A DNA stretch of 64,000 nt from Minisyncoccia bacterium (GTDB lineage: Bacteria; Patescibacteriota; Minisyncoccia; 2-02-FULL-40-12; IGHO2-01-FULL-4-A), in the NCBI GenBank assembly GCA_050015375.1, contig JBEKBN010000001.1, forward strand, positions 34,683 to 98,682, given 5' to 3'. Shown piece by piece: positions 1 to 64,000 of this stretch. The notes under the pieces are model-generated. The model made no database searches and was not told the origin of the DNA. It worked only from the letters and a program-made list of their open reading frames with translations. Position 1 is the stretch's first letter. Each line of letters opens with the position of its first letter. The translations under genes and the position numbers were made by a program.

Positions 1-653
1 TCATCAGCGGATCGAGGATCGCCGATACCAATAACAAGACCGTTTCCCGGGTTTTCGCTCTTGATACCAAAAACGGCATCATTGGTTATTACGACAAACG
101 GCTGCTTACGCCGGGCGGCGAATTTCTTCCTTACGCGTTCAAATTCGCCCTGAACCTTTCCGCCAAAGGCAAGATAAGCGCCTTCGGCCAAGCCAGGGAA
201 TTCAGCATCGGTGAAAATAAAAAAACAAATTTCGCGCTCGGTGGAAAATTTACAGTCGCGCCCGTGGTTTGCTCGGAAATCATGTCGCCAGACATTGTCA
301 GAAAGAACTCGAACGGCAAAGACGTCATCGTCGCCATGGCCAGCATGGCGATCTATCACGGCGCCAAAGATAATATTTCGGAAGTTTTGGCCGTTTCACG
401 TTTTCGGGCTGCCGAAAACCAAAAACCGCTTCTCTTATCAGCCAATATGGGGCTCTCTTACGCCATTGACGGCCGGGGAGTAGTCCAGAAGATCACTACC
501 GACGAACAGCCCCAGATATTAACAGGAGATATGGACATTGGCCAAGGAAAATCGTGGTATAATGGATATGGCAATTGGCCGGCATTGATTGCGGCCGGTT
601 TGGGCGTGGTAGCGTTAATTTTTATGAACAAAAAACATGTCAAATCGTCTTAA
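1..653 (+). CDS. lnt: apolipoprotein N-acyltransferase (Lnt), C-terminal part; 5' end lies outside the window
   Basis: Open frame from nt 3. Translation ...YDKRLLTPGGEFLPY...VCSEIMSPD...MGLSYAIDGRG resembles the carbon-nitrogen hydrolase domain of Lnt (catalytic Cys in CSE). C-terminal TM helix; TAA stop at 651-653. Confidence 0.5.
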   Translation, partial: ISGSRIADTNNKTVSRVFALDTKNGIIGYYDKRLLTPGGEFLPYAFKFALNLSAKGKISAFGQAREFSIGENKKTNFALGGKFTVAPVVCSEIMSPDIVRKNSNGKDVIVAMASMAIYHGAKDNISEVLAVSRFRAAENQKPLLLSANMGLSYAIDGRGVVQKITTDEQPQILTGDMDIGQGKSWYNGYGNWPALIAAGLGVVALIFMNKKHVKSS

Positions 654-1671
654 AATCGTTTTGGGCATTCTGGTTTTCATAACCGGCTTTTTGGTTATCC
701 GGGTTGGCTCCGTCCTGACAAGCAAAGTCAAGCTCGCCGACACCACCGCCAGTATTGCCGGCGCCATCAGCAATAACGGCGACTTCACGCCGGTGGACCC
801 GATGACCGTCGATTCCGATCATGATGGCCTTCCGGATCGGGAGGAAATAATTTACGGCACCGACCCTAATAATCCCGACACCGACGGTGACGGTTTTACG
901 GATGGCGAAGAGGTAGCGGCCGGCACTGATCCATTGGATCCGAATGACAACATAGCGACTAGAAAAGCCGGCACCAGCACCGGCAGTTTATCCTTGGTCT
1001 CACCCACGGCGAATTTGACCGACCGCCTCTTGAATACGGGCCTGGCATCTTTGATAGATGATTCGGGCAATCTGAATCCTGACGCCATGACCGACCAAAA
1101 ATACGCCGATATTTTAAATACTATAAACGCCGCCGCCGCCGCCGGACTCGCGCCGACGACGATCGCTGATAGCGACATCAAGATCATTAGCGACAACAGC
1201 CCGGCGGCCATTACCAAATACATCAACACCGTTTCTTCAATAATTGAAGAAGGAATATTTGGTCCCACCGGCGCGATGATAACCGGTACGTCCGACGACA
1301 TCATCGGTTTATCCCAAAATGAAAATTATTATCAAAATAAATATAACGCCTTGAAAGTCATTGAGGTGCCGTCGTCGTGGAAGGAAATAGACAAAACGAC
1401 TTTGACCAGTTTGCAATCTTTGGCCAATGCTACCAAAGCTCTCACACCCGATGCAATAAATTCCGACCCGGTCATGGCTAGTTATGCTTTGAATCAACTC
1501 CAGAACGCATTTTTAACCCTAACTGACTTGATCAGCCAAGCATGCAGTTTGGCCCAATCCCAGAATGTCCCGATCAAGGATTCAATTTTTGATATGCTGA
1601 AAGCCGTCAATGTATCGGCTTCTCCGACACCTCAGATTTCTGCAACACCTCAAGTTTCTCCGATACCATAA
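637..1671 (+). CDS. membrane-anchored secreted protein with thrombospondin-type-3-like Ca-binding repeats
   Basis: N-terminal TM helix (LGILVFITGFLVI), then DSDHDGLPDREE / DPNNPDTDGDGFTDGEE / DPLDPND aspartate-rich repeats. Start overlaps the lnt stop. Confidence 0.5.
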   Translation: MSNRLKIVLGILVFITGFLVIRVGSVLTSKVKLADTTASIAGAISNNGDFTPVDPMTVDSDHDGLPDREEIIYGTDPNNPDTDGDGFTDGEEVAAGTDPLDPNDNIATRKAGTSTGSLSLVSPTANLTDRLLNTGLASLIDDSGNLNPDAMTDQKYADILNTINAAAAAGLAPTTIADSDIKIISDNSPAAITKYINTVSSIIEEGIFGPTGAMITGTSDDIIGLSQNENYYQNKYNALKVIEVPSSWKEIDKTTLTSLQSLANATKALTPDAINSDPVMASYALNQLQNAFLTLTDLISQACSLAQSQNVPIKDSIFDMLKAVNVSASPTPQISATPQVSPIP

Positions 1672-1677
1672 TAAGCT

Positions 1678-3060
1678 ATGGCCAAATTTAAAAAAATCTT
1701 CGCTTCAGTTGTCATCGCCTTTTTGATTTTTGATCTCCTAGTAATTTCATCGAAAAATGCCCAGGCTGCTGCTTTTATCGGTGACCCTTTGGAATTCACC
1801 AAACAATACATAATTTACCCTCTCGTCAGAGCAATTGCCAATTCGTTTGAAAGTATTCTTATCAACAAACTCAATCAACAGATAATCGGCGCTAACGGCG
1901 CCGTGCCATCGTTCATCACCAACTGGCGCAACCATCTTTTGGATTCCGAGGCCCGAGGCAATGATGTTTTCCGCTCGGTTCTGGCTGATGCAAATATCTG
2001 CGGTTTTATGTCGAGTAACATTAAGACGGCTTTCGGCGCCGATCTGTTCGCCGGTTCGATCGCCGGCGCGACCGTGAAGGACGCCAGCGGCAAAGTCGTC
2101 TACACCAACGAGACCAATGTGCCGGGCATGGCCTCTTTCCAGGAATCGGCGAAGTGTACCCTGCCGGCAAATTTTGATGTCAATGCCTTCAATCAGGATT
2201 TTTCTAAAGGCGGCTGGGCGGCCTGGGATCAAATGCTTGAGCCCCAGAACAATCTTTTCGGCATCTACACAATGGCTTTGGGTGAACAGCAAGCTCAGAT
2301 CGCCACCGAGCAAACCTCGACTATGAACTCGGCTGTCGCCGGCAATGGATTTTTGTCAAGCAAGTTGGGCAATGCCGTGGGTTCGGCTCTAGGAGTAAGC
2401 GGATCAGCTACCGGGCCGACCGGTTGCGTTGACACGGCCGGAACCCTGTCCGGTGGGGTCCAGGGCCCTACCATGACTACCCGTTGCACCTTCATGGGTA
2501 AGGATGTTACGCCAGGTTTTCTTAAAGCTGGCGGCGCCGGTTCGGCGATAGGCACAAAAATCGGCCAACCTCAAGCAGCTAAAGAAATTACGGATGTTGT
2601 GTTGAGTCTTTTTAATGACGTGCTTAAGGTGGTCGCGGACGCGACCGGCTCGGTTGGCAACTATCTGGGTCAAGCATCATACGACGCGACTGTCGGCTCC
2701 TTACCTGGCTTTAGCGAAACCCAGAAACAAGCCGGCGCCAGCGACACCCAGATCAATCAGGTCCAGCAACAGGTCAATCAAACCTCGGCTCAACTCGGTC
2801 AAAAAGAAAGCGCTACGGCAAGCGCCGCCAGTGGCACTTGCAGTTCGACTTGCATGGCTACCAAAGCGACGACCTGCACAACTAACAACCAGGTCACCAC
2901 TTGCAACCCAGTGACCGATCCCGTAACCGGCCAGACAACACAAAGTTGCCAGACCAGCACCGACCCAACCGGCTACAACGCCTGCATGGCCCAAGCCCAG
3001 ACCGATTGTAACGCTCAATGCCCGGTCGTGCCTACAGTAAGTATTCCGCCTCCGCCCTAA
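1678..3060 (+). CDS. secreted Gly-rich protein with Thr/Cys-rich C-terminal tail, hypothetical
   Basis: Signal peptide MAKFKKIFASVVIAFLIFDLLVISSKNAQA. C-terminus TCSSTCMATKATTCTTNNQVTTCNPV...CNAQCP. First gene of the T4SS-like block. Confidence 0.45.
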   Translation: MAKFKKIFASVVIAFLIFDLLVISSKNAQAAAFIGDPLEFTKQYIIYPLVRAIANSFESILINKLNQQIIGANGAVPSFITNWRNHLLDSEARGNDVFRSVLADANICGFMSSNIKTAFGADLFAGSIAGATVKDASGKVVYTNETNVPGMASFQESAKCTLPANFDVNAFNQDFSKGGWAAWDQMLEPQNNLFGIYTMALGEQQAQIATEQTSTMNSAVAGNGFLSSKLGNAVGSALGVSGSATGPTGCVDTAGTLSGGVQGPTMTTRCTFMGKDVTPGFLKAGGAGSAIGTKIGQPQAAKEITDVVLSLFNDVLKVVADATGSVGNYLGQASYDATVGSLPGFSETQKQAGASDTQINQVQQQVNQTSAQLGQKESATASAASGTCSSTCMATKATTCTTNNQVTTCNPVTDPVTGQTTQSCQTSTDPTGYNACMAQAQTDCNAQCPVVPTVSIPPPP

Positions 3061-3067
3061 GACCTAA

Positions 3068-5230
3068 ATGCGACTATTTAAAATAAGCAAAAAAATCATT
3101 CCGATAATAGTCATCGTCGCGATGCTGATTTTGATTTTGCCCCAGCATCAAGCGAAGGCGGATCTTCCGGGCCTTGGTAGCATGGCAATAGGCGGCGTCG
3201 CGAGTTGGATAATGAACACAATCATCACAGGAGTGGGTACAGCGATTAGTTGGTCAGCTGGGCTTTTGGATTCTTTCATCGGCATGACTTCTTTTAACCC
3301 CCCATCCCAAGTTCAGGACAGTTGGAAAATGATTCGTGATTTCGTAAACATGTTTTTTATCCTGGTTCTGGTTATTATGGCATTCGGCACGATATTCGAT
3401 CTCCAAAAATATAACTATAAAACATTACTTTCGAGTTTTCTAATTGCTGCGATTTTTGTGAATTTTAGCTATGCAATCGGCATTTATATCTGGAACATCT
3501 CCAATGGCCTCGCTCATATTTTTTTGAGCACGATTCAGGGCGCAAGTAACCAAAGCGTGAGCGCAATCCTTGGCAACGGGCTAAGCTTGGGTCATTTTGT
3601 GACTTGGAACGGAGGCAATGCCGTAAATATCAGCGGCATTTCCAGCACGACAAGCATCGGGGCAGGTTCACCAATAATTACTTCCGTCTTCTTTATAGTA
3701 TTTTTAGTGATGGCTTTGATGGCAATCTTGTCGGCCGCTATTTTTGCTTTCATCAGAATCCCGTTCATCTGGTTCTTTCTTATCATTTCTCCAATCGCAT
3801 GGTTAAGTTATGCCCTGCCTAGCATGCGAAGCGCCGGTTGGAGCAAATGGTGGAAAAATTTTTTAGGCTGGTGTTTCTTTTTGCCGATTTATCTTTTTTT
3901 CCTGATGTTCGCCGTGATTTTTATTCATGTCAAGGACTCGAAAATTACCGAGATCGCAAAACAGCAGGCATTTTTGGCAGGCCCGCAGGCGCAATATGGC
4001 AACACTATGGCTGGGTTATTCCAGGCCATCGGTTTGAACGATATCTTCTTTTTTGTCGTAACGATTATTATCATGGTTTACGGATTGGCCATGGCGAAAA
4101 CGGTTGCCTTCGCGGGTGGTAGCCGAGCCATGAAAATTTTCGGTGGCATTGAGAACGGGGTCAAGCGCTACTTCCCGGGTTCGAGAACGGCACGAGGTAT
4201 ATACGCAGGTGCAAAGCAGGGATATGAGGCCAGAGTCGAAAGAGCCAAGACCGAGGGCGTTGGTTTTGGACGATTTAGAATTGGCGGTGAGAGTAAACTA
4301 AAAGGGACAATTGCCGAAATGGGCGGTTTTGGTGAAAGAGGGGCCAGAGAAAAACAGTTCGCCGCCGAAGTTAAAAAATTAAAAGAATCGATGGCAAATA
4401 TCGGCGATATCGAGCGTATCAGAAAAATGTCTCAGTCTGGCTCGGCTTACCAACAGCTTGCTGCAGCCGAAATACTCAGAGAAAGAAATGCGATGTCCGG
4501 CCAGGAGATGATTGATACGTACAAAAAATACCGAGAGAATAAGGCGTATGTTTCCGCGACTAGATTTATCAGTAGTGTAGACTTCAAGGATCTATCTGGG
4601 GAAGAAAGACGTGCCATCAACGCGAATCTGAATGTTACAGATCTTGAAGCTAAAAGAAAAATCGCCAAAGTCATGGCAGAAAAGGGCGACTTTAAGGCAC
4701 CACTGGGAACACCGGATAATATGAAAGTTCAAGCCGTCGCCGACCAGATTACTAAGGCCGCCGAATTGTTTGCTACGGCTGGGGACAGATTGGATATCTT
4801 GCAGAAAGCGAAGAAAGGTAACATCGAAGCAGCTGCTATAGCCACTGTTAATCTTAAGATACAGGATAAGGATGGGAATATTATTAAAACCACCGATGAC
4901 GCTATCACTAAGCTATTCATTGATTCTATCAGAAAAGCAAAGGTTGACGATATGATCGATCTTTCAAAGGAAACCCTCGCGAATGAGGAAGTAAAAAAGA
5001 TAATTCTGGATAAATTAGACAGAGATTTTCGGACAAAAAATGATTTTATGAATCGAGCAACTGATAAACAAAAAATGGCATTGGGTCTTCCTACTGGCCA
5101 ACAACCACCGCAGACATTCAATGTGGGCGAGGGAATTAGTAGCAATGTGGAACGAGACGGAAATCCGAAAGTAATTCTCGCTTCCGAAAATAATGTCATC
5201 GACCTCCGCAATAAATCTGGCGATGATTAA
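3068..5230 (+). CDS. polytopic membrane protein, VirB6/TrbL-like (putative T4SS channel component)
   Basis: 720 aa. N-terminal signal/TM, then about 6-7 hydrophobic helices in the first 300 aa, and a long charged C-terminal domain. Position upstream of VirB3-like/VirB4 genes. Confidence 0.4.
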   Translation: MRLFKISKKIIPIIVIVAMLILILPQHQAKADLPGLGSMAIGGVASWIMNTIITGVGTAISWSAGLLDSFIGMTSFNPPSQVQDSWKMIRDFVNMFFILVLVIMAFGTIFDLQKYNYKTLLSSFLIAAIFVNFSYAIGIYIWNISNGLAHIFLSTIQGASNQSVSAILGNGLSLGHFVTWNGGNAVNISGISSTTSIGAGSPIITSVFFIVFLVMALMAILSAAIFAFIRIPFIWFFLIISPIAWLSYALPSMRSAGWSKWWKNFLGWCFFLPIYLFFLMFAVIFIHVKDSKITEIAKQQAFLAGPQAQYGNTMAGLFQAIGLNDIFFFVVTIIIMVYGLAMAKTVAFAGGSRAMKIFGGIENGVKRYFPGSRTARGIYAGAKQGYEARVERAKTEGVGFGRFRIGGESKLKGTIAEMGGFGERGAREKQFAAEVKKLKESMANIGDIERIRKMSQSGSAYQQLAAAEILRERNAMSGQEMIDTYKKYRENKAYVSATRFISSVDFKDLSGEERRAINANLNVTDLEAKRKIAKVMAEKGDFKAPLGTPDNMKVQAVADQITKAAELFATAGDRLDILQKAKKGNIEAAAIATVNLKIQDKDGNIIKTTDDAITKLFIDSIRKAKVDDMIDLSKETLANEEVKKIILDKLDRDFRTKNDFMNRATDKQKMALGLPTGQQPPQTFNVGEGISSNVERDGNPKVILASENNVIDLRNKSGDD

Positions 5231-5234
5231 AATT

Positions 5235-5260
5235 AAAAAAGCGCGATTTGTCGCGCTTGT
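5235..5260. terminator. bidirectional hairpin terminator between convergent genes
   Basis: AAGCGCGA-TTTG-TCGCGCTT perfect 8-bp stem. A-tract on its left gives a U-tract for the minus-strand gene ending at 5289. Confidence 0.5.
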
Positions 5261-5288
5261 CAGTTTGTTCGCTTCTTCTTGAGCGGGT

Positions 5289-5912
5289 TTAAGCTCTCCT
5301 GTAGTTTAGCACATAACGAACAAGGTCTTTTATATAAGTATCTGAAACTTCACATCCTTTATATTCCTGAAATAGCACTCCGCCATACCACCCATTTTCT
5401 GGTCGCCTCCCCCTGAAACCACGCTTATGGACGCAAACCTCAAAATAAAAAGACCTTTGATCGGAATTATAGATAATATGGACAAGCCTATCCCTAAAAC
5501 GAGTGCTCGGGTCAAAGAGTAGATAACACTCTGAAACAGTCCATTGTTTATCCAGATTTTTTCCGTATACCTTGCTCTCGGTTCGAATTTCCATTCCGGA
5601 GTTAAGTTCTGATTCGATTAACTTCTTGACCCTGAGAGCGACCGGTTTAACTATTTGGAGATTGGGCTCATTTTCATATTTTTCTTGTAGTTTTTCAGAT
5701 TCCCTATGCTCTGTCTCTCTGTCTCGCCGCCTTTTTTCTTCTTCCCGTAGCTGTTCTTCGCGCTGTTCTTGTTTTTCTTGTAACAAATAAGCCCTATAGC
5801 CCTCCTGTTGACCCTCCCACTCTTCTCGGCTTTGGAATAAGCCTGGCGACGAACCGGGCTGATGTCCTCTAAGACCCCTTTCGTATCCATCGGTTTTCTT
5901 AGACATATTCAC
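5289..5912 (-). CDS. hypothetical protein with charged coiled-coil N-terminus
   Basis: 207-aa ORF on the opposite strand inside the T4SS-like block; E/R/K/Q-rich N-terminal half. No recognisable motif. Confidence 0.4.
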   Translation of the reverse strand: MNMSKKTDGYERGLRGHQPGSSPGLFQSREEWEGQQEGYRAYLLQEKQEQREEQLREEEKRRRDRETEHRESEKLQEKYENEPNLQIVKPVALRVKKLIESELNSGMEIRTESKVYGKNLDKQWTVSECYLLFDPSTRFRDRLVHIIYNSDQRSFYFEVCVHKRGFRGRRPENGWYGGVLFQEYKGCEVSDTYIKDLVRYVLNYRRA

Positions 5913-5992
5913 ACTCCTTTTGGTTGTTTTCTGCTATAATTGTATAGGTGCTGACTGTCTAGGACACTAACAGGGCCTGATAATTAAGTCAA

Positions 5993-6316
5993 ATGCGTTT
6001 TCAAGTTCCACAATTCATCGAGACCGAGACCAAGCTCGTCGGGCCGCTCACGCTCAGGCAGTTTATATACATCGGCGCCGGGGCGCTGATAATTTTCCTT
6101 CTCCGGTATGTTCTTACCAGCGTTTTTTTGTGGATCATGGCGGACATTCCCATCGGCGCTCTGGCCGCCGGTCTGGCGTTCTACAAAATTGACAGCGTGC
6201 CGTTGCCCCGCTATCTGGTGTCGGCGACAAGTTTTCTTTTCGGCGGCAAAAAATATATTTATAAAAAAGAACCGCCGGATAATTCCGATGTAAATCAACT
6301 CTTGAATAAAAATTAA
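5993..6316 (+). CDS. small 2-TM membrane protein (VirB3/PrgI-like position)
   Basis: 107 aa with two hydrophobic helices (GAGALIIFLLRYVLTSVFLWI, ADIPIGALAAGLAFY). Sits immediately upstream of VirB4-family ORFs, as VirB3/PrgI does in conjugation loci. Confidence 0.35.
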   Translation: MRFQVPQFIETETKLVGPLTLRQFIYIGAGALIIFLLRYVLTSVFLWIMADIPIGALAAGLAFYKIDSVPLPRYLVSATSFLFGGKKYIYKKEPPDNSDVNQLLNKN

Positions 6317-6317
6317 A

Positions 6318-6968
6318 ATGCCGCCAAACACCAAACCAGACAATAAAATAGCCACGACCAAGGATTTCGTCCAGATCGCCGATATCCGCGATTCGGTTTT
6401 GATCTTAAAAGACGGCGGTTTGAAATCTCTCATCGAGGTCAATTCGATGAACTTCGAGCTCAAATCAGCCGACGAGCAGACGGCTATTATTCAGTCGTTC
6501 CAGAATTTCGTGAACTCGCTGGATTTTTCTCTCCAGATCGTGGTCAATTCCCGAAAACTCGATCTCAAGCCCTATTTGAAATTCGTTGACGGCATCATCG
6601 CCGAGCAGAAAAACGAGCTTTTGAAGATCCAGGCCATTGATTACAGCCGGCTCCTGACCGGCCTGACCGAACTCTCCAACATTATGGAAAAAAAGTTCTA
6701 CGTCGTGGTGCCGTTTTTCGGCGTCGAGACGCCAAAGACCAAAGCCGGTTTTCTCAGCGCTTTCAAGGGCGTTCTGACGCCATCGGAATTTGCCAAAGCG
6801 ATCAGCGATGAGCAATTCCAGACCTACAAAACTCAGCTCGACCAACGAATAGAACTTATCGCCGGCGGCATCAGCGCTCTGGGACTTGAGGCCAAAGTTC
6901 TCAAAGATGACGAACTGAAAAAACTTTTCTATTCATATTACAATCCCGGGCAACATCTGGAAGCGTAA
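6318..6968 (+). CDS. VirB4-family N-terminal domain-like protein (possible 5' part of a split VirB4)
   Basis: 216 aa. DFVQIADIRDSVLILKDGGLKSLIEVNSMNFELKSADEQTAIIQSFQNFVNSLDFSLQIVV resembles the N-terminal region of Gram-positive-type VirB4/ConE/Orf16 ATPases, from memory only. In frame with the next ORF; separated from it by one TAA. Confidence 0.4.
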   Translation: MPPNTKPDNKIATTKDFVQIADIRDSVLILKDGGLKSLIEVNSMNFELKSADEQTAIIQSFQNFVNSLDFSLQIVVNSRKLDLKPYLKFVDGIIAEQKNELLKIQAIDYSRLLTGLTELSNIMEKKFYVVVPFFGVETPKTKAGFLSAFKGVLTPSEFAKAISDEQFQTYKTQLDQRIELIAGGISALGLEAKVLKDDELKKLFYSYYNPGQHLEA

Positions 6969-6983
6969 AACTCAAAACGAAAC

Positions 6984-8753
6984 ATGCCATTTTTCGGAAA
7001 GAAAAAAGAAAAAGTTCAGGAAGATACCGCCAAGAAAACCTTCGACGATATTTTGGCGCCTTCGGCGATAAATCTTTCGGCAAATTACATCCAGATCGGC
7101 GACAAATTCGCTCGGACCTTGTTTGTCATCACTTATCCGAGATACCTCAATACCAATTGGTTCTCGCCGATAATCAACATGGACCAGCCGATGGATATTT
7201 CTATTTTCATTCACCCCTTGGACACCGGCGTTATTTTGAAAAAATTACGTGACAAGCTTGGACGCCTTGAAGCCGAGGTCATGGAAGACGAGTCGGCCGG
7301 CAAGGTCCGCGATCCGGTCAAGGAAACGGCGGTCAACGACATTGAGGAGCTTCGCGACAAACTCCAGCAGGGCACCGACAGGTTTTTCGAATTCGGTTTG
7401 TATGTCACGCTTTATGGCGACTCGGTCAAGGAACTTGACGAAGTTGAGAATAAAGTTCGGGCGATTCTGGACGCCCAATTGGTCTACACTAAGCCGGCGA
7501 CTTTCCGGATGAAAGAAGGTTTTTTCTCGACCATGCCTTTGAGCAACGACCAGTTGGATGTCCATACTTCGCTTAATACCGAACCGGTTTCTTCGCTGTT
7601 CCCGTTCGTCTCTTACGACCTGACCACCGACAAAGGGATACTTTACGGCGTCAATTCGCATAACAATTCTCTGGTGCTTTTCGACCGGTTCAGTTTGGAA
7701 AATTACAACATGGTCGTCTTCGGTAAATCCGGCGGCGGCAAATCCTACGCCGTTAAATTGGAGATAATGAGAAGTTTGATGCTTGGCGTTCAGGTGTTCG
7801 TTATTGATCCTGAGAATGAATTCAAATATCTTGCCGATACCGTCGGCGGCACTTCAATAAAAATATCCATTTCGTCAGAGGACCACATCAATCCTTTCGA
7901 CCTGCCCAAACCCCAGCCAGACGAATCGCCGGCCGATGTTTTGCGTTCACATATTTTGGACCTGATCGGGCTTTTGAAACTGATGCTTGGCACGATCACT
8001 TCCGACGAGGAAGCTATTCTTGACGAAGCCGTCATTCAGACCTATGCCATCAAAGATATCACCCAAAATTCCGATTTTTCCAGCGCCACGCCACCTCTCA
8101 TGTCCGATCTCTTGAGCGTGCTTGAAGGCATGACCGGCGCCCAGTCGCTGGCTGTCCGGCTGAAAAAATATACCGAGGGCAGTTTCGCCGGTTTTTTGAA
8201 CAACCCGACCAATGTCCGGCTTGATAATCAGTTGGTCGTTTTCGGCATCCGCGACATGGAGGAAGAGTTGCGGCCGGTGGCGATGTATCTGGTTCTAAAT
8301 TACATCTGGGCTCAAGTCCGGAGCGACATAAGAAAAAGATTGCTGGCGGTGGATGAGGCCTGGGTTTTGCTGAAATACGAGGTTGGCGGCGCTTTTCTTC
8401 TCAATATCGCCAAAAGGGCCAGGAAATATTATCTGGGCCTGACGACTATCTCCCAGGACATTCCCGATTTCATGAATTCGGCTTACGGCAAACCGATCGT
8501 CACCAACTCATCGCTCCAATTGCTTTTGCGCCAGTCGCCGGCTTCCATTGACCTTGTCCAACAAACATTCAATCTGACCGATTCCGAGAAATTTTTCCTG
8601 TTGGAATCGCGAGTCGGCCACGGGCTTTTCTTCGCCGGCCAGAATCATGTCGCTCTCCAGGTCGTTTCTTCTTACGCCGAAGACCAGGTCATTACTTCCG
8701 ACCCGCGCCAACTGGCCGACATCGAAGAGGCCAAAAAAGAACTAGAAAAGTAG
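6984..8753 (+). CDS. virB4: VirB4/TrbE/CagE-family conjugal-transfer ATPase (ATPase core)
   Basis: Walker A VVFGKSGGGKSYAV. Walker B LLAVDEAWVLL (DEAW typical of VirB4/TraC). Region before Walker A (KFARTLFVITYPRYLNTNWFSPII...DISIFIHPLD) is typical of VirB4. Confidence 0.7.
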   Translation: MPFFGKKKEKVQEDTAKKTFDDILAPSAINLSANYIQIGDKFARTLFVITYPRYLNTNWFSPIINMDQPMDISIFIHPLDTGVILKKLRDKLGRLEAEVMEDESAGKVRDPVKETAVNDIEELRDKLQQGTDRFFEFGLYVTLYGDSVKELDEVENKVRAILDAQLVYTKPATFRMKEGFFSTMPLSNDQLDVHTSLNTEPVSSLFPFVSYDLTTDKGILYGVNSHNNSLVLFDRFSLENYNMVVFGKSGGGKSYAVKLEIMRSLMLGVQVFVIDPENEFKYLADTVGGTSIKISISSEDHINPFDLPKPQPDESPADVLRSHILDLIGLLKLMLGTITSDEEAILDEAVIQTYAIKDITQNSDFSSATPPLMSDLLSVLEGMTGAQSLAVRLKKYTEGSFAGFLNNPTNVRLDNQLVVFGIRDMEEELRPVAMYLVLNYIWAQVRSDIRKRLLAVDEAWVLLKYEVGGAFLLNIAKRARKYYLGLTTISQDIPDFMNSAYGKPIVTNSSLQLLLRQSPASIDLVQQTFNLTDSEKFFLLESRVGHGLFFAGQNHVALQVVSSYAEDQVITSDPRQLADIEEAKKELEK

Positions 8754-8762
8754 GCACGCATC

Positions 8763-9155
8763 ATGGCTTACGAAGACGAAGTTCAAATGCAATTGGCGGC
8801 AGATCGCGCTCGTCAACAAAAAGCAGAAGAGGAATCTGCCCGCCAGCAATCAGCACCCGAACAAAAACCGATGGGCTGGGGTGTTTTTTTAATTAGTTTG
8901 GTTTTGAGTTTGATTGCCGATCTCTGTGAGATTTCGATCGTGGCCGCGCCACTTGTTCTTTTCATTGATGTCATCCTCGGTTTTATTCTTGGATTTTCAG
9001 CCGGCGCCAGAAAGCAATGGAAAAAATGGATAGCTGGTTTTTTACCGATCCCTTTGGTAAGAGTTGCTCTGTTGATCTGGGCGTTTGTTTCGTCCCGAAG
9101 TGAAAAATTACAAGCGATCTCCAATATCGCCTCGAAGGTCGCACCAAAAGTATGA
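8763..9155 (+). CDS. small membrane protein, hypothetical
   Basis: 130 aa. Charged N-terminus, then two hydrophobic helices. Immediately follows virB4. Confidence 0.4.
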   Translation: MAYEDEVQMQLAADRARQQKAEEESARQQSAPEQKPMGWGVFLISLVLSLIADLCEISIVAAPLVLFIDVILGFILGFSAGARKQWKKWIAGFLPIPLVRVALLIWAFVSSRSEKLQAISNIASKVAPKV

Positions 9156-10228
9156 GATTGAAATCACTGATCATTTTTGTATCAATATTCGTAATCGCCA
9201 TGATTTCTTTTGGTATTGGTTTCTCTATCCTCAACAAACCGCCGGATTCCTCCAATCTCGCCGACTTGTCGCTGGCGGGGAATCCTTTGATAAACCGGTT
9301 CGTCTCCGACGCGCCCGAAATTACCGTCAAGCCGACCGGGGCGGTCAAGTTATCAAACGACACCGGTGAATATTCGATCCTCTCGCCCGACAAAAACAAC
9401 CTCCTTTTTTACGAGCCCCAAACCGGTCAGATACATTCGATAGACATCGCGTCATCGCTTGAAGGCAACGTCGTCGGCTCGACGCCGGCTTATCAATTAA
9501 AACCCGGCCTCACAAATTTGATCTGGTCCAGCGACCGGAACGAAATTATCGCCACGGGTCCGAAAGGATTCGTATATTATGACCTCAAAAATATCAAGAC
9601 GGTAAATCTCGACGCCGACATTAACCAAATCGTTTTCAAAAATGGTTCGTCGGTTCCCGGCGAAGCCGATATCGCTTATATGTCCGTCTCGCCCGACACC
9701 AATGTCGGCGGGATCTATATCCTCAACGCCGCCACCGGTGAAAAGAAAAAGATCTTCAACATCCAAACCGACAACTGGCAGATAAGTTGGCCGACAGATA
9801 GCAAGATCGGCCTTATGATAAACGGAGGTTTGTTTTTGCTCGATATTGCCTCCGGAGAATTGCAAAGAATGGATCAGAAATATTCCGCCGACGAAGTCAG
9901 CTGGTCGCCGGATGGAAAAAAATTGATCTATTCTTCCCAAAACAAACTCTACTTTTTGGACATTGCTTCCGGTCGCGAGACGGACCTTGATCTCGTCGCC
10001 AGTCCTTCGGATTGCGTCTGGGGTTCATTAGGAGCGGTTTATTGCATCACGGTTGATTCGTTCGTATCCTTCAACTCATTGGTCATGACGCCTGAGCTGG
10101 TGGCTGTTGCCGCTAATCCGTTTGGTCCCGCTGTCGCCGAGCTTAGCGTGGATAGCGCCGCCGGTTATTTGGTGTTCAGAGAAACCGGCTCGAATAAGTT
10201 TTATGGTATTTATTTCACCCCATGGTGA
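9152..10228 (+). CDS. membrane-anchored PD40/TolB-like beta-propeller repeat protein
   Basis: N-terminal TM (LIIFVSIFVIAMISFGIGF). Repeated ...SPDxxxLxY.. units (WSPDGKKLIYSS, MSVSPDTNVGGIYI) typical of PD40/WD40-like propellers. 4-nt overlap with the upstream gene. Confidence 0.5.
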   Translation: MRLKSLIIFVSIFVIAMISFGIGFSILNKPPDSSNLADLSLAGNPLINRFVSDAPEITVKPTGAVKLSNDTGEYSILSPDKNNLLFYEPQTGQIHSIDIASSLEGNVVGSTPAYQLKPGLTNLIWSSDRNEIIATGPKGFVYYDLKNIKTVNLDADINQIVFKNGSSVPGEADIAYMSVSPDTNVGGIYILNAATGEKKKIFNIQTDNWQISWPTDSKIGLMINGGLFLLDIASGELQRMDQKYSADEVSWSPDGKKLIYSSQNKLYFLDIASGRETDLDLVASPSDCVWGSLGAVYCITVDSFVSFNSLVMTPELVAVAANPFGPAVAELSVDSAAGYLVFRETGSNKFYGIYFTPW

Positions 10229-10291
10229 AACTTCCAGTTGCGCCTTTGGCGCATCATGCCGAAGGCATTTCTGGAAGTTCTACTACGGGGT

Positions 10292-11713
10292 TTACTCAAT
10301 GACCGGCCGCGGCGGCCGGAGCATGAGCATGGTTTTGAAGTCGTCAATGGTAAAACCGCCGAAGAGATACAGGATCGGGAAATAGACCAACGACAACAAA
10401 GAGAAAACAATGAAATGGAAATGGCCGAAAGACAACGCCAAGCAAGTGATGGCGGCGGCCAGAATTGATTTGACGGCGATCGAGAAACGGACAGTTGCCT
10501 GGGTCTGTTTTTTTATCAGCCAGAACAGCAAAAAAGTTATCAAAAGTTCGGTCAAAACCGTCGTCCAGGCCGTGGCCATGAAACTGTAGCGGGGGATCAA
10601 GACCAGATTGGCGCCGACATTGAAAACTGCGCCGACCATGTATACCCAGACGCCTTTTTTCTGGAGATTCAGGGCCACCAAGGCGTTGCCCGCTAAATTG
10701 CCGAAAAATATCAGCATGATGGCCACGCTCAAGACCTTCAGAACGCCGACCGACTGGCCGAAATCGCGGCCGCCGATGAGGTTGATGATGTCTGCCGCCC
10801 GAAGGTAAAGATAGCACATGATCGGAATGGCAAAGATCGCCAGAACGTCAAAACTTCGCCGATAGGCCTTCAGGAATTCCTCGCGGTTTCCAAAAGCGTG
10901 CCTCGACAAAACCGGCATCACCAAGCCGATATAGAGCGCCGGCAAGAAGATTATCGCCTCCAGAACTTTGTAAGCCGCCGAATAGACCCCGACATCGTAA
11001 GCCGGTTTCATCAATGACAACAAAACGGTGTCCATCTTGAAATACAAGAGGACAAAAACCAGAGAAATAGCGATGGGCAAAGCGGTGACGAAGATCTTCC
11101 GCCAGTATTTGAGGTCGAATTCCATTTTAACTTTGATGATCCGCCGCGAAAAGAAAAAGATCAAAGCGAAATGGGCAACTTCGGAAAGAACCACCGCCCA
11201 AATGAAATTCAGGAGGGTCGGTTTGGTCAGGACCAAAACAAGAACTATGGCCAACTGGACCGCCCGGGCGATGACATCGGCCAAAGAGACGAAATATATC
11301 CTCAAATATTTTTGGAAAATGCCGATCATCACCTGGCCCAAAGACGACAGGACGGCGTAGATGGAAGCGATGGCGATGCCGAACTTGACCTCGATCGGAT
11401 AATTGAGGGTCAACGCCAAGAAGATCCCGATCAGGCAGAAACCGACGATAAGAACCAGCCGCAAGGTAAAAATATTGTCGGAAATATATTTTTCGTCGGC
11501 GCCGTCGCGGGAAATTTCCCTGACCAAAATGGTATTGAGCCCCATGTCGGCCAGAGAAGAAAATATATACAGATAAGCCAGGATCAAACTGTATTGGCCG
11601 TAGCCCGCCGGGCCGAGATTGCGGGTTAAAAAACCGACAATGATTAAACTTATCCCGCCCAAGAGAAGGCGGGACAAAGCGGCAATACCAAAATTGTAGG
11701 GGATGGTGTTCAA
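10292..11713 (-). CDS. MOP-superfamily flippase (Wzx/PST-family polysaccharide biosynthesis protein, MurJ-like)
   Basis: 473 aa, about 12-14 TM helices. N-terminus ALSRLLLGGISLIIVGFLTRNLGPAGYGQYSLILAY characteristic of PST/Wzx flippases. Confidence 0.6.
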   Translation of the reverse strand: MNTIPYNFGIAALSRLLLGGISLIIVGFLTRNLGPAGYGQYSLILAYLYIFSSLADMGLNTILVREISRDGADEKYISDNIFTLRLVLIVGFCLIGIFLALTLNYPIEVKFGIAIASIYAVLSSLGQVMIGIFQKYLRIYFVSLADVIARAVQLAIVLVLVLTKPTLLNFIWAVVLSEVAHFALIFFFSRRIIKVKMEFDLKYWRKIFVTALPIAISLVFVLLYFKMDTVLLSLMKPAYDVGVYSAAYKVLEAIIFLPALYIGLVMPVLSRHAFGNREEFLKAYRRSFDVLAIFAIPIMCYLYLRAADIINLIGGRDFGQSVGVLKVLSVAIMLIFFGNLAGNALVALNLQKKGVWVYMVGAVFNVGANLVLIPRYSFMATAWTTVLTELLITFLLFWLIKKQTQATVRFSIAVKSILAAAITCLALSFGHFHFIVFSLLSLVYFPILYLFGGFTIDDFKTMLMLRPPRPVIE

Positions 11714-11723
11714 ATCCGGAGCC

Positions 11724-12212
11724 CTAGATCACCAGGGGTTTAATGACGATCCGGCGCCTGGGTTCTTCGCCGATGCTTTCAGTCAGGACTTCTTTGTAAG
11801 AGGCGAGTTCAGTGTGGACCAGCCGCCTTTCATAGGAACTCATCGGCGCCAAGGCCTCGGCGCGTTGTGTGTTAATGACCCGGCTGGCCGCGCTTTTGGC
11901 CAGATCCAAAATATATCTTGACCTGGATTTCCGATAATCGTTGATATCCACGGCGAAGTTGGGAATTTTCTGCTCCGGGCCGCCGACCCGTCGAAAAGCG
12001 ATCAGCCGGATGATGTGCTCAAGAGCGTTGAGATTTTGGCCGTTCTTACCGATCAAAATGCTCAAGTCCTTCTCGGATTCAATGGAGACCACCGGCAAAG
12101 CGCCGACTTCGAAACTGTTTTCAACCAATTTGACCTCGGCCTCAAAACCGACTTTTTCTAAAAGTTCCTTGGCGACAGACAAGATCTGATTGTCCAGTTT
12201 TGTTTCTTCCAT
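11724..12212 (-). CDS. khpB: Jag/KhpB RNA-binding protein (KH + R3H domains)
   Basis: R3H motif SYERRLVHTELASYKEV. Conserved position immediately downstream of yidC. Confidence 0.7.
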   Translation of the reverse strand: MEETKLDNQILSVAKELLEKVGFEAEVKLVENSFEVGALPVVSIESEKDLSILIGKNGQNLNALEHIIRLIAFRRVGGPEQKIPNFAVDINDYRKSRSRYILDLAKSAASRVINTQRAEALAPMSSYERRLVHTELASYKEVLTESIGEEPRRRIVIKPLVI

Positions 12213-12213
12213 G

Positions 12214-12939
12214 TCAGTTGATCGGGTATTTTTTGTTGATATATAGTTGTTCGAATATCGAATAAATGGTGGTCACAACCCAATAAACGACCAAACCGGC
12301 CGGCAGGCTCCAAGCGATTATTATAATCATGATCGGCAAAAAATACAACATCTGTTTGTTCATGACCGAAGCGGTCATGTCCTGGCTGTCTTTATTGGCT
12401 CCGGTCTGGGTCGGATGGATCATGTTTTTGGCCGCCAGGCGCGATTGGATCCACTGCATCGCCCCGGCTAAAACGGCCATGATCGGGTTGTGGGCGGTAA
12501 GATTTATGAAGCCGAGAAAGGTATTATTGATGACTCCCGGATGGCTGATGAAAGAGTACAGACCCGAGACGCCGGCCGGGTTCAAACCCGAGCGGAAAGC
12601 GCTGTAAAGCGCCAAAAGTATCGGGATCTGGATCAAAAGCGGCAAACAACCGGCGAAGGGATTCACCTTGTGGGCCTTGTAAAGATCCATCGTCGCTTTG
12701 GCGGCCGCTTGCTTGTCGTCTTTGAATTTTCTGTTTATCTCTTTTATCTCGGGCTGGAGTTTGGTCAGTTCTCTCTGAGAACGCAAAACTTTTATTGAGA
12801 GAGGGGAGAAAATGAATCGGATGATGATCGTCAGGACGATAATGGCCACGCCAAAATCCCGGCCCGGGATCATTTCATAGAGAAGGATCAGGATATTGAA
12901 TATCGGCCGAAATAAAATTGTGTTGAAAAATGCTATCAT
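12214..12939 (-). CDS. yidC: membrane protein insertase YidC (short form)
   Basis: 241 aa. Conserved YidC core (IIRFIFSPLSIKVLRSQRELTKLQPEIKEI; C-terminal positive tail). Synteny rnpA-yidD-yidC-jag. Confidence 0.85.
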   Translation of the reverse strand: MIAFFNTILFRPIFNILILLYEMIPGRDFGVAIIVLTIIIRFIFSPLSIKVLRSQRELTKLQPEIKEINRKFKDDKQAAAKATMDLYKAHKVNPFAGCLPLLIQIPILLALYSAFRSGLNPAGVSGLYSFISHPGVINNTFLGFINLTAHNPIMAVLAGAMQWIQSRLAAKNMIHPTQTGANKDSQDMTASVMNKQMLYFLPIMIIIIAWSLPAGLVVYWVVTTIYSIFEQLYINKKYPIN

Positions 12940-13160
12940 ATTAAATCGGTCCCGCCGTCAAACCAAGGATTACATCGCAAGATCCGCCAGCCGCCCAGAA
13001 GCACACCTTTGGCGACGCCGAATTTCTCAATGGCTTGGTAGGTGTACTCCGAACAGGACGGGTAAAACCGGCAGCGCATTGCTCCCATGTTCAAAAATCC
13101 GTGATCGGGCGAAAGCGTTTTTTGGTAAAGCCGGATGATTTTAAGTATAAAACTTTTCAT
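12936..13160 (-). CDS. yidD: membrane protein insertion efficiency factor YidD
   Basis: 74 aa with CRFYPSCSEY motif. 4-nt overlap with yidC. Confidence 0.8.
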   Translation of the reverse strand: MKSFILKIIRLYQKTLSPDHGFLNMGAMRCRFYPSCSEYTYQAIEKFGVAKGVLLGGWRILRCNPWFDGGTDLI

Positions 13161-13167
13161 TGGTTGA

Positions 13168-13250
13168 CCCCATTAGAGAGTGTTGATTAATCTTGTTTGT
13201 CTCCAAATTTCGGGGTTATTTTTCTAATTCACCCTCTCTAACGGGGTTGA
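13168..13250. repeat. CCCGTTAGA...TCTAACGGG-family palindromic element; right arm forms the 3' end of rnpA
   Basis: CCCCATTAGAGAG (13168-80) ... CTCTCTAACGGGG (13238-50) inverted termini with one A/G mismatch. Lies between the rnpA stop and the yidD start. Confidence 0.55.
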
Positions 13251-13575
13251 CAGATATTTTTTTGATGTTTTTTTCGATTTGCCCCTTGATTTCATCAAAC
13301 GACTTCTCTAGGATGATTGGGGTCGCCGTGATGACGGCGTCCAGCGGTAAATTTAAAAATAATTTCAGGGCTTCGGATATTCTTCTTTTTATCCGGTTCC
13401 GGTCAACGCTTTTTTTCGAGACCGAAACGGGCACGACGATGCCCCAGCGGGCGAAGTCCCGTCCGTTGGCCAGATACCTGATAAAGAAAAAACTGTTTTG
13501 GACAGTTTTCCCCTCTCTAAAAAGGCGGCGGAAGTCGTCTTTGGCGGTAATCCTGTTTTTTTTGGGTAAAGCCAT
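13216..13575 (-). CDS. rnpA: ribonuclease P protein component RnpA
   Basis: KKNRITAKDDFRRLFREGK...IRYLANGRDFARWGIVVPVSVSKKSVDRNRIKRRI typical RnpA; rpmH directly upstream. The last ~11 codons (VNPVREGELEK) are encoded by the palindromic element arm. Confidence 0.85.
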   Translation of the reverse strand: MALPKKNRITAKDDFRRLFREGKTVQNSFFFIRYLANGRDFARWGIVVPVSVSKKSVDRNRIKRRISEALKLFLNLPLDAVITATPIILEKSFDEIKGQIEKNIKKISVNPVREGELEK

Positions 13576-13584
13576 GCCAAAACA

Positions 13585-13722
13585 TTAAACGGTGATCCTT
13601 TTTCTGCCTTTCGCCCGTCTCCGGGCCAGGACCTTCCTGCCGTTTTTTGTCAGGGCGCGCTTCAGATATCCGTGCTTCGCTTTCCTTTTTTTCTTTCTGG
13701 GCCGATAAAGTGTGATTTTCAT
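13585..13722 (-). CDS. rpmH: 50S ribosomal protein L34
   Basis: [45 protein letters not shown]; ATG at 13722 checked on the sequence. The longer track ORF is an upstream extension. Confidence 0.85.
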
Positions 13723-13918
13723 GGATTTTCGCGGCTGTCGCCGATAATTTAATTTACATAATCTTAACAAATTATCATGATAAAATCAAATTTGGAAACC
13801 ACCGGGCCGGGTCTTTTCCCTGCGGATATTCGCGGTTTTGCGATATCCACTTTTTGTTCACAGATTATCAACCTTCGCCTTATCCCTTTCGTTGACCGTT
13901 TAACCTATACTTAACACC
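13723..13918. promoter_or_regulatory. rpmH-dnaA intergenic region with DnaA-box-like 9-mers (oriC part / dnaA promoter)
   Basis: TTATCATGA (13771), GATATCCAC (13841), GATTATCAACC (13862), TTATCCCTT (13877); AT-rich; classic origin synteny. Confidence 0.5.
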
Positions 13919-15289
13919 ATGACCAACGACGAGCTTTGGAAGGCCGTACTGAGCGAGATGGAAGTTTCTCTTTCAAGGGCTAATTTTACGACTTGGTTCA
14001 AGGGAACCACGATCGTTTCAAATTCGAACGGCGCCGTTTTGGTCAGCGTCCCCAATGGTTTTGTCAAAGAGTGGCTCGAAAATAAGTTTAATAAGCAAAT
14101 CTTCAAAGTGGTCCAGAATTACCACCCCGAGATCCGCGAGATAAAATATGCCGTCGGCAATAACCGCTCCCATTCTATCTTACCTAAAAAAGATTTTGCC
14201 CAATTCATTCCCGAGAAGATGGTTGACGACAGGTCCGATGCCGACATCGACAAGGTCACCAACCTCAACAAGCGCTACACTTTCGACTCCTACGTCATCG
14301 GCTCGAACAATGAGCTGGCTCACGCGGCCAGTTTGTCGGTGGCCAAAACCCCGGGCAAATTGTACAATCCGCTTTTCATCTACGGCGGGGTGGGGCTTGG
14401 CAAGACCCATCTCCTTCAGGCCACCGGCAATTTCATTTGTTCCAGATTCCCCGACAAAAAGGTTTCCTACATCTCTTCGGAACGGCTGACCTCGGACATT
14501 GTCGAATCCATCAAAAACCGGACTATCGAAGAGATGAAGCAACGCTATGCCAAACTTGATCTTCTTATCATCGACGATATTCAATTCATCGCCGGCAAAG
14601 AAAAGACCCAGGACATATTTTTCTCCACCTTCAACGAGCTTTATGGCAAGAACAAACAGATCGTCCTTTCTTCCGACCGGCCGCCGAGCGCCATTCCGGC
14701 CCTCGAAGCCCGACTGCGGTCGCGGTTCGAAGGCGGCATGCTGGCTGACATCGGCGCCCCAGATTATGAAACCCGCCTGGCAATACTTAAGATCAAAGCC
14801 AAAGAAAAGATCTTCGATATCGACAACGATTCTCTTTCATATATCGCCACCAATATCCAGAAGAATATCCGGGAACTTGAAGGCGCCCTGAACCGGATCA
14901 TCGCTTTCAGCCAGATCTACAATAAAGTTCCCAACCTCAAAGAGGTCAAAAAATTATTAGCGGCATATTTAAGCACGCCCTTCCGGAAAACCACTTATCA
15001 GTCCATCCTGAAATCAGTCGCCGATTTTTATGGCGTTTCTCTCAATGACCTGACCAAGAGGAGCCGGAAAAAAGAAGTGGTCCGGCCCCGCCAGGTGGCT
15101 ATGTTTTTGCTCCGCGAGGAAGCCAAATTGTCTTTTCCCGAGATCGGCTCCAAGCTTGGCGGCCGCGATCATTCCACGGCCATTCACGCCTATGAAAAGA
15201 TAAAAAAAGAAGAGGATGGAAACGAGAACACCAAACAGGAATTGGTTTTGATCAAAGAACGGCTTTATCAATCATTTGAAAGTTCGTAA
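13919..15289 (+). CDS. dnaA: chromosomal replication initiator DnaA
   Basis: Walker A GGVGLGKTHLLQA; Walker B LLIIDDIQF; sensor II and DnaA-box-binding C-terminal helix-turn-helix (VAMFLLRE...LGGRDHSTAIHA). Confidence 0.95.
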   Translation: MTNDELWKAVLSEMEVSLSRANFTTWFKGTTIVSNSNGAVLVSVPNGFVKEWLENKFNKQIFKVVQNYHPEIREIKYAVGNNRSHSILPKKDFAQFIPEKMVDDRSDADIDKVTNLNKRYTFDSYVIGSNNELAHAASLSVAKTPGKLYNPLFIYGGVGLGKTHLLQATGNFICSRFPDKKVSYISSERLTSDIVESIKNRTIEEMKQRYAKLDLLIIDDIQFIAGKEKTQDIFFSTFNELYGKNKQIVLSSDRPPSAIPALEARLRSRFEGGMLADIGAPDYETRLAILKIKAKEKIFDIDNDSLSYIATNIQKNIRELEGALNRIIAFSQIYNKVPNLKEVKKLLAAYLSTPFRKTTYQSILKSVADFYGVSLNDLTKRSRKKEVVRPRQVAMFLLREEAKLSFPEIGSKLGGRDHSTAIHAYEKIKKEEDGNENTKQELVLIKERLYQSFESS

Positions 15290-15522
15290 GGATACCAAAA
15301 ACTGTGGACAAGTATGTTCATGAATATCTCATGAGCGGCCGATAAATACTTGCTTGATTTTTCAAAATGATTCGCGGTATATTTTTTATCAGTCAGTTGT
15401 GAAATATTTACCACGATATTATTAACACAATGTTAGTTCCGAAAAGCCAGAGGATCATTGGACCAAATCGACAAAACAAAACTTATCAACAATCTTAATA
15501 GTAATGATTTCTTTTCTTTAAT
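15290..15522. promoter_or_regulatory. dnaA-dnaN intergenic AT-rich region with DnaA boxes (probable oriC unwinding part)
   Basis: TGTGGACAA (15303-15311) is the reverse complement of the TTGTCCACA box. TTATCAACA at 15486-15494. AT-rich tract 15500-15522. Confidence 0.5.
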
Positions 15523-16611
15523 ATGAATATAATTATTAACAGACAAAAACTTCAGTCGGCGCTTGGCGTGGTCGAGAAAATAATTTCCAAGAATGTTTCT
15601 TTGCCGATCCTCAATACCATTTTACTTAAAACCGAGAACGGCCGGCTGAAATTGTCGGCTACTAATTTGGAAATGGGCATCAAGTACTGGGTCGGCGCCA
15701 AAATAAACAAAGAAGGCGAAGTCGCCGTGCCCGCCAGAGTATTTTCTGATTTCATCAGCAACGTCAATGACGAAAAACTGAATCTGTCGGTGGAAAAAAA
15801 CGTCATTTCCATAAATTCTGAGCATTACAAAACCCAAATTCTGGGTCTTGATACCAAAGAATATCCGATCCTGCCCAAAGCCAAGAATGCCGTCGAATTC
15901 AAGATTTCCAGCTCGACCCTGAAGAATTCTCTGGCGTCGGTATTCGATTCCTCCTCGCTTTCCGAAACCAGACCGGAGATCGCCGGCGTCCTTTTGAATG
16001 TCGGCAAAAACAAAGCCGAATTCGCCGCCACCGACAGTTTTCGCCTGGCCGAGAAAATAATTGACGTCCGGGACGGCATAGACCGTTCAATGATCATTCC
16101 CCGGACGACGGCCTTGGAATTGATGCGGATCTCGGAAGGCGCCGAACAGGAATTGACTCTGGCGGTGGCCGACAATCAGCTTTTCGTTTCAGGCGAGGAT
16201 TTTGAATTCGTTTCCCGGCTCATTGACGGCCATTACCCGGAATACAAAAAAGTCATTCCCGAACGATTCGTGGCTTTGGCCAAAGTTGATAAGGCCGAAT
16301 TTGAGAGAAATATCCGGATGGCCAGCGTTTTTTCTTCCAATGTTTTTGATATCAAACTCAAAGCCGCCGGCAACCTGCTCCAAATAAAAGCCCAAAACAA
16401 CGATCGCGGGGAGATCCTGACCAACATTCCCTGCCTGGTGAAAGACGGACCGTTCGAGGTTTCGGTCAATTATCATTATCTTTTGGATGGCATCAAATCA
16501 ATTCCGACGGCCAATCTCATCATCCAATTCACCGGCGACGGCAGTCCTTTGGTTCTCAAAGGCGAAGAGAAAAAAGACCAGACGTATATCATAATGCCGT
16601 TGAGGGGCTAA
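15523..16611 (+). CDS. dnaN: DNA polymerase III beta sliding clamp
   Basis: 362 aa. MNIIINRQKLQSALGVVEKIISKNVSLPILNTILLKTENGRLKLSATNLEMGIKYW typical DnaN N-terminus. Confidence 0.9.
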   Translation: MNIIINRQKLQSALGVVEKIISKNVSLPILNTILLKTENGRLKLSATNLEMGIKYWVGAKINKEGEVAVPARVFSDFISNVNDEKLNLSVEKNVISINSEHYKTQILGLDTKEYPILPKAKNAVEFKISSSTLKNSLASVFDSSSLSETRPEIAGVLLNVGKNKAEFAATDSFRLAEKIIDVRDGIDRSMIIPRTTALELMRISEGAEQELTLAVADNQLFVSGEDFEFVSRLIDGHYPEYKKVIPERFVALAKVDKAEFERNIRMASVFSSNVFDIKLKAAGNLLQIKAQNNDRGEILTNIPCLVKDGPFEVSVNYHYLLDGIKSIPTANLIIQFTGDGSPLVLKGEEKKDQTYIIMPLRG

Positions 16612-16618
16612 TCGTGGA

Positions 16619-16684
16619 CCCCGTTAGAGTCCACGCCCGCGCTTGCGCGTCCGTAGGACTTGGGCGGGTCTGACTCTAACGGGG
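16619..16684. repeat. CCCGTTAGA...TCTAACGGG-family palindromic element (copy a)
   Basis: CCCCGTTAGAGTCCACGCCCGCGCTTGCGCGTCCGTAGGACTTGGGCGGGTCTGACTCTAACGGGG. About 90% identical to the reverse complement of the 19120-19183 copy. Confidence 0.7.
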
Positions 16685-16965
16685 TGGATAGTTTGAAATC
16701 AAAACTCGATTCTCTCAAACAAAAATTGACCGCCAACGAGGAGGCGGATAAAAAACTGAGAGCCGATATTAACGGCGTCCTGGAGGCGATATTCCGGAAC
16801 CAGCGGCTTGGACCCGGACAGATCAGAGAGTTTCATCTCAAGAACGGGGTCTTGTTTTTGGAGGCAAAAAACAAGGTTGTCGCCAACGAACTTTTTCTCA
16901 AAAAAGAAGAGCTCAAAGCGCTTCTTCAAAAAAACAAAGACATCAAAGACGTGGTGATAAGATGA
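16684..16965 (+). CDS. DUF721/DciA-like small protein (start codon uncertain)
   Basis: About 95 aa. C-terminal NGVLFLEAKNKVVANELFLKKEELKALL resembles DUF721. Gene position after dnaN matches B. subtilis yaaB. Track start 16660 (TTG) lies inside the hairpin; GTG at 16684 or TTG at 16693 more likely. Confidence 0.4.
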   Translation: MDSLKSKLDSLKQKLTANEEADKKLRADINGVLEAIFRNQRLGPGQIREFHLKNGVLFLEAKNKVVANELFLKKEELKALLQKNKDIKDVVIR

Positions 16966-16977
16966 GAAGATTTATGG

Positions 16978-19119
16978 CTAGTTGGTTGACGCGGGTGTTG
17001 GCGCCGGTGTCGGTAGAGGCGTCATATTTATCTGGCCCGTGTTCATGGCCCATCTCTCTACGACCGCTTCCCAATTTTTGAATTGTGGATCGTCTGATGG
17101 ATTTGTCGGCGGCGGGCCTTGGGGGTCCGTTTTGTCAACGTAATATAAAATCGAATGGATGCCGTCAGGCCCGAGATACTGGCCGTTGAGCATAATTTTA
17201 TCCGTCTGGACCGGATCGGGCTTGATAAAATTTTCTACCGGCGTGCCATCAAGCGCCCGCGACATGAACTCATGCCACATTGGGCCGGCGGCCGAAACAC
17301 CGGCGCCGGCGGCGGTCATGGAACTGTTGTCATTATTGCCGGTCCAGACGCCCGCCGCCAAAGATGGCGTGTAGCCGATCAGCCAGCCGTCGCGGTTCTC
17401 CTGAGTGGTGCCGGTTTTAGCCGCCACCGGCCGGTCGGGGAAATACAGGGCGCTGTTGTAACCGAATTCCGGCGCCCGGGCCTTGTTGTCGGAAAGCATA
17501 TCTGAGATCGTTCTGGCGATCTGAGGATCCAGCACCCGCTCTTCGTCTTTCCGGTATTCTTCCAAAACTGTGCCGTCATTGGCGACGACTTTCAAGATAA
17601 AATTCTGAGCTTCTTTGATGCCGTCATTGGCGAAAACGCTGTATGCTGAAACCATATCCACCAATTTCACTTCGCCGCCGCCAAGGACCAGTGACAACCC
17701 GTATCGGGAGCGGTCGTTGAGAGTGGTGATGCCCATTTGATGAGCGAGGTTGATGGTGTCGTCAAGACCGGCCAAATACAAAACCTGAACCGACGGCACA
17801 TTGAGAGACATCCCTATAGCTTGGCGGGCGGTGACCGGTCCCCGGAATTTGCCGTCGTAATCTTGGGGATGGTAGCAAGCGACAGTACCAGTCGGGTCGA
17901 AACTCTGATCACCCGACGGATCGCAAGTCGGCGTGAATTCGGTTTTGAGATCGAACAAAACTGTCGAGTCGGTAAAACCCTTTGAGATAAGTTCGGCGTA
18001 AGCGAAGGGTTTGAAAGAAGAACCCGGCTGTCTGGGCGCGGTGGCGACATTGAAATTCCCCTGGTTGGCGATATCAAAATAATCACGGGAGCCGACCATG
18101 GCCAGGATCTGTCCGGTCTTAGGATCGGCCGCCACCAAAGCGGCGTTGGTGGCTTTATATTGTTTGGCGTTGATGTTGCCGTATTTGGTGACGACATCCT
18201 GAGCGATACTTTGAAGGTTGGTGTCGAGAGTGGTGTAAACTTTCAGGCCGCCGTTATCAACCATGTCCTCGCCGTATTTATCAATAAGATATTCTTTGAC
18301 CATGATCACAAAATGGGCCGCCTGAAAATCCTTTGCCGGCGGAATGAAATCCGGTTTGATTTTGATAGCGACATTGTAGTCGTCGGCGGTAATGTAGCCG
18401 AGATCTTTCATCCGTCCCAGAACGTAATTCCGGCGGGCGATGAGTTCGTCGGTGTGGTTGCCGTAGGGCGAGTAATAGGTCGGCGCTTGGGGAATGGCTG
18501 CTAGCGTTGCCGCTTCGGACAAAGTCAGGTCAGAAGCGTTTTTGTTGAAAAATGTCTGGCTGGCGGCCTCGATGCCGTAAGCGTTTGAGCCGTAGGGGAT
18601 CTGGTTGAGATACATCCAGAATATCTGGTCCTTGGTGTATTTTCTCTCGATCTCAATGGAGAGAGCCACTTCTTTTATCTTTCGGGGAATGGTTTTCTCG
18701 TCGGATAAAAGAGCGTTTTTGACAAGCTGTTGGGTGATGGTCGAGCCGCCTTGGGACGCTTTCAAGGTAGTGACGTCCTTGTAAGCCGCCCGCAAAATTC
18801 CCCAAATATCTATCCCCTGGTGGTTGTAAAAGTCGCTGTCCTCGGCGGCTAAAGTCGCTTTCCGGATGACATCGGGCATCTGATCCCAGGGAATGATCGT
18901 TCTTTTTTCTTCGCCGTGGACATCGTAAAGGAGATTGGTGCCGGTCCGGTCGTAGATCTTGGTTGACTCGCTCAATTTGCGGGACATGATGACCGAGGGA
19001 TCGGGCACTTGGCCGGCATAATAGACGAAAAGCCCGGCCAAAACAACAATACCGATAACGATGAGGCAGACGGCGTAGAGCAATAGCTTCCTAAACAATC
19101 TGAAGCGGTTTTTTTTCAT
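16978..19119 (-). CDS. bifunctional penicillin-binding protein 1A (glycosyltransferase + transpeptidase)
   Basis: TM anchor, then GT motif AAEDSDFYNHQGID and TP motifs GSSFKPF / SxN / KTGT. ATG at 19119 (MKKNRF...); the longer track ORF reads through the upstream palindromic element. Confidence 0.85.
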   Translation of the reverse strand: MKKNRFRLFRKLLLYAVCLIVIGIVVLAGLFVYYAGQVPDPSVIMSRKLSESTKIYDRTGTNLLYDVHGEEKRTIIPWDQMPDVIRKATLAAEDSDFYNHQGIDIWGILRAAYKDVTTLKASQGGSTITQQLVKNALLSDEKTIPRKIKEVALSIEIERKYTKDQIFWMYLNQIPYGSNAYGIEAASQTFFNKNASDLTLSEAATLAAIPQAPTYYSPYGNHTDELIARRNYVLGRMKDLGYITADDYNVAIKIKPDFIPPAKDFQAAHFVIMVKEYLIDKYGEDMVDNGGLKVYTTLDTNLQSIAQDVVTKYGNINAKQYKATNAALVAADPKTGQILAMVGSRDYFDIANQGNFNVATAPRQPGSSFKPFAYAELISKGFTDSTVLFDLKTEFTPTCDPSGDQSFDPTGTVACYHPQDYDGKFRGPVTARQAIGMSLNVPSVQVLYLAGLDDTINLAHQMGITTLNDRSRYGLSLVLGGGEVKLVDMVSAYSVFANDGIKEAQNFILKVVANDGTVLEEYRKDEERVLDPQIARTISDMLSDNKARAPEFGYNSALYFPDRPVAAKTGTTQENRDGWLIGYTPSLAAGVWTGNNDNSSMTAAGAGVSAAGPMWHEFMSRALDGTPVENFIKPDPVQTDKIMLNGQYLGPDGIHSILYYVDKTDPQGPPPTNPSDDPQFKNWEAVVERWAMNTGQINMTPLPTPAPTPASTN

Positions 19120-19183
19120 CCCGTTAGAGTTAGCCCGCCCAAGTCCTCCGGACGCGCAAGCGCGGGCGTGAACTCTAACGGGA
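19120..19183. repeat. CCCGTTAGA...TCTAACGGG-family palindromic element (copy b, inverted relative to copy a)
   Basis: CCCGTTAGAGTTAGCCCGCCCAAGTCCTCCGGACGCGCAAGCGCGGGCGTGAACTCTAACGGGA. Abuts the PBP1A start codon. Confidence 0.7.
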
Positions 19184-19227
19184 TTCATAATCTTTGGATA
19201 AGCATATTTTGCCATAAAAAATCGATT

Positions 19228-19302
19228 TTTACAAACCCCTCACTTGGAAAATACTTGCGACAAGGTCGCGAAGTCCAAATAGTATTTTCCAAGTGAGGGG
19301 TA
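19228..19302. repeat. 75-nt hairpin with 20-bp perfect inverted repeat
   Basis: CCCCTCACTTGGAAAATACT (19228-47) / AGTATTTTCCAAGTGAGGGG (19283-19302). Loop contains the GCGACAAGGTCGC mini-hairpin. Confidence 0.6.
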
Positions 19303-19353
19303 AACAAAAACCCCGCCCATGAGAGGGCGTGAAGCGCTATCTCATGGGCGGGG
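19302..19353 (-). terminator. rho-independent terminator of the yebC-ruvC-acidic ORF transcript
   Basis: CCCCGCCCATGAGA / TCTCATGGGCGGGG 14-bp perfect stem. On the minus strand it is followed by TTTTTGTTT. Confidence 0.65.
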
Positions 19354-19361
19354 TCAATGTC

Positions 19362-19589
19362 TTATATTCCCGGCTCTTCATCGTCCTCGTCATCTGGCAA
19401 GTCGTCGTCTTCTTTGTCCTCGTCTTCATCCTCGTCCTCTTCATCTAGATCTTCCTCGTCTTCCGGGTTTTCGTCAGCGTCTTCGGCTTCCTCGTCTTCC
19501 AATTTTTTTCTCTTTTTTGCTTCGTCGTCTTCCTCTTCTTCGGTCGCATCCTCGTCGCGGACCAAGAGTTTGTATTCTTCTTTTAACAT
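19362..19589 (-). CDS. small highly acidic (D/E-rich) protein, hypothetical
   Basis: MLKEEYKLLVRDEDATEEEEDDEAKKRKKLEDEEAEDADENPEDEEDLDEEDEDEDEDKEDDDLPDDEDDEEPGI. Lies between ruvC and a strong terminator. The Ser-rich ORF on the opposite strand is its antisense shadow. Confidence 0.35.
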   Translation of the reverse strand: MLKEEYKLLVRDEDATEEEEDDEAKKRKKLEDEEAEDADENPEDEEDLDEEDEDEDEDKEDDDLPDDEDDEEPGI

Positions 19590-19662
19590 ACCCGACAATA
19601 TTCCTTTTGCCCTTTCCCTGCCGCCCGCGCGACCGGTCAAAAACAAAAGAAAGCGGTTAAGA

Positions 19663-20136
19663 TTAATACAATATAGTATTCGCACAGCAAATTGCAATAG
19701 CCAAGGCGTCAGCGGCGTCATCGGGCTCGGGAATGGTCTTCAAACTCAATATCAATTGGACCATCCGCTGGATTTGTTTTTTCTCGGCCCGGCCATAACC
19801 GGTGACCGCTTGCTTGACTTGAAGCGGGGTGAATTCGGCTGGCGTGATGCCATTTTTGACCGCCGCCAAGAGGATAATTCCCCGGATCTCGCTGACCTCG
19901 ATGACGGTTTTGTTGTTCTTGAAAAAATAGATATTCTCAATGGCGAGTTTGTCGGGCCGGAACTTTTTTATCAGCTCGTCAATGAAATCGTAGACCGTTA
20001 AAACACGGTTGGCATTTTTGATGTTGGCCGGAGTCCGAAAAACGCCGAACTTCACCGGCTTGTAGCTTTTTTTGTCGTAATCAATAATGCCGTAGCCGAT
20101 GAGGGATGTACCCGGGTCAATGCCGAGGATGCGCAT
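19663..20136 (-). CDS. ruvC: crossover junction endodeoxyribonuclease RuvC
   Basis: MRILGIDPGTSLIGYGIID... catalytic Asp in DPG; ATG at 20136 checked. The longer track ORF begins at an upstream GTG. Confidence 0.85.
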   Translation of the reverse strand: MRILGIDPGTSLIGYGIIDYDKKSYKPVKFGVFRTPANIKNANRVLTVYDFIDELIKKFRPDKLAIENIYFFKNNKTVIEVSEIRGIILLAAVKNGITPAEFTPLQVKQAVTGYGRAEKKQIQRMVQLILSLKTIPEPDDAADALAIAICCANTILY

Positions 20137-20142
20137 GGGGGA

Positions 20143-20170
20143 GTTTGTAGTTTGTAGTTTGTAGTTTGTA
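20143..20170. repeat. (GTTTGTA)x4 perfect tandem heptamer repeat
   Basis: gtttgta gtttgta gtttgta gtttgta in the 63-nt ruvC-yebC spacer. Confidence 0.8.
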
Positions 20171-20199
20171 GAACTTCCTACACCGCTACTTACCACAAA

Positions 20200-20733
20200 C
20201 TACTCACTACTAACTAAATTGGAGTAGATATTTTCGACATCGTCTTGGTCGTCGAGTTCGGTGAAAAGTTTTTCAAGTTTGTTTTTTAAATTCTGGTCGG
20301 AGATTTCAAGCGGGTTTCGCGGATTCCATGACTGGTCGAACATCCAGTTGAGTGAATTCTCCGGCACCATTTTGGCGTCATTTTTGAACAAAATATTTTT
20401 TATCTCACCGATGGTTCGGTTTCGGTTGTCGGTAATACCTTCGACGACAATGGCGACTCCATTTGGTCCCATCGCTTGGATAATGAATTCATCTAGCGCG
20501 GCGGCATCTTTTTCAGATGCTTTTTTGATAGCCCGTTCGATGTTGTCATTGGGCATATTGAAATCGCGCGCCTCGTCAATGGCGTTTTGAAGTTTGTAAT
20601 TCGCTTTCGGATCGGCGCCGTCTCGGGCGGCCATCGCGATCTTTTTGGCGAATTTACTGAAAATCTGGCCCTTTTTCTGGTCGTTAACGCCTTTTTGCCT
20701 CTTAATTTGTTGCCATTTACTGTGCCCACTCAT
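20200..20733 (-). CDS. yebC: YebC/PmpR-family transcriptional regulator (short form)
   Basis: MSGHSKWQQIKRQKGVNDQKKGQIFSKFAKKIAMAARDGADPKANYKLQNAIDEARDFNM... conserved N- and C-termini of YebC. Only 177 aa; a middle segment appears absent. Confidence 0.75.
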   Translation of the reverse strand: MSGHSKWQQIKRQKGVNDQKKGQIFSKFAKKIAMAARDGADPKANYKLQNAIDEARDFNMPNDNIERAIKKASEKDAAALDEFIIQAMGPNGVAIVVEGITDNRNRTIGEIKNILFKNDAKMVPENSLNWMFDQSWNPRNPLEISDQNLKNKLEKLFTELDDQDDVENIYSNLVSSE

Positions 20734-20856
20734 ATTTTTGTATTTTTCATCTTAAGTTAACCCCTTTTTAATATCTTGGTCAATATTGGAAAAAGGTGGT
20801 AAGATTGTCTGGCAATGAAAAGCTATTTTAAAATTCAAAAATATCGGGAGGTCATT

Positions 20857-21645
20857 ATGAAATGGCTATGGGTGAGTTCTGTTTTTGTGTTTGTTTTCAT
20901 TTTGGGATTATCGGGCACTTCTCGAGCGCAAACCGCCAGCTCGGCCAGTGATGTCCGGCTCGATTATGTCAGGAATCAATTGCTTGCTGGTGGATTTAAT
21001 CAGGCACAAGTAGGGAATTTGCTTACCGACAGCCGGATCCAGCTTTTGCCGAAAATTTCCGTCGCTTACAAACCGGCGAATTGGACGGCGGTCGCCAAAA
21101 GAATGTATTCGAAAACATCGGTTCAGGCCGGCGTCAATTATATCAAAAGCAATCAAGCAATTTTTGACGACACGCAAAAATATTATGGCGTGCCAAGCGG
21201 AGTCATCGCCGGCATCATGGCTATCGAGACCAATTTCGGAAGCAACGTCGGTAGTTATCCCGTTTTTAACGCCCTCTATTCGCGGATGGAACACTGGCCG
21301 GCAAGTTCCTGGCAATATCAGGCGGGAGAGCTGGTGGCATTTTCGAAATATTGTCTGAACGCGAATTTTGATTGTCTACAATTGAAAGGTTCATACGCTG
21401 GCGCCATCGGTCTCGTTCAATTCATGCCCGATTCTATTTTGGCCTACGGCGTGGATGGCGACAAAGACGGCGTTGTTGACCTCCTCAACGCGGCCGATGC
21501 CGTTCCCAGCGCCGCCAATTTTCTTATCCGCCACGGCTGGTTCGTGAATAAACTCAAAGCTCTCGGCAGTTATTACGGCTCACCCGTCGGCTATCCAAGC
21601 ATCGTCCTGACCTACTCGACTCTGGTTGCGAAAGGGTTGAAATAA
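20857..21645 (+). CDS. lytic murein transglycosylase (MltB-like SLT domain), secreted
   Basis: Signal peptide MKWLWVSSVFVFVFILGLSGTSRA. AGIMAIETNFGSN and GAIGLVQFMPDS motifs of the lytic transglycosylase B family. GGGAGG Shine-Dalgarno before ATG 20857. Confidence 0.7.
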   Translation: MKWLWVSSVFVFVFILGLSGTSRAQTASSASDVRLDYVRNQLLAGGFNQAQVGNLLTDSRIQLLPKISVAYKPANWTAVAKRMYSKTSVQAGVNYIKSNQAIFDDTQKYYGVPSGVIAGIMAIETNFGSNVGSYPVFNALYSRMEHWPASSWQYQAGELVAFSKYCLNANFDCLQLKGSYAGAIGLVQFMPDSILAYGVDGDKDGVVDLLNAADAVPSAANFLIRHGWFVNKLKALGSYYGSPVGYPSIVLTYSTLVAKGLK

Positions 21646-21857
21646 CATTACCCACAATTTGTGAACAGATTATCAACTGGTGGCGTGGCGCGGGCGGACG
21701 GGGAGGAATAGAATATTTCTATGGCCAAGAAAACAAAAAAGGAATATCGGAGTTCCAAAACCGGCCAGATGGTCTCGGCTGATTTCGGCAAGAAACACCC
21801 ATCAACGACTGAATGGGAAACCATACCAATGAAACTTCCCGTCCGAAAAAAGAAAAA

Positions 21858-22280
21858 ATGAAAGCCGACATGACGATTCTCAAAGAATTCAAACAATTTC
21901 TGCTTCGGGGAAATGTGGTTGACCTTGCCGTCGGCGTCGTTATCGGCGCCGCGTTCGGCACCGTGGTCTCAGCGTTGGTCAAAGACATCCTGACCCCGCT
22001 CATCGGAGCCATCGCCAGAGTGCCCGATTTTTCCGGTCTCGCCTTCACCATCAATAAAAGCAAATTCTTATACGGCAATTTTCTCAACGGCATAATTTCT
22101 TTTTTACTTGTGGCGACGGCGATTTTCTTCTTCGTCATCAAGCCCATGAATTACCTTGTTTCCCGTTCCCACAAAGAACCGCCGGCCGACCCAACGACCA
22201 AAAAATGTCCGGAATGTCTGAGTGAAATTCCCATCCAGGCCAAACGTTGCGCCCATTGTGCCCAAAAACTCGAAGAATAA
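21858..22280 (+). CDS. mscL: large-conductance mechanosensitive channel MscL
   Basis: ILKEFKQFLLRGNVVDLAVGVVIGAAFGTVVSALVKDILTPLIG is the hallmark MscL N-terminus. Start at ATG 21858 or 21870. Confidence 0.85.
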   Translation: MKADMTILKEFKQFLLRGNVVDLAVGVVIGAAFGTVVSALVKDILTPLIGAIARVPDFSGLAFTINKSKFLYGNFLNGIISFLLVATAIFFFVIKPMNYLVSRSHKEPPADPTTKKCPECLSEIPIQAKRCAHCAQKLEE

Positions 22281-22289
22281 TTTTCAAAC

Positions 22290-22541
22290 ATGAACAAAGA
22301 AAAACCATCTATAATTTTGCGGGACGGGACGGAAATTTACGGGTCGCATGGGCCGACGGAAGAAACCAAAAAAGCGGTGGAAGAGCAGGAACAACGGGAT
22401 ATTGAATTTGCCAAACAATTCCGGGACCTGGACAAGAACGCATTACCTCCGACCGTGGAAGTTCCCAAAGAAGAGAAAAAAGACAATGTCATCGAATTTC
22501 CTTCCCGGAAAAAAGCTGACGGCCAAAAAGAGGCGGCGTAA
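22290..22541 (+). CDS. small hypothetical protein upstream of fic
   Basis: 83 aa, charged, no motif recognised. Directly precedes the Fic gene. Confidence 0.35.
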   Translation: MNKEKPSIILRDGTEIYGSHGPTEETKKAVEEQEQRDIEFAKQFRDLDKNALPPTVEVPKEEKKDNVIEFPSRKKADGQKEAA

Positions 22542-22576
22542 ACGGTCTCTCTGAAAATAAACGAATTAATTCACTC

Positions 22577-23560
22577 ATGGCGGAAAAAGAACCAAAAAAG
22601 GGAGAAATAGTCATCTACAAAACCTCAAAAGGGCCGGAGTTGGAAGTTAAGTTGGAGAAGGAAACCATTTGGCTGACGCAGGCGCAGATTGCTTTACTTT
22701 TTGATTCAGAAAGAAGCGTTATCACAAAACATCTAAACAACATATTCGAAGAAGGCGAGATTGATCAGAAAAGCAATGTGCAAAAAATGCACATTGCAAA
22801 TTCTGATAAGCCCGTGGCATTTTATAGCCTCGATGTCATAATCTCCGTCGGTTATCGGGTCAATTCAAAAAGCGCAACCCAGTTCAGGATTTGGGCGACG
22901 AGAACCCTCAAACAGCATCTCATCCAGGGATATACCATCAATGAAAAAAGATTGCTGAACGCAAGGGCGAAATTCGCCGAACTCCAAAGCGCCATTTTGT
23001 TTTTAAGCGAGAAATCAAAACACGAACTTCTTGGCGGACAAGAACAGGAAATATTGAACCTGCTTTCAATCTATTCGAAGACCCTTACCCTCCTTGAGCA
23101 ATACGATACCAATAAGCTCAAAACCGTTTCCGGCAAAAAAGCCAAGTTCGTTTTAGATTACGCAAAATCAAAAAAGATAATCGAAGATGTTGGAGTCGGA
23201 TTGGCCTCAATGGGAGGCGCAGGGGATTTGTTCGGCCAAGAATATACGGGTAAATTGGAGGCCATTGTCAAAAACCTCTATCAAACATATGACGGCAAAG
23301 AACTCTATGACACCATTGAGGAAAAAGCCGCCCATCTTTTATACCTAACCATCAAAGACCATCCTTTCGCTGACGGCAATAAAAGAATCGCCTCATTTTT
23401 GTTTGTTTATTATTTGGACAAAAATAGCTATCTTTACAAAGAAACCGGCGAAAAGAAGATTAACGACAATGCTCTGGTAGCCCTAGCCCTGTTGATTGCG
23501 GTCAGCAAACCACTCGAGAAAGATGTTATGATAAAAATAATCATGAATTTGTTGGTTTAA
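22577..23560 (+). CDS. Fic/DOC-family protein with RhuM-like N-terminal domain
   Basis: Fic motif HPFADGNKRIASFLFVYYL (HPFx[DE]GNxR). N-terminal region ...WLTQAQIALLFDSERSVITKHLNNIFEEGE... typical of RhuM-type proteins. Confidence 0.75.
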   Translation: MAEKEPKKGEIVIYKTSKGPELEVKLEKETIWLTQAQIALLFDSERSVITKHLNNIFEEGEIDQKSNVQKMHIANSDKPVAFYSLDVIISVGYRVNSKSATQFRIWATRTLKQHLIQGYTINEKRLLNARAKFAELQSAILFLSEKSKHELLGGQEQEILNLLSIYSKTLTLLEQYDTNKLKTVSGKKAKFVLDYAKSKKIIEDVGVGLASMGGAGDLFGQEYTGKLEAIVKNLYQTYDGKELYDTIEEKAAHLLYLTIKDHPFADGNKRIASFLFVYYLDKNSYLYKETGEKKINDNALVALALLIAVSKPLEKDVMIKIIMNLLV

Positions 23561-23629
23561 TTTCCATTCGCCCGGAAAGAGTTTCCCCGGGCCCGTCGGA
23601 GGATTGAAAAAATCCGGGGGAGATGTAAA

Positions 23630-24058
23630 ATGAAGGGGAATCTGGCGGCTCGATCTATGGGAAACACCTACCTCTCGTATCAGCAATTAAAAAAACCATC
23701 ATGGTCTCCGCCGAGCTGGCTTTTCGGCCCGGTCTGGACGGCGCTTTATATTTTAATCGTCATTTCCTTCGGTTACACCGGCTGGCTGTTTTTCAACGGT
23801 AAAATTTCCTTCCTCATCCTTTTGCCGTTCATCCTGAATCTAATTTTCAATTTTTCTTTTACCACTATCCAATTCAAACTCAAGAATAATCTGCTGGCGG
23901 CCGCCGACATCTTGCTTGTCTTAGCCACTCTCATCTGGGCCATGGTTGCCATCTATTTTGACGTCCGCTGGATCGCCTATCTCCAAATACCATATTTTCT
24001 CTGGGTTTCCTTCGCGACCATACTGCAACTGACAGTTACATATTTAAACCGGGAATAA
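23630..24058 (+). CDS. tspO: TspO/MBR-family tryptophan-rich sensory protein
   Basis: KPSWSPPSWLFGPVWTALYILIVISFGYTGWL; 5 TM helices, Trp-rich. Confidence 0.7.
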   Translation: MKGNLAARSMGNTYLSYQQLKKPSWSPPSWLFGPVWTALYILIVISFGYTGWLFFNGKISFLILLPFILNLIFNFSFTTIQFKLKNNLLAAADILLVLATLIWAMVAIYFDVRWIAYLQIPYFLWVSFATILQLTVTYLNRE

Positions 24059-24251
24059 ACACTTCGGACAACGAAAGATATTATTCTGAATGGCCCCGAC
24101 CCGCCGGAACCGTTGACCCTCACACCAAATTTTGGTGTGCGGGTTGATTTTTTGAGCAAAAAGTGGAATAGTTTGTGTTTGAACCGAGAAAAGAGTAGAA
24201 TGGAAGCCGGGTATTTAAATCGTAATATTAATTTTTTAAATCAAATTTCAC

Positions 24252-24800
24252 ATGAATATCAAAGATGTAAAAACAGCAATAAAGGTTGGTGATTTTGTAT
24301 TGAGGAAAAATCATAGAAATAAAATAGATATCAAATATTTATCTAGTTTAAGCAGTGACATACTTACTGATAATTCGGCCAGGGTTTATTTAATAATTCA
24401 AGACGAGATTATTAAGAAAATCGGAGGCTCTGCTTCAAAAGGGGGAATTAAGGCAACAATGGCATTCTATGTTTCAGCCATGGAAGGAAGTCCGGGCGTC
24501 CCCAGGTTTGTTCTTCACCTCCTTATTGAAAGAGCTCTAATTGGCAAATCAAAAATGGAATTATACATGATAACTTCTCCTAAAACACTTGCCAGGGTCA
24601 GTGGCTTATTCGGCTATAAGAAAGTAAAAATTGCAAGTTTTAAGGAGATGGAGGATTTATGCAAATCCGATTATTTTTCGATAGAAAAGAAATATCCCGA
24701 TTGGAATTTCCAAGAAAATCACCAACCGTATCCTCCTGACTTGGCAAAAGAGCATAATTTATACCACCAAAGACGGCTCAAAAATAAACTTAAATTTTAG
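24252..24800 (+). CDS. hypothetical protein (AT-rich gene, convergent with lexA-dam fusion)
   Basis: 182-aa ORF at very low GC; no motif recognised. Confidence 0.35.
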   Translation: MNIKDVKTAIKVGDFVLRKNHRNKIDIKYLSSLSSDILTDNSARVYLIIQDEIIKKIGGSASKGGIKATMAFYVSAMEGSPGVPRFVLHLLIERALIGKSKMELYMITSPKTLARVSGLFGYKKVKIASFKEMEDLCKSDYFSIEKKYPDWNFQENHQPYPPDLAKEHNLYHQRRLKNKLKF

Positions 24801-26328
24801 GTGGACAGAAAATAATTATCTCGTGAGACTCTTTTATGTGATTCCCATTACCATTCCTTCGATTCAATCCTATTCTGGTTTCCCCTTGGCCCATAGTGTA
24901 TTGCCATGAAGGGAAAAGTTGCTGAAATTCCTTGTAATGTTCTTTTATCGTCGGGCAGTTATTATATGAGAGGATGAATCCTCCTTTATGATTTTTTAAC
25001 AAATCTCGCAAATCCTCATGAGGGAATCCCTTATGATGAACAGGTATATTTCTCATCGGATAGATCCCTTTAAACATTTTTGAATCTTTACCTATGTAAT
25101 AAGGGGGATCGCAATACAAAAAATCGTCGGGGTGATCTCTAATGACATCCCTAAAATCCGCACACTCAACTTTAAGATTATTGGGATCAAAATCTCGGAT
25201 ATTTTCAATTGTCCTCTTATATTTTTTGTCATTCAAATAAATGTCAGATGACCAGCCCATAAACCCTGGGCCATATGATAAATTGAAGTTGTAAACATAA
25301 TAGACAGCCAAAGTTAGCGGATCTAGTTTAACTTTCTTTTTCCACACATCATTCAATATTAATCTAATTCTTTCAAATGTTTCCTTGTTTGGTTTCAACT
25401 CTTTCAATTTTTTATAAAGAAGTTTTGGTTTATTAATCTGAAACCCCCAGTAATTACAGAGAATATCAAAAATATCATAACCAATAACTTCCAGGCCGAG
25501 TTCTTTACTCATGGCTATTTCGATTGAACCACCGCCGAAAAACGGTGATACAACCCTTTTTATATTCTCTGGCAGTAACTCAACTATATGACCCACGGCT
25601 AAACTTTTTCCACCCGCATATCTTATGGGGGAAAGAGCAACTCTTTTGTATTTGTTCTGACTGTCCGGATTAGAACTTCTGATACGGTCTAAGAAAGTTT
25701 TTTTTCTGAGCGCTAATGTATTGTTCTTATTGCCATTTTCCAAATTTCTTATAATTTTGATTACGATACCCCGGATCTCTAATTCTTTACGATAGATCGG
25801 CAATATTTCCTGATTTGCCGGTTGTAATCTAAAGCGTCCACTTTCTCGATAGATTTTTTTTAGGGTCGCCTTATCGTCATCAATAATTGCTACTACAGTT
25901 TGACCATCATCGGCGGTTTTTTGCTCACGAATTACCACGGTATCCCCGTCAAATATCCCATCGTTAATCATGCTATTGCCCGACACTCTTAATGCATAGT
26001 GCCTGCCAGCAATTGGAATTTCAGTCTGGGGAATAAAGATATTTTCTCCGTGCATCTCAAGCGCTTCAATCGGTTGACCAGCGGCAATTGTCCCGAGGAG
26101 GGGGATACGGACCAGTTTAGTCGAGGTTTTGACAATTTGAATTCCTCGCGCGCGGCCGTTAGCTTTTTCCAGATATCCCTTGTCCTGCAGGATCATCAGA
26201 TGTTCGTGTGCCGTTGACGGCGAAATCCTAAGTCGGCGGGCAATTTCACGTTCGGTCGGAGCGATGCCTTTTTTTGCGATGACTTTATCCACAAGATCTT
26301 TCACTTGTTTCTGTCTTGGTGTGAGCAT
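24790..26328 (-). CDS. LexA-like repressor (HTH + S24 peptidase) fused to Dam-type N6-adenine DNA methyltransferase
   Basis: N-terminus MLTPRQKQVKDLVDKVIAKKGIAPTEREIARRLRISPSTAHEHL (LexA HTH). ...VSGNSMINDGIFDGDTVVI...TLKKIY (S24 Ser/Lys dyad). Linker, then SPIRYAGGKSLAVGHIVELLP...SPFFGGGS (motif I) and LYCDPPYYIGK (DPPY motif IV) of D12-class Dam MTases. One uninterrupted 512-517-aa ORF. Confidence 0.65.
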   Translation of the reverse strand: MLTPRQKQVKDLVDKVIAKKGIAPTEREIARRLRISPSTAHEHLMILQDKGYLEKANGRARGIQIVKTSTKLVRIPLLGTIAAGQPIEALEMHGENIFIPQTEIPIAGRHYALRVSGNSMINDGIFDGDTVVIREQKTADDGQTVVAIIDDDKATLKKIYRESGRFRLQPANQEILPIYRKELEIRGIVIKIIRNLENGNKNNTLALRKKTFLDRIRSSNPDSQNKYKRVALSPIRYAGGKSLAVGHIVELLPENIKRVVSPFFGGGSIEIAMSKELGLEVIGYDIFDILCNYWGFQINKPKLLYKKLKELKPNKETFERIRLILNDVWKKKVKLDPLTLAVYYVYNFNLSYGPGFMGWSSDIYLNDKKYKRTIENIRDFDPNNLKVECADFRDVIRDHPDDFLYCDPPYYIGKDSKMFKGIYPMRNIPVHHKGFPHEDLRDLLKNHKGGFILSYNNCPTIKEHYKEFQQLFPSWQYTMGQGETRIGLNRRNGNGNHIKESHEIIIFCPPKI

Positions 26329-26343
26329 ATTATAATTATACAA

Positions 26344-26395
26344 TATATACCCGAGCAGAACCCGAGCAGTTATCCACAGTCAATTATTGAATCAA
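26344..26395 (-). promoter_or_regulatory. putative leaderless promoter/operator of the lexA-dam gene
   Basis: Minus strand: TGTGGATAA (perfect DnaA-box 9-mer), then CTGCTCGGGTT-CTGCTCGGGT tandem direct repeat, then TATAAT ending 5 nt before the ATG. No Shine-Dalgarno sequence. Confidence 0.4.
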
Positions 26396-26502
26396 ATTAT
26401 GAAGAGAGTATTATTGTATGTTAAATTATTAATTAAAATAACTATCGTACGAAAAGGGCTTCAAACAAAACCCTTTCAGTAGGGTAGTGAAAATTAATCT
26501 CA

Positions 26503-27015
26503 ATGTACAAAAATATTCATAATTTCGTTCCATTTCAACATGACAATCAAGATTTTAAAAACAAACTAATAGGTTTTGCACGCAACCAAGATAAGATAAA
26601 AATTGAAGGTGTTTTTACGGCAACTCTAATCTATACAAACCTCGTTGATTATTTAGCTACGAACCTGTTCGATAATCTAAATAAAATGTTATCAATTTTT
26701 ACATTTAAAAAATTTGGTGGCGTTTTTCATCTAGATACATCCCAAAAAAGGACCCATTTATCAGTCGGAGAGTTACAGAGAGAATTAAGTTATTTCGAAT
26801 TTCCAAATCGAAATGATTTTTTGGCATGTTTAGAAGAATTCAGGAGGCTCCGAAATGAAGTTATGCATAATCTCATGGGAGTTGATCCCAACGACACAAC
26901 AATGAAACTTGATAAGGGTTTAGCGAGGATTGCAGAGATTTCCGAAGATATTCTAGCGAAATATAATGTGATTTGTGCAGGGCTTATAACTATTTGGAAT
27001 AACGCCAACGCTTAA
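26503..27015 (+). CDS. hypothetical protein
   Basis: 170-aa ORF in the AT-rich island; no motif recognised. Confidence 0.35.
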   Translation: MYKNIHNFVPFQHDNQDFKNKLIGFARNQDKIKIEGVFTATLIYTNLVDYLATNLFDNLNKMLSIFTFKKFGGVFHLDTSQKRTHLSVGELQRELSYFEFPNRNDFLACLEEFRRLRNEVMHNLMGVDPNDTTMKLDKGLARIAEISEDILAKYNVICAGLITIWNNANA

Positions 27016-27053
27016 AGGAGTAATATAATTAATCAAGAAAGGAGGTAAATAAT

Positions 27054-27281
27054 ATGCATAGGCAAAATAAACAAGTAATAGAATATATTCTGCTCATTTC
27101 AATTATTATATTACCCTTTGTCGCGGGGTATATATTTAATGATTACAAAATACCAGCATTTCTCTTTTTGCTTGGTACTGCTCTGTTTCATGTTGTCAGA
27201 GAAAGGATTCAATCGAATATAAGCGGAGAGGGGGTCAGAAAAATTACAGTGGGTAGCAAAGCACCCCCTGGATCCAGCTAA
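27054..27281 (+). CDS. small 2-TM membrane protein
   Basis: Strong Shine-Dalgarno AAAGGAGGT 8 nt upstream; two hydrophobic helices. Confidence 0.4.
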   Translation: MHRQNKQVIEYILLISIIILPFVAGYIFNDYKIPAFLFLLGTALFHVVRERIQSNISGEGVRKITVGSKAPPGSS

Positions 27282-27364
27282 AGGTGATTTATGGCTTAAA
27301 ACAAAAGACTGACATGGATAGCGAAAATCGTACAGCTTGGATTGAGGGAAAAACAGTGCGATAA

Positions 27365-27850
27365 TTGATTGTCATGGAAAGCACAACAACATTTGTTCGG
27401 GATTTAATTAAGGGTCGGATTGCAGAAACGATTTTTGAAATGATGTTTCGGGAAACCGGAAAATTTACCATTCTCCGTTTTGGCTATGAATATACCCAGC
27501 CGGAACTCGCCCAGTACAAACATTATTTAAGATTACCGGAAGCCATCGAAAATATAGATAATTCCCCGGACTTTATTTTGTTATCGAATGATAAAACAAA
27601 AGTATATTTAGTTGAAGTAAAATACAGATCAAGTTTTGACTCAGACAAGATAAAAGTGATTGCCCAAAGCATTGCTTCAAGATGGCATTCCCCATACTTA
27701 TTTATCGCTACTCCAAAGGGTTTCTTTTTTGAACCATGCAATACAATCATCAAAAATAATGGAAACATCGGGCAATTATTTGATAATAAAGTGCCAAAAG
27801 AAATCCAAGAGAAATACCTAGAACTACTCAATGAATTTGAAAGAAAATAA
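27365..27850 (+). CDS. hypothetical protein with PD-(D/E)xK-like motif (module 1 large gene)
   Basis: ...SPDFILLSNDKTKVYLVEVKYRS... fits the PD...(D/E)xK nuclease signature. Central region shares HSPYLFIATPKG ~ HIYLFAPAHVAG with the 27968 gene. Confidence 0.4.
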   Translation: MIVMESTTTFVRDLIKGRIAETIFEMMFRETGKFTILRFGYEYTQPELAQYKHYLRLPEAIENIDNSPDFILLSNDKTKVYLVEVKYRSSFDSDKIKVIAQSIASRWHSPYLFIATPKGFFFEPCNTIIKNNGNIGQLFDNKVPKEIQEKYLELLNEFERK

Positions 27851-27859
27851 CGCCAACTT

Positions 27860-27958
27860 GTGATCCGGAAAATCAAAAATAAATATGTGGTTTTGTCCGA
27901 GAACGGCGAGCGGAAATTCGAGAGGTATAAATTTGAAAAAGCGATCAAACAGAAGTAA
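27860..27958 (+). CDS. tiny conserved ORF (module 1), VIRKIKNKYVVLSENGERKF-family
   Basis: 32 codons from GTG 27860. The peptide is nearly identical to the N-terminus of the 28438 ORF, while the DNA differs at synonymous positions. Confidence 0.4.
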   Translation: MIRKIKNKYVVLSENGERKFERYKFEKAIKQK

Positions 27959-27967
27959 AATTAAGGC

Positions 27968-28396
27968 GTGGGGAAAATAATAAAAATATCTGAAAAGCTG
28001 TATCAATTCAGGGATGAGACGGCCCTGATCATAGTTGCGGCCAAGCAGGAAGGCCGCGTTTTTCGCGCCGGCAACGGCGAACTCGAGCTTCTGGAAAAAT
28101 TCCGCGTCTCCACACCGCACTTTTCCGACAATGAAGGAATGTCGCAGGAGCGTGGACGTCGGGAAAATATCATTGAGGAAAACATCCATCACGAATACTT
28201 TGAGCATTTCCAAAAACTTTTGCGTTCCCTCGCGCCCCGTCTCAAGCCGACCCATATTTATCTCTTCGCTCCGGCTCATGTGGCAGGGGAGCTGGAGAAT
28301 ATCGTGAGACCGATCTTCGGCGCTCTGGCCGTCAGAACCGTCACCGGTATTTTCACCAAAGACACGCCGGTTGAATTCCTTGAACGGCTTCATTGA
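27968..28396 (+). CDS. hypothetical protein, divergent paralogue of 27365 gene (module 2 large gene)
   Basis: 142 aa; SLAPRLKPTHIYLFAPAHVAGELE aligns with SIASRWHSPYLFIATPKGFFFE of the upstream gene. Higher GC. Confidence 0.4.
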   Translation: MGKIIKISEKLYQFRDETALIIVAAKQEGRVFRAGNGELELLEKFRVSTPHFSDNEGMSQERGRRENIIEENIHHEYFEHFQKLLRSLAPRLKPTHIYLFAPAHVAGELENIVRPIFGALAVRTVTGIFTKDTPVEFLERLH

Positions 28397-28437
28397 GCCA
28401 GTGATTCATCGGGAACAAAAAATCAGAAAACTATTTC

Positions 28438-28578
28438 ATGATAAGAAAGATAAAAAACAAATACGTCGTCCTGTCGGAGAATTCGGGGCGGAAGTTCGGG
28501 AGTTACCGGACTCTAAAGGAAGCCAAAAAGCGCCTCCGCCAAGTTGAGTTCTTCAAGCACCGGAAATTCAAAAAATAG
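28438..28578 (+). CDS. tiny conserved ORF (module 2), MIRKIKNKYVVLSENSGRKF-family
   Basis: 46 codons, ATG 28438 to TAG 28576-78. Not in the supplied ORF track (<60 aa). Confidence 0.4.
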   Translation: MIRKIKNKYVVLSENSGRKFGSYRTLKEAKKRLRQVEFFKHRKFKK

Positions 28579-28686
28579 CCGCAGGGCTATTTTTTGATGA
28601 TTTGACATAATATCTTAAATCAGGTAATTTTAATCAGTTTTTATAACGCAGTTAGGACTGGGTTTTAGGCCCAAAGAAGGAGGTTT

Positions 28687-29358
28687 ATGGGGTGTGTTCC
28701 TTGGACAATAAAAGAGGTGAATTTTCTCCGCCGTCTTGTTAATAGCCAGAAATTAAGCTCCGGTAAAATTTATCGCAATTGTTATTTCGTCGGCAGGAGT
28801 CTCGCGTCGATAAACAGCCAAATGTCTTGTCTTGGCTTGAGCAGTCTGGCCACGAAAGGGCGAATGAAAAATAGCTGGCGGCTGAGCAAAGAGGAAAAGG
28901 AAAAACTCTCTGTTTTTTTAAATGGTGAAGGAAGGCACATGCCGAACAGCGATGTTGCCAAAATTCTCGAGACCAGCGTCCGGAATGTCAGAAGATATCG
29001 CCGCCGGTGGAAGTTAAAACTTAACCCCAAAGAATCCTTCTCCTCGAAAATATTCAAGCGAACGCACAAAAGGTCTATCGTGGCATTAAAGAATGGCTAC
29101 GCCGATTATCGCGAGAGACGCCCAATGAGGCGCCGGGCCGAATTGGTTGAACTATTCCGACAATTGGCCGAATCTCGTTGTAAAATTCCACACCGGAAAT
29201 GCAAGGATTGCGGCGAGTGGTGGTTTGACTCGGAAATATTTTTTTATCACGCGAGAATCATGGCAAATAACAAACTCCGCTTGTCGAATCATTGCAAGGC
29301 CTGCGGATTTCCATGGATAAACAAGAAGAGAGCCAAAGCAAAAAAAGTTGCCGCCTGA
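28687..29358 (+). CDS. basic protein with C-terminal Cys4 zinc-ribbon, hypothetical DNA/RNA-binding
   Basis: Shine-Dalgarno AAGGAGG. Arg/Lys-rich. CKDCGEWW...NHCKACG zinc ribbon. Confidence 0.4.
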   Translation: MGCVPWTIKEVNFLRRLVNSQKLSSGKIYRNCYFVGRSLASINSQMSCLGLSSLATKGRMKNSWRLSKEEKEKLSVFLNGEGRHMPNSDVAKILETSVRNVRRYRRRWKLKLNPKESFSSKIFKRTHKRSIVALKNGYADYRERRPMRRRAELVELFRQLAESRCKIPHRKCKDCGEWWFDSEIFFYHARIMANNKLRLSNHCKACGFPWINKKRAKAKKVAA

Positions 29359-29401
29359 TATTCTTGACAAAGCTGGGCTCAAAACCCGGTTTTTTAATAC
29401 G

Positions 29402-29434
29402 AAAAAACGGGATTGATTTTGGGTCAATCCCGTT
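29402..29434 (-). terminator. rho-independent terminator for the minus-strand gene ending at 29460
   Basis: AACGGGATTGA-TTTTGGG-TCAATCCCGTT 11-bp stem; on the minus strand it is followed by TTTTTTCG. Confidence 0.6.
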
Positions 29435-29459
29435 GGGGTTGAATGTCCTAGCGGTCTCT

Positions 29460-30380
29460 TTATTTTTTGAGCCGATATTTATTTGCATCGATATACAACG
29501 TAAAACCCCAGGCGTAGCGGCGCGTGCTCAAGTCGACAATAACATCCTGCATTCCCGGCTCCATTGTCAATCTGGGGCGCGAAGTGCTGGCAAAAACCAA
29601 GATACCGAATAAAGGCTCTCCGATCTTGACGCCAACATACGGCTGGGAAAAACTCATCGTGGCCAGCGGAAATGTTTTGTAGGGTTGTATTGCCGCCCAC
29701 CGGTCGTAGCCGTTTTCAATCCGCAGTTTGGTTTTGTCGTTGGTGTAACCGCCGAGAATAGCGAAATACTTTTGGATGCGAAGTTCCAATTCACCGGCCG
29801 GCCGCACGGACCAAAAGGAACTATTTTGAATAGAGTAATACACCAAGCTCATGCCAACACCGGCTTCGGGCGTTCCATATTGGTTCACCTCGCGCGAACT
29901 GCCATCGTTGCCGTTGCCAGTTTCCATTTTATCGCGAAAAACAAAATGAATGTTTAGCCCGCCGCGAATCACCAGTCGGCTGAATAGGGTATATTGAGGC
30001 ATGAGAGCAAAACCAAGACTCGCAACCTGGCGAATATTGATGGGAGAATCGGAAACGATCCTAGGCGTGCCCGGAGGCATGATCCAGCCGTCATCCGGAT
30101 GGGACGGAATCGTTCTTGCTTGCAAAGGAAAATTGGAAAATATCCCCAGCCGCTGGCCGGAAGTGAACAGCATGGGCCTCACCTCCAAGCCGAAACCAAA
30201 TGGTTTGTCGTAATCATGCTTGTCAGTTTCATCCTGGTCCGGATCCTGGGCGTCTTGTTTCGGTTTGTCCGGTTGCGCTTGCTGACCCTTACTTTCTGGC
30301 TGTCGGGTTTGGGTTGTTTGGGTTTGGGCGAAACAATACCCGGAAAACAACAGAAAAACGGCGACTATCTTCGAAATCAT
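29460..30380 (-). CDS. secreted protein, hypothetical
   Basis: Signal peptide MISKIVAVFLLFSGYCFAQ (start at internal ATG 30380). Q/D/K-rich low-complexity segment, then a beta-rich domain. Confidence 0.45.
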   Translation of the reverse strand: MISKIVAVFLLFSGYCFAQTQTTQTRQPESKGQQAQPDKPKQDAQDPDQDETDKHDYDKPFGFGLEVRPMLFTSGQRLGIFSNFPLQARTIPSHPDDGWIMPPGTPRIVSDSPINIRQVASLGFALMPQYTLFSRLVIRGGLNIHFVFRDKMETGNGNDGSSREVNQYGTPEAGVGMSLVYYSIQNSSFWSVRPAGELELRIQKYFAILGGYTNDKTKLRIENGYDRWAAIQPYKTFPLATMSFSQPYVGVKIGEPLFGILVFASTSRPRLTMEPGMQDVIVDLSTRRYAWGFTLYIDANKYRLKK

Positions 30381-30535
30381 GGTGAACCTCTCTTTCCATT
30401 CGTTCCTGATTTTCAAGGAACTCGCTAGCGCTAAAATACCGCGCAACCGGCAGATAGTCAATGCCGGTTAATTGTTCCCGTGGCCTGATGATTTTGGCAG
30501 CCGGATATGTTAAAATATATTCAGTCAACAAACTT

Positions 30536-30826
30536 ATGAAAAGAACTATCTACGTTTTCTTGGTGATGGTTTTGGGGCTGATTTTGAGTTTTATCGCTCA
30601 CGCGCTGATCGAGACGGCGCATATCAATTCTGCCATCGCCGGAGGGATCGTTTTGGTCAATCAGGGAATTTTCGGCAGTTATTGCGTCTTGCCGGTTTGG
30701 CTCCAGATTTTGTTGCCTCTCGCCGGAATCATCGGCGGATTTTTCATGGGCAAAACCTGGTGGCGAATGGTCTACATCCAAAAACGCCATTTCTGGCGCC
30801 GGAAAAATCTGAAAACCCATTTTTGA
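30536..30826 (+). CDS. small 3-TM membrane protein
   Basis: MKRTIYVFLVMVLGLILSFIAHALIE... three hydrophobic helices. Confidence 0.4.
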   Translation: MKRTIYVFLVMVLGLILSFIAHALIETAHINSAIAGGIVLVNQGIFGSYCVLPVWLQILLPLAGIIGGFFMGKTWWRMVYIQKRHFWRRKNLKTHF

Positions 30827-30892
30827 TGTCAACCTTCGCCATTGTTTCGCTTGGCGGCAACATTGTATAATAGGTTAGCGAGCTATTTTTTT

Positions 30893-31642
30893 ATGCCTGA
30901 TATTCCACCTCCAACTCCGCCCATTGCCCCGACTCCGTCGGTTTTAGAACCGAAAATCTCGGAACCCAAGATACCCCATTCACCCAAAGTCACTCTGTTG
31001 ACGATTCTTGTTGTAATTTTAACCGCGCTTGTTAGTGGTGGTGCCGTTTATTTGTGGGAGCAAAAACAGATCGCCGGGTTGCAGGAAAACAATCAAATTT
31101 CGCAGGATAATACCTTGCAGAATCACCCTAATCTTAGCCAAAACAATTCCCAAAATACAGAAAGATATTCTGACGTCGGCGTTCCTCTCGCGGGGACATT
31201 CTCATATCCGTACCAAGTCCAATGGATGAACACAACCGCTTCCTTTGCTTTGACCGGCGTTACCCTTGGGGACATAAAAATTTCAGGCGATTACGGATAT
31301 TATGATACCTCGGGTGTTATAAAAAATGGCAGTGTCATCCATGCCCTGGTCCTTATTTTCAAGATTGGCACAGGAAATTCTAATCTGTGTGTTGATTCGC
31401 CAATGAGATATATCGACTCGAATGGAAATCCATTCCCGCCGATAACGGGCCAATATATGTCTGGTGCCGGCGACTGTTCCGCGAACACGACTTATACGAA
31501 CCAAAAAGTAATTTTTGAAGTTCCAAGCGATGAGAAGACATTCAAAATTACCACTGGCGCGTCGCCAAGTTATTTCTTCACCGTCAATTTCAAAGATGAT
31601 GGAAGCGTCGAGTTAACAAATGTGAAATTACCGAGCATTTAG
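30893..31642 (+). CDS. membrane-anchored extracellular protein, hypothetical
   Basis: Pro-rich N-terminus, TM helix VTLLTILVVILTALVSGGAVYLW, extracellular domain. Confidence 0.4.
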   Translation: MPDIPPPTPPIAPTPSVLEPKISEPKIPHSPKVTLLTILVVILTALVSGGAVYLWEQKQIAGLQENNQISQDNTLQNHPNLSQNNSQNTERYSDVGVPLAGTFSYPYQVQWMNTTASFALTGVTLGDIKISGDYGYYDTSGVIKNGSVIHALVLIFKIGTGNSNLCVDSPMRYIDSNGNPFPPITGQYMSGAGDCSANTTYTNQKVIFEVPSDEKTFKITTGASPSYFFTVNFKDDGSVELTNVKLPSI

Positions 31643-31672
31643 TTGACGCCTTTGAAATTATTCTAAGCTAAC

Positions 31673-31700
31673 CCGATCGAGCAATCGGCCTTTTTTATTT
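31673..31700 (+). terminator. weak hairpin + T-tract terminator
   Basis: CCGAT-CGAGCA-ATCGG followed by CCTTTTTTATTT. Confidence 0.35.
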
Positions 31701-32264
31701 GCAGGGAGCGTGGAGAGTTTTACTAGGAAATGCCGCCAAGGCATCGTTTAGATTTGAATATGACAAAGGATTGACCAAAGATTTCCAATTGTTGTCGGTA
31801 TCGCAATAAATGTATTTTGAACGGGGATAGGCCAACTGACTAGTGTAGTAAATATGGCTACCGGGCGCAGGTGTCAAAGTCAGCGTTGGCGTTGGCGAGA
31901 ACGTGGCCAGAGGGATTGCTGTCGGGGCTGGGGTGGCCGTGGTCGGGACGGGAGCGGCGGAGACGAGCATAGAGGTGATTGGCGTCGTCGTCGTCTCATC
32001 AGCGCCGGCGATAGAAGACGGAATCGGCGTCGGGGAGATGGTGGAAACGGGGGAAGCGGGCGCGGCGGTAGCCGCGCCCGCGGTATTTTTCCTGACCGTT
32101 TTTGGCGTGGCAGTCGGCGAGAGTTGTATTTCTTGCGTTTTCTGCGCCGAAGCCAATATCGCCGCCATTTCATCAGCCGGATTTTTCGGCGAACCTAATT
32201 TATCTACGGCGAGTATCGCGCCCAGAGTGACGGCGAAACTGATTGCGGCAACGAGTAATCTCAT
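31695..32264 (-). CDS. secreted Thr/Pro/Ala-rich protein, hypothetical
   Basis: Signal peptide MRLLVAAISFAVTLGAILAV; low-complexity TPAPTAIPLATFSPTPTLT. Arg-rich ORFs on the opposite strand are antisense artefacts. Confidence 0.45.
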   Translation of the reverse strand: MRLLVAAISFAVTLGAILAVDKLGSPKNPADEMAAILASAQKTQEIQLSPTATPKTVRKNTAGAATAAPASPVSTISPTPIPSSIAGADETTTTPITSMLVSAAPVPTTATPAPTAIPLATFSPTPTLTLTPAPGSHIYYTSQLAYPRSKYIYCDTDNNWKSLVNPLSYSNLNDALAAFPSKTLHAPCK

Positions 32265-33286
32265 ATGAACGATTCCTGTGTTTCTTTCCCTTTCAATCCC
32301 AGATGTTTAATAGCCAGATCGGTTATCATCCTTCCTCGTGATGTCCGGGCAATGAAACCCAATCGCATCAGATACGGTTCGTAGACATCCTCGATCGTGT
32401 CTTCTTCTTCGGCAATGGCGGCGGCAATAGATTTGAGCCCCACCGGTCCGCCTTTGAAATTTTTGGAAATAACAGTCAAAATTTTTCGGTCGGTGTCTTC
32501 AAGACCTATATTGTCAATGCCAAGAAGCGTCAATGCCTCGGTGGCCAAAGCCGGCGTCAGGATGTCGGAGTTCTTGACTTGAGCGTAATCGCGGACCCGT
32601 TTCAATAAACGATTGGCGATCCTGGGCGTGAAGCGTGAAGAAGCGGCGATCTTGGCGAGAGCGTCAGGCGCGGCTTTGATCTTCAAAAGTTTTGCCGAAC
32701 GGGTCAGGATTTTCTCGATCTCATGCTGATTATAGAAATCCAGTTTGTAATGAACGCCAAAACGGGAACGAAAAGGGTTGGATAGTAGTGAAATTCTGGT
32801 GGTGGCGGCGATGAGCGTGAACCGCGGCAAGCTGACCTGAAGAGTTTTAGCCGAAGCGCCCTTGCCGATGATGATGTCGAGATTGTAATTTTCCATTGCC
32901 GGATAAAGCGTCTCTTCGACGGTTTTGTTCAAGCGATGGACTTCGTCAATGAAAAGAAAATCGCCGTCGGAAAGCCCGGTCAAGATCGAGCCAATGTCGC
33001 CGGCTTTCTCCAGCGCCGCGCCCGATGTGATGCGAATGCCGGCGCCAAATTCCTTGGCGATGATATAGGCGAGGGTGGTTTTGCCAAGACCCGATGGGCC
33101 GTGGATGAGAATATGTTCGAGGGGTTCTTTTCTTTTTTTGGCGGCGGCGACAAGAATTGCCAGATTTTCTTTGACATTCTCCTGGCCGATATATTCGCCG
33201 AAAGTTGACGGTCGCAAAGCCAGATCGAGGTTCTTTTCGTCATTCTCCGCAATTTCGGGCACCTTATTAAGATTATTTTTCGTCAT
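32261..33286 (-). CDS. ruvB: Holliday junction branch migration helicase RuvB
   Basis: Walker A GPSGLGKTTLA; Walker B FLFIDEVHRL; RuvB sensor and C-terminal winged helix. Confidence 0.95.
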   Translation of the reverse strand: MTKNNLNKVPEIAENDEKNLDLALRPSTFGEYIGQENVKENLAILVAAAKKRKEPLEHILIHGPSGLGKTTLAYIIAKEFGAGIRITSGAALEKAGDIGSILTGLSDGDFLFIDEVHRLNKTVEETLYPAMENYNLDIIIGKGASAKTLQVSLPRFTLIAATTRISLLSNPFRSRFGVHYKLDFYNQHEIEKILTRSAKLLKIKAAPDALAKIAASSRFTPRIANRLLKRVRDYAQVKNSDILTPALATEALTLLGIDNIGLEDTDRKILTVISKNFKGGPVGLKSIAAAIAEEEDTIEDVYEPYLMRLGFIARTSRGRMITDLAIKHLGLKGKETQESFI

Positions 33287-33301
33287 ATATGTTGAGGCTT
33301 G

Positions 33302-33439
33302 CCCCTCACCCAGAAAGCATTAGTTCTGTACTTCGCAAGTCCTATTAGACCAGCCCCATTTACATAATCGGATGCTATGCGAATGGCTTTTTCAATCAGC
33401 AGAACCAATGTGGCTTGCAGATGCTTTCTGGGTGAGGGG
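33302..33439. repeat. 138-nt element bounded by 19-bp perfect inverted repeats
   Basis: CCCCTCACCCAGAAAGCAT (33302-20) / ATGCTTTCTGGGTGAGGGG (33421-39). Confidence 0.6.
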
Positions 33440-33526
33440 TTGACACGCCACCCATATTAAGCTAAAATTAGGTAGACAAGTTAATTCCCAATAAGGGATT
33501 TTTAATTTACGCGAAGCTACCCAAAA

Positions 33527-33690
33527 CCCTTGTAATCTGCAGGCAACTGAGGTCTTTTGATTCAACACCAAGCGGTCTCAATCGGAGTTTTTTCGCAGAT
33601 GGGCAATCTGGTTCCGACTGGATTAAACCTCGGTATTACTCTGCCCCGGGCTTCCTAGAAGTTCGGGAATTGCCTGCAGATTAGAAGGGT
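33527..33690. repeat. 164-nt element bounded by 20-bp inverted repeats (1 mismatch)
   Basis: CCCTTGTAATCTGCAGGCAA (33527-46) / TTGCCTGCAGATTAGAAGGG (33671-90). Interior holds an internal palindrome CCCGGGCTTCCTAGAAGTTCGGG. Confidence 0.55.
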
Positions 33691-33708
33691 TTTCCCTTGC
33701 CAAAAAAC

Positions 33709-35376
33709 TCACTGGCCAATAACCCTCATCACTTCCTCGATAGTGGTTTTGCCTTCGATAGCTTTGAGCAATCCGTCCTGAAGCAAAGTAATCATACCCT
33801 TAGCCACAGCCATTTCTCTAACATCGGAAATTGCCGGTGATCTCTGGATCAATTTCTCCAATTCTGGATCAATTTCAAATAATTCATAAACCCCGACCCG
33901 GCCGGAATAGCCGGTGGAATTGCAAGCCGCGCATTTGTCCGGATAAACGACCTCCGACTTCTCGTTGAAATTTTTCAAACGTTCATTGCCGTTTTTGGCG
34001 AACGCTTTTTTGATGATCTCAAAATCCTCTGGTTTTATTTTTTGTTTTTTGCCGCATTTTGGGCAAGGCCGGCGGACAAGACGCTGGGCCATGACGGCAT
34101 TGATGGCCGGAGCGATGGTGATGGGCTTGACCCCAAAGTCAATCAAGCGGGGGATAGCGCCGGCGGCGTCGTTGGTGTGAAGGGTCGAGAAAACCAAATG
34201 CCCGGTCAACGCCGCTTGCATGGCGATCTCGGCGGTCTCGACATCGCGGATCTCACCGACGAGAATGACGTCCGGGTCTTGGCGGACGATGGAACGGAGG
34301 CCGCTGGCGAAAGTATAACCGGCATCGGGTTCGACTTGGGTTTGGGCGATGCCTTCGATGTGATATTCAACCGGATCTTCAATGGTGATTATCTTGATGT
34401 CGGGATTGTTGATGTGTTTGATGAAAGCGTAAAGTGTCGTCGTCTTGCCTGAACCGGTCGGTCCGGTGGTCAGGATCGCGCCGGTGGTTTTGTCGAGTAA
34501 TTTTCTGATGATTTCCAAGGTGTCAGGACGCATGCCGAGATCTTCAAGTTTTTGTTTGATGGTCAACGGGTCGAGAATACGCATGACGATATCCTCGCCG
34601 TAACTTCCCGGCAGGATCGAAACCCGGACCTCGATGTCGTTGTCTTTTTCTCTGATTGTGAATCGGCCATCCTGAGGTGACTCGTGAATGTTTATTTTGA
34701 GACCCGACATCAATTTTATTCTTGAAAGCAATTGGCCGTAACCGTCGGGCGAAAAATTGACGACATCGTTCAAAACGCCGTCCAGCCGGTAGCGGAGGCG
34801 GATGGTTTTTTCCTCGGGTTCGAAATGAATATCGGAAGCCCCGATCTTCAAAGCGCCGGCGATGAGAATGTTGAGAACCTTGGTCACCGGCATGCTGGTC
34901 AGTTTGTCCTTGAGGTCGCTGATATTTTTGATCTCTTTTTCAATGCCCAAAATCCCGGTGTCTCCGATAGAAATGATATTGAGAGATTCTTGTGCCCCTC
35001 TCAAGGTGTAACGCTTCCAAGCCAAAGCCAAGCTGGTCTCAGAGACAACGGCCAGATCACAAATAAAACCGGCTGCCGCCAGTTTTGAGAGGGCTTCTTT
35101 GGTTTTGGGATTTTCCGGGTCAAGAACCGCCACTTTGAGCTTGCGGCCGGTCTTAGTGATGACGGCGAGTTGGCCGGCGTGGGCGTCGCTTTCGTCCAAA
35201 ACCGACAAAGCGTCTGAATCAATAGGGAAGGCCTTCAAATTGAGATAGGGAAGGCCGGTTTTTTTGGATAATTCCTTTGATTCGTCCTCAAATTGCTGGA
35301 GTTTCATCGCCTCCATCTTCTCATTGAGCTTTTTTTCGAGGTCGGAACTTGAATTGTTCGTGGTCTGTGGTGGCAT
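33709..35376 (-). CDS. type II/IV secretion-family ATPase (PilB/GspE-like)
   Basis: Walker A GPTGSGKTTTLYA; Asp/His boxes; C-terminal tetra-Cys CPKCG...CAACNSTGY of GspE/PilB. Confidence 0.85.
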   Translation of the reverse strand: MPPQTTNNSSSDLEKKLNEKMEAMKLQQFEDESKELSKKTGLPYLNLKAFPIDSDALSVLDESDAHAGQLAVITKTGRKLKVAVLDPENPKTKEALSKLAAAGFICDLAVVSETSLALAWKRYTLRGAQESLNIISIGDTGILGIEKEIKNISDLKDKLTSMPVTKVLNILIAGALKIGASDIHFEPEEKTIRLRYRLDGVLNDVVNFSPDGYGQLLSRIKLMSGLKINIHESPQDGRFTIREKDNDIEVRVSILPGSYGEDIVMRILDPLTIKQKLEDLGMRPDTLEIIRKLLDKTTGAILTTGPTGSGKTTTLYAFIKHINNPDIKIITIEDPVEYHIEGIAQTQVEPDAGYTFASGLRSIVRQDPDVILVGEIRDVETAEIAMQAALTGHLVFSTLHTNDAAGAIPRLIDFGVKPITIAPAINAVMAQRLVRRPCPKCGKKQKIKPEDFEIIKKAFAKNGNERLKNFNEKSEVVYPDKCAACNSTGYSGRVGVYELFEIDPELEKLIQRSPAISDVREMAVAKGMITLLQDGLLKAIEGKTTIEEVMRVIGQ

Positions 35377-35422
35377 GTACTAATTTTAACACTCAAAAGG
35401 TCTAATTTCTAAAAACTTATTC

Positions 35423-35490
35423 ACCCCGGTTAGAAGTCGGAAGTTTTTGACTTCCGCCGGCTCGCGTTAGCGAGCCGGACTTCTAACGGG
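35423..35490. repeat. CCCGTTAGA...TCTAACGGG-family palindromic element (variant GTTAGAAG)
   Basis: CCCCGGTTAGAAGTCGGAAGTTTTTGACTTCCGCCGGCTCGCGTTAGCGAGCCGGACTTCTAACGGGG; two internal hairpins. Confidence 0.6.
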
Positions 35491-35585
35491 GTTCACCTTA
35501 TTGACTTCGGTTTAGCAGTAATCACCCGCCCCGTCCAGAAAATTATCCACAGTCGGGATTGGCCTCCGACGAATTCGCATCCCCT

Positions 35586-35799
35586 CAGCCTTTTCTCGAG
35601 ACGCTTCGACTCTATGCGCCCAGCGGGCGCCTCATTGTCCTCCGCGTTTACGCTCCGGACAATCAAGGACGTCTCTCGCTTATCGTCGAATCCGTCCTCG
35701 TCCCTCCGCAGGCCTGCGGAGGGACACCTTGCTCGGACGTGAAAAACTTTGATTACAAGGATTTTTCACTGCGTCTTCGACGGTACTCGAGAAAAGGCC
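35586..35799 (+). ncRNA. candidate structured ncRNA / structured repeat, copy A (homologue of 53431-53687)
   Basis: Terminal inverted repeat CAGCCTTTTCTCGAG / CTCGAGAAAAGGC. Shares conserved blocks with copy B: CTCGAGACG.T.CGACTCTATG, CCCAGCGGG, ACAATC, CTTATCGTC, CCGTCCTCGTC, GACACCTTGCTCGGACGT, CTTCGACGGTACTC. Variable hairpins sit between blocks; one stem shows a compensatory change. Confidence 0.5.
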
Positions 35800-35899
35800 A
35801 AAGGGACGCCGATTTACATTCGGAGCCAAGCCCGACTTCTTCATGGAGGTTATTGGTTCTTTCAAAATTGGCTTGAGAGATATAGAATCGAAACATAGT

Positions 35900-36466
35900 A
35901 TGAGTATCCCAAAAAAATCGGCAATTGTTATAGTGGTGGTTTTGGCAGTTGGCGTTGGTTTGTGGGCGAGAAGGGCCAATGAAAACGAAATTGCTGCAAA
36001 ATTGGCGAGTGAGGAAACAGCGAATATCATTGCCACTCAAAACACGCCGGAGATTACACCGGAAGGAACATTGGCAAAAGTAATTCGGGTCATTGATGGC
36101 GATACGATCGTCATCGAAGGCGGGGAGCGCGTCAGATATATCGGCATGGACGCGCCCGAAACCGTTGACCCGAAAAAACCGGTTCAATGTTTCGGCCCGG
36201 AAGCTTCAGCTGAAAACAAATTGCTGGTCGAAGGCAAAACCGTCCGTCTGGAAAAAGATGTTTCTGACAAAGATATATATGGCCGCCTCTTGCGATATGT
36301 TTGGTTGGACGGTACCAACATTGACCTTGAATTGGTGCAACTTGGTTTTGCCTTCTCCGACCCTTTTCCACCAAACACAAAATACAAAAATCAAATTCTT
36401 CAAGCCGAACAATCCGCCCGCTCCGCTCATCTTGGTCTCTGGTCCGCCTGCCCGCCAAGGGATTAA
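35900..36466 (+). CDS. thermonuclease (staphylococcal nuclease/SNase-like), membrane-anchored
   Basis: N-terminal TM, then VIRVIDGDTIVIEGGERVRYIGMDAPE...GRLLRYVWLDG SNase fold motifs. Internal ATG 35900 (MSIPKKSAIVIVVVL) preferred over the track start. Confidence 0.7.
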   Translation: MSIPKKSAIVIVVVLAVGVGLWARRANENEIAAKLASEETANIIATQNTPEITPEGTLAKVIRVIDGDTIVIEGGERVRYIGMDAPETVDPKKPVQCFGPEASAENKLLVEGKTVRLEKDVSDKDIYGRLLRYVWLDGTNIDLELVQLGFAFSDPFPPNTKYKNQILQAEQSARSAHLGLWSACPPRD

Positions 36467-36583
36467 CTAGTGATACGGGTCATTTCCGCCATCTGATCAA
36501 CTAAATGATATCAGCCAGATTGATTTTTACCCCAAAAAGTGAAATGATTTGGTTGATGAGTCCACGGATAAACCCGAAACTAT

Positions 36584-37276
36584 TTGTATATGAATCTGCA
36601 GGAATTGAAACAATTGAAATTTAAGAATTTGGGAATTAGCCGAGAAAAATTCGGAAAAATTTATAGTTTCGTTGATTTTGGGAATGTTAATTATTGGTTT
36701 CATAGAGACAAAATTGGTCCCGATGCCGCGCCGCTTACCAATAATCAGCGGTTAATTGTCGATTTGGAAAAACTTTCCGAATTCTTATCGTTTTTTTCGG
36801 AGCAAAAGCGTTTTTATTACGGCTGGCACAGACGGCTTTCGCGATCACAACACATAATTATTAAAGCCGAAAAAGTTGGTTTTATTAAAATTACCAAGCC
36901 CATCCAATATATCAAACATTATATTTATGAGGAGAATGAATTTAACGGTGAAAAATCACGAATTCTGAAAGATACTCTCGGCGCAGAATATATTGAAATT
37001 CCAAAAAGCAATTTCGATGTTGAAATTACGCTAGACGCACTCCGACTGAAGAATGAATATGATACCCTCTGCCTTTTTTCTGGCGATAGCGATTTTGTCA
37101 GGTTAGTCCAATTTTTGGTAAAGGAAGAGAAACAAGTTATTATTGTAGCTTCGGGCCAGGTCTACTATGCGTTAAAAAAGTCGGCCAGCTTGTATATAAA
37201 CGCGCAACAGATTAAATCGTTTATTGTTTCAACAAAAGAAATCACGCCCCATAAGGGGCGCGATTTGGATATCTGA
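36584..37276 (+). CDS. NYN/LabA-like PIN-domain protein
   Basis: FVDFGNVNYW ... CLFSGDSDFVRLVQ motifs of the NYN (LabA-like) nuclease domain; AT-rich gene. Confidence 0.6.
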   Translation: MYMNLQELKQLKFKNLGISREKFGKIYSFVDFGNVNYWFHRDKIGPDAAPLTNNQRLIVDLEKLSEFLSFFSEQKRFYYGWHRRLSRSQHIIIKAEKVGFIKITKPIQYIKHYIYEENEFNGEKSRILKDTLGAEYIEIPKSNFDVEITLDALRLKNEYDTLCLFSGDSDFVRLVQFLVKEEKQVIIVASGQVYYALKKSASLYINAQQIKSFIVSTKEITPHKGRDLDI

Positions 37277-37412
37277 TCCGCATCCGCGGACAGGGTAGTT
37301 TTCACTACAAACCCATTCTACCACAGCGTTTGTGAAGAAAGCAAGAATTGTCCACAAGTCACAAGAATGAGTATCCTTGAAACTATTAGCTAATCAGCGT
37401 AAAAATTAAAAC

Positions 37413-38504
37413 ATGAATAACCCAACACCTTTTCAGCTAGAGTACCCATTAAGTCAAAGAAGAAAGTTTTGGAAAAAGCTCATTTCACGAACCATGTTTT
37501 TTATTGCCTTGTTTATTTTTATGGTGATTTTTTTGGGAGTTTTTGTAGCGATTGAAAGCAATTACGGAGGCCTCCTCGTGATAATTCCGATTTATCTGGT
37601 CGGAGTTTTAATTTTTGTCTTTCTCCCTTATTCAATTTATCTCGGGGCATACATAAAAAGATATTACTATGATGTTGGCGATAATTTTATCAGTATTCAA
37701 AAAGGGGTTTTTGGTCCGACAGAAATTCATGTACAATATCCTAAAATTCAAGATGTCTATGTTGATCAGGATATTTTTGATAGGATTTTTAGGATTTACG
37801 ATGTCCATATTGCTAGCGCAACGGCAACATCAGGAATAGAAGCCCACATTGATGGAGTGAATGCCGAAACCGCTGAAGTTTTGAAAAATATGATTCTTGG
37901 CAGGATTCAGGGATTTTCCGAACAGAGTGGAAATAGCCAACCGACCCAATCACAAGCGTCAGAACCTCGGGTCTTCACATTTGATAATAAAATATCCTCG
38001 GAAACTTACCCAATAAGCTCAGGTTGGTTGGTTTCTAAAATACCTGGAATTATCCTTGTTTCTGCCGTATATACTTATATTCTTTTTATTTTTTTAAATG
38101 CGTTTAAATTTAATTCCTTAGCCCTAGTTATTTTTGTTTTCTTGGTTTGTTTTGCTTTCAATTTTTTTTGGAAGTTAATTTGGAAATCGAAATATTATTT
38201 TGAATTTATGCCGGAATATATTTTGCAAAGAACTGGCATTATATCTAGACAGGAAAAACATCTACCCTATAGATCAATCCAAAATGTTACCATAAACCAA
38301 AGCTGGCTGGATAGGCTGTTAAATATCAGCAACATCAATATTGAAAATGCGGCTCAAATCACAGTCGGTTCCGGAAGAAACAGAAGAGTCATGAATGAGG
38401 GAGTGGTCGTTCCCGGATTATCAAATGATTTGGCCCAGTCTTTGTTGAGGGTAGCGAACGATGTTTCTTTGTCCAAATCAAATCCGTCTCAGATGGGGCT
38501 ATAA
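37413..38504 (+). CDS. membrane protein with bacterial PH (bPH_2/YdbT-like) domains
   Basis: Two TM hairpins, each followed by a ...G..EIHVQYPKIQDVYVDQDIFDRIFRIYDVHIASA-type bPH_2 segment; the second copy is ...LPYRSIQNVTINQSWLDRLLNISNINIENA. Confidence 0.5.
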   Translation: MNNPTPFQLEYPLSQRRKFWKKLISRTMFFIALFIFMVIFLGVFVAIESNYGGLLVIIPIYLVGVLIFVFLPYSIYLGAYIKRYYYDVGDNFISIQKGVFGPTEIHVQYPKIQDVYVDQDIFDRIFRIYDVHIASATATSGIEAHIDGVNAETAEVLKNMILGRIQGFSEQSGNSQPTQSQASEPRVFTFDNKISSETYPISSGWLVSKIPGIILVSAVYTYILFIFLNAFKFNSLALVIFVFLVCFAFNFFWKLIWKSKYYFEFMPEYILQRTGIISRQEKHLPYRSIQNVTINQSWLDRLLNISNINIENAAQITVGSGRNRRVMNEGVVVPGLSNDLAQSLLRVANDVSLSKSNPSQMGL

Positions 38505-38608
38505 CTGAAGATCTGTTGACTTAATTTTTCGCTTTTGCTATACTTGAATTTCAAGGTTGAATGCTTTTATGTCCGCTAGATAAGCGGGCATTTCTGTAAT
38601 ATAACAAA

Positions 38609-38742
38609 TGTCCGAGCGCAGGCGAACGAAGTGAGCCGAGCACGGAAACAGTTGTTAACCCAGCACATAAAGCGTTATGTGCTGGGTGTAAGAATTGTTT
38701 CCGCTCGCTTCGCACTTCGTGCTTGCTCGCGGACAATTCTAA
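38609..38742. repeat. 134-nt imperfect long palindrome immediately upstream of nusA
   Basis: TGTCCGAGCGCAGGCGAACGAAGTGAGCCGAGCACGGAAACA ... TGTTTCCGCTCGCTTCGCACTTCGTGCTTGCTCGCGGACA. Central perfect 13-bp hairpin ACCCAGCACATAA-AGCG-TTATGTGCTGGGT. Confidence 0.55.
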
Positions 38743-38743
38743 C

Positions 38744-40021
38744 ATGTTAGATACCAAACAATTCATTTCATCCATAAAACAGATCGCCGAGGAAAAAGGA
38801 ATTCCCCAGGACAAGGTCGTCGAAACGATCGAGGCGGCCATTGCCGCGGCCTACAAAAAGGACTACGGCGAAAAAGGCCAGATCATCCGGGCCAAACTGG
38901 ATGTCGAGACCGGCGATATCAAGATAAGCCAGGTCAAGTTCGTCGTCGAAGGCGTTGACGATGAGGGTTTTGTCATTGGCGAATTGCCCGAACATCATCG
39001 GATAGAAGATCGGGAAGAGCGGATCGAACAGGCCAGAAATCAACTTGAGAATTTGCCGGCCGACCAAATCCCGCCCGTTGAAGGCACGCCCGAGGAAGAA
39101 ATAAAAGTTAAATTCAATCCCGAGAAATATCTGACCCTTGTCGATGCCAAAAAAATCAATAAAAAATCAAAACTCGGCGACGAGATAATAACTCCTCTTG
39201 AAACCAAAACCGACTTTGGCCGGATCGCCGCCCAGACCGCCAAGCAAGTTATCATCCAGCGCTTGCGGGAAATTGAAAGGGAAGTCGTCTTTGAGGAATT
39301 CAAGAAAAAAGAAGGCGATGTCGTCTCGGGCGTCGTCCAAAGAAGCGAACGGCGAATGGTATATATCGACCTTGGCCGGACCAATGGCATCCTTTTACCG
39401 ACCGAGCAAATTCCGCAGGACAATTATCGCATTGGCCAGCGACTCCGGCTCTTGGTTTTAAGAGTTGAGGAAACCAGCAAAGGACCGGCGGTAATTTTGA
39501 GCCGTTCCCATCCCCGATTGGTTTTGAAATTATTTGAATTTGAAGTGCCGGAGATCGAAGCCGGCAGTGTGGTCATCAAAGCCATTGCCCGCGAAGCCGG
39601 TTCCCGCTCAAAGATCGCCGTGGCTTCCACCGATGAAGGCGTTGACCCGATAGGTTCCTTGGTTGGCCAAAAGGGCGTCAGGGTCCAGACGGTCATCAAT
39701 GAATTGGCCGGCGAGAAAATCGACATCATTGAATGGAACGACGACCCGGTCAAATTCATCGCCCACGCTTTGTCGCCGGCGAAAATTTTGGATATTAAAA
39801 TTATTGACGAAAAAAGACGCCATGTCTTGGCTGAGGTCGCCGACGACCAGTTCTCGTTGGCTATCGGCAAAAAGGGCCAGAACGTCCGGCTGGCGGCAAA
39901 ACTCACCGGCTGGAAAATCGATGTCCGGGCACCCCAGCAAAAAATATCATCCGAGGAAGTGATGGTTGACGAAGAAAATCCGGCGATCGTGCCGGCGGAA
40001 GAAATACCGGCGGTAAAATAA
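38744..40021 (+). CDS. nusA: transcription termination/antitermination factor NusA
   Basis: N-terminal domain, S1 domain and two KH domains (LIGQKGVRVQTV..., IGKKGQNVRLAAKLTGWKIDV). Confidence 0.9.
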   Translation: MLDTKQFISSIKQIAEEKGIPQDKVVETIEAAIAAAYKKDYGEKGQIIRAKLDVETGDIKISQVKFVVEGVDDEGFVIGELPEHHRIEDREERIEQARNQLENLPADQIPPVEGTPEEEIKVKFNPEKYLTLVDAKKINKKSKLGDEIITPLETKTDFGRIAAQTAKQVIIQRLREIEREVVFEEFKKKEGDVVSGVVQRSERRMVYIDLGRTNGILLPTEQIPQDNYRIGQRLRLLVLRVEETSKGPAVILSRSHPRLVLKLFEFEVPEIEAGSVVIKAIAREAGSRSKIAVASTDEGVDPIGSLVGQKGVRVQTVINELAGEKIDIIEWNDDPVKFIAHALSPAKILDIKIIDEKRRHVLAEVADDQFSLAIGKKGQNVRLAAKLTGWKIDVRAPQQKISSEEVMVDEENPAIVPAEEIPAVK

Positions 40022-40069
40022 AATTTTCCCAATTCGTATATTCGTAAAAATTCGTAATTTCGTAGTAAT

Positions 40070-41356
40070 ATGGAATCAACAACAAAAAAACTTCCCGACT
40101 CAAAAGTAAAATTGAGCGTCCGTCTGGACAAAGCCGAACTTCTTGAATTTGTCGAAGAAGCCGAGAAAATACTTGCCAGCGAGACCCACCTCGAAGGTTT
40201 CCGGCCTGGCAAAGCGCCGAAGGAAATTGTCCGCAAACGGATCGGTGAGGACAAGATCAAAGAGGAAGCATTGTCCATCGCGATCCGCTCCAGTTTCGCC
40301 GAAGCGATCAAAAAAGAAAAATTGGATGTCATTGACCAGGCCGATTTCAAGATCGGCAAAAACACGCCCGATTGCCTGGAATATGAGATGGTCCTTTCGG
40401 TTTTTCCGGCCGTGGTTTTGGGCAAATATACCGGTTTGAACATCAAAGAAAACAAAATTGCCGTGACCGAAGACGAAATTAAAAAGACTCTTGATGAATT
40501 GGTTAAAATGCAGGCCACCGCCAAAACCACCGACCGGCCGGCGAAAGCCGGCAACCGAGTAGAGGTCAATTTTGAAATATTTTCCGAAGGCAAATTAATA
40601 GACGGCGGTAAAAGCGAGAACCACCCGCTGGTCATCGGCGAGAAAAAATTCATTCCGGGTTTTGAGGAACAAATTGTCGGCATGCAAACCGGCGAGAAAA
40701 AATCGTTTGCCATTCAAGTGCCCGCCGATTATGTCCAAAAAGAGATTGCCGGCAAGGAGATCAAAATAGATCTGGAATTGGTGAAAGTCGAGGAATTGCT
40801 GGTGCCGGTTTTGGACGATGGTTTTGCCAAAAGCCTGGGCAAATTCGCCGATCTCACCGCGCTCAAAGAAAATTTGAAAAAAAGTTTGGAAGCCGAAAAA
40901 GAGGCCAAAGAAAAAGACCGCGTTCGGTTGGCGATATTGTCGGAGATCGTCGGCAAAAGCCAAATGGAATTGCCGGCGACTTTGGTGGAAGAACGCCTCG
41001 ATTCAATGATCCGCGACTTTGATGAGGACTTGCATCAAAAAGGGATGGAGCTTGGTTTGTATCTGGCTCATTTGAAAAAGACCCAGGACGATCTGCGAAA
41101 CGACTGGCGGCAAAAAGCCGAACAGCAGGTCAAGATGAGTATGGTCGCTCGGACCATCGCCCGCCAAGAAAAAATAGAAGTCAACGACGAAGATATTGAA
41201 AAAGAATTCGCCACCCTTTCCGACTATTACACCCGCCAAGGAATGCTCGAAGACCTCAAACAATCGGATCCGCTGGCGATAAGATCGCGGATAAAAGATG
41301 TTCTCCTGAACGAAAAAGTTTTTGACTTTCTGGAGAAGAACAATGTTCAAACTTAA
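40070..41356 (+). CDS. tig: trigger factor
   Basis: MESTTKKLPDSKVKLSVRLDKAELLEFVEEAEK...GFRPGKAPKEIVRKRIG ribosome-binding motif; FKBP-like middle domain. Confidence 0.9.
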   Translation: MESTTKKLPDSKVKLSVRLDKAELLEFVEEAEKILASETHLEGFRPGKAPKEIVRKRIGEDKIKEEALSIAIRSSFAEAIKKEKLDVIDQADFKIGKNTPDCLEYEMVLSVFPAVVLGKYTGLNIKENKIAVTEDEIKKTLDELVKMQATAKTTDRPAKAGNRVEVNFEIFSEGKLIDGGKSENHPLVIGEKKFIPGFEEQIVGMQTGEKKSFAIQVPADYVQKEIAGKEIKIDLELVKVEELLVPVLDDGFAKSLGKFADLTALKENLKKSLEAEKEAKEKDRVRLAILSEIVGKSQMELPATLVEERLDSMIRDFDEDLHQKGMELGLYLAHLKKTQDDLRNDWRQKAEQQVKMSMVARTIARQEKIEVNDEDIEKEFATLSDYYTRQGMLEDLKQSDPLAIRSRIKDVLLNEKVFDFLEKNNVQT

Positions 41357-41378
41357 ACCCCTCGCGAACGAGGGGTTT
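41355..41378 (+). terminator. hairpin directly after tig stop
   Basis: AAACCCCTCG-CGAA-CGAGGGGTTT 10-bp stem. Confidence 0.5.
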
Positions 41379-41401
41379 AAGCTGACCAACCAACCGGTTA
41401 C

Positions 41402-41424
41402 CTGCCGAGGCAGTTTTTCTCTTG
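41402..41424 (+). terminator. rho-independent terminator
   Basis: CTGCC-GAG-GCAG followed by TTTTTCTCTT. Confidence 0.5.
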
Positions 41425-41559
41425 CAAAAGAAGCGAAGCCGTTCTAAAATTAGAGTGACTTCGACGGCATCCCGCTAAAAGCGGGATGCAGGGTATTCGC
41501 AAGACCACGGCTGGTCAGTGTCTGGCATAAGTATAGCAGGTATAAAGTCGTTTGTCAAG

Positions 41560-41574
41560 CCCGTTAGAGTTGGC
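41560..41574. repeat. truncated copy (left arm only) of CCCGTTAGA palindromic element
   Basis: CCCGTTAGAGTTGGC, same start as the 19120 copy (CCCGTTAGAGTTAGC). No matching right arm downstream. Confidence 0.35.
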
Positions 41575-41583
41575 TCAACTTTC

Positions 41584-41961
41584 ATGTTTTCATCCAACAA
41601 ATACTCATTTTTTTTCTTGCGTTTGGGATTGGCGGCAGTTTTTCTGTGGTTTGGCGTAGACAAGCTCGTCAATCCCAACTACTGGCTGGCCACTTGGTGG
41701 CCGGGTCAACTTTCGAGTATTGTCAGTCATTTTAGTTTGTCAGAAACGCAAATGATCTACGCTCTGGGCGTTTTTGAGATCTTAACCGGTTTGAGCTTGC
41801 TCACGAATGTCTTCGCCAAATTCTTTTCAACCCTTGCAATAATTTATCTGGTTGCTATTCTGATCGTAAATGGCTGGACCGAAATTACCGTCAGGGATTT
41901 CGGCCTGATGGGAGGATTTCTGGCGATAATTTTCTGGCCCAAATTTCGAAGCCGTTTTTAA
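41584..41961 (+). CDS. DoxX-family membrane protein
   Basis: MFSSNKYSFFFLRLGLAAVFLWFGVDKLVNP... DoxX pattern with 3-4 TM helices. Internal ATG 41584 preferred. Confidence 0.6.
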   Translation: MFSSNKYSFFFLRLGLAAVFLWFGVDKLVNPNYWLATWWPGQLSSIVSHFSLSETQMIYALGVFEILTGLSLLTNVFAKFFSTLAIIYLVAILIVNGWTEITVRDFGLMGGFLAIIFWPKFRSRF

Positions 41962-41965
41962 CCTT

Positions 41966-42820
41966 ATGGATACTGATAATTTAGAAAATCAAAATCCGGA
42001 ACCTAACGCGGTTTTTCGGGAAGAGCAAAAACCTGAACCGAAAAAAGATAAACCGGTCTATTTGCAACTGGCATTGCCGGTGGCGATAGTTCTGGCGGCG
42101 GTTTTGATTTCCGGAACTATTTTATACACTCACGAGCAAAGCACTCCCGGTAATAACAATGGCACCGCCGCCATCGGGAACAAAGCCGATCAGATCGTTC
42201 AAGCCAAGATCACCAGCTCCGATCATATTATTGGCAATGCGAACGCTAAAGTGACCATCGTTGAATTTGCCGATTTTCGTTGTCCGTTTTGCGAGAGATT
42301 TTACTCCCAAACCAAGGACCAGATAATCCAGAGCTATGTTAACACCGGCAAGGCCAAATTCGTTTTCAAAAATTATGCCTTCCTCGGCCAAGAGTCCGTC
42401 TGGGCGGCGGAAGCGGCTGAATGCGCCGGAGAGCAGAATAAATATTGGGAAATGTTCAACTGGCTTTTCACCAATCAAGCGCCCGAAACCAATTTAACTT
42501 TCTACTCGAAAGTAAATCTCATCAAAGATGCCGGCAAGGTCAGCGTGGACACGACCCAATTCGCCAGCTGTCTTAACACCGACAAAACGGCCAGTGTTGT
42601 CTCCAGCGATTTGTCAGCAGGTCAATCGGTCGGCGTTTCCGGCACGCCGTCGTTTTTGGTCTTCAGCAACAAAGATGCCAGTTTTGACGTCAGCATCATC
42701 AAGGCCCAAGAGCTCCAGAACGTTAACATCATCAACCTCCCTAACGGCAATTCCTTCATCATCGGCGCCCAGCCATTCTCGGTTTTCCAGACGGCGATAG
42801 AAACGGCACTAAAGAAATAG
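41966..42820 (+). CDS. DsbA-like thiol:disulfide oxidoreductase, membrane-anchored
   Basis: TM anchor, then thioredoxin fold with CPFC active site (FADFRCPFCERFY). Confidence 0.75.
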   Translation: MDTDNLENQNPEPNAVFREEQKPEPKKDKPVYLQLALPVAIVLAAVLISGTILYTHEQSTPGNNNGTAAIGNKADQIVQAKITSSDHIIGNANAKVTIVEFADFRCPFCERFYSQTKDQIIQSYVNTGKAKFVFKNYAFLGQESVWAAEAAECAGEQNKYWEMFNWLFTNQAPETNLTFYSKVNLIKDAGKVSVDTTQFASCLNTDKTASVVSSDLSAGQSVGVSGTPSFLVFSNKDASFDVSIIKAQELQNVNIINLPNGNSFIIGAQPFSVFQTAIETALKK

Positions 42821-42891
42821 GTTTTTACTCTTAAAATAAAAAAGCACGCGTATGCCTAACTAGCATATAGCGTGCTTGTGAATATTATTTA

Positions 42892-44028
42892 TCAACCGGC
42901 GAATGGTTTGCAAACCGCCCGCTTAAGGTCGTGATAATACAGATGAACTCTGGCCCTAAACGGCGCAGTCTTCTTAGGCTCCGCCAGCGGCACATTCTCG
43001 CAAAGCAGGATTCTCATGTCGGCATACTGCCGGTCAAGTTGGGCCGTCTTCTTTTCGGCGAGCATCTTTTGCCGGGCCAGTTGAACCGCTTTTTTGTCTG
43101 CTACTGCTTTTCGGGCTTCTTCGGACAAAATCGGAACTGCACGAGGTTTCGTTATCTCCATCCGCTTCCAGAATTTGATGATATTCCGTATTAACCAACG
43201 GATAGCGACAACGATAGCTCCGACAAAAACCGCCAGCGCCAAGCCGTAAATGGAGATGAGAATAAAGAGTGGTCCCATTTCACGAGGCGCTTCCTTGAAG
43301 TTGTTGGAAAAAAGGTCGCGAAAGCAGTCATTGAAGGGATGGAACAGGGGTTGAAAACGAAGCACTGGCCGCCATCTCTTGGGTGGCAGGAAAAAGTGTT
43401 CGGCGCTCCCGACATCGATGGCGTTAAACCAGAAGCCAGTTGCCAAAAGAACCAATACCGTCAACCAGCGCCAGAAAATCTTCCAGATGATCCACAAAAG
43501 CACAAGGGGCGGTTGAACAGTGTAGGCCGGGAAAATGCGCCGTCTCCGAAATTGGCATTGGTCTTTCGGTTTGGATTCAAACCAGAAATTAACCCACCTC
43601 CATTCCCAGCGCGGAGGCCGCTTGGCGAATAACGCGTCCGGAACCTCAACGGTCAGTTCGGCCTTCCCGAAATACGGCAACATCGGATCAAAAACCTTCA
43701 CTCCGGTCGTCCGGTCGAACAGATCGGTTGGATACCGGTCGTCTCTGCGGCGAATGTACCTTGCCCACGGATCAGCCCCGCCGTCGTTCCAAACAATTGA
43801 AGCATAGATTTTATTTGTTCCCGGTTCGCGGAGTTGGATAAATTCCTCCATCTGCTCGAAGGGCACTAAGAAACGGCGCTCTTCAAACCAAGAAGAGATG
43901 ACCACAAGCAGAACAAACACTCTCTGTGCTTTTTGGCTCTTAAGTAAATCAAGGTCCGCACGGTCAATACACCAGCGCACAACAATGGTGGCATCTTGTA
44001 TCTTGTTGTCGGTCATGAGCTTAAGCAT
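42892..44028 (-). CDS. hypothetical membrane protein (Trp/Arg-rich)
   Basis: 378 aa; several hydrophobic helices (LVLLWIIWKIFWRWLTVLVLLATGFWF, LFILISIYGLALAVFVGAIVVAI). Confidence 0.45.
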   Translation of the reverse strand: MLKLMTDNKIQDATIVVRWCIDRADLDLLKSQKAQRVFVLLVVISSWFEERRFLVPFEQMEEFIQLREPGTNKIYASIVWNDGGADPWARYIRRRDDRYPTDLFDRTTGVKVFDPMLPYFGKAELTVEVPDALFAKRPPRWEWRWVNFWFESKPKDQCQFRRRRIFPAYTVQPPLVLLWIIWKIFWRWLTVLVLLATGFWFNAIDVGSAEHFFLPPKRWRPVLRFQPLFHPFNDCFRDLFSNNFKEAPREMGPLFILISIYGLALAVFVGAIVVAIRWLIRNIIKFWKRMEITKPRAVPILSEEARKAVADKKAVQLARQKMLAEKKTAQLDRQYADMRILLCENVPLAEPKKTAPFRARVHLYYHDLKRAVCKPFAG

Positions 44029-44184
44029 AGATCTCCTTTCTGCGGTTTTGCCCGCTTTTCTAAAGTTTTAAGGTACTAAACCAAGTATTTCTATTCTATA
44101 TCAAACGGGACATATTGTCAAGAATGGCAATACTTGCTGAGTAAAACCAAAACGAGGCGGCGCCTCGTTAGGATATAATATTTG

Positions 44185-44257
44185 TCCGCCCGGAAGGACT
44201 TGAACCTTCAACATTCTCCTTAAGAGGGAGCTACTCTGCCAATTGAGTTACGGGCGG
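44185..44257 (-). tRNA. tRNA-Lys (anticodon CTT)
   Basis: Manual fold: acceptor CCGCCCG/CGGGCGG, U8, D-stem ACTC/GAGT, anticodon loop CTCTTAA, variable ATGTT, T-arm GAAGG-TTCAAGT-CCTTC, discriminator A. No encoded CCA. Confidence 0.75.
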
Positions 44258-44293
44258 ATTGTGCTTTTCATCTTATCAAAAATTTCTAAAAAA

Positions 44294-45400
44294 TCAAAGT
44301 CCGCTGGATTTCTGTTTTTTGATTTCAACAACGATGCCCGCGGAAGTGGTCTGGAGATAATTGCGGAAGGGAACGTAGAGTGAATCCAGAATTTGTTGTT
44401 TCCCCGGATCGGTCATGAGCTGGGGTTTGTAATTGATTGATTGGATAGGCAAAGCAGAAAATGTCAGGCCATTGGGAGTGAAATCGCCGGCGATGAGAAG
44501 CCCTTCCCGGGTTTCTTTTGAAAATGTCTGGTCAAAAAGAAAATTGCCAAGAGAATAAATTATCGGCGCGCCGTGATAAAGTTCGGCATCTTCAATGACA
44601 TGAGGATGACTGCCGATGACAATGTCGGCGCCAGCGTCAATCCAAACATGAGCGGCTTGGGCTTGGGCTGTCGTGTGGCCGGCTTTATATTCAACGCCCC
44701 AGTGAGGCATAACCAGAACCCGCATGGATGGGTCTTGTTTTGCTTTCTCGATTATCGGGACGAGCGCTTCGGCAATTTGGCCGGGTGCTAGCATATTCAC
44801 GCCGATAACTGTTAGCGATAATCCTAAGCCATGAAAAACGGCAATGCGGGAAATATCATTGCCGGCAGGTCCGCCAAATGTTTGGATGCCGGCAGAAGCT
44901 AAAACGGAACGGGTCGTGGCGATGCCTTCAGCTCCGGCGTTGTCGCTGTGATTATTAGCTTGGCTTACGCCATTGATGTGTAAATATGAAAGTGTGTTTG
45001 CAACGGCCGGCGGAAATCGAAATATCATAGTCGTCCGCGCGGAAACATTGTCCGGAATTGGTTTGTCGGTAATCGCTCCTTCCAGGTTAATGATCGCCGC
45101 GTCGTAACCCGAAAAGACCTGACTACCTAGATTCGAAAAAGCGTCATTGAAATCATTCCCGAAAGTGTGGTTTATCATCCGAGCGAACATGACATCGCCG
45201 CCGATAATGAAGCTGACGCTTGGTTCAGGGGTTGCCGTGGGAAGGGGAATAGCCGGACGGTGATCGGAAAGATCTATGGCGATGGTCGAAGTGTTTTGAT
45301 AATGATGGTTTATGAAATAAATGGCAAAAACAAAACAACATCCCAATAAAATCCCGACCAAACCACAAGCCACCATCTTTCGCGTGATGAGAAGCTTCAT
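44294..45400 (-). CDS. CapA/PGA_cap-family metallophosphatase (poly-gamma-glutamate synthesis-like)
   Basis: Signal/TM N-terminus. GGDVMFAR...DAAIINLEGAIT...VMPHWGVEY...HPHVIE motifs of CapA calcineurin-like phosphoesterases. Confidence 0.65.
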   Translation of the reverse strand: MKLLITRKMVACGLVGILLGCCFVFAIYFINHHYQNTSTIAIDLSDHRPAIPLPTATPEPSVSFIIGGDVMFARMINHTFGNDFNDAFSNLGSQVFSGYDAAIINLEGAITDKPIPDNVSARTTMIFRFPPAVANTLSYLHINGVSQANNHSDNAGAEGIATTRSVLASAGIQTFGGPAGNDISRIAVFHGLGLSLTVIGVNMLAPGQIAEALVPIIEKAKQDPSMRVLVMPHWGVEYKAGHTTAQAQAAHVWIDAGADIVIGSHPHVIEDAELYHGAPIIYSLGNFLFDQTFSKETREGLLIAGDFTPNGLTFSALPIQSINYKPQLMTDPGKQQILDSLYVPFRNYLQTTSAGIVVEIKKQKSSGL

Positions 45401-45405
45401 CTTTG

Positions 45406-45477
45406 CGCCCCCGCGAGGATTTGAACCCCGATCACTGGTTCCGAAGACCAGTACTCTATCCGTTGAGCTACAGGGGC
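45406..45477 (-). tRNA. tRNA-Arg (anticodon TCG)
   Basis: Acceptor GCCCCTG/CGGGGGC, D-arm GCTC-AACGGATA-GAGT, anticodon loop CTTCGGA, T-arm CGGGG-TTCAAAT-CCTCG, discriminator G. Confidence 0.7.
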
Positions 45478-45774
45478 CTCACACCTACTCACCTTCTGCA
45501 ACACAATTCTTTATTCTTCGTTTGAGTTGCAAATAGGCGTTACCTCTCAATTTTATACTAAACTCCCTGTGTTTGGCATCATCCTTTGAAAGATACGCTT
45601 CGTAATAAACCAAGACGAACGGTCTTCTTGTTCTTGTCGCTTCAACTAGCCCAGAATTGTGTTGCGTCAACCTTTTCCTTAGGTCGCTTGTATAACCAAA
45701 ATATAGCTCATCATCCCGTTTGCTCCTTAGAACGTATAAATAGTACATAGAAAAAGGTGAGTAGGTGTGAGGCC
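45475..45774. mobile_element. GIY-YIG gene cassette bounded by perfect 19-bp inverted repeats, abutting tRNA-Arg
   Basis: GGCCTCACACCTACTCACC at 45475-45493; its exact reverse complement at 45756-45774. The left repeat overlaps the first 3 nt of tRNA-Arg. The palindrome GAGGCCGGGGGCCTC follows the right repeat. Confidence 0.5.
45485..45748 (-). CDS. small GIY-YIG nuclease-domain protein
   Basis: MYYLYVLRSKRDDELYFGYTSDLRKRLTQHN...EATRTRRPFVLVYYE GIY-YIG motifs (YYLYVL, YFGYT, R, E, N). Confidence 0.75.
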   Translation of the reverse strand: MYYLYVLRSKRDDELYFGYTSDLRKRLTQHNSGLVEATRTRRPFVLVYYEAYLSKDDAKHREFSIKLRGNAYLQLKRRIKNCVAEGE

Positions 45775-45815
45775 GGGGGCCTCCAAACTTGACTGTTTTC
45801 CTTTTTCATTTTAAC

Positions 45816-45843
45816 AAAAAACTTGCCTCGCGACAAGTTTTTT
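45816..45843 (-). terminator. terminator after the 3D-domain gene
   Basis: AAAAAACTTG-CCTCGCGA-CAAGTTTTTT 10-bp stem, U-tracts on both strands. A second hairpin CACCCCCACACTC-TTGCAT-GAGTGTGGGGGT lies at 45853-45883. Confidence 0.6.
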
Positions 45844-45884
45844 GTGCCTCACCCCCACACTCTTGCATGAGTGTGGGGGTAAAC

Positions 45885-46469
45885 TTACGAACCGACAATT
45901 TGGATCTCAAGAGTGTGGCTGCCGAATTCAAGAGCGCTTTCGCGATCAGGGAACCAAATATCGATTTTTTGATTGTACCTTTTGTTCATTCTGTCCTCGA
46001 CAGTGAAAACCTTATCGCCGAAGTATTCGGGGATTTTGATTTTCGTTCCGAAGGGAAGGAAGTTAGCCGCGACCATACCGTCATAGACGTGAGCGCCGTC
46101 AGCGGCGATGAAAGGCGAAGCATCGGTCTGGTCGGGAGTCGAAGAATATCCCGTAACCGGAACTGTTAGCTCCTCCAAGATCGAATAAGAAGTTTTTTTC
46201 GTAGCGACAGGTTTAGCGTTTTTCACCGGGCTGTTCGTGGCCAAGAGGAAATTATCGCTGACAATGACCGAACCGGTTTGGGTGTCGGTCTGGGATTGAG
46301 CGACAACCGAATTGTTGGCGCCGATAAAAGCGACGCTGGAATCAGACTGGTTGCCGTTGCTGCCAAGTAAATTCATGGCATTGGCGCTTGAAGCTGCTAA
46401 TGAAAGCAAGGTGAAGGCCAAAAGACCGGCCGAGATCGCTTTATTGAATTTAATGTTGATTTTCATCAT
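45885..46469 (-). CDS. 3D-domain (MltA/YuiC-like) secreted cell-wall-binding protein
   Basis: Signal peptide MMKINIKFNKAISAGLLAFTLLSLAASSANA. C-terminal VTGYSS...GMVAANFLPFGTKIKIPEYFGDKVFTVEDRMNKRYNQKIDIW matches the 3D domain. Confidence 0.6.
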   Translation of the reverse strand: MMKINIKFNKAISAGLLAFTLLSLAASSANAMNLLGSNGNQSDSSVAFIGANNSVVAQSQTDTQTGSVIVSDNFLLATNSPVKNAKPVATKKTSYSILEELTVPVTGYSSTPDQTDASPFIAADGAHVYDGMVAANFLPFGTKIKIPEYFGDKVFTVEDRMNKRYNQKIDIWFPDRESALEFGSHTLEIQIVGS

Positions 46470-46481
46470 GTTTGTATTTAT

Positions 46482-46546
46482 CCCGTTAGAGGTAATCAAC
46501 CCTCGGGTTGATGCCGATTCGGATGTCCGAATCGGACCTCTAATGG
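46482..46546. repeat. CCCGTTAGA...TCTAACGGG-family palindromic element (copy e)
   Basis: CCCGTTAGAGGTAATCAACCCTCGGGTTGATGCCGATTCGGATGTCCGAATCGGACCTCTAATGGG; two internal hairpins. 12 nt upstream of the 3D-domain gene start. Confidence 0.6.
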
Positions 46547-46663
46547 GAATAAAAAACGGCCTATTAAGCCACTTTTTATGATAAAAGCCCTATTTGGGCT
46601 TCATGCTTCTAATACTATCACAGACCGTAATATTTGTCAACCCATGTTCGGGATTCTGTCAAC

Positions 46664-46740
46664 CCCGTTAGAAACAGCCCGCCCCAGGGCCTTTTGGGCG
46701 CGCTCACGTGCGGGCGTGGTTTCTAACGGGATCAAGTAAG
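46664..46740. repeat. CCCGTTAGA...TCTAACGGG-family palindromic element (copy f)
   Basis: CCCCGTTAGAAACAGCCCGCCCCAGGGCCTTTTGGGCGCGCTCACGTGCGGGCGTGGTTTCTAACGGG. Its CACGCCCGC...GCGCG...GGGCGGG core resembles copies a/b. Confidence 0.6.
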
Positions 46741-46750
46741 GGATTGCACG

Positions 46751-46780
46751 AAAAAACCGCCTCCAAAAAGGCGGTTTTTT
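46751..46780. terminator. bidirectional rho-independent terminator
   Basis: AAAAAACCGCC-TCCAAAAA-GGCGGTTTTTT. Confidence 0.65.
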
Positions 46781-46798
46781 CGCACAGACATAATTAAT

Positions 46799-47434
46799 TT
46801 AAAGCCGGATTCCAGTTCCGCCAATATTAATTCCCATTCCGCTTGTCGGCGGAGCTATTTCTTGAAAGGGCACCCCAAGAAAACCCGCGATTTGGTTAGC
46901 AATGGAGATGCTTTTGTCTTGACGAGTATTGATAAGCGGCGAGCCAAATGAAGCGATCGAGCCAATGCTTGCGCTCATATCTGGACGCATTCTACCCAAA
47001 GGCAACGCTGAACTATTTTTGAAAACTAGCACCGTTTGAATCATAAGCCGCGGCATTCTCGCATGAGTGGCCGACCGGCCGACTCCCGCACTTTCCCTCA
47101 CTAACTCCCACTCTTTTCTGCTTTCTACGTGAACTACATCGCCGATCTCATAAGTGAAGGTTTTGCCTCCAAAGATTCGCTTTTTTTGGTAAATAATTTT
47201 GTTGCCGGATTTGTTGAAGTCGACAACAATATAGCTGATCAAAAGCAATGTCAGTATCTCAACGATAGGGAATATGCACAAAATCAGGGCGCCTTGAGTG
47301 CCGGAGTGGCTGGAAAGAAAAACGAAAAACACAATGACCGAAGTCAAAACAATAACAACGATCATCGGCATATAACTGGAGAGTCCGCCGTCTTTGAGAA
47401 TTAATTCATCTGCGGTCTGGCTGATGATTTTCAT
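46799..47434 (-). CDS. hypothetical membrane protein
   Basis: 211 aa; two N-terminal TM helices, then a soluble domain. Confidence 0.4.
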   Translation of the reverse strand: MKIISQTADELILKDGGLSSYMPMIVVIVLTSVIVFFVFLSSHSGTQGALILCIFPIVEILTLLLISYIVVDFNKSGNKIIYQKKRIFGGKTFTYEIGDVVHVESRKEWELVRESAGVGRSATHARMPRLMIQTVLVFKNSSALPLGRMRPDMSASIGSIASFGSPLINTRQDKSISIANQIAGFLGVPFQEIAPPTSGMGINIGGTGIRL

Positions 47435-47449
47435 GGATATCGATAATTA

Positions 47450-48508
47450 TCAATTGGCATTCATCTCTACTGTCTGGGTGAAAATAACCTTGTTGAGGTA
47501 GCTGATCTGGATCGTTTTTTGGCCGGCCGTGTCGCTAATTTTAAAGAAACTGTTATGTTTATAGGGCGTGAACTCAAATGTTGTCGTTTGTCCAGGCGCG
47601 ATGGGTTCAACCAAACCTATTTGTTCGGGGACTTCTTTCGTAAACCCCAGTAAAACGGCTGTCAGTGTTGTATTTGAATCCGAGATCTTTGTACCTGTAT
47701 TTTTTACAGTAACGGTTATCTGCACATCTGGGCTGTTAACTATGGGGTGGGCCGGGTAGACGGTTGCGCTCGTTATGCTTAAATTAACAGAACCGTTTGG
47801 ATTGCTTGTGCTTTGTGGTGGATTGGTTTTGTTTTCCTCGTATGCGAGAGTCGCATCCATGTCAAGTTTCCAACTGCCTCCCTCGCTAATAAAAACCCAA
47901 TCAGCGGTAGTCGGAGCTCCGTTTGTTGCTGTGGTTGTTATGTTGGCAACAATGTTAGCGCCCGATTGAAACACGTTATTCACAGTGATTGACGTACCAG
48001 ACGGAACCAGTTGGCCACCAGAAGTGGAGATTTCATTAGCAGTTTTGGCAGAAACGTATTTAAGAAGAAGGTTGCCATTCCCACTTGAGATGTCCTGGCG
48101 CATGTCTGCGAGTATTGCTTTTACGGCATCTATATTGGTATTTGAGGCATTCGTGGTGGTTGAGGTGCTGGGAGTTGAAGTAACCGTCGGTGTTAAACTT
48201 GATGACGGAGAAACCGATGGTGAATTCGTGATATTTGTAACGGCGGCAATGGGTGATTTGTTGCCAGTTGATTTCCAGTAGAAATAGCCGGCGGCGGCAA
48301 TGATAATAACCAAGACCACGATTATTGAGATGACCAATCCCTTTTTTGATTTCTTTGGAGTATTAACGGTTGAGACATTACTAGACAAAGCTTCCGATAT
48401 TTCACTTTCCGGCCAGCCGGAATTCAAAAGCGCTTGCCTGATCTGTCCATCATTTATTCCCGACCGGCGGCTTTGCGCCACGTAGTCCAAAATTTGTTGA
48501 TTGGCCAT
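47450..48508 (-). CDS. membrane-anchored extracellular Ser/Thr/Asn-rich protein, hypothetical
   Basis: TM LVISIIVVLVIIIAAAGYFYW, then low-complexity PSVSPSSSLTPTVTSTPSTSTTTNASN and beta-rich domains. Confidence 0.45.
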   Translation of the reverse strand: MANQQILDYVAQSRRSGINDGQIRQALLNSGWPESEISEALSSNVSTVNTPKKSKKGLVISIIVVLVIIIAAAGYFYWKSTGNKSPIAAVTNITNSPSVSPSSSLTPTVTSTPSTSTTTNASNTNIDAVKAILADMRQDISSGNGNLLLKYVSAKTANEISTSGGQLVPSGTSITVNNVFQSGANIVANITTTATNGAPTTADWVFISEGGSWKLDMDATLAYEENKTNPPQSTSNPNGSVNLSITSATVYPAHPIVNSPDVQITVTVKNTGTKISDSNTTLTAVLLGFTKEVPEQIGLVEPIAPGQTTTFEFTPYKHNSFFKISDTAGQKTIQISYLNKVIFTQTVEMNAN

Positions 48509-48628
48509 ATCACAATTCTACCACCCTTTGAGGGGGGGGGCAACAATTGAGTTACGAACATCGAAACTTTGAGCGGGTAACGGGAGTCAAACCCGTATCT
48601 GATTCTTGGCAAGAACCCATAATAATCG

Positions 48629-49309
48629 TTATACGATACCCGCGTTTTTTTCAAATGAAACTTCTTGATATAATTCTATCCAACGCAATATTTTTTGCAA
48701 TAATTTCTTATTATGGACAATAACATTACATACTCCGTTTGATAGTCTTTTTGTCGGATGCCTGCCAACAATAGTAACCGACTTTTTGAATTGTTGCAAC
48801 GGTATAGCAACCAACTTAGACCAAAATCTTTTTTGTATTTCATCGTTTAAATCCGGGTATAAGAGAAGCCGTAAAAATATTTCTTCTCTTGGGATGCTGA
48901 CTGCTTCATGTAGAAATCTGTAAAATATCCTGATCATTCCCGGGTCAGAATTACTGAGACCAACGCTACCATGTTTCAAAATTCTAGCTCCTTCGCCCCA
49001 ATAAAGCATTACGCCGGAGATAAAAAGCGGATCAAATTTCTTGATCTTAAATTCAAGTTCTGCTTCTTTTCTGTATTCCTCATGAATTAAAGCCCATTTC
49101 TTTTTTGTAGCCGCAACCATTAACCTGAGTTTCTTTGGCGAAGAAAAGGAAGCTTCACTCGCGAGTTTGTTTTTTATCTCTTGCGACCAAGATAAATCTT
49201 TAAACCAACCACAAAGCGTGGCAGTAGGAATTCCTAGTTTTCGGGAGATTTCCTTATAGCTTTTATTTTTTCTTCTCAATTCAAGAGCTTTTTCCTTGTC
49301 GTTTCTCAT
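48629..49309 (-). CDS. HTH + LAGLIDADG-like (degenerate, single-motif) homing-endonuclease-like protein
   Basis: N-terminal HTH ...YKEISRKLGIPTATLCGWFKD; LYWGEGAR segment in LAGLIDADG position; paralogue of the 49659 gene. AT-rich; flanks tRNA genes. Confidence 0.4.
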   Translation of the reverse strand: MRNDKEKALELRRKNKSYKEISRKLGIPTATLCGWFKDLSWSQEIKNKLASEASFSSPKKLRLMVAATKKKWALIHEEYRKEAELEFKIKKFDPLFISGVMLYWGEGARILKHGSVGLSNSDPGMIRIFYRFLHEAVSIPREEIFLRLLLYPDLNDEIQKRFWSKLVAIPLQQFKKSVTIVGRHPTKRLSNGVCNVIVHNKKLLQKILRWIELYQEVSFEKNAGIV

Positions 49310-49507
49310 GTTTGTGGATAAGTTATCAAACTGCCTGTTGATAGTATAGATTTATTATACAACGGGGTTCAAAAAATGAAAGTCCGTTTTGTGGATAAGC
49401 CAAAGAGAAAGTGCATAAACGAAAAACCGTCAATTTAATGACGGTTTTTCCGATGTGCCGTGGGTCAAAATTAAAACAGGCAAAAGCTTGTTTTAATTCT
49501 TGATTTG

Positions 49508-49578
49508 TGCCGCGGAGGTGAATCGGACACCTTTCTAATGCTCTTCAGGCATCTGCTTTACCATTAAGCTACCGCGGC
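49508..49578 (-). tRNA. tRNA-Phe (anticodon GAA), unusual T-loop TCCGATT
   Basis: Acceptor GCCGCGG/CCGCGGC, D-arm GCTT-AATGGTA-AAGC, anticodon loop CTGAAGA, T-arm AGGTG-TCCGATT-CACCT (C at position 55), discriminator A. Confidence 0.55.
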
Positions 49579-49596
49579 AATAATTTTGTCGAACTG

Positions 49597-49668
49597 TGGG
49601 CCCAGTAGGAATCGAACCTACTACCTCTTCAATGTCAATGAAGCGTTCTGCCAGTGAACTATGAGCCC
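49597..49668 (-). tRNA. tRNA-Val (anticodon GAC)
   Basis: Acceptor GGGCTCA/TGGGCCC, D-arm GTTC-ACTGGCA-GAAC, anticodon loop TTGACAT, T-arm GTAGG-TTCGATT-CCTAC, discriminator A. Confidence 0.75.
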
Positions 49669-50360
49669 ATACCTATCACTTTGTCATGGTACATTTCACC
49701 AAGATACAATAATTTTCTTTGAATCGCAACATGGCCACATGTGATGACACAGACACCTTTATAGTCAGGATAAGTTTTCCGGCCGGCCGTTCTTTGATCC
49801 ATTGCGACGCCCGTGAAATTTGCAAGCGGAATCTTGAGGTTTTTTGACCAATATCTTTTCATTTTTTCAGGATTTTGATCGGCTCGAAGGTGGAGGGAGC
49901 ATTTAAAATCACAAATGGGGACACCATACATTTTCTTTAATGCGGTTATAAAGAATTTTAGTATTTTTAAATCGGAATTTCCCATACCGGTTCCCACGCC
50001 TTTTTTCATTCCTTCGCCGAGGTATAGAAAAGATAACGCTAATTCAAGTATATTTAAATTAGAAACGTCTATTTCTTTTAAAGAATCCTCCGCCTCTTTC
50101 TTGGCTTTTTCTAATCTGGCTTTTTTCTGGGCGTTATGCCAAAGAACCGCTTGCATCCTTGCTGTATCAAGTCCTTTTTGCGAATTTGCCGCTAATATTT
50201 CCTTCTGTTTCTTAGTTAGATTTATCTTTCTAAACCAGCCACTCAGAGTCGAACGAGGGATACCAAACTCGTGTTCAACTTTTGTCATAGATATACCTTG
50301 CCGTCGCATCGCTAAAGCGGATTCTTTCGACTTGTACCACCTTGATATCATAATATACAT
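49659..50360 (-). CDS. HTH + LAGLIDADG-like homing-endonuclease-like protein (paralogue of 48629 gene)
   Basis: HTH ...VEHEFGIPRSTLSGWFRK; ILELALSFLYLGEGMKKG LAGLIDADG-like block; RYWSKNLKIPLANF ~ RFWSKLVAIPLQQF in the paralogue. 3' end overlaps the first 7-10 nt of tRNA-Val. Confidence 0.4.
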   Translation of the reverse strand: MYIMISRWYKSKESALAMRRQGISMTKVEHEFGIPRSTLSGWFRKINLTKKQKEILAANSQKGLDTARMQAVLWHNAQKKARLEKAKKEAEDSLKEIDVSNLNILELALSFLYLGEGMKKGVGTGMGNSDLKILKFFITALKKMYGVPICDFKCSLHLRADQNPEKMKRYWSKNLKIPLANFTGVAMDQRTAGRKTYPDYKGVCVITCGHVAIQRKLLYLGEMYHDKVIGMGS

Positions 50361-50476
50361 TATAACATCGGTAATACGGATGAACAATCTAGTTATCAAC
50401 AAAAAACAGCAAACCGCTGTTGTGTAGAAAACAAAACTAATAACTAGTTTCGAGCTAATAATAATTTTGTGCCTAT

Positions 50477-50728
50477 TTATTCGGCAACTAAGACCGATCC
50501 TTCTTTGGCTTTTTGGGGGAGTTCAACTGCAACCTCTTCGCCTTTTTTGCCGCCTTTCACATTTTCATGGTTGACCTGGATTGAATTGATCGTGGCATCA
50601 AATTCATCTTCCCCGTGACGGACTTTCACGGCGTCACCAATTTTAAGAGGCGCCGACAATCTCACAACCGCCACTTTTATCTTATCGTACCAATGGATCA
50701 CTATGCCGATTTCTTTTTCTTTGGCCAT
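50477..50728 (-). CDS. small hypothetical protein
   Basis: 83 aa from internal ATG (MAKEKEIGIVIHWYDKIKVAVVRLSAPLKIGDAVKV...). The longer track ORF would run through tRNA-Leu. Confidence 0.35.
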   Translation of the reverse strand: MAKEKEIGIVIHWYDKIKVAVVRLSAPLKIGDAVKVRHGEDEFDATINSIQVNHENVKGGKKGEEVAVELPQKAKEGSVLVAE

Positions 50729-50764
50729 GATTATACGTTGAACAATTTTTTGATAAATCGACCT

Positions 50765-50849
50765 GTGCGCGGGAGAGGATTCGAACCTCCATGGACTTAC
50801 GTCCGCCACCACCTCAAGATGGTGCGTCTAACCAGTTTCGCCACCCGCG
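50765..50849 (-). tRNA. tRNA-Leu (anticodon GAG), long variable arm
   Basis: Acceptor GCGCGGG/CCCGCGC, long D-loop, anticodon arm CCATC-TTGAGGT-GGTGG, variable arm CGGACGTAAGTCCATG, T-arm GAGG-TTCGAAT-CCTC, discriminator A. Confidence 0.7.
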
Positions 50850-50855
50850 CATTAA

Positions 50856-51578
50856 CTATACTGAACTTGCAATATTATGTAAATTATCAACCCGTAAAGC
50901 AGAATATATTTTTTTAAACTTTCTTTCAAGCCTTGGCCCTGTTGCGTTGTGGTAAACCCTCTCAATTAAAATTTTAGCTTCTTTTTTTGCGTATTTCAAT
51001 TGATATGCACGACATGTCTTATTGTAGTAATCTATATGTCCGTGAACATTGCATAATGCCATTGTTCTGTCTCTGAGCCATTTTAAATGATTTAAACTTG
51101 CAGACACAAACGATAGATAGAACAAGAAACTCGAAGCCCAGCGCTTATCCCAATAAGAATAAAAACTTCCGTCACCGTCCAAACAACCCCTGAGAAAATC
51201 GAAGTAATACTTATCCGGGATATCCAATTTTCCTAATATTTTTGATTTCGCTGGCATTAAACCAATCGAAAGTAAGAAATTATAGAAATTTTTATCTGTG
51301 AATTGCACGAAGTAATATTTTCGCTCCGGAGCAAAGCCGCTTTTCTTTAGGCACACCTTGCTATTTATTCCAAGGCATTTTTTAAATGTATCAATTTGGT
51401 CAATATCTTTTGACACAAAAACCATTGCCCTTCCATTTTTTGACAAGTTGCCATCTGTCGCAATTAGGCCTATAGCATACGCAAGTTTAGCTGACCATTC
51501 AGTAGATGTTCGTTTGAGCATCTTCATGCCATAATTATAACTCAAGCGGAAGCGTATAGCAATGCTCCCATTTAACAA
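50856..51578 (-). CDS. double-motif LAGLIDADG homing endonuclease
   Basis: Motif 1 LAYAIGLIATDGNL; motif 2 FLRGCLDGDGSF. 240 aa; ends 7 nt from the tRNA-Leu 5' end; AT-rich. Confidence 0.75.
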   Translation of the reverse strand: MLNGSIAIRFRLSYNYGMKMLKRTSTEWSAKLAYAIGLIATDGNLSKNGRAMVFVSKDIDQIDTFKKCLGINSKVCLKKSGFAPERKYYFVQFTDKNFYNFLLSIGLMPAKSKILGKLDIPDKYYFDFLRGCLDGDGSFYSYWDKRWASSFLFYLSFVSASLNHLKWLRDRTMALCNVHGHIDYYNKTCRAYQLKYAKKEAKILIERVYHNATGPRLERKFKKIYSALRVDNLHNIASSV

Positions 51579-51593
51579 CCTAACTGGGTAACT

Positions 51594-52013
51594 TTATTTT
51601 TCGGCTTCTTGAGAAGAGGGTTCGGATTCGGTCCGTTGGCCAACAGATGGTTCAATGATCTTCACTTTCCGGCGGGTTTCGCGGGCGGACTTGGTGCGAA
51701 GATAATAGAGTTTGGCTTGTCGGACTTTGGAAGTTTTAGCTATCTCAAATTTTTCAATTGTCGGCAGATGCAACGGAAAAACCCGCTCCACTCCAATGCC
51801 GTTAGAAACTTTCCGGACAGTGATGGTTGCATTGGGTCCGGAGCCGTGTTTGCGAGCGATGACCATGCCCTCAAAAACCTGAACCCTGGTTTTGGCGCCC
51901 TCCTTGATGCGCTGGTGGACTTTCAGTGTGACTCCGGGCCGGATATCCGAAAACGCGCTTCCTTTCGGATCGGTGGCGGTTGTTTTCGTATTGAATGTTT
52001 GAATCTGATCCAT
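51594..52013 (-). CDS. rplS: 50S ribosomal protein L19
   Basis: [91 protein letters not shown]; ATG 52013 checked. Confidence 0.85.
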
Positions 52014-52056
52014 TATTTTTCTCCAATTAAATCGGTCTTTGCATCTTATCCTAAAA

Positions 52057-52866
52057 TCAATTTTTTGGCAAATTGTCCAAAAAGTTTTGTAATTCCGGCG
52101 GCAGGTCGGTTTCAAGGGTCAATGCTTCGCCAGATGGCGTTCCCCCACTACCAACATTTTGGTGTGGGGGTAAAGTGAATGATAGTTTTTGAGCGTGAAG
52201 AAAAAGCCGTCCAAGTTCGGGCGGACAGCCTTCGCTCGATTTCGAGCTTCGGCGAGGCGAAGACAAACTGGAACCATAAAGTTGATCACCGACAATCGGG
52301 TGGCCGATGGATTTCAAGTGGATTCTGATTTGATGGGTGCGCCCTGTTAGAGGTCTTACCTCTAACAGGGTAAAGCCGGTAAACTCTTTTTCAACTTTAT
52401 ATTCGGTGACCGCTGATTTTTCTTTTAAGTCCCTTTTACCGTGAATTTGGGTGGTTTGTTTGGTGCCAATCTTGCCGATAGATGTTTCGATTCTGCCGGA
52501 TTCTTTTTTCATTTGGCCGACGACTAGAGCAATATATGTTTTCTTGATCTTGTGTTCTTGAAATTCTTTTTTCAGATAATCAAAAGCCGGCTGGGTTTTG
52601 GCAATTATCATCAAACCTGACGTCTCTTTATCTAGACGATGAACGATTCCTGGCCGCAAATCAACCCATTGGCCGAGCATCTCGCCATGTTTATCGGTGA
52701 CATTTTTGATCTCCGGATATTTTTCCAAAACCCAACTGACCACGCTTTCCGAGGTATCCGTCCGATTGACCGGATGCGTCAAAAGCCCCGATGGTTTATT
52801 GATGACCATTAAGTCATCATCCTCGTAAACAATTGAAATGTGAGATAATTCTGGTATCATGTTCAT
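52057..52866 (-). CDS. RluA-family 23S rRNA pseudouridine synthase (RluD-like)
   Basis: [16 protein letters not shown] (catalytic Asp) and [18 protein letters not shown] motifs. The conserved LLEVRPLTG is encoded by a perfect 12-bp palindrome. Confidence 0.85.
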
Positions 52867-53220
52867 AGTTCATATTTTGGAGGATTTTATGATCATTTCA
52901 CCTTGTAACGGATTAAGAAAATGCTGGCGACATCCCGGCGGATGCGCTCGGATTGTTATTGATCCGCGGGATGAATACGCCACTCGTATGCGAAATAAAG
53001 CAAGGCGACGTCGTTTATGGCATATCGTTTTGGAACAATATCGAATTTGTAAAAAGTGGCGCTTAAATCCAATCCCGCCAGAACTTCATTTGCAAGTTGT
53101 TCTTCTTTTGGAACAAGTTCAAATGGAAACGGAACAGAGATTTTTAGAGAAGGAACAAGGAAAAAGTAATGGTTAAAATTAACTCATCCTGACCAGTTTA
53201 TCTGGTCTTTTTCATTTGTG

Positions 53221-53292
53221 TGGGCAGTGTAGGAATCGGACCTACGGCCTTTTGTGTGTAAAACAAACGTTCTGCCACTGAACTAACTGCCC
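53221..53292 (-). tRNA. tRNA-Val (anticodon TAC), T-loop TCCGATT
   Basis: Acceptor GGGCAGT/ACTGCCC, D-arm GTTC-AGTGGCA-GAAC, anticodon loop TTTACAC, T-arm GTAGG-TCCGATT-CCTAC, discriminator A. Confidence 0.7.
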
Positions 53293-53297
53293 AATTG

Positions 53298-53371
53298 TGC
53301 GCGTGCCTGGACTCGAACCAGGGACCCCGTCTTTATAAGAGACGTGCTCTAACCGACTGAGCTACACGCGC
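53298..53371 (-). tRNA. tRNA-Ile (anticodon TAT; reads AUA)
   Basis: Acceptor GCGCGTG/CACGCGC, D-arm GCTC-AGTCGGTTA-GAGC (Ile-like), anticodon arm CGTCT-CTTATAA-AGACG, T-arm CCTGG-TTCGAGT-CCAGG, discriminator A. Confidence 0.6.
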
Positions 53372-53430
53372 ATCACGTTCAATAAAATCATAGATTTTTT
53401 CGGAGAATTGGTCAATCCAACAACCAGATT

Positions 53431-53687
53431 GCGCCCGTTAGTTTCGAGAGTACCGTCGAAGCCGCAGTCCCGATTTGCGTAATCGCAAATCGCGGACGTC
53501 CGAGCAAGGTGTCGTGTTGTAATTTCCGCAGAGCGAAGCGGGTGGGAAATTACAACACGACGAGGACGGCGAGACGATAAGTGGAGACTTCATCTATTGA
53601 GCCGAGGATTGTCAGCAGACAAACGAGGCGAAATGATGTTCCCGCTGGGAACATAGAGTCGGAACGTCTCGAGAAACCAACAGGCGC
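53431..53687 (-). ncRNA. candidate structured ncRNA / structured repeat, copy B (homologue of 35586-35799); between ftsH stop and tRNA-Ile
   Basis: Minus-strand sequence aligns block-for-block with copy A. Larger variable hairpins: 17-bp stem GTCGTGTTGTAATTTCC/GGAAATTACAACACGAC and CCGCGATTTGCG-ATTA-CGCAAATCGGG. Closing stem GTTTCGAGAG/CTCTCGAAAC plus CCCGTTAG-like termini. Abuts the ftsH stop codon. Confidence 0.5.
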
Positions 53688-53689
53688 AA

Positions 53690-55513
53690 TTATGCCTTGA
53701 CCAATTCGTAGAACTCTTTTTGCTCGATGGTCTCTTTTTCCATGAGAACCCCGGCAATGCGCTCAAGAATTTCCATTTTTTTTGTCAGAACCTCTTTAGC
53801 TTTTTTGTGGCCATTCTCAATCAGACGGCTTATTTCGGAATCAATGAGATTAGCTGTGGCTTCGGAATAATCATGATCGGTATTGAGGTCTTTGCCCAGA
53901 AATACCAATTCTTCTTTTTCGCCGAAAGTCACCGGCCCGATCTTCTCCGACATGCCGTATTGGGTGACCATTTTTCGGGCAAGTTCGGAAGCGACTTTGA
54001 GGTCGTTGGCGGCGCCGGTGGTCAGCTCATTGAATTTTAATTGCTCGGCGGTATAGCCGGCAAGTAAGATCGCCAACTCGGATTCAAATTCCGAACGTGA
54101 ACGCAAATGTTTGTCCTCGGTCGGCAATTTCAGAGTATAACCGCCAGCTCGGCCGCGCGAGACGATCGAGACTTTGTGGATCGGGTCGGCGTGAGGCACC
54201 GAGACCGTGACCAAAGCATGGCCGGCTTCGTGAAAAGCGGCGATATTTTTTTCTTTCTCGCTGAAAATGTGCGACCGGCGCTCGGGACCGAGAATGACCT
54301 TTTCAATGGCTTCGAACAAATTGTCCTGGGTAATTTCTTTTTGATTTTTTCTGGCGGCCAGGATCGCGCCTTCATTTATCAAATTTGCCAGATCAGCGCC
54401 GGAAAATCCGGGTGTTCTTTCGGCGACCTTGCGAAGATCAATGCTTTTGGCCAAAGGTTTGTCCTGAGCGTGGATCTTCAAGATCGCTTCGCGGTCGTTT
54501 ATCGAGGGTTCGTCAAGAATTATCCGGCGGTCGAAACGGCCTGGTCGGAGCAAAGCCGGATCAAGAATATCGGGCCTGTTAGTTGCCGCAAAAATGACCA
54601 CCGCTTCGTCGGTGCCAAAACCGTCCATCTCGACAAGGATCTGATTCAAAGTTTGTTCGCGCTCGTCATGGCCGCCGCCAAGTCCGGCCCCGCGATGTCG
54701 GCCGATGGCATCTATCTCGTCAATAAAAATTATCGAAGGCGCGGTTTTTTTCGCCGTTTCAAAAGTATCGCGGACACGTTGGGCGCCGACGCCGACGAAC
54801 ATTTCCACGAATTCAGAGCCAGAAACATAGTAGAAAGGGACAGCGGCTTCGTTAGCGACAGCTTTGGCCAGGAGCGTTTTGCCCGTGCCTGGGGCGCCGA
54901 CAAGTAAAATTCCCCGCGGCATGCGGGCGCCAAGTTTTTGGAATCTCCTCGGATCGCGCAAGAATTCAACCATCTCGTTGACCTCTTCCTTGGCTTCCAC
55001 CAAGCCGGCCACATCCTTGAAAGTGATCTTCTTTTTTCCGTCACCCTCGCCGCCGGCGATCTTGGCTTTTGATTTGCCGAAGGAGAAGGCCGTGGCCGCG
55101 CCCCGCTGGGCCTGGCGGAAAAAGAACCAGAAGATCAACAGAACAAAAAGAAAAGGCAGAACGATGGGTAGTACATTCGTCAAAAAAGCGGTCAGTCCCG
55201 ATTCATTTTTGATCTCAACATTAACCGCCGCCAATTTGGTTTTGTCGGCGCCAAGATTGGTCAAGCTGTCGCCGACGCCGACTCCGGTTTCCTTTTTGGA
55301 GGCCTCCTGGGTGTTGTCGTTGAGAACGATTGTGAGGTTGTCGGTCTGGACGGAGATACTTTTAACTTTGCCATCATTGATCTGGCCGACGACCGTGCTC
55401 AAGGTGACATTGCTGACTTTGCTTGCCGGCGGGGATTGGAAAAGCGCAAAAACCCCCGAAACGACGATCAGTATGACGAAAACTATAAGGATGTATTTGA
55501 TAAGGGATCTCAT
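53690..55513 (-). CDS. ftsH: ATP-dependent zinc metalloprotease FtsH
   Basis: TM anchors; Walker [16 protein letters not shown]; Walker [10 protein letters not shown]; SRH; zinc-binding HEAGHAL. Confidence 0.95.
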
Positions 55514-55566
55514 AGCGGGGTTATTTTAACAAACCGATATTATTATGACAATAGACGAGAGCTGAA

Positions 55567-56556
55567 TTAAACATGGCGAGGATCAAAAAACTTTTCAGAC
55601 AGTCCGAGGTCGACAACTTGGGCTAATTCATCCCAACTTATCTTGGTAGGTTCGATGTCGGGGGTCGGCGTTGAGCCGCCATTTAGGATCGAATTCGTGG
55701 CGGTGTCGTAATACCAATTATTCACCTCCGAGATTCTACCGCTTTGGATTAGGTCGAATAACTTTGAAGACAATCCGATTCCGGCGTGTTCGGCCTCCCG
55801 GACTCGTATCAATGCGACAAGCGAGCGTAGGTCAATTCGTTTTGTCGGCCTGGTCAAAATATTGACGAACCCAGCTTCTCGGCGCTGGACCACCACATCG
55901 AATCTGCCCCCAATTTGAGACCTTAAATAACCGGGCATACCGATATTGTCAGATTCGATCATAATGATTTTTAATTTTTTATCCCTTTGTTTTGCCGCAA
56001 ACTCAACGACTTTTCCTTCCAATTTTTTTTGTTCAAGTTCATTCGGAAATTCTTCGAATCTCCTTTTTTCTTCGTTATAGTGGGCGGCGATAATCGGCAA
56101 TATGGTGTTAACTACGAAATTGGGGTTATCTGGATAGCTTTTGTTCAAAGCCGCGATCAGAGCCGAAAGACCGAAAGCGCGATCTATCGGGTCAGAAGAA
56201 ATCGTGCCTTTGCCGAAAAAATCATCCCGCTTGGCATATTCCAAAAGCTTTGTTAATGTTGGGTCGTCATTAATTTCTAAAAAATCAACAACCAGTTGCG
56301 AGGCCGTAATTTGGTGTTCCTTGTTGTGATGATCGAATCTCCCGCCGCCGGTATCTATGAGAATGTGACCCTCATTTTCGAATTCTTCGGCTGACTTTTC
56401 TTTGGGCACGATTGGCCAGATCTCGACTCGAGCATTTTCTATCCCGGAAAATTGTTTACTTCCGAATATTTTTAAAATAAAAATGGCCACAATGGTATCT
56501 GGCTGGGGACGGACGGGGAGAATGATCTTGTTGTATACTGCTTGACCGCCGCTCAT
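55567..56556 (-). CDS. hypothetical protein with DTGGGRFDHH motif (DHH-phosphoesterase-like?)
   Basis: ILIDTGGGRFDHHNKEH recalls DHH-family metal-binding motifs; otherwise unassigned. Internal ATG 56556 preferred over the track start. Confidence 0.35.
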   Translation of the reverse strand: MSGGQAVYNKIILPVRPQPDTIVAIFILKIFGSKQFSGIENARVEIWPIVPKEKSAEEFENEGHILIDTGGGRFDHHNKEHQITASQLVVDFLEINDDPTLTKLLEYAKRDDFFGKGTISSDPIDRAFGLSALIAALNKSYPDNPNFVVNTILPIIAAHYNEEKRRFEEFPNELEQKKLEGKVVEFAAKQRDKKLKIIMIESDNIGMPGYLRSQIGGRFDVVVQRREAGFVNILTRPTKRIDLRSLVALIRVREAEHAGIGLSSKLFDLIQSGRISEVNNWYYDTATNSILNGGSTPTPDIEPTKISWDELAQVVDLGLSEKFFDPRHV

Positions 56557-56648
56557 AACAATGCAATAATACCATGGACGATATATTGCGTCAAACACTG
56601 GCATATTGTCAACCCCGGAAGGGATGTTCTTTAATAAGAGGACTGATC

Positions 56649-57812
56649 ATGAATTCAACCGAATTCCTTGAGAAAATGGACGTATTCTTAGGAACTGGCT
56701 TATCACATGAGGGTAAATCGGAAGAAAAACGGGCCGCACTTAATCGCTTTCTTCAAAATAGCATGAATCGTTTGCGAAAGCTCGCTCTCGAATACAAAAG
56801 CCGCTTCTTCCTTGGTTTCGTATTTGAGGAGCTAGTCAGAAGCGAGACAAGCTATTGGCTTGATACTGATATTGAAAAGAAAGCCGAGCGATTCATCTTT
56901 CAGTGCCTAGAAAACCAGGATAACCTCGGGATATTAAGGACTGGATTGTGGCACATTCCTGATGCTCTTGGTTTTTCGGCAAAAGGAGGAAAGCTTTGCA
57001 TTAAGCGTATCATTGAGGCCAAGACCAGCCCCTATTTGATTGATATCCAACAGATCAGAGGCCATATCCTGGATGTTCAGAGAGTTGTTGAAAGCATCAC
57101 ATCAAGAACCGATCGTATCGCGCTGGATGATTTTTTTTCTGGGTTTGAGTTGGCGATTTCCGATAATCTTGAAAAAATCGTTGTCATTCCTGCCGGATCT
57201 AAAATTGTCAATGAGAAAGTCGGAATGTTAGAAAGCGAAGACTGGCAATTGGCCACCTCGATCTTCTCGCTTGATGAAACGATATTTATTACAAAAGAGC
57301 TTTTCCCAGAAGCCGGTACCCAATGGCTGGAATTCAAAGAAAAAAAAGAATCAACTCCCTTGGCTGGCCAAATTGAAAGGCCAAGCGACGAAGACAGATA
57401 TATTTTTTCAGGATTGATGGATCCTTCATTGAAAAGTTTGAACGGAATCATTGGTTTTTATTCATCGTTGCTTAGTCAGATATACGCTTCCTTGGGCAAG
57501 ATGATAAAACGCGAGGAACTCATGGAAGCGGCACTTATCTGGGTTTGTACCGATCGGATATTATTGAGACCAGAGACGGCAAGGGATATGTTCAGCTTGG
57601 AAGATATCAACGAATCAGGAGAAGTCGAAAATTTCGATTTGCCAGACAGATTTCGGCGGTTACTCTTGAGTTTGAAGCGATATTTTGTCAACGACAAGGA
57701 CGCGACCCGCGTAATTATGAGGTTGTACGATATTTACCTGGAAATCAGGGAAGAAGTCGATGAGATCAATCCGGAACTTGTCACGGTTGAAGACGCCCTT
57801 CAGTTTATATGA
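56649..57812 (+). CDS. hypothetical protein (possible N-terminal P-loop GLSHEGKS)
   Basis: Start MNSTEFLEKMDVFLGTGLSHEGKSEEK; the GxxxxGKS-like string is weak. No other motif recognised. Confidence 0.4.
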   Translation: MNSTEFLEKMDVFLGTGLSHEGKSEEKRAALNRFLQNSMNRLRKLALEYKSRFFLGFVFEELVRSETSYWLDTDIEKKAERFIFQCLENQDNLGILRTGLWHIPDALGFSAKGGKLCIKRIIEAKTSPYLIDIQQIRGHILDVQRVVESITSRTDRIALDDFFSGFELAISDNLEKIVVIPAGSKIVNEKVGMLESEDWQLATSIFSLDETIFITKELFPEAGTQWLEFKEKKESTPLAGQIERPSDEDRYIFSGLMDPSLKSLNGIIGFYSSLLSQIYASLGKMIKREELMEAALIWVCTDRILLRPETARDMFSLEDINESGEVENFDLPDRFRRLLLSLKRYFVNDKDATRVIMRLYDIYLEIREEVDEINPELVTVEDALQFI

Positions 57813-57881
57813 ATTGTTTCAAAAAAATTACCCCGCCGAGTCGGGACCAAATGGTCCGCGACTCGGCGGGGTGTTTATTTT

Positions 57882-58847
57882 TCACCTCCTGTGGAAGTTT
57901 TTGTTTTGTTGCACGTTTGCCGTCATGGCAGGTACCCGGCGAAGAACTAGCTGGACCAGTTCATTGTCGGATAATCCCGTCGGTGGGATGGCCGTATATT
58001 GCTTACTGCTGTTCAGCATGGCCGGCAATCTATTGTCAAAAAACCAGATACCGGGTTCACGACGCTTGAGTTCGTCGGCAAGCTGGGTCAGGTCGAAGCC
58101 CCGTCCCTGAATCGCCGCGTGGCCGGATGGATTTCTGAAAACGACCAACTGATGTCTTCGGACGATTTCTCGTCGGAGATAGCGGTCATTTTTTTCAAGA
58201 GCAACATGGACGCCCTTTCCAAAATCATTAAGCTTGAATCCTCTCTTGGCATCGACATCCAACCTGGCTCTTTTCTGTTCCGCTTTGGCTTTCGCATAGG
58301 CAGTTCGGAAATATTCGGACCGGCTTTTGACGACCGGTTCTTCAAGCCCGAGCGCCGCAAGCCGTTCTGAATAATCGGTAACCGTGAACTCTTGTTTGAG
58401 ATTAGGCACGGTTCCGGTATTTAGAAAAGCTGCGACGACATCGCCGACCGCTTCTACGACTTCCTTCGGGTCGTATCCGAGATCGTGCATTTCCCGAAGG
58501 GTCCAGACGATGCTTTCGTTGTTTCCCTTCAAAAAACCCGTCTGGTTGTTTTTGTTTACAAGATCGATCAATATTTGCAACGCCGGTGTTTTCGGAATTG
58601 CAAAGTCGATGACGATCGACTCCAGCGCCGACCCCGTTCCGCGAGTGTGATATTTGTCGTTTCCGATGTCAATCGGGACAACATTATTTTCCTTCCAGAT
58701 TCGAAGTATCTCTTCTGTCGGTTCGACATTGTCGTCCCAAAACTGAAACACCGGCAGGGGAATACCAAGATGCAATTCTAAGACCGCTTTTGCCGCAATC
58801 TTGTCAAACTGCGGTTCCTGAATCATGACTACGCCTGCTTTTTCCAC
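57882..58847 (-). CDS. hypothetical protein
   Basis: 321-aa ORF, normal GC, no motif recognised. Confidence 0.4.
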   Translation of the reverse strand: MEKAGVVMIQEPQFDKIAAKAVLELHLGIPLPVFQFWDDNVEPTEEILRIWKENNVVPIDIGNDKYHTRGTGSALESIVIDFAIPKTPALQILIDLVNKNNQTGFLKGNNESIVWTLREMHDLGYDPKEVVEAVGDVVAAFLNTGTVPNLKQEFTVTDYSERLAALGLEEPVVKSRSEYFRTAYAKAKAEQKRARLDVDAKRGFKLNDFGKGVHVALEKNDRYLRREIVRRHQLVVFRNPSGHAAIQGRGFDLTQLADELKRREPGIWFFDNRLPAMLNSSKQYTAIPPTGLSDNELVQLVLRRVPAMTANVQQNKNFHRR

Positions 58848-58942
58848 GCTAGCCTCCGATCCAAAAAAGTGAATAGCTAAATTGTCAAATTACCATCGCG
58901 AATCTATTATATCACCAAACTTATATGATGTCAAATCAATAT

Positions 58943-58978
58943 AAAAAAACACCCCATTGCTCTTGAGAGCAAGGGGTG
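58943..58978 (-). terminator. rho-independent terminator after the 667-aa gene
   Basis: CACCCCATTGCTC-TTGA-GAGCAAGGGGTG; on the minus strand it is followed by TTTTTTTATATTG. Confidence 0.6.
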
Positions 58979-59009
58979 GCACGGCTAAATTTACCGTGAC
59001 TAGAATGAG

Positions 59010-61013
59010 CTAGTCCGCTGTCTTTTTCTCGGACAGCGGTTCAGTGGAGGTTTCGGTTGGCGATGTTTCCGGTGTGCCTGTGAGAGATATGAATCCGTCT
59101 TCGCGACGCTTCTCCCGCAGAAAATCCGGTATCTCCTCCGAGTCGGCGCCGAAATGATGCCGGGCCATGACGGATAGGGATTTTTGGATCCGTCCGTTGA
59201 TCGCGGCCAATTCTATCGGCTGATTTGAAGAAATCGGCCGGAAAAATTCGTCGGAGAAGTGGCCGATGGTTTTATCCACAAAAATCTTACTGTCCTCCAC
59301 GCGGAGAATAGCATTGGCCCAGGCCTTGATATCGCCCATACGCCACTCAAAGCCGAAGAAATAAAGTCCGGGCTTGGTGGTGATGAAATCAGCAAAGGCC
59401 TGCTTGTCTCGGAAAAGGTTTCTCACCTCCGGGCTTGATTCGAGAATCTCTTTGACGCGATGAGAAAGTTCCGCGTTTCTTACCGTGGCGAGAATCGACC
59501 AGATCCTCTTGTCGCGGAAGAGCTGGTCTTTGGGAATTGTCTTTCCAAGGTAGTCTCTGAGGAACGGCGCGGCCTTCAAGGTGCCGGTGGTCGCTTCAGT
59601 GATTGACATATTGTCGTGGCCATCGCCTGCGAAAGTCAAGACGAGGTGATAGTTACGGCCATCATTGCCCGTCCAGTCGCGGATGTGGACCGCACGCGAT
59701 CCTTTCTCGCCGGCGATCAGATCCTCGATGGAAATTTGTCCTTCAGTATCGAGTAGTTGGCATTGCGCCTTAAGCTCGGCGTCGAATGCCTCCTGTCGCT
59801 TGGCAACCTCATAGTAAGCGTGTTCCAAACTGATCTTGATAGGTGCAAAACCGATGGCAAGAAAATCGGGCTTGCCGTCACTGATCGTGATGGGAAGTTC
59901 ACGCTCGCTGTGCCAGGAAGTCTTGACCTTGTTGTCCTGTCTGTCGCGGAAGGTTTGGCGAAACATCACCTCGGCGGCGACGGTCGTCGTAGCTTTGATG
60001 GCCACTAACTTGTTGTTAGCGCGGCGGGTGATGACAATCTTTCCGACCGACGCTTCGTTTTCCCGAAAGAACATCGGGACAAAGGCGATGCGGCCAAGGC
60101 CGGTCGTTCTGATCAGGTCGTAGAACGATACTACACAGTCACCACTATCACTGGCTTCTTGTCGGATGTTCTCTTCCTTAGCTACAAAAGTAGCTGCGGA
60201 TTCGTTGCGTTGTTTCCAGTTTTGACTTTTGGCCTCTTTGATGGCCGCCTGGAGATTATCCAGAGCAGCAAACAAATTGACCACTTCACGGATGCGGACT
60301 CCTTCCGCATTGGGCAGAAAATACTGGCCATTGTTTAAGATAGGGACTATGCGCGATTCTGCATCTGTACCGTCATCGCGTTTGATAACGAGGTCGGAGT
60401 TGGTTGGCGGATTGAAAAAAATTCCGCCGGCGACACCTGCCTCGAGGATCTCGACGAGCTTATTGCTTGCTGATTTCGTGTCAATGCCAACATCACAATT
60501 TCCCTCGGGAATTCTGGCCAAGAGAGAGACAGCCAGCTTGATCCGCCGGTTGCGCTCTCCCATGCGGGCAACCACCGTAGGCTGTCTGAGAATAGCAGTT
60601 GAGATCTCCGTCCGACCGAGGTCGATCTCTGATTGCATCGTGGACACTGCGAGTTTAAAGATCTCCGGATTGACGTTGTTCTGGACGCCCTTGAGATCTG
60701 CAAGGTGTCCGGAAAGAATTCCGATCTCATTCTGCAAGTCGTCAATTTGTGTGGCAAGGTCGTCATCGCCTAGACTGCCGGCCTTGAGTCGAGCAATACG
60801 TTCGGTAATTCTCTGCTTGATCACATCGGTTGGCTCATTGGCCAGATCAGAAACAGCGGGCGCCACTAAAGAAATATTCGGTTGATCGGTAGACTGTGGC
60901 GACTGCATCCCAGGATCATTCTGGGTCGGTGAAACAAATGTAATTTCAGCCAACGGCTGATCGTTTTCGCCGACCACGGATCGGCGCAAATCAACTCCTC
61001 TTTTCTTAGACAT
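59010..61013 (-). CDS. large hypothetical protein (667 aa)
   Basis: Long uninterrupted ORF with GGGAGAG Shine-Dalgarno 8 nt upstream; N-terminal coiled-coil-like region; no recognisable catalytic motif. Confidence 0.45.
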   Translation of the reverse strand: MSKKRGVDLRRSVVGENDQPLAEITFVSPTQNDPGMQSPQSTDQPNISLVAPAVSDLANEPTDVIKQRITERIARLKAGSLGDDDLATQIDDLQNEIGILSGHLADLKGVQNNVNPEIFKLAVSTMQSEIDLGRTEISTAILRQPTVVARMGERNRRIKLAVSLLARIPEGNCDVGIDTKSASNKLVEILEAGVAGGIFFNPPTNSDLVIKRDDGTDAESRIVPILNNGQYFLPNAEGVRIREVVNLFAALDNLQAAIKEAKSQNWKQRNESAATFVAKEENIRQEASDSGDCVVSFYDLIRTTGLGRIAFVPMFFRENEASVGKIVITRRANNKLVAIKATTTVAAEVMFRQTFRDRQDNKVKTSWHSERELPITISDGKPDFLAIGFAPIKISLEHAYYEVAKRQEAFDAELKAQCQLLDTEGQISIEDLIAGEKGSRAVHIRDWTGNDGRNYHLVLTFAGDGHDNMSITEATTGTLKAAPFLRDYLGKTIPKDQLFRDKRIWSILATVRNAELSHRVKEILESSPEVRNLFRDKQAFADFITTKPGLYFFGFEWRMGDIKAWANAILRVEDSKIFVDKTIGHFSDEFFRPISSNQPIELAAINGRIQKSLSVMARHHFGADSEEIPDFLREKRREDGFISLTGTPETSPTETSTEPLSEKKTAD

Positions 61014-61345
61014 ATGCTTCTCTCCCGAAAACTTGTCAAAAGGATTGAACTACATTGAACAACACAGAACCAAACTAGACAAAATACGCCCTTATGAGAC
61101 ATTTTATCTTTCCCGTTTACCTCCTTTTCTTGTTAAATAACTGTCAGTTTACGGTGGTTATATTATATATCAAAACGATATCCAATGTCAAATTTCACCA
61201 TCAATACAAAAAACTGCTGATCTAGACAGCGGATTTGAGAAATTTCTCGGTTTTGATTTTTTCTCGGCGGCGGTTGTAGGATTTTTTGTCGGGGAGGGAA
61301 AAAGAGGGCTTAATTTTCAAATGGCCGCGGGGGATACGGAATTTT

Positions 61346-62470
61346 TTACTCGATTTTTTCGGGCTCATGCTTGATTTCGGGCTCATGGGCGGTTTCAGGT
61401 TCGTTTTTTTCTTCAACCGCTTCTCTTTTGCTTTGCAAGGTCAAAAGCATTTTATGTTCTTTGGGTTCGATGGTAACAATGGCCACTTTCTGCTTGTCGC
61501 CGATCTTCAGGACTTCGGACGGTTTTTTGTCGCCAAATTCCGATGTCGGGATCAAACCGGTGATCTCGCCGTCAAGCCGGATGAAAACGCCATAGTTCGT
61601 GATCCGGCCGACTTCGCCTTCCACCGTCTGGCCGACGGAATATCTTTCTTCGGCTTTGTCCCAGGGATTGGGTTTCAGGGCTTTCAATGACAAAGAAATT
61701 TTAGTGCCTTCGATGCTGATGATCTTGGTTTGAACCTTGTCGCCGGGTTTCAAAAAGTCGCGGGGATTGTCGATCAGCTTCCAATCGATCTCGGAAATGT
61801 GGATCAGACCTTCCAGCGAACCGGAAATTTTCACAAAGGCGCCGAAATCGGTAACATCGGTTATCTCACCCTCGACGACATCGCCGACCTGATATTTGCC
61901 GACTTCTTGTTTCAGCTGTTCGTCGTTAATGGCCCGCTCGGAAACAATGAGCCGGTTTTCTTCTTCCAGAAAATCAATTATCTTGACCTGGATCTCGGTG
62001 TTTCGCAATTTTTGCAATGCCTGGACGATCTTGGTGGTGTCGCCGCCGTCAATTTTCGGGTAATGCTCGGGCGACAATTGCGACAAAGGCAAAAATCCCT
62101 GAATGCCGTTCAGTTCGATGATCAGCCCACCCTTGTTGATGTTGACCACGCGGGTGGTAATGACCTCGCCGGAATCCTTTTTGTTTTTGATATCCTGCCA
62201 GGCGGTGGTCATCTGGGCGCGCTTGAGAGAGAGCTCGCGGTGGCCGTTCTCGTCTTCGATGTCAAGCAATATCGTCGAAACCCGTTGGTCGGCTTTGAGG
62301 GATTTCTGGAGATCGGTGTTATCGTAAAATTCGCCAGGATAAACCATGCCTGTGCCCAGCGCGCCGAGATCTATCAGCACCGAATTTTTGCTGACGCTCA
62401 AAATCTTGCCCTCGATGACCGAACCGGGTTTGGGCAATTCAAACTCGGTCTTGGCCATCAAGTCCTTCAT
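61346..62470 (-). CDS. rpsA: S1 RNA-binding domain protein (ribosomal protein S1-like, 4 S1 repeats)
   Basis: Four repeated ...G..V.G.V..I..FGAFV.L..G..GL.HISE... S1 motifs; acidic C-terminal tail. Start probably at internal ATG (MKDLMAKTEF). Confidence 0.7.
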   Translation of the reverse strand: MKDLMAKTEFELPKPGSVIEGKILSVSKNSVLIDLGALGTGMVYPGEFYDNTDLQKSLKADQRVSTILLDIEDENGHRELSLKRAQMTTAWQDIKNKKDSGEVITTRVVNINKGGLIIELNGIQGFLPLSQLSPEHYPKIDGGDTTKIVQALQKLRNTEIQVKIIDFLEEENRLIVSERAINDEQLKQEVGKYQVGDVVEGEITDVTDFGAFVKISGSLEGLIHISEIDWKLIDNPRDFLKPGDKVQTKIISIEGTKISLSLKALKPNPWDKAEERYSVGQTVEGEVGRITNYGVFIRLDGEITGLIPTSEFGDKKPSEVLKIGDKQKVAIVTIEPKEHKMLLTLQSKREAVEEKNEPETAHEPEIKHEPEKIE

Positions 62471-62549
62471 CGAAATAGCGCCCAGATTTGTTTGATGGGA
62501 AACAAGTTCCATAATGTAAAAGGAGTGTAACATGAATTTTTTTTGGCGT

Positions 62550-62578
62550 AAAGTGTGGGTTGAATCGGCATTTCGTTT
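62550..62578 (+). promoter_or_regulatory. sigma-70-like promoter with extended -10
   Basis: TTGAAT (62550-55), 17-nt spacer, TGcTATAAT (62570-78). Confidence 0.45.
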
Positions 62579-62590
62579 GTGCTATAATTA

Positions 62591-62667
62591 CTCTATGAAT
62601 CCCGTTAGAGAGCGTAGGCCAATATTGCGTTACTTGCCGATTGGCTTAGGTTATCTTATACGGGACT
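62591..62667. repeat. CCCGTTAGA...TCTAACGGG-family palindromic element (copy g) in 5' leader of MBL-fold gene
   Basis: CCCGTTAGAGAGCGTAGGCCAATATTGCGTTACTTGCCGATTGGCTTAGGTTATCTTATACGGGACTCTCTAACGGG; starts 13 nt after the -10 box, ends 10 nt before the ATG. Confidence 0.6.
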
Positions 62668-62677
62668 CTCTAACGGG

Positions 62678-63313
62678 ATGAATATCCAGTGGTATGGCCA
62701 ATCCTGTTTCCGGCTGGAGAGCAAAGGTTTGAGTATTTTGATCGACCCTTTTGTCAAGGATATCGGTCTGAAACCGCCCCGCCTGAACGACAATATTTAT
62801 CTGGTCAGCCACGACCATCCCGACCACAACAATGTCGCCGGTGCGGCCGAGGACGCGTTCATCGTCAAAGGCCCGGGCGAATACGAGAAATCTGGCGTGT
62901 ATATCGAGGGCATCCGGTCATTCCATGACAATGTTGAGGGCAAGGAGCGGGGACTCAATACGATCTACACGATCAAATTTGATGAAATCCACCTGTGCCA
63001 TCTGGGAGATATCGGACAAAACAAATTGACCGACGAGCAGATCGAAGCCATCGGCGACATTGATATTCTTTTCATACCGGTCGGCGGAACCTACACCATT
63101 GACGGCGCCCAAGCCGCTGACATGGTCAAAGAGATCGAGCCGAAGATCATTATCCCGATGCATTATAAAATCCCAGGTTTGAATATTAAAATAGACGGTC
63201 CCCAGAAATTTTTAAAAGAGATCGGATTGAAACCGGAAGAGAACGAGATTTTTAAGATCAATAAAAAAACATTGCCAATGGAAGAAATGAAATTGGTGAT
63301 GCTGAAAATATAA
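62678..63313 (+). CDS. MBL-fold metallo-hydrolase
   Basis: LVSHDHPDHNN (HxHxDH) plus downstream His/Asp ligands; 211 aa. Confidence 0.75.
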   Translation: MNIQWYGQSCFRLESKGLSILIDPFVKDIGLKPPRLNDNIYLVSHDHPDHNNVAGAAEDAFIVKGPGEYEKSGVYIEGIRSFHDNVEGKERGLNTIYTIKFDEIHLCHLGDIGQNKLTDEQIEAIGDIDILFIPVGGTYTIDGAQAADMVKEIEPKIIIPMHYKIPGLNIKIDGPQKFLKEIGLKPEENEIFKINKKTLPMEEMKLVMLKI

Positions 63314-63675
63314 TGAGAAAAAGCATTTGGCAGGAGATCAAAGAGCAACCACCCCACATTCGAGAAATTTTCATGTGGGTTTGTGTAGTGGCGATATTTT
63401 CGGTCATCGGTTTTTCCTGGTTCAGTTCGACGACAAAACAGTTTGCTCTCTTGGTGAATCCGGAGAATGCCCAGCCCAACGCCGACCAACTGGCTCAAAA
63501 TCAGGCCACTCCAACTTCGCCTTTCGCCACGATTTCAAAGTCATGGAGCGATTTAATGGCAAACATCGGCCAACTTTTCAATTTCACCCAAAAGACCAAC
63601 GATATTCGGATCGAGAATAAGAATTTACCGGAAGTGCCGCCAAATATTTTGCCGTTGTCGGGAGATAAGAAATAG
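63313..63675 (+). CDS. small membrane-anchored hypothetical protein
   Basis: One TM helix (IFMWVCVVAIFSVIGFSWF); overlaps the upstream stop. Confidence 0.4.
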   Translation: MRKSIWQEIKEQPPHIREIFMWVCVVAIFSVIGFSWFSSTTKQFALLVNPENAQPNADQLAQNQATPTSPFATISKSWSDLMANIGQLFNFTQKTNDIRIENKNLPEVPPNILPLSGDKK

Positions 63676-63765
63676 GAACAGCTGATAGCTAAGAGCTGAT
63701 AGACAATAGCTGAAAACAGATTGCTATTAGCCATGAGCTCTAAGCTATTAGCTGTATTTTGTTAA

Positions 63766-64000
63766 ATGGCCATTCTTAACGGGACAATAAAAAATCGGGA
63801 GATAAACCGCGAAATGCAGGAGTCGTATTTGGATTACGCCATGTCAGTCATCGTTGACCGCGCCCTGCCCGATATCCGCGACGGGATGAAGCCGGTCAAC
63901 CGGCGGATCTTATATTCAATGAACGAAATGGGGTTGAAGCACAACGCCCGTTACCGGAAGTCGGCGACGGTTGTCGGCTGGATCTTGGGCCGCTACCATC
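63766..64000 (+). CDS. gyrA: DNA gyrase subunit A, N-terminal fragment (3' end outside window)
   Basis: [57 protein letters not shown]... canonical GyrA N-terminus. Confidence 0.85.

Follow-up and report, generated by a model that had tools for sequence, protein, structure and literature searches.

Why should a gene for a small GIY-YIG nuclease, enclosed by perfect inverted repeats, be located immediately in front of an intact tRNA gene in an ultra-small bacterium? We addressed this question for a locus from a member of the Minisyncoccia, which we studied within a continuous stretch of 64 kb of DNA (referred to here as the window) and in comparison with related loci (designated by L numbers). 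A preliminary description of the locus had envisaged either a small mobile cassette or homing element inserted at a tRNA gene or, alternatively, a clamp that loops out the gene.

The 19-mer GGCCTCACACCTACTCACC is present at exactly two sites in the 64-kb window, 45475-45493 on the forward strand and 45756-45774 on the reverse strand, and these two sites remain the only ones when three mismatches are permitted; none is expected by chance (100 shuffles). The previously noticed perfect 19-bp inverted repeats are consequently present at their reported positions, but they are longer than had been stated, since the repeat is perfect over 21 nt, with a spacing of 258 nt between its arms (Table 1). 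The GIY-YIG reading frame bracketed by these arms is likewise real but comprises 87 instead of 88 amino acids. Read in the direction of the gene, 5 nt separate the upstream arm from the ATG start codon (7 nt, and not 8 nt, for its 19-mer version), and the downstream arm spans the last three codons, the TAG stop codon (45485-45487) and a further 10 nt past the stop. With these 21-nt perfect arms, the window cassette possesses terminal inverted repeats. At its outer end, the downstream arm shares 3 nt with tRNA-Arg (nt 1-3 of the tRNA); this overlap had been seen before and agrees with the ARAGORN and Rfam tRNA predictions (45405-45477, minus strand). Also confirmed is the palindrome next to the right repeat, GAGGCCGGGGGCCTC (45769-45783), which is composed of the outer end of the upstream arm and the direct-repeat copy GAGGCCCCCG. 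A second perfect inverted repeat, 13 nt in length, falls within the GIY-YIG reading frame, and the outer and the inner stem are both found in the predicted centroid folds of the DNA (z = -3.9) and of the RNA (z = -5.6). The inner stem is conserved at 11-14 nt in 10 of 10 members of the subfamily to which the window copy belongs; it is confined to this subfamily, and we therefore do not regard it as a family-wide feature.

Table 1. Positions of the cassette, its repeats and the adjacent features in the window.
Feature	Position	Strand	Basis
tRNA-Arg(TCG), intact	45405..45477	-	ARAGORN; Rfam tRNA, 64.3 bits
Right flanking direct repeat copy GAGGCCCCTG, tRNA-Arg -3 to +7	45471..45480	-	sequence
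Downstream arm of the 21-nt perfect inverted repeat	45475..45495	.	repeat search and DNA search
87-aa single-domain GIY-YIG nuclease gene	45485..45748	-	ORF; Pfam PF01541, E=1.3e-15, residues 1-70
Inner 13-nt stem, 3' arm, codons K-N-C-V-A	45498..45510	.	repeat search; 2 nt from outer arm
Promoter-like site (second), within the GIY-YIG ORF	45550..45579	-	promoter scan, consensus match only
Inner 13-nt stem, 5' arm, codons of the catalytic Q-H-N-S motif	45653..45665	.	repeat search
Upstream arm of the 21-nt inverted repeat	45754..45774	.	repeat search, DNA search, compensatory changes
Left flanking direct repeat copy GAGGCCCCCG	45774..45783	-	sequence
Promoter-like site TTGTCG-17-TAAAAT (with TG)	45808..45836	-	promoter scan, consensus match only
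A/T-run hairpin ACAAAAAACTTG...CAAGTTTTTTGT	45814..45845	.	repeat search; overlaps -35 region
Gene-less hairpin ACCCCCACACTC-ATGCAA-GAGTGTGGGGGT with family end motif	45851..45880	.	repeat search

On the far side of the cassette, the left flanking copy represents a displaced duplicate of the 5' end of tRNA-Arg, in which nt 1-7 of the tRNA appear as GCCCCCG, with one mismatch. The longest exact string common to both flanking copies is GAGGCCCC, and the flanking repeat of the window can accordingly be written as GAGGCCCC(C/T)G. A promoter-like site precedes the left copy by about 25 nt; judged from its match to the consensus, it is probably the original promoter of tRNA-Arg, which would now read through the cassette. 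As the cassette is placed between this site and the tRNA, both are predicted to be co-transcribed. The duplication of the first 7 nt of the tRNA together with 3 nt of its leader would thereby leave the tRNA intact and co-transcribed with the nuclease gene. The second promoter-like site, inside the reading frame, could transcribe tRNA-Arg independently. The A/T-run hairpin looks like a terminator of the upstream gene, and a terminator scan made no call at this position. An Rfam gathering scan of the window returned tRNAs only and no introns. A group I or group II intron at tRNA-Arg was rejected, both for the missing ribozyme core and because the insert is located upstream of tRNA nt 1.

The protein consists of a single GIY-YIG domain, with no DNA-binding or other extra domain; its homologues have 83-92 amino acids, and their catalytic residues Y16, G18, R26, H30, N31 and E62 are invariant. 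Its amino acid sequence suggests a place among the small stand-alone GIY-YIG proteins, a group that includes Ssn and UPF0213, at about equal closeness to both: 50.9 bits were obtained with the family profile for the SsnA ortholog of N. gonorrhoeae, and 53.6 bits with the A1 profile for the UPF0213 protein BH0048. Pairwise identity to SsnA amounts to 37.8% over 74 amino acids, and the closest solved structures by sequence are of the UPF0213/YhbQ type (PDB 1zg2, E=1.9e-13; 1ywl, 8.9e-10). In the alignment, UPF0213 proteins possess one extra residue in the GKGAKYT segment that the window family lacks. No transposase was matched in NCBIfam or PHROGs; the GIY-YIG nuclease gene is the sole reading frame of the cassette, and none of the known transposase classes (DDE, HUH, serine, tyrosine) is encoded by it. 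A phage or defence origin was considered and dropped, as the 87-aa protein had no match in PHROGs and tblastn searches of phage and plasmid records retrieved no small GIY-YIG genes other than distant ones (<46% identity).

Free-standing GIY-YIG homing endonuclease genes resemble the cassette in the location of a nuclease gene beside tRNA genes and in their behaviour as selfish inserts; segB of phage T4, for instance, resides in a tRNA gene cluster. The Seg and I-TevI proteins comprise more than 200 amino acids and carry a separate DNA-binding domain, and their genes lack bracketing repeats. With 87 amino acids, no second domain and a TIGR01453 score of 14.9 bits against a cutoff of 56, the window protein is not of the I-TevI/Seg type. 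The suggestion of a homing element does not hold in its classical form, given the size of the protein, its missing DNA-binding domain and the absence of an Rfam intron.

To view the locus in a wider context, we used a sample of 164 homologous genes from CPR/Patescibacteria (ultra-small bacteria) and a few other phyla. An inverted-repeat bracket is present in 134 of the 164 homologous reading frames (82%), with a median arm length of 20 nt, and each of these brackets beats all 30 shuffles. The outer ends of the arms are conserved across many CPR lineages (CCCCCACAC / CCCTCAC ... G-run); their inner parts vary and stay complementary. Two copies exist in single MAGs or loci (L006/L010, L019, L020, L037, L065, L068), with those of L020 arranged in tandem. 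There are also gene-less miniature copies with the same ends, which cluster beside GIY-YIG genes and are in some cases nested; perfect 4-nt repeats flank 9 of 18 such copies, compared with 3.3% in controls.

The cassettes are found preferentially at genes for stable RNAs. A tRNA gene on the same strand starts between -10 and +28 nt from the stop codon in 33 of 165 copies (about 20%), where approximately 0.6% are expected from tRNA density. Seventeen anticodons are represented among the tRNAs of these 33 copies; of 36 tRNA-adjacent copies, 33 are co-oriented with the tRNA, and adjacency depends on the end type (17/27 for CCCTCAC versus 3/63 for CCCCACAC). Other cassettes reside in hairpin loops of RNase P RNA (L161 and L026, and L023 in the P3 loop) or within 23S rRNA (L027, L061, L162), all of them in the same orientation as the host RNA gene. 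Abutting direct repeats with a length of 4 nt or more are present at 43% of the cassettes but only at 2.2% of the controls, with a mode of 4 nt at non-tRNA sites and of 7 nt at tRNAs. These repeats are variable in length (4-11 nt) and overlap the G-run of the arm; at the tRNA-adjacent copies, the first 7-11 nt of the tRNA are repeated on the far side of the cassette. At L030, the left repeat copy is found at the expected start of tRNA-Val, directly after tRNA-Ile; the window contains the same pair of tRNA genes, 4 nt apart and with no cassette between them. At the level of the family, the 134 loci, the 17 tRNA species and the duplicated pieces of the target bear out the previously suggested small mobile cassette at a tRNA gene.

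Could the stem be a device that operates on RNA only? It would then loop out the mRNA, folding or RNase III would free the tRNA precursor, translation would be low due to a hidden start region, and the stem would have no role in DNA movement. The insertion of the cassette between a promoter-like site and tRNA-Arg, the retention of the clamp in the RNA fold and the orientation shared with the adjacent tRNAs are all in keeping with such a device. Furthermore, cassettes in RNase P RNA and 23S rRNA must be tolerated structurally or be cut from the RNA, and GIY-YIG reading frames in rRNA genes of CPR bacteria are carried by insertions other than group I/II introns (PMC11270868). Complementarity of the arms is indeed maintained by compensatory changes, since both sides have changed in 9 of 34 stem pairs among nine subfamily members (7 of 21 pairs in the outer stem and 2 in the inner stem). 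Moreover, 96% of the subfamily stem cells are paired; sliding the partner lowers this value to about 40%, and none of 500 shuffles reaches 96%. These data, and the need for a clamp inside RNase P RNA and 23S rRNA, speak for the looping-out alternative of the preliminary description. Nevertheless, we consider an exclusive RNA-level function unlikely. The mismatches in 2622 arm pairs comprise 33 of the GU type and 27 of the AC type; this lack of a sense-strand G-U excess fits a pairing that is kept at the DNA level, and all changed pair cells of the subfamily but one stay Watson-Crick. The position of the arms relative to ATG and stop differs widely among the family loci and hence follows no fixed translational logic. 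In addition, the gene-less copies with their 4-nt flanks and the target duplications are signatures of DNA insertion for which an RNA device does not account, and SsnA neither bound nor cut RNA in published experiments (PMC11893778). An RNA-level role can coexist with a selfish cassette and does not have to take its place as an explanation; the mobile-cassette and clamp readings are compatible and not mutually exclusive.

Alternatively, the gene might encode a domesticated host nuclease with a hairpin in cis, as proposed for SsnA and NTS of Neisseria, which would cut incoming or replicating ssDNA, modulate recombination or transformation, and be immobile now. The Ssn precedent is in line with this possibility, and strong purifying selection acts on the protein (dN/dS 0.07-0.09, with dS saturated), which is a member of a very large and conserved family (4877 cluster representatives, E<=1e-10). 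Selection of this strength and such deep conservation would fit a host-beneficial gene equally well. Neither the cassette nor its 19-mer recurs elsewhere in the 64-kb window, and the only syntenic relative, L081, has the same cassette arrangement. The cassette block of the window and of L081 is 98.4% identical, and their flanks are about 70-88% identical. As other blocks with 100% identity occur in this comparison, which presents itself as a recombination mosaic, the high identity of the cassette is not specific, and we dropped it as evidence for recent homing. Within the window, the 19-mer is found only here, and the orthologous locus in L081 is arranged identically, a constellation that had been put forward as an argument against mobility; it is too narrow a test because mobility is visible only across relatives.

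Across these relatives, a domesticated nuclease becomes improbable. In eight loci of the subfamily the cassette adjoins tRNA-Glu(CTC/TTC); the window and L081 have theirs at tRNA-Arg, and that of L171 is not beside any tRNA. The gene neighbourhoods differ, and the left repeat matches in each case the tRNA adjacent to it. This shift in site, with the closest relatives of the window copy at tRNA-Glu or at no tRNA, speaks for mobility, and the tandem duplication in L020, the nested or adjacent gene-less copies and the target duplications suggest ongoing insertion. Dispersed hairpins on which a host nuclease might act are not present in the window; the end motif CCCCACAC occurs there only 3 times, at about chance level, and we accordingly also rejected a dispersed REP-like repeat in this genome. 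Relatives with a cassette-free tRNA-Arg flank were not recovered: our searches for the window locus yielded no empty orthologous site or excision product, no metagenome contig matched in an exact scan for the tRNA-Arg core, and the CapA homologues (50-61% identity; P0135, P0136, P0137, P0126) are non-syntenic and lack an upstream tRNA-Arg. A chance repeat or an assembly artefact beside an ordinary hypothetical gene, for which nothing speaks except the origin of the sequence from a metagenome-assembled genome, is highly improbable in view of the zero matches expected by chance, an independent JGI contig with the identical arrangement and the same architecture at 134 further loci from many assemblies.

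We conclude, with a probability of roughly 0.55, that the locus harbours one member of a widespread group of IS-like, miniature selfish cassettes that are adapted to stable-RNA genes. A mechanism along the following lines can be envisioned. In single-stranded form, the arms would fold into one long hairpin (21 bp plus the 13-bp inner stem) with the gene in its loop; in the window, this cassette would sit between the promoter and the body of tRNA-Arg. By analogy with the Ssn nucleases, for which recognition of the NTS/SRM hairpins has been demonstrated by experiment, the ssDNA hairpin would be recognised by the nuclease. Cleavage beside G-rich hairpin ends, such as those of tRNA acceptor-stem DNA or of RNase P and 23S helices, followed by host repair, could then spread the cassette, and the window copy itself may be mobile at present. 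In the transcript, the stem would have a second task, as it would pack the insert into a self-contained stem-loop so that the host stable RNA could still fold and be processed. To our knowledge, GIY-YIG enzymes only hydrolyse DNA, and we know of no strand-transfer activity among them; the variable target duplication of 4-11 nt is a difficulty for a model of GIY-YIG-driven insertion. More tentatively, and with the odds somewhat against it, the cassettes may form a previously unrecognised class of prokaryotic transposable elements in which a GIY-YIG (Ssn-like) single-strand nuclease of about 87 amino acids is the sole protein and hairpin-paired ends guide the enzyme. The G-rich stems of stable RNAs (5' strand of the tRNA acceptor, P3/P12 of RNase P RNA, 23S helices) would serve as landing sites, each insertion would duplicate 4-11 nt of the target, with the host RNA still functional, and the gene-less copies would be MITE-like offshoots of the element.

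With IS200/IS605, REP/RAYT and MITEs such as the Correia elements, the cassettes share hairpin ends, very small size, gene-less derivatives and flanking cognate palindromes. Unlike IS200/IS605 and REP/RAYT, which depend on an HUH (Y1) transposase, they encode a GIY-YIG hydrolase; furthermore, the single-strand, hairpin-guided IS200/IS605 makes no target duplication, whereas 4-11 nt are duplicated at the cassettes. A long stem that encloses an insert in or beside a stable-RNA gene is also known from the RNase III-processed intervening sequences (IVSs) of 23S rRNA, and an IVS-like insert would be tolerated because the stem closes it off. Classical IVSs are devoid of reading frames or contain other ones.

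Among described systems, the Ssn nucleases and the GIY-YIG-encoding non-intron insertions in rRNA genes of CPR bacteria come closest. The Ssn proteins (SsnA of Neisseria; cd10448) are nucleases specific for ssDNA and guided by hairpins, and their genes have hairpins of their own on both sides; this gene-hairpin architecture was termed identical to that of an IS by the authors of that study (Chenal et al., Nat Commun 2025, PMC11893778). In common with Ssn, the cassettes have a single-domain GIY-YIG protein of about 90 amino acids with no DNA-binding domain, and a hairpin-forming sequence on both sides of the gene. They differ from Ssn, which has a complete local hairpin on each side, in that the arms of one hairpin are split across the gene, about 260 nt apart, and in that no dispersed repeat population is present in the window. 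The published SRM pattern HGTCWY..YYVSBRH..WNVSBRG..RNCYNB has no match in the window and none in the flanks of the 164 loci; as a control, it matched 7 times in the 1.4-kb ssnA locus of N. gonorrhoeae. The Ssn study (PMC11893778) makes no mention of a targeting of tRNA, RNase P RNA or 23S rRNA genes or of target duplications at the flanks. The insertion sequences in CPR rRNA genes (J Bacteriol 2024, PMC11270868) agree with the cassettes in host group and protein superfamily, and L027, L061 and L162 are such insertions in 23S rRNA; the window copy is different in that it resides at the 5' end of a tRNA, outside of rRNA genes. No inverted repeats, hairpins, or association with tRNA or RNase P were reported for them (PMC11270868).

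The cassettes connect the Ssn/hairpin systems with the GIY-YIG insertions of CPR rRNA genes, for which there had been no explanation, and with the frequent small GIY-YIG genes beside tRNAs. Should the 87-aa nuclease mobilise its own cassette, GIY-YIG enzymes would join the DDE, HUH, serine and tyrosine enzymes as catalysts of bacterial insertion elements, and few known autonomous mobile elements would be smaller than the cassette. A way for selfish DNA to survive in tiny genomes is suggested thereby, namely within the transcription units of stable RNAs, self-folded out of the way. The many pairs of arms and enzymes are a possible source of new sequence-specific ssDNA nucleases. In practical terms, the cassettes account for oversized genes for RNase P RNA and 23S rRNA in CPR assemblies, which can lead annotation astray.

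Further hairpins accompany these elements. The gene-less hairpin in the window that carries the family end motif is located 77 nt upstream of the cassette and 4 nt past the stop codon of the upstream 204-aa gene, and GC-rich CCCCGC...GCGGGG hairpins that resemble the NTS core are present in the CPR relatives L043, L044, L068 and L077.

The cassette next to tRNA-Arg(TCG), a small GIY-YIG nuclease gene between two inverted-repeat arms, is genuine and belongs to a family that is both large and coherent. With a probability that we place slightly above one half (about 0.55), it is an IS-like, hairpin-bracketed cassette specialized for stable-RNA genes that sits here at the 5' edge of tRNA-Arg. An insulating role of its stem at the RNA level probably acts alongside this IS-like role.

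The 19-bp repeat pair on which the preliminary description was built occurs in the window only at 45475-45493 (+) and 45756-45774 (-), with 0 expected by chance; perfect complementarity is longer and runs to 21 nt. The arms do enclose a GIY-YIG ORF, of 87 rather than 88 aa, whose residues 1-70 match the GIY-YIG catalytic domain (E=1.3e-15). The bracket is real, although its limits had been drawn differently, from 8 nt upstream of the ATG to the stop codon: 5 nt separate the upstream arm from the ATG, and the downstream arm takes in the final 3 codons along with the stop and reaches 10 nt past it. The last 3 bases of this arm are the first 3 of the tRNA, as had been noticed at the outset. The palindrome reported beside one of the repeats is accounted for by the two flanking direct-repeat copies. 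The interval from the upstream 204-aa gene to the cassette contains two hairpins; the one at 45851-45880 has neither a gene nor a 4-nt flanking repeat.

Features of the cassette at tRNA-Arg(TCG) and its surroundings, in window coordinates
Feature	Position	Remark
tRNA-Arg(TCG)	45405-45477	minus strand, strand of the ORF
GIY-YIG ORF	45485-45748	minus strand
Outer arms, perfect	45475-45495 / 45754-45774	
Inner inverted repeat, perfect, 13 nt	45498-45510 / 45653-45665	within the ORF; absent from the preliminary description
Gene-less hairpin ACCCCCACACTC...GAGTGTGGGGGT with family end motif	45851-45880	absent from the preliminary description
A-run/T-run hairpin	45814-45845	overlaps the -35 of the promoter-like site
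Promoter-like site TTGTCG-17-TAAAAT	45836-45808	upstream of the cassette
Left flanking direct-repeat copy GAGGCCCCCG	45783-45774	
Right flanking direct-repeat copy GAGGCCCCTG	45480-45471	

The CapA protein encoded beside the cassette is 100% identical to one from a Minisyncoccia (Parcubacteria/CPR) MAG. Homologues of the nuclease belong in their overwhelming majority to CPR/Patescibacteria, and the family counts 4877 cluster representatives at E<=1e-10. Our locus set consisted of 80 loci from species-representative genomes, 80 metagenomic loci and several found by exact-protein look-up. An inverted repeat links the region just 5' of the ATG with the stop region in 134 of the 164 evaluable ORFs (82%); the arms have a median length of 20 nt, and each of the 134 scores above all its shuffles. 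The outer ends are kept across very different lineages (ACCCCCACAC.., GCCCCTCAC.., CCCCCCACCAC.., CCCGCACAC..), always with a C-run/G-run terminus, and the inner arm parts, into which the start and stop codons often fall, are locus-specific in sequence with their complementarity retained.

This pairing was followed in the subfamily to which the window cassette belongs (protein identity 70-78%, C-terminus KNCVAExE). Among nine aligned subfamily cassettes, 96% of the cells are paired, versus about 40% in slid controls, and both-sided changes affect 9 of the 34 stem pairs (7 in the outer and 2 in the inner stem), a result reached by 0 of 500 shuffles. The second-last codon (GGT/GCT/GCA/ACA/ACT) is one such compensated position, with the matching change in the arm 5' of the ATG. 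The inner stem, in which codons of the catalytic QHNS motif are paired with the KNCVA codons over 11-14 nt, is present in 10 of 10 subfamily members and was not found in the wider family; its constraint at the nucleotide level probably explains the unusually invariant C-terminus. The catalytic residues are invariant, and dN/dS is 0.07-0.09, with synonymous sites saturated. The closest solved structures are those of the UPF0213 proteins BH0048 and EF2693; NCBIfam and PHROGs gave no specific match.

As an alternative to a mobile cassette, the repeats had been proposed to form a 19-bp clamp that loops out the gene. Mismatches in 2622 arm pairs are balanced (33 of G-T type, 27 of A-C type), and changed pairs in the subfamily are all Watson-Crick except one; there is therefore no sign of selection on pairing in the sense transcript alone. 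This favors a pairing of the arms as DNA, or else in both strands. On the other hand, a cassette within RNase P RNA or 23S rRNA has to be either closed off or removed once transcribed. The outer and inner stems are predicted in both DNA and RNA folds. Since the promoter-like site upstream of the window cassette has normal spacing to the left repeat copy, in which the tRNA start is displaced, transcription of tRNA-Arg probably now runs through the cassette. The minimum-energy RNA fold shows the 3' acceptor strand of the tRNA paired to the left repeat copy, which we regard as a curiosity and not as a finding.

A preference for stable-RNA genes is evident from the sites that the cassettes occupy. 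Same-strand tRNAs, representing 17 anticodons, start -10 to +28 nt from the stop codon in 33 of 165 ORFs (20%); the tRNA density of the loci would lead one to expect about 0.6%, and opposite-strand tRNAs are found at this distance from only 3 ORFs. The type of the conserved outer ends tracks the site: 17 of 27 cassettes of the CCCTCAC type, to which the window belongs, are tRNA-adjacent, versus 3 of 63 of the CCCCACAC type. Rfam and BLAST place further copies within RNase P RNA (L161 in a P12-type hairpin loop, L026 in another hairpin loop, L023 in the P3 loop) and within 23S rRNA (L027, L061, L162), all co-oriented with the host RNA gene. Taken with the tRNA-adjacent copies, about a quarter of all copies thus lie in or against stable-RNA genes. 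The window's subfamily is found at tRNA-Glu(CTC or TTC) in 8 loci with differing neighbor genes; the window and its syntenic relative L081 have it at tRNA-Arg(TCG), and the L171 copy is at no tRNA. The subfamily's left repeat matches the local tRNA in each case, and the outermost base of the left arm changes (C to G) together with tRNA position 2.

Several minor observations concern these sites. A 9-kb segment of the window (44184-53371) contains eight tRNA genes, each on the minus strand, with a cassette at tRNA-Arg only; tRNA-Gly(GCC) at 48571-48643 is an ARAGORN call missing from the Rfam gathering-scan list. The cassette-bearing 23S rRNA gene of L061 also holds a separate group I intron (4177-4432; Rfam 73.3 bits). 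The native P12-type helix of the RNase P RNA in L026 (2782-2836) and L161 (318-627) ends in GTGTGGGGGTAAGGGTGAAA, the G-rich string of the cassette right end plus its common TAAx flank; in L026 this helix pairs through G-U, whereas pairing of the cassette arms is Watson-Crick. The element may have had its ancestral home in RNase P RNA.

Signatures of insertion accompany the cassettes. At tRNAs, the initial 7-11 nt of the tRNA are repeated directly 5' of the left arm (GGGGCGGTTAG, GGGCCGGTAG, GGCGCCA and others). Family-wide, abutting direct repeats of at least 4 nt are found at 43% of cassettes versus 2.2% of controls, with a length mode of 7 nt at tRNAs and 4 nt at non-tRNA sites, and GG directly precedes the left repeat copy in 25 of 54 cases (background 7.6%). 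The 580 kb of loci further contain 18 distinct gene-less elements or hairpins with cassette ends (20 arm pairs; loops of 3-250 nt), 9 of them with perfect 4-nt flanking repeats (3.3% in controls) and over half less than 100 nt from a GIY-YIG gene. In L020 (1852-2423), 5' of tRNA-Ala(TGC), the whole cassette is perfectly duplicated in tandem, yielding two identical 89-aa ORFs, each with its own arms and an 11-nt tRNA 5' piece. In L030 a cassette lies between tRNA-Ile(TAT) and tRNA-Val(TAC), with the left repeat copy at the usual tRNA-Val start; these two genes are 4 nt apart in the window, without a cassette. The insertion chemistry and the current mobility of the cassette are putative.

Two further arrangements were also seen. 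A gene-less element in L029 (2231-2500) starts exactly at the RNase P RNA 3' end (P1 strand CTTGCCCC); after it come a second, incomplete copy and then the GIY-YIG ORF, a nested or tandem order. Copies adjacent to tRNA-Trp, tRNA-Cys or tRNA-Tyr in L043, L044, L068 (two copies) and L077 lack the usual arms; the ORF is instead preceded by a long but incomplete second copy of that tRNA, in which a GC-rich hairpin (CCCCGC..GCGGGG) similar to the Neisseria NTS core takes the place of one segment.

At the window locus itself, an empty orthologous site was looked for and not found, and the 64-kb window holds no second copy. Relatives with an intact, different 5' flank of tRNA-Arg had been envisaged; in L081, the sole syntenic relative, the arrangement is identical. 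Between the stop codon of the upstream gene and the start of CapA, the window and L081 share a block of 98.4% identity, with far more diverged flanks, but we rejected it as specific evidence for homing because other blocks in the same comparison reach 100%; it reflects general mosaic recombination. Across 44000-46900 of the window, blocks of 98-100% identity (e.g., 46484-46603, 44289-44468, 45428-45847) alternate with blocks of 35-75%, a mosaic suggestive of frequent homologous recombination in the population.

Relatives in kind of the cassette are the hairpin-guided single-strand elements IS200/IS605 and REP/RAYT, the RNase III-processed 23S intervening sequences and free-standing GIY-YIG homing genes such as T4 segB; each of them misses at least one defining feature. 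GIY-YIG ORFs in CPR rRNA genes have been reported within insertions that are introns of neither group I nor group II, in a survey silent on repeats, hairpins, tRNA and RNase P (PMC11270868), and our cassettes in CPR stable-RNA genes agree with these insertions. Among described systems the Ssn family comes closest; its members are single-domain GIY-YIG nucleases of 94 aa, which bind the NTS/SRM hairpin repeat in ssDNA and cut adjacent to it, with no activity on dsDNA or RNA; their genes are flanked by NTS/SRM hairpins, a layout likened to IS by the authors (PMC11893778). The cassette differs in that one hairpin is split around the gene. As Ssn cleavage persists with the hairpin halves on separate strands (PMC11893778), a split hairpin would, by analogy, be a plausible substrate of the nuclease. 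The published SRM pattern had 0 matches in the window and all 164 loci, and 7 in the Neisseria control. The literature searched yielded no description of the bracketed architecture, the tRNA/RNase P targeting or the gene-less derivatives. The N. gonorrhoeae SsnA ortholog is an unannotated 94-aa ORF amid ten dRS3/NTS copies (L176; NZ_CP119140.1, 1881687-1883108), against which the CPR family profile scores 50.9 bits, about equal to the 53.6 bits of the A1 profile against UPF0213, so that the scores do not decide for Ssn membership. The record NZ_CP119140.1, a 2.17-Mb N. gonorrhoeae chromosome, is filed as a plasmid in PLSDB.

Follow-up and report, generated by a model that had tools for sequence, protein, structure and literature searches.

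Candidate homing cassettes, each tied to one tRNA gene, in a Minisyncoccia tRNA cluster and in other CPR bacteria

Three open reading frames lie among the tRNA genes of a Minisyncoccia bacterium, one of the ultra-small CPR bacteria. They belong to protein families that each keep strictly to a single tRNA gene throughout this radiation. The DNA in which they were found, called the window below, is a stretch of 64,000 nucleotides (GCA_050015375.1, JBEKBN010000001.1:34683-98682). In the region in question there are probably three selfish cassettes, independent of one another and of one gene each, that belong to the free-standing homing endonuclease type. Each would be specific for one tRNA gene, and comparison with related genomes suggests that such cassettes enter a tRNA gene at its anticodon loop and bring along a replacement front half.

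Layout of the locus

All features lie on the minus strand, where the gene order is rplS, ORF3, tRNA-Leu(GAG), a small ORF, ORF2, tRNA-Val(GAC), tRNA-Phe, ORF1, tRNA-Gly(GCC).

48571-48643, minus: tRNA-Gly(GCC), intact (ARAGORN and sensitive Rfam run, 49.3 bits)
48629-49309, minus: ORF1, 226 aa, HTH of transposase type at the N-terminus, uncharacterised alpha/beta domain at the C-terminus
49313-49398, minus: ORF1 5' region, with promoter-like TTGAAC-18-TATACT at 49372-49343
49507-49578, minus: tRNA-Phe(GAA), resident, no cassette here (ARAGORN, Rfam)
49596-49668, minus: tRNA-Val(GAC), intact (ARAGORN, Rfam)
49659-50351, minus: ORF2, 230 aa, family-consensus start ATG at 50351, frame open from 50402
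50359-50401, minus: ORF2 promoter region, extended -10 TGtTATAAT, its TATAAT at 50364-50359, 7 nt before the ATG
50405-50421, minus: terminator-like hairpin 3' of the small resident ORF, the left limit of the ORF2 insertion
50477-50728, minus: small resident ORF, 83 aa, outside the cassettes, kept in L003 and L013, which are without ORF2
50765-50850, minus: tRNA-Leu(GAG), intact, beginning 5 nt past the ORF3 stop codon (ARAGORN, Rfam)
50856-51527, minus: ORF3, 223 aa, two-motif LAGLIDADG protein, 5' of tRNA-Leu(GAG)
51534-51576, minus: displaced tRNA-Leu 5' half, now a relic (about 51576-51541), plus TATAAT
51594 to about 52013, minus: rplS, resident gene

An earlier note, made from the sequence alone, had described a tRNA cluster interleaved with three endonuclease-like genes, and ARAGORN, Rfam and the ORF calls bear out this layout. 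They also agree that the four tRNAs, which are all intact and uninterrupted, contain no introns, and no intron family was detected by Rfam in 48400-51700 at E ≤ 1. The tRNA-Gly(GCC) gene was missed by a default-filter Rfam run and recovered by the sensitive one; aligned with that of L006 it has A19 and T56 instead of G19 and C56. The three ORFs are indeed AT-rich (GC 0.34-0.40 against 0.44-0.52 in the surroundings) and the 3' end of ORF2 does overlap the 5' end of tRNA-Val, by its last 10 nt; the distance from ORF3 to tRNA-Leu, given earlier as 7 nt, measures 5 nt. An overlap that had gone unmentioned places the last 15 nt of ORF1 within tRNA-Gly(GCC). The setting of rplS, thought odd for its missing trmD, rimM and rpsP partners, turns out to be ordinary, as an RluD-like gene, two tRNAs and FtsH before rplS are the usual order in this lineage; in relatives without ORF3, tRNA-Leu(GAG) follows rplS after 2-32 nt. 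The window is unusual in that all three tRNA sites are occupied. Two further features that the earlier note missed, the coupling of the cassettes to specific tRNA genes and the displaced tRNA 5' half upstream of ORF3, are described below.

The cassette proteins

ORF3 is by sequence a canonical two-motif LAGLIDADG protein, as had been proposed, and a putative nuclease. Both motifs, LIATDGNL and CLDGDGSF, are present, each with its conserved acidic residue, and the motifs LAYAIGLIATDGNL and FLRGCLDGDGSF are invariant among 26 ORF3-family members. The protein matches phrog_4645 "endonuclease" (E=1.1e-26) and the homing endonuclease of PDB entry 2dch (E=1.2e-3); its PF14528 score of 21.6 bits is slightly under the 22.5-bit cut-off, and most ORF3 homologues have precomputed PF14528 matches. 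The ORF3 family comprises 2701 matches.

ORF1 and ORF2 are paralogs (30% identity, E=3e-24), as the earlier note had recognized, and their profile finds 3643 clusters at E ≤ 1e-10. They had been called HTH+LAGLIDADG-like; the first half of this description stands, since their best N-terminal matches are HTH_SB, HTH_Tnp_1, CENP-B_N and an IS3 transposase NCBIfam model, but the second half is unproven. None of 37 family members matches a LAGLIDADG Pfam model at E ≤ 10, neither Pfam nor the solved folds gave a match to the C-terminal domain, the HTH alone is supported, and a profile search against PDB sequences returned matches to the HTH only. In hhalign comparisons with LAGLIDADG proteins, LYxGEG...NSDP...F..L aligns with LIATDG...SKD...F..L at non-significant P values of 0.63 and 0.052. 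LYxGEG and NSDP, along with D153, W163 and GVC, are conserved features of the ORF1 C-terminal domain. A Foldseek search of the PDB with an AlphaFold2 model of the C-domain (pLDDT 92.6) gave no match below E=1e-3 and no LAGLIDADG entry among the top 50, and in a viral structure library there is a weak likeness to homing endonuclease and intein proteins (TM 0.40-0.45, RMSD 3.4-4.6 Å, E ≥ 0.08). The domain is possibly a very divergent LAGLIDADG-like one, and this cassette family may join a transposase-type HTH to a nuclease domain of new fold. That ORF1 and ORF2 have no recognizable nuclease domain speaks against their being homing cassettes.

Coupling of each family to one tRNA gene

Of 80 species-representative genomes, 77 have their ORF2-family member on the same strand as a tRNA-Val(GAC) gene and at -36 to +33 nt from it; among the three exceptions, two are contig ends. 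The ORF3 family is found at -59 to +27 nt from tRNA-Leu(GAG), or from Leu(CAG) or Phe(GAA) in sub-branches, in 75 of 80 metagenome loci, and all five exceptions are at most 93 nt from a contig end; a LAGLIDADG_3 sub-branch lies 5' of tRNA-Phe in L061, L164 and L176. ORF1-family members are placed at -15 to +32 nt from tRNA-Gly(GCC). Because the adjacency recurs in so many independently fetched loci, it is above chance, and where the earlier note had raised the prospect of the same genes at non-tRNA loci in relatives, the 77 and 75 loci have them at the same tRNA, which clearly goes against such a refutation. The coupling persists in unrelated neighborhoods, downstream of tRNA-Leu, tRNA-Ile(TAT), tRNA-Thr or an AIRS-domain gene.

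The contact can be very close. In the window and in 51 of 85 ORF2-family loci the ORF2 stop codon is formed by positions 8-10 (TAG) of tRNA-Val, many family members extend further into the tRNA, and the TAA of ORF1 lies within the D-loop of tRNA-Gly(GCC). The family ORFs, which are spread over many CPR classes, are intact in more than 95% of loci. A long-fixed selfish element would be expected to decay, and this intactness and the very large size of the families speak against a purely selfish reading.

Displaced tRNA halves and promoters

The best-preserved part of the relic upstream of ORF3, GCTATACGCTTCCGCTTGAG at 51560-51541, spans D-arm to anticodon of tRNA-Leu and ends in ...TTGAG. It is adjoined by TATAAT (51539-51534, 7 nt before the ORF3 ATG), and relic and TATAAT together form a predicted sigma-70-type promoter, TTGCTA-17-TATAAT. 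The D-arm-to-anticodon motif ending in TTGAG is found in 45 of 79 ORF3-family loci including the window, mostly 12-40 nt before the ATG, whereas 842 kb of background contain 6 matches; among genuine tRNA-Leu(GAG) genes, 27 of 66 fit the pattern. By eye, L100, L102 and L162 appear to retain a fuller tRNA-Leu 5' half, the L100 alignment spanning positions 7-26 only. Fragments of the tRNA-Val 5' half are kept in four of 80 ORF2-family loci; those of L050 and L032 end at the anticodon (...CTTGA and ...CTTGAC), 31-32 nt before the ATG, and those of L052 and L053 stop near position 26-27, 59-60 nt before it. Most ORF2 loci have just a -35-like TTGAC left, which is indistinguishable from an ordinary -35 box, and in the window ORF2 has TTGTTC (50387-50382) at the position taken in its relatives by cTTGAC, with which their tRNA-Val remnants end. 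No relic was found among eight ORF1-family loci. Since its TATAAT is 7 nt from the ATG, the ORF2 mRNA is predicted to be leaderless. The ORF2 promoter region also holds a DnaA-box-like TTATCAACA with one mismatch (50393-50401), and the promoter-like element of ORF1 is flanked by two exact copies of TTATCCACA, the DnaA-box consensus (49313-49321 and 49390-49398), a motif about 10-fold enriched in the 5' regions.

With a tRNA 5' half on either side, the ORF looks as if framed by a direct repeat, and the arrangement might be read as the target-site duplication of small site-specific transposases or recombinases that insert either by a cut-and-paste route or through a long staggered break, with ORF1 and ORF2 as the enzymes and an HTH like that of Tc1/mariner, IS630 and IS3. 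The N-terminal matches to transposase HTH families and one ORF2 homolog named "transposase" in a JGI record agree with this, but Pfam and Foldseek against the PDB detected no DDE, serine or tyrosine catalytic domain in ORF1/ORF2, no terminal inverted repeats were noticed, and a 36-nt target duplication would lack precedent. Moreover, the relic anticodon-stem strand is identical to that of the resident tRNA in none of 39 loci, unlike a fresh duplication, and the same architecture arises from a LAGLIDADG family, known for double-strand breaks and repair. We consider transposition improbable.

The break point near positions 36-38 allows another reading. Bacterial tRNA group I introns and archaeal tRNA introns lie at about positions 36-38, so the ORFs could be remains of endonucleases encoded in group I introns of tRNA anticodon loops, the intron RNA having since been lost; CPR rRNA genes are rich in LAGLIDADG-encoding introns (PMC11270868). 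This is the least probable explanation of those considered, as the region gave no intron RNA in Rfam, the tRNAs downstream are entire and not 3' exons, and each ORF adjoins the 5' end of a full tRNA. Nothing points to the related suggestion of the earlier note, of homing in the manner of tRNA or rRNA introns, as there are no introns.

Empty sites and mobility

Relatives that share the gene order show vacant sites: tRNA-Leu comes immediately after rplS, tRNA-Val after the small ORF, and tRNA-Gly after tRNA-Phe. Occupied and empty sites, a comparison that the earlier note had proposed, could be aligned directly. Occupancy was counted in loci that had been fetched through another family and are thus unbiased for the site. 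It is 1/16 for tRNA-Leu(GAG), 3/13 and 1/9 for tRNA-Gly(GCC), and 0/6 and 0/6 for tRNA-Val(GAC), so that each site is occupied in only 0-25% of the genomes when these are chosen independently of it. Pairwise identities of the ORFs correlate poorly with those of the housekeeping proteins FtsH, RluD and rplS (rho 0.05-0.25, against 0.35-0.63 between housekeeping proteins); for example, L037 and L051 are 77% identical in ORF2, 57% in FtsH and 43% in rplS. By these pairwise identities the divergence of the cassette proteins appears decoupled from that of the linked housekeeping genes. A constant target site that is occupied in some related genomes and vacant in others is the pattern that marks homing endonuclease genes, and it is found here. 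Empty sites, constant tRNA site and decoupled divergence uphold the earlier idea of repeated invasion by free-standing genes of this type.

The proteins might instead be domesticated host regulators, mostly vertically inherited and repeatedly lost, with ORF1 and ORF2, and perhaps ORF3, controlling transcription of the downstream tRNA or coupling it to replication through the DnaA-box-like motifs. The intactness of the ORFs across many CPR classes, an HTH in place of a recognizable nuclease domain, the enrichment of TTATCCACA, the constant synteny of the ORF1 family in Yanofskybacteria and Paceibacterota relatives, and the present dependence of the tRNA on a cassette promoter are all in keeping with such a role. 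This reading is nevertheless unlikely, though less so than transposition. It does not sit well with sites filled in so few of the genomes sampled without bias, with divergence decoupled to the point that some pairs are closer in ORF2 than in FtsH, with the AT-rich composition, or with the insertion events evident from displaced tRNA halves; an identical layout occurs in a genuine LAGLIDADG family whose catalytic residues are present, and one regulator per tRNA gene is hard to expect in a reduced genome.

Proposed mechanism of the homing cassettes

From the architecture we infer an enzymology that includes anticodon-loop cleavage, repair-mediated copying, leaderless translation and nuclease activity of ORF1 and ORF2. 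The cassette protein would cleave a cassette-free copy of its tRNA gene near positions 36-38, within the anticodon loop or beside it. Repair of the break from a cassette-bearing copy would bring in a -10 box, the ORF and a new 5' half of the tRNA. The incoming half would abut or overlap the ORF stop codon, and it is proposed that the downstream tRNA is therefore complete and functional. The old 5' half would persist as a relic upstream of the ORF. There its D-loop and anticodon region would supply the -35 box and spacer of the cassette promoter, and it may double as the left homology arm; the tRNA would then be transcribed through the ORF.

Homing of this kind leaves self-immunity unaccounted for, because the intact downstream tRNA recreates the presumed target. 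Anticodon loops and stems show no systematic difference between occupied and empty alleles, and the mismatch between relic and resident stems fits immunity by stem divergence and simple decay equally. No differential similarity of the tRNA 5' and 3' halves was seen to track ORF similarity. More tentatively, and with somewhat less than even confidence, we propose that the cassettes form a large undescribed class of CPR "tRNA-half replacement" homing cassettes, with at least two protein families, cutting at the anticodon loop, an imported new 5' half, the displaced half as promoter, and a stop codon within the tRNA (U8-A9-G10). RNase P processing of the co-transcript would in that case remove the stop codon and so throttle endonuclease expression.

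Comparison with known systems

Elements with tyrosine integrases target tRNA genes, carry a partial tRNA copy and keep the gene functional. The cassettes resemble them in the tRNA target, the crossover at the anticodon-loop region and the carried tRNA part, but those elements replace the 3' part, encode an integrase and are kilobases long, whereas the cassettes replace the 5' part, are about 0.8 kb with a single ORF, and yielded no integrase domain in a search of their proteins. In fungal and algal organelles, free-standing homing endonuclease genes partly duplicate the gene that they enter, reportedly so in the Allomyces atp6 case. They too arrive with a replacement piece of the target and leave the displaced piece nearby as a pseudogene fragment; however, they target the 3' ends of protein-coding genes, and in the cassettes it is a tRNA 5' half that is replaced and the relic is the promoter. 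WhiA is a domesticated regulator whose gene is a conserved, single-copy part of the host genome; it carries two degenerate LAGLIDADG domains and, C-terminal to them, an HTH. Like ORF1 and ORF2 it joins an HTH and a possible LAGLIDADG-like domain in one small bacterial protein, but in these the HTH is N-terminal, there is one domain of unproven fold with the acidic residue kept, and the distribution is patchy.

Phage T4 SegB is a free-standing GIY-YIG homing endonuclease encoded in the T4 tRNA gene cluster (PMC2330249). Its gene, like the cassettes, stands among tRNA genes, its recognition site holds a conserved tRNA motif, and it drives its own inheritance and that of neighboring tRNA genes; unlike them it is a GIY-YIG gene of a phage, it recognizes the T-psi-C stem-loop and not the anticodon loop, and it has no fixed site 5' of one isoacceptor, no tRNA overlap and no displaced half as promoter (PMC2330249). 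The LAGLIDADG endonucleases of CPR rRNA genes, such as I-ShaI, share with ORF3 the bacterial radiation, the superfamily and a massive proliferation in stable-RNA genes, but they reside in group-I-like introns of 16S and 23S rRNA and are mostly single-domain homodimers (PMC11270868). ORF3 differs in being a double-domain protein without an intron, with the host gene kept intact by duplication of its 5' half.

Implications

Our literature search found no description of tRNA-coupled CPR cassettes. Homing endonuclease genes usually spare their host by residing in introns or inteins; the cassettes appear to invade an essential stable-RNA gene while carrying a spare part for it, which would be a third route to harmlessness. 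The scale is that of thousands of homologs over many CPR classes, each subfamily tied to one isoacceptor gene, and a large family of "hypothetical" CPR proteins would thereby be explained. Some tRNA genes of minimal CPR genomes are predicted to be transcribed now from promoters of selfish elements, and the proteins are candidate nucleases with tRNA-gene specificity for engineering. In tRNA introns and split tRNA genes the break lies just after the anticodon. If the more tentative proposal of a tRNA-half replacement class is true, the cassettes would represent a present-day process that breaks tRNA genes exactly where tRNA introns and split tRNA genes occur, and the idea that mobile elements have shaped fragmented tRNA genes could become directly testable with them.

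Gene organization of the tRNA cluster

The earlier note had described a tRNA cluster interleaved with three endonuclease-like genes, and this arrangement is confirmed; the three genes (ORF1, ORF2 and ORF3) all lie on the minus strand, each 5′ of one tRNA gene.

Genes of the cluster and its upstream neighbors, in the order of transcription
53690-55513, minus strand: FtsH, first in transcription order
between FtsH and the RluD-like gene, minus strand: tRNA-Ile(TAT) and tRNA-Val(TAC)
52057-52866, minus strand: RluD-like gene
51594 to about 52013, minus strand: rplS
50856-51527, minus strand: ORF3
50765-50850, minus strand: tRNA-Leu(GAG)
50477-50728, minus strand: small ORF, 83 amino acids
49659-50351, minus strand: ORF2
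49596-49668, minus strand: tRNA-Val(GAC)
49507-49578, minus strand: tRNA-Phe(GAA)
48629-49309, minus strand: ORF1
48571-48643, minus strand: tRNA-Gly(GCC)

The region's four tRNAs score 46-66 bits with the Rfam tRNA model; tRNA-Gly(GCC) is overlooked with default filters and reaches 49.3 bits in a sensitive run. That sensitive scan of 48400-51700 returned the four tRNAs as its sole matches and no intron family, so that the tRNAs do lack introns, as had been judged from hand folds, and the hypothesis of an intron in this region, with the intron-like homing proposed earlier, is rejected. The three ORFs are AT-rich as first described (GC 0.34-0.40 versus 0.44-0.52 in the flanks). ORF2 does overlap the 5′ end of its tRNA, its TAG stop codon being positions 8-10 of tRNA-Val(GAC), the TAA stop of ORF1 lies within the D-loop of tRNA-Gly(GCC), and ORF3 ends 5 nt from tRNA-Leu(GAG), a gap first given as 7 nt.

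Compared with its closest relative (in locus L006), tRNA-Gly(GCC) lacks G19 (CGG in the D-loop has become CGA) and has T in place of T-loop C56, apparently a compensatory substitution in the G19-C56 tertiary pair; the D-loop change also makes the terminal TAA of ORF1. Farther upstream, tRNA-Ile(TAT; UAU) at 53297-53371 adjoins tRNA-Val(TAC), a position kept across the examined relatives (L001-L017) from the CPR, the bacterial radiation to which the host belongs. In one close relative (L013, 1-1384) FtsH contains an intein (matching PF14890 and, faintly, LAGLIDADG_3), another endonuclease-type element in the same neighborhood.

The encoded proteins

ORF3 encodes a canonical two-motif LAGLIDADG protein (motifs LIATDGNL and CLDGDGSF) that matches phrog_4645 "endonuclease" (1.1e-26) and PDB 2dch (1.2e-3), and it scores 21.6 bits against PF14528, slightly below the cut-off of 22.5 bits. 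ORF1 and ORF2 are paralogues of one another (30% identity, E=3e-24), with no sequence relationship to ORF3 on comparison, and the exact copy of ORF1 in the database is a hypothetical protein from a Minisyncoccia (CPR/Patescibacteria) bacterium. Their superfamily is large, with 6273 clusters at 50% identity for E≤1e-3 and 3643 for E≤1e-10. The N-termini match the transposase-type HTH families HTH_SB, HTH_23, CENP-B_N and psq, in up to 29 of 37 family members and with a best E of 1e-5.

The C-terminal ∼130 residues of ORF1 and ORF2 contain conserved LYxGEG, NSDP, D153, W163 and GVC, and had no match among the sequence models of Pfam, NCBIfam or the PDB. AlphaFold2 modeled the ORF1 protein confidently, with pLDDT 89.9 overall and 92.6 for the C-domain; Foldseek searches of the PDB with the full and C-domain models gave nothing significant, only weak generic alpha/beta matches (YfiB, IspF, RidA). 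Several homing endonucleases, and large proteins that presumably contain inteins (only one of them being so annotated), are among the best superpositions of the C-domain on a viral structure library (TM 0.40-0.45, RMSD 3.4-4.6 Å over 107-124 columns, all with E≥0.08). With hhalign, LYxGEG...NSDP...F..L was aligned weakly (P=0.63 and 0.052) to the first LAGLIDADG motif region of the ORF3 family. Since none of these matches is significant, the "LAGLIDADG-like" name that the two HTH proteins had received is a lead, not a result.

Coupling of each family to one tRNA gene

Relatives' loci were searched with subfamily alignments, a mixed ORF1 and ORF2 alignment being too diverse. Among 80 species-representative genomes from many Parcubacteria and Microgenomates lineages, 77 have a co-oriented tRNA-Val(GAC) between −36 and +33 nt of the stop codon of the ORF2-family gene, and two of the three exceptions are contig ends. 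Most commonly (51 of 85 loci) the ORF and the tRNA overlap by 10 nt, with U8-A9-G10 (TAG) of the tRNA as the stop codon, and the coupling is independent of the upstream neighbor, which may be tRNA-Leu(GAG), tRNA-Ile(TAT), tRNA-Thr or an AIRS-domain gene. The ORF3 family lies immediately 5′ of tRNA-Leu(GAG), or of tRNA-Leu(CAG) or tRNA-Phe(GAA), in 75 of 80 metagenome loci (gap −59 to +27 nt); the other five loci all stop within 93 nt of a contig end. The members at tRNA-Phe(GAA) or tRNA-Leu(CAG) are lower-scoring sub-branches (L061 4042-4905, L164, L176, L148, L149, L156, L165, L171, L177 and L178), which suggests target switching inside this LAGLIDADG_3 family. ORF1-family relatives are located 5′ of tRNA-Gly(GCC), and more distant paralogues 5′ of tRNA-Ile(TAT), tRNA-Ser(CGA) and, in a frameshifted copy, tRNA-Trp. 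In many family members the C-terminal tail is the translated 5′ end of the tRNA.

Frameshifted or truncated members that still lie 5′ of a tRNA gene, at L031 7828-8503 (tRNA-Trp(CCA)), L179 2983-3765 and L123 306-767 (both tRNA-Leu(GAG)), are candidate decaying cassettes. The single clear exception to tRNA adjacency is a distant ORF1-like paralogue (L010 6508-7197, 104 bits) that is followed by a NUDIX gene and no tRNA; tRNA-Phe lies 413 nt downstream.

Empty sites and decoupled divergence

In relatives that share this gene order, the places filled by cassettes in the window are direct junctions, as a comparison proposed in the earlier note was meant to find: tRNA-Leu comes straight after rplS, tRNA-Val(GAC) straight after the small ORF, and in L010 tRNA-Gly lies 14 nt after tRNA-Phe. 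Examples of cassette-free genes are tRNA-Leu(GAG) at L003 4290-4375, tRNA-Val(GAC) at L003 4701-4775 and tRNA-Gly(GCC) at L010 7698-7770. When, to avoid bias, only loci fetched through another family are counted, the tRNA-Leu(GAG) site is occupied in 1 of 16, the tRNA-Gly(GCC) site in 3 of 13 and 1 of 9, and the tRNA-Val(GAC) site in 0 of 6 and 0 of 6, so the window, with all three sites filled, is extreme in occupancy. Divergence of ORF2 or ORF3 follows that of rplS, RluD or FtsH poorly (Spearman rho 0.05-0.25, versus 0.35-0.63 among these housekeeping genes); L037 and L051, for example, share 77% identity in ORF2, 57% in FtsH and 43% in rplS. The repeated invasion of the locus that was first suggested is thus backed by empty sites in relatives, one-tRNA coupling and decoupled divergence; of the rest of that interpretation, the assignment of the two HTH proteins to LAGLIDADG is unproven, and no intron-like feature is present.

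Displaced tRNA halves

Upstream of the ATG in 45 of 79 ORF3-family loci, at 12-40 nt in most, lies the motif (T)TGGTAGACGC-N5-8-TTGAG, which corresponds to the D-loop, the 3′ strand of the D-stem, the 5′ strand of the anticodon stem and the anticodon of tRNA-Leu(GAG). The pattern occurs in 27 of 66 genuine tRNA-Leu(GAG) genes and at 6 places in 842 kb of background; a per-locus test against each locus's own tRNA under-detected these displaced halves, or relics (11 of 62). The relic of the window, GCTATACGCTTCCGCTTGAG at 51560-51541, is part of a segment (about 51576-51541) that aligns with tRNA-Leu 5′ halves and whose likeness to them stops right after the anticodon. It begins ∼17 nt past the rplS stop codon, the place of tRNA-Leu in relatives that lack ORF3. 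By eye, the raw sequences of L100, L102 and L162 appear to retain a fuller tRNA-Leu 5′ half; the alignment of the L100 relic spans tRNA positions 7-26 only.

Four ORF2-family loci retain tRNA-Val 5′ fragments that ARAGORN does not call: those of L050 and L032 end in ...CTTGA and ...CTTGAC, 31-32 nt before the ATG, and those of L052 and L053 stop near tRNA position 26-27, 59-60 nt before it. Five more (L025, L028, L040, L048 and L054) have acceptor-plus-D-arm fragments ∼100 nt upstream. Of 15 ORF2 loci flagged by strict own-tRNA scoring, eleven were set aside because the hit was a neighboring tRNA gene (Ile-TAT, Ile-GAT, Thr, Leu), and an apparent tRNA-Val fragment upstream of ORF2 in the window, TTAGCTCGAA, was not significant and was dropped. 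No tRNA-Gly relic was found in eight ORF1-family loci, of which two were usable.

Breaks recur immediately 3′ of the anticodon, and the ORF that follows reads into a complete tRNA; the simplest explanation is that a cassette inserted into the anticodon loop, where it would supply a new 5′ half and leave the old one behind. The D-arm part of the relic is more uniform across loci than the D-arms of the resident (complete, downstream) tRNAs, and its anticodon-stem part is unlike that of the resident tRNA in all 39 loci compared, with no more likeness than random pairing gives; the relic therefore seems to travel, or to be selected, with the cassette. There is no chimeric-tRNA signal, as the tRNA 5′ half tracks ORF similarity no more than the 3′ half does (rho ∼0 for both).

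Promoters and DnaA-box motifs

In the ORF3 family a TATAAT directly follows TTGAG, at a distance of 17-18 nt from the D-loop of the relic (TTGGTA, or TTGCTA in the window), and the ATG is ∼7 nt farther on; in the window TTGCTA-17-TATAAT occupies 51562-51534 and the ATG is at 51527. The relic is thus the predicted promoter of the cassette. Over 82 ORF2-family loci the 5′ region reads cTTGAC(a/t)-17-TATAAT-7-ATG, where TTGAC coincides with the ends of the two anticodon-terminated remnants (L050 and L032), and ORF2 of the window has TTGTTC (50387-50382), TGtTATAAT (to 50359) and the ATG at 50351. Such spacing implies that the cassette mRNAs would be leaderless. No terminator was found between the ORFs of the window and their tRNAs, so each pair is likely co-transcribed; more speculatively, the RNase P cut at the tRNA 5′ end might strip the stop codon from ORF2- and ORF1-type mRNAs.

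The DnaA-box consensus TTATCCACA (≤1 mismatch) is ∼10-fold enriched immediately 5′ of the cassette promoters in L020-L099 (background 0.037 per 120 nt). Of 82 ORF2-family loci, 29 have it between −60 and −41; seven of the eight ORF1-family loci have a pair of boxes, one member of which adjoins the ATG. The window has exact boxes at 49313-49321 and 49390-49398 and one with a single mismatch at 50393-50401; its 64 kb contain six exact boxes versus about 0.5 expected. This enrichment could reflect DnaA-linked or autoregulatory control. Exact boxes at 26285 and 26370 were considered as a further cassette and rejected, since they are part of an unrelated LexA-methyltransferase gene region; there, a 517-amino-acid ORF (24790-26343, minus strand) appears from its sequence to encode a LexA-like repressor (HTH and S24-type peptidase region) fused to a Dam-like N6-adenine DNA methyltransferase.

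Relation to known elements and a proposed route of homing

Organellar free-standing endonuclease genes carry in a duplicated gene end, and integrase-based elements restore the 3′ part of tRNA genes. The free-standing GIY-YIG enzyme SegB of phage T4 lies in a tRNA cluster and recognizes a tRNA T-loop motif (PMC2330249), and CPR rRNA introns contain LAGLIDADG enzymes (PMC11270868). These four are the closest precedents, but none unites the anticodon-loop target, the 5′-half replacement, the use of the relic as promoter and the ORF stop codon within the tRNA; the full-text literature, as far as its incomplete coverage allows (absence of evidence only), yielded no account of endonuclease cassettes linked to tRNA genes in CPR bacteria.

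Alongside the observed site specificity, empty sites, displaced halves, promoter layout and decoupled divergence, we infer a route in which a free-standing homing endonuclease (putative as a nuclease in the case of ORF1 and ORF2) would cut a cassette-free tRNA gene, probably near the anticodon. Repair would be templated by the cassette-bearing copy, with the right homology arm provided by the tRNA 3′ half and the left one by the relic or 5′ half, and would copy in the ORF together with the replacement 5′ half. Anticodon loops and stems do not differ systematically between occupied and empty alleles and so carry no self-immunity signature. More than 95% of the family ORFs are intact, perhaps because homing still goes on or because they serve the host, for example in autoregulation.

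Follow-up and report, generated by a model that had tools for sequence, protein, structure and literature searches.

A structured non-coding element behind ftsH in a Minisyncoccia bacterium is best explained as a copy of a new, lineage-restricted repeat family resembling bcr1 and MITEs in behaviour

The structured element of about 260 bases that lies directly behind ftsH in a Minisyncoccia bacterium is one of at least five copies, and these copies are best explained as a new family of interspersed, structure-conserving, non-coding repeats which behave like bcr1 and the MITEs. We consider the chance somewhat better than even that the copy behind ftsH (copy B) is one insertion of this lineage-restricted, multi-copy structured repeat, and not a part of a conserved ftsH-tRNA transcript. 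Copies B and A are present in the analysed stretch of 64,000 nucleotides (hereafter, the window), copies D and C on a further contig (L366), and copy E on a JGI contig (L355).

Copy B as a whole, from the 5' arm to the 3' arm of its closing helix P1, occupies 53427-53691 on the plus strand, as determined from its folds, its nhmmer match and its match to R1, a covariance model built from the five copies (53427-53693, 296 bits, E 2.7e-91). The ftsH gene lies on the minus strand (53690-55513, ORF call) and its product is 100% identical to the NCBI FtsH of Minisyncoccia bacterium; copy B reaches or overlaps the stop codon of this gene (53690-53692) with its P1 3' arm. On the other side, also on the minus strand, are the genes for tRNA-Ile(UAU) (anticodon tat, 53297-53371) and tRNA-Val(UAC) (tac, 53220-53292), and a promoter-like site, TTGACC-17-TATGAT (53387-53415, minus strand, 10/12), is present between copy B and tRNA-Ile. 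The coordinates and neighbours in the initial annotation agree with these ORF and tRNA positions: the element was said to lie 2 nt from the ftsH stop codon, as it does when the end is taken as 53687, and about 60 nt from tRNA-Ile, where we measured 59 nt. Its limits of 53431-53687 are slightly narrow, as the closing helix reaches 53427-53691, so that the outermost pairs overlap the first bases of the ftsH stop codon. A tRNA-Ile(UAU), unusual for bacteria, beside tRNA-Val(UAC) downstream of ftsH is a conserved arrangement in this group of Patescibacteria, with the tRNA-Ile(UAU) genes at 53297-53371 in the window, L117:11891-11963 and L119:3050-3123.

The structure proposed for this spacer is genuine, as 53427-53691 folds far better than its shuffles. 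For 53431-53687 (257 nt), the energy was -111.5 kcal/mol on the plus strand (z -7.5) and -113.5 kcal/mol on the minus strand (z -9.8), and none of 200 shuffles was as good in either case. On the plus strand, the P1 5' arm (53428-53450) holds CCCGTTAG at 53434-53441 and pairs with the 3' arm, GTCTCGAGAAACCAACAGGCGCAA (53668-53689), with the outermost pairs extending into the ftsH stop codon. P1 encloses Domain 1 (53451-53579), where P2 in the consensus fold (53451-57 with 53573-79) surrounds a UAAU-loop hairpin (~53465-53499), the block GUCCGAGCAAGGU and a long hairpin, P4 (~53507-53565), and Domain 2 (53581-53665), which consists of a 2-bp P5, P6 (GACUU/GAGUC), P7/P7a and the hairpin P8 with its GCU loop (53638-53652). 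The P8 loop is complementary to the AGC in block GAGCAAGG (53500-53512), and the same is seen at the same places in other copies; in copy C, where the loop is GCC, the block has GGC, which matches this complementarity. Loop and block could thus form a loop-junction tertiary pair, as suggested by this single change. A kink-turn in the internal loop GUCC-GAGCAAGGU-GUC / GAC-GA-GGAC was considered and rejected, as its bulged strand, judged by eye, is off consensus.

A second copy is present in inverted orientation. Copy A lies at about 35575-35812 with the minus strand of the window as its sense strand (alignment; R1 204.8 bits over 35575-35809), between a divergent gene for an SNase-like nuclease and pilB/T2SSE on the same strand, and nhmmer detected copies A and B only within the window. 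Scanning of metagenome contigs with CCGCTGGGNNCATAGAGTCG gave two true homologues, copies D and E. The HtrA encoded beside copy D led to the ENA contig k141_518335 (L366), which belongs to the same ENA assembly as the window contig and carries copy D again (L366:11089-11355; also L357:7850-8121) together with a fifth and more divergent copy, C (L366:3477-3710); copy E lies at L355:~173-434. Copies C, D and E were located by R1 and nhmmer. The window contig and L366 are one genome (MAG), as seen from the shared assembly, from a tetranucleotide correlation of 0.981 (0.979 between the two halves of the window), from the lack of any duplicated genes in common, and from the accessions of the window-contig FtsH (MGD0976770.1) and the L366 HtrA (MGD0977313.1), which are 543 apart and both assigned to Minisyncoccia bacterium.

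The copies share 61-79% pairwise identity and are therefore old, so that no recent transposition is documented. When R1 was run over 172 kb, of which 10 kb were further sequence of the window's contig and 43 kb belonged to four relatives, nothing was obtained beyond the five copies except two Logan contig ends: in run SRR7028199, an independent assembly of the same organism, contigs L372 (1-127) and L368 (6034-6079) stop inside copies A and D, respectively. Contigs ending within the copies indicate that the element breaks assemblies, as is typical of repeats. The five copies in the ~110 kb of the MAG are all intergenic and are dispersed without a transposase gene inside them, and the ORF lists gave no ORF conserved among the five. 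Long blocks, such as UCCGAGCAAGGUGUC and CAUAGAGUCG, are identical in four copies, and hairpins are swapped or lost whole: copy C is without the first hairpin and also without part of the most conserved block, the long hairpin is short in copies A and E, P7 is different in copies A and C, and copies B and D have near-identical hairpins despite being on different contigs.

The consensus fold of the five copies comprises 78 pairs in 10 helices with 4 branch points, P1 contributing 23 pairs, and all copies have a closing helix of at least 23 bp and two multi-helix domains. In the consensus, Domain 1 has P2 around the UAAU-loop hairpin and the long hairpin, and Domain 2 has P5 and P6 around P7/P7a and the GCU-loop hairpin. 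Standard pairs occupy 91.9% of the structure cells in the five copies. Both sides of the pair had changed in 31 of the 78 pairs, as compared to 15.0 ± 2.4 in shuffles, of which none in 500 reached 31, although these counts represent few independent events, as the five copies come from one organism or population. Sliding the partners left only 3-8 pairs with a both-side change. Such changes were seen in 13 of 23 pairs of P1, in 3 of 6 pairs of P2 (which is 100% paired) and in all 4 counted pairs of P3, while the U·G pair of P6 was kept in all five copies. The conservation of paired columns (0.67) equalled that of unpaired columns (0.68), so that the copies show the classic contrast between conserved loops and variable stems only weakly. 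The predicted folds show each copy to be a self-contained folding module, with P1 joining both ends around the two domains, and the both-side changes in the aligned sequences show this predicted fold to be kept across copies of 61-79% identity.

We compared the two strands for signs of selection on the fold. In copies A, C, D and E, the sense strand (which at B is the plus strand) had the better minimum free energy, by 11.5-17 kcal/mol, and copy B itself was neutral (-116.4 vs -117.8 kcal/mol). G·U outnumbered A·C 29 to 17 over the union of the pairs of both strands (one-sided binomial p ~0.05), and 14 to 8 when counted by columns, which is not significant. The consensus fold had an energy of -61.1 kcal/mol on the sense strand as compared to -52.1 kcal/mol on the other. 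The strand evidence is moderate overall, and by these fold energies and pair counts the plus-at-B orientation, which is antisense to ftsH and the tRNAs, is probably the selected strand. The selected fold would then be a single-stranded form of the plus strand at B, either RNA or single-stranded DNA.

The spacer between ftsH and the tRNAs was compared in relatives of the organism. In L117, the closest relative with DNA (FtsH 79% identical), the gene order is ftsH, tRNA-Ile(tat), tRNA-Val(tac), pseudouridine synthase and L19; the ftsH-to-tRNA-Ile spacer is 63 nt in L117 as well as in L118 and L119, and the element is absent. The L117 spacer contains only a promoter-like TTGAAG-17-TAGAAT, identified by eye. 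The sites of other copies gave a similar picture. In L370 (HtrA 81%) only 39 nt separate htrA from the next gene, without the element. L374, which falls in the 90%-identity HtrA cluster and shares genes of 67-81% nucleotide identity, has homology with L366 that breaks off precisely where htrA ends, at its stop codon, and where recO begins, at its ATG; its recO lies 4 nt after its upstream gene. R1 had no match in the contigs of the relatives. Presence or absence of the element at the same site thus differs between relatives at ftsH (L117), htrA (L370, L374) and recO (L374), and since relatives were without it at all three comparable sites, the element is lineage-specific there, although with relatives of only 79-81% protein identity (FtsH, HtrA) its loss from them would also be possible. 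The initial annotation had suggested a processed stable RNA in the ftsH-tRNA spacer and had named a short, unstructured spacer in close relatives as the sign of a mere repeat insertion; the synteny check found a 63-nt spacer without the element, and by this criterion copy B is a repeat insertion rather than an RNA conserved in this spacer.

In the place of copy D, L374 has an unrelated, near-perfect nested palindrome of ~205 nt (L374:11090-11300; JGI Ga0129287_10001070), with a 24-bp closing stem with TCTCGAG, a bidirectional terminator at its centre and an energy of -153 kcal/mol (z -15.8). Elements of this kind seem to have a hot spot in the hairpin position behind htrA. TCTCGAG was not significantly enriched (9 found vs 6.9 expected).

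The position of the copies relative to genes bears on whether the element is transcribed with its neighbours. Seen in the sense orientation, copies B, D and E each meet a convergent gene (ftsH, htrA and a gene of 266 aa, respectively), whose stop codon the P1 3' arm touches or overlaps; the element lies 0-3 nt past this opposite-strand stop codon or overlaps it. Copy C precedes recO on the same strand, 7 nt from its start codon. It is improbable, in our estimate, that the element is a cis-acting part of the minus-strand ftsH transcript, i.e. a 3'-UTR, terminator or processing module, possibly together with the tRNAs and processed to a stable RNA. The minus-strand version is certainly transcribed at the three copies that adjoin an opposite-strand stop codon, the minus strand of copy B folds equally well (-113.5 kcal/mol, z -9.8), and a U-rich tract follows P1 on the gene strand in copy D (AUUUUUUGG, htrA strand) and more weakly in copy B, where the minus strand continues from P1 into UCUGGUUGUUGGAUUG, U-rich without a U run, and the terminator scan lists nothing there. 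However, the relative has no such element in its ftsH-tRNA spacer, neither copy A nor copy C follows a gene in that orientation, and energy and G·U pairs favour the opposite strand in four of the five copies. Of the co-transcription proposed earlier, the part concerning ftsH stands, since with only 2 nt from the stop codon transcription of ftsH must enter the element; the part concerning the tRNAs does not, as they have a promoter-like site of their own. With TTGACC-17-TATGAT in front of them and the similar TTGAAG-17-TAGAAT in the relative, the tRNAs need no read-through from ftsH. The empty spacer in the relative, the tRNA promoter-like site and the antisense strand favoured in four of five copies leave the reading as an operon or processed RNA largely unsupported.

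For copy B as an inserted repeat, the effect on the ftsH locus would be passive: directly behind the stop codon and ahead of the tRNA promoter, both strands would carry a hairpin of ~-115 kcal/mol, which probably ends or protects the ftsH transcript. The family may spread, or may once have spread, as a non-autonomous mobile element that inserts either into the hairpin position just past a stop codon (ftsH, htrA, the 266-aa gene) or into a 5' leader (recO).

The sense strand could instead be read as that of a small-RNA gene. According to this alternative, which we regard as unlikely, the copies are an independent small-RNA gene family with their own sense-strand promoters, P1 protects the ends of the RNA, and the paralogues are kept for a function in trans, the RNA acting for example as a protein scaffold, guide or ribozyme. 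The complex multi-domain fold, the long blocks identical in four copies and the near-identical hairpins of B and D on different contigs favour this, as does the strand asymmetry, which implies an RNA antisense to the neighbours. Copy C is also preceded by a promoter with an 11/12 score (TTGATA-16-TATAAT) ending ~7 nt before P1, and copy E has TATAAC, noted by eye, at the corresponding distance. However, the promoter of copy C can simply be that of recO, and the promoter scan gave no sense-strand promoter-like site upstream of B or A. Nor is there a consistent terminator past P1, and the lack in copy C of a whole hairpin and of part of the most conserved block also counts against this alternative. 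No homologue outside the one organism or population was found by the metagenome contig scans or R1, and relatives are without the element at all comparable sites, which further argues against small-RNA genes.

Insertion of a repeat raises the question of what its ends look like. CCCGTTAG occurs 13 times in the window as compared to 0.96 expected, in palindromes whose outer stem, CCCGTTAGAG...CTCTAACGGG, is conserved while the two hairpins inside it are unrelated in sequence. Short palindromes lie at 13170-13250, 16615-16690, 19115-19187, 35420-35492, 41551-41574, 46478-46550, 46660-46732 and 62598-62680; the one at 35420-35492, beside copy A, is of the CCCGTTAG type with the outer stem conserved and two unrelated inner hairpins. 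The CCCGTTAG palindromes sit after genes and in divergent promoter regions and may be REP-like. The initial annotation had linked copy B to this family through the termini of its closing stem, suggesting one element family with the same termini and variable cargo. The exact CCCGTTAG is present in the 5' arm, at 53434-53441, but its partner is CCAACAGG and not CTAACGGG, and the letters given for the 3' arm were slightly off, the true sequence being GTCTCGAGAAACCAACAGGCGC. The link holds for the copies in the window, exactly for B and in degenerate form for A, which has a two-mismatch version of CCCGTTAG on both arms (CCCTTTGG/CTGAGGGG); it fails for C, D and E, whose outer arms are unrelated. 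L366, the other contig of the MAG, has almost no CCCGTTAG, the counts being 0-1 in L366, L355 and L357, and for the three copies outside the window the idea of common termini with variable cargo was not borne out.

Homology between copies begins at TTTTC...GAGAAAA. Outside it, the arms are complementary within each copy and unrelated between copies, so that only the internal pair TTTTC(TC)GAG / CTCGAGAAAA is conserved, and the mean pairwise column identity of P1 is 0.52. The outer ends of the five copies do not share conserved terminal inverted repeats, and the inspected flanks of all five are free of target-site duplications or direct repeats. Around copy B there is an 11-bp perfect inverted repeat, with its left arm GAATTGGTCAA at 53405-53415, overlapping the -35 of the tRNA promoter-like site, and its right arm TTGACCAATTC at 53697-53707, within the last ftsH codons; the flank duplex of -18.4 kcal/mol is marginal against -12.9 ± 3.0 in shuffles, 5% of which reach it. 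Outer pairing lengthens the hairpin of copy A to ~35535-35850, its outer flank duplex being -40.5 kcal/mol vs -22.5 ± 3.8 in shuffles, and in copy E the final codons of the adjacent gene form part of the outer arm. The outer arms fit a core that lies inside pre-existing hairpins, either palindromes or terminators. The ftsH-coding arm of the inverted repeat at copy B, the codons in the arm of copy E and the additional pairing at copy A also suggest a palindrome that grows outward as inverted copies of its flanks are added.

These outer arms are the ground for the reading that the element is a nested palindrome at the DNA level without any function as RNA, with arms renewed by intrastrand template switching and outward inverted copying, which we hold to be quite improbable. 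It would account for arms that are complementary within a copy and unrelated between copies, for the inverted repeat of copy B with its ftsH-coding arm and the neighbour codons in the arm of copy E, for the unrelated, almost perfect nested palindrome at the same htrA site of a relative, and for the equal conservation of paired and unpaired columns. It does not agree with the core, which is an asymmetric multi-branch fold of 10 helices and 4 branch points, or with G·U pairs kept in all copies, such as the U·G of P6 (5/5), and a strand bias in energy is unexpected from a purely double-stranded mechanism.

The reading as an inserted, structure-conserving repeat has a precedent in bcr1 of the Bacillus cereus group, which, according to the summary in PMC3184786 of work on bcr1 and related repeats (Okstad 2004, Klevan 2007, Kristoffersen 2011), is distributed among relatives in a non-conserved way and keeps its RNA structure through compensatory changes. 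As described in that summary, bcr1 and the present element are alike in being non-coding, intergenic, one hundred to a few hundred bases long and patchy among relatives, and in having compensatory changes (here in 31 of 78 pairs) and no protein. According to the same summary, bcr1 (~155 bp) folds into a cruciform with two stem-loops, lies between 5-bp direct repeats and is known to be transcribed (PMC3184786). The present element measures 230-270 nt, combines a long closing helix with two multi-helix domains and lacks direct repeats, and an indirect clue to its transcription is the promoter-like site before copy C. The two have no sequence relationship.

With MITEs such as Correia/NEMIS and ERIC the element shares a multi-copy, non-autonomous, intergenic nature, complementary ends that give a long hairpin, and a frequent location near gene ends. 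MITEs can act as terminators or processing sites once transcribed, a potential which the present element shares. However, the defining features of MITEs are target-site duplications and terminal inverted repeats that stay conserved from copy to copy, and since the element has neither of these two features, we describe it as working like such repeats and do not class it as a MITE. No transposase, reverse transcriptase or related autonomous element, and no parent insertion sequence with matching ends, was found by Pfam in the ~110 kb of the MAG.

Elements which insert into REP or terminator hairpins are a further comparison, e.g. IS1397/ISKpn1, which insert into REP, and class C group II introns, which insert after terminators. 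Like REP/BIME, the element lies directly behind stop codons, and P1 of copy B carries CCCGTTAG, as expected if the core is inside a palindrome. Unlike the inserters, its core is without an ORF or intron features and matches no Rfam family, and copies C, D and E are without CCCGTTAG. Insertion into an existing hairpin is what we infer from the arms.

The compact group I introns of Patescibacteria (PMC13011429) are of similar size (200-260 nt) and from the same phylum, and GAGACU...AUAGAGUC superficially resembles the R/S sequences that form P7 of group I introns (PMC13011429). In contrast to these introns, the element is intergenic, has no exon context, and its helices are fully nested with no crossing of P3 and P7; Intron_gpI gave no match at E<=10 in the four copies scanned. 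Copies B, A, D and E had no match in Rfam 15, either at the gathering score or at E<=10, and this check also covered HEARO, ROOL and GOLLD. Group I and II introns, tmRNA, RNase P, SRP, 6S, riboswitches and known ribozymes were thus set aside, as the element has no Rfam match, is multi-copy and consists of nested helices. The tmRNA gene of the organism lies at L357:3997-4397 (minus strand, Rfam 105.9 bits), ~1.6 kb from smpB and ~3.5 kb from copy D, so the repeat is not tmRNA. A retron, omega-RNA or bridge RNA was rejected since no gene for a reverse transcriptase, TnpB, IscB or IS110 is beside any copy; likewise, the Pfam analysis gave no reverse transcriptase, transposase or guide-RNA nuclease gene adjoining any copy. 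Protein coding was rejected as well, as the frames are broken in copy B, there is no conserved start or ribosome-binding site, and changes fall at base-paired positions. The profile search with the sense-frame peptide found nothing, and a 105-aa ORF over copy A matched only repetitive proteins and a translated CRISPR array.

Other pattern searches gave no homologue. The pattern CCGAGCAAGGTGN{18,48}GACGAGGAC gave at least 115 chance matches in genome contigs, from high-GC genomes, with no other motifs of the element among the matches listed, and the two-block pattern GTACCGTCGAAGN{25,55}CCGAGCAAGGTG gave none in viral and metagenome contigs. Scans of viral contigs and BLAST against phages and plasmids returned nothing or chance matches only.

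Since CPR/Patescibacteria genomes are very small and tightly packed, a non-coding element of 230-270 nt in at least five copies is a noticeable investment for a CPR genome. The family indicates that structure-conserving repeats, selfish or regulatory, colonise reduced genomes too, preferentially at the hairpin position behind stop codons. Such repeats break assemblies and can pass for conserved operon RNAs. The conserved core of 200 nt might even represent a new functional class of structured RNA in CPR, either an RNA-defined mobile ribozyme or protein-binding module, or a guide or bridge-type RNA acting in trans for a recombinase whose gene is elsewhere, although we think this improbable. If it were so, the long closing helix would be a handle for folding independent of the landing site, and should the fold act as RNA, a new RNA class would be gained in a phylum with an almost unexplored RNA biology. 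The covariance model R1 is a direct means to survey the repeat family.

Further features were noted in the contigs analysed. Relatives have inteins in GyrA and FtsH (L117:820-4845; P0005, P0018), with FtsH of 1040-1061 aa and intein/LAGLIDADG Pfam domains, and L355 has a free-standing LAGLIDADG-type ORF at 1263-1766, its motif recognised by eye. Window positions ~1-10200 and the contig beyond the window start (L373:1-19600) hold genes for a serine recombinase and for PrgI-like, TraC-like and VirB4/TraG-like ATPase proteins, along with many ORFs without a Pfam match. By its gene content, this block looks like an integrated conjugative or type-IV-secretion element.
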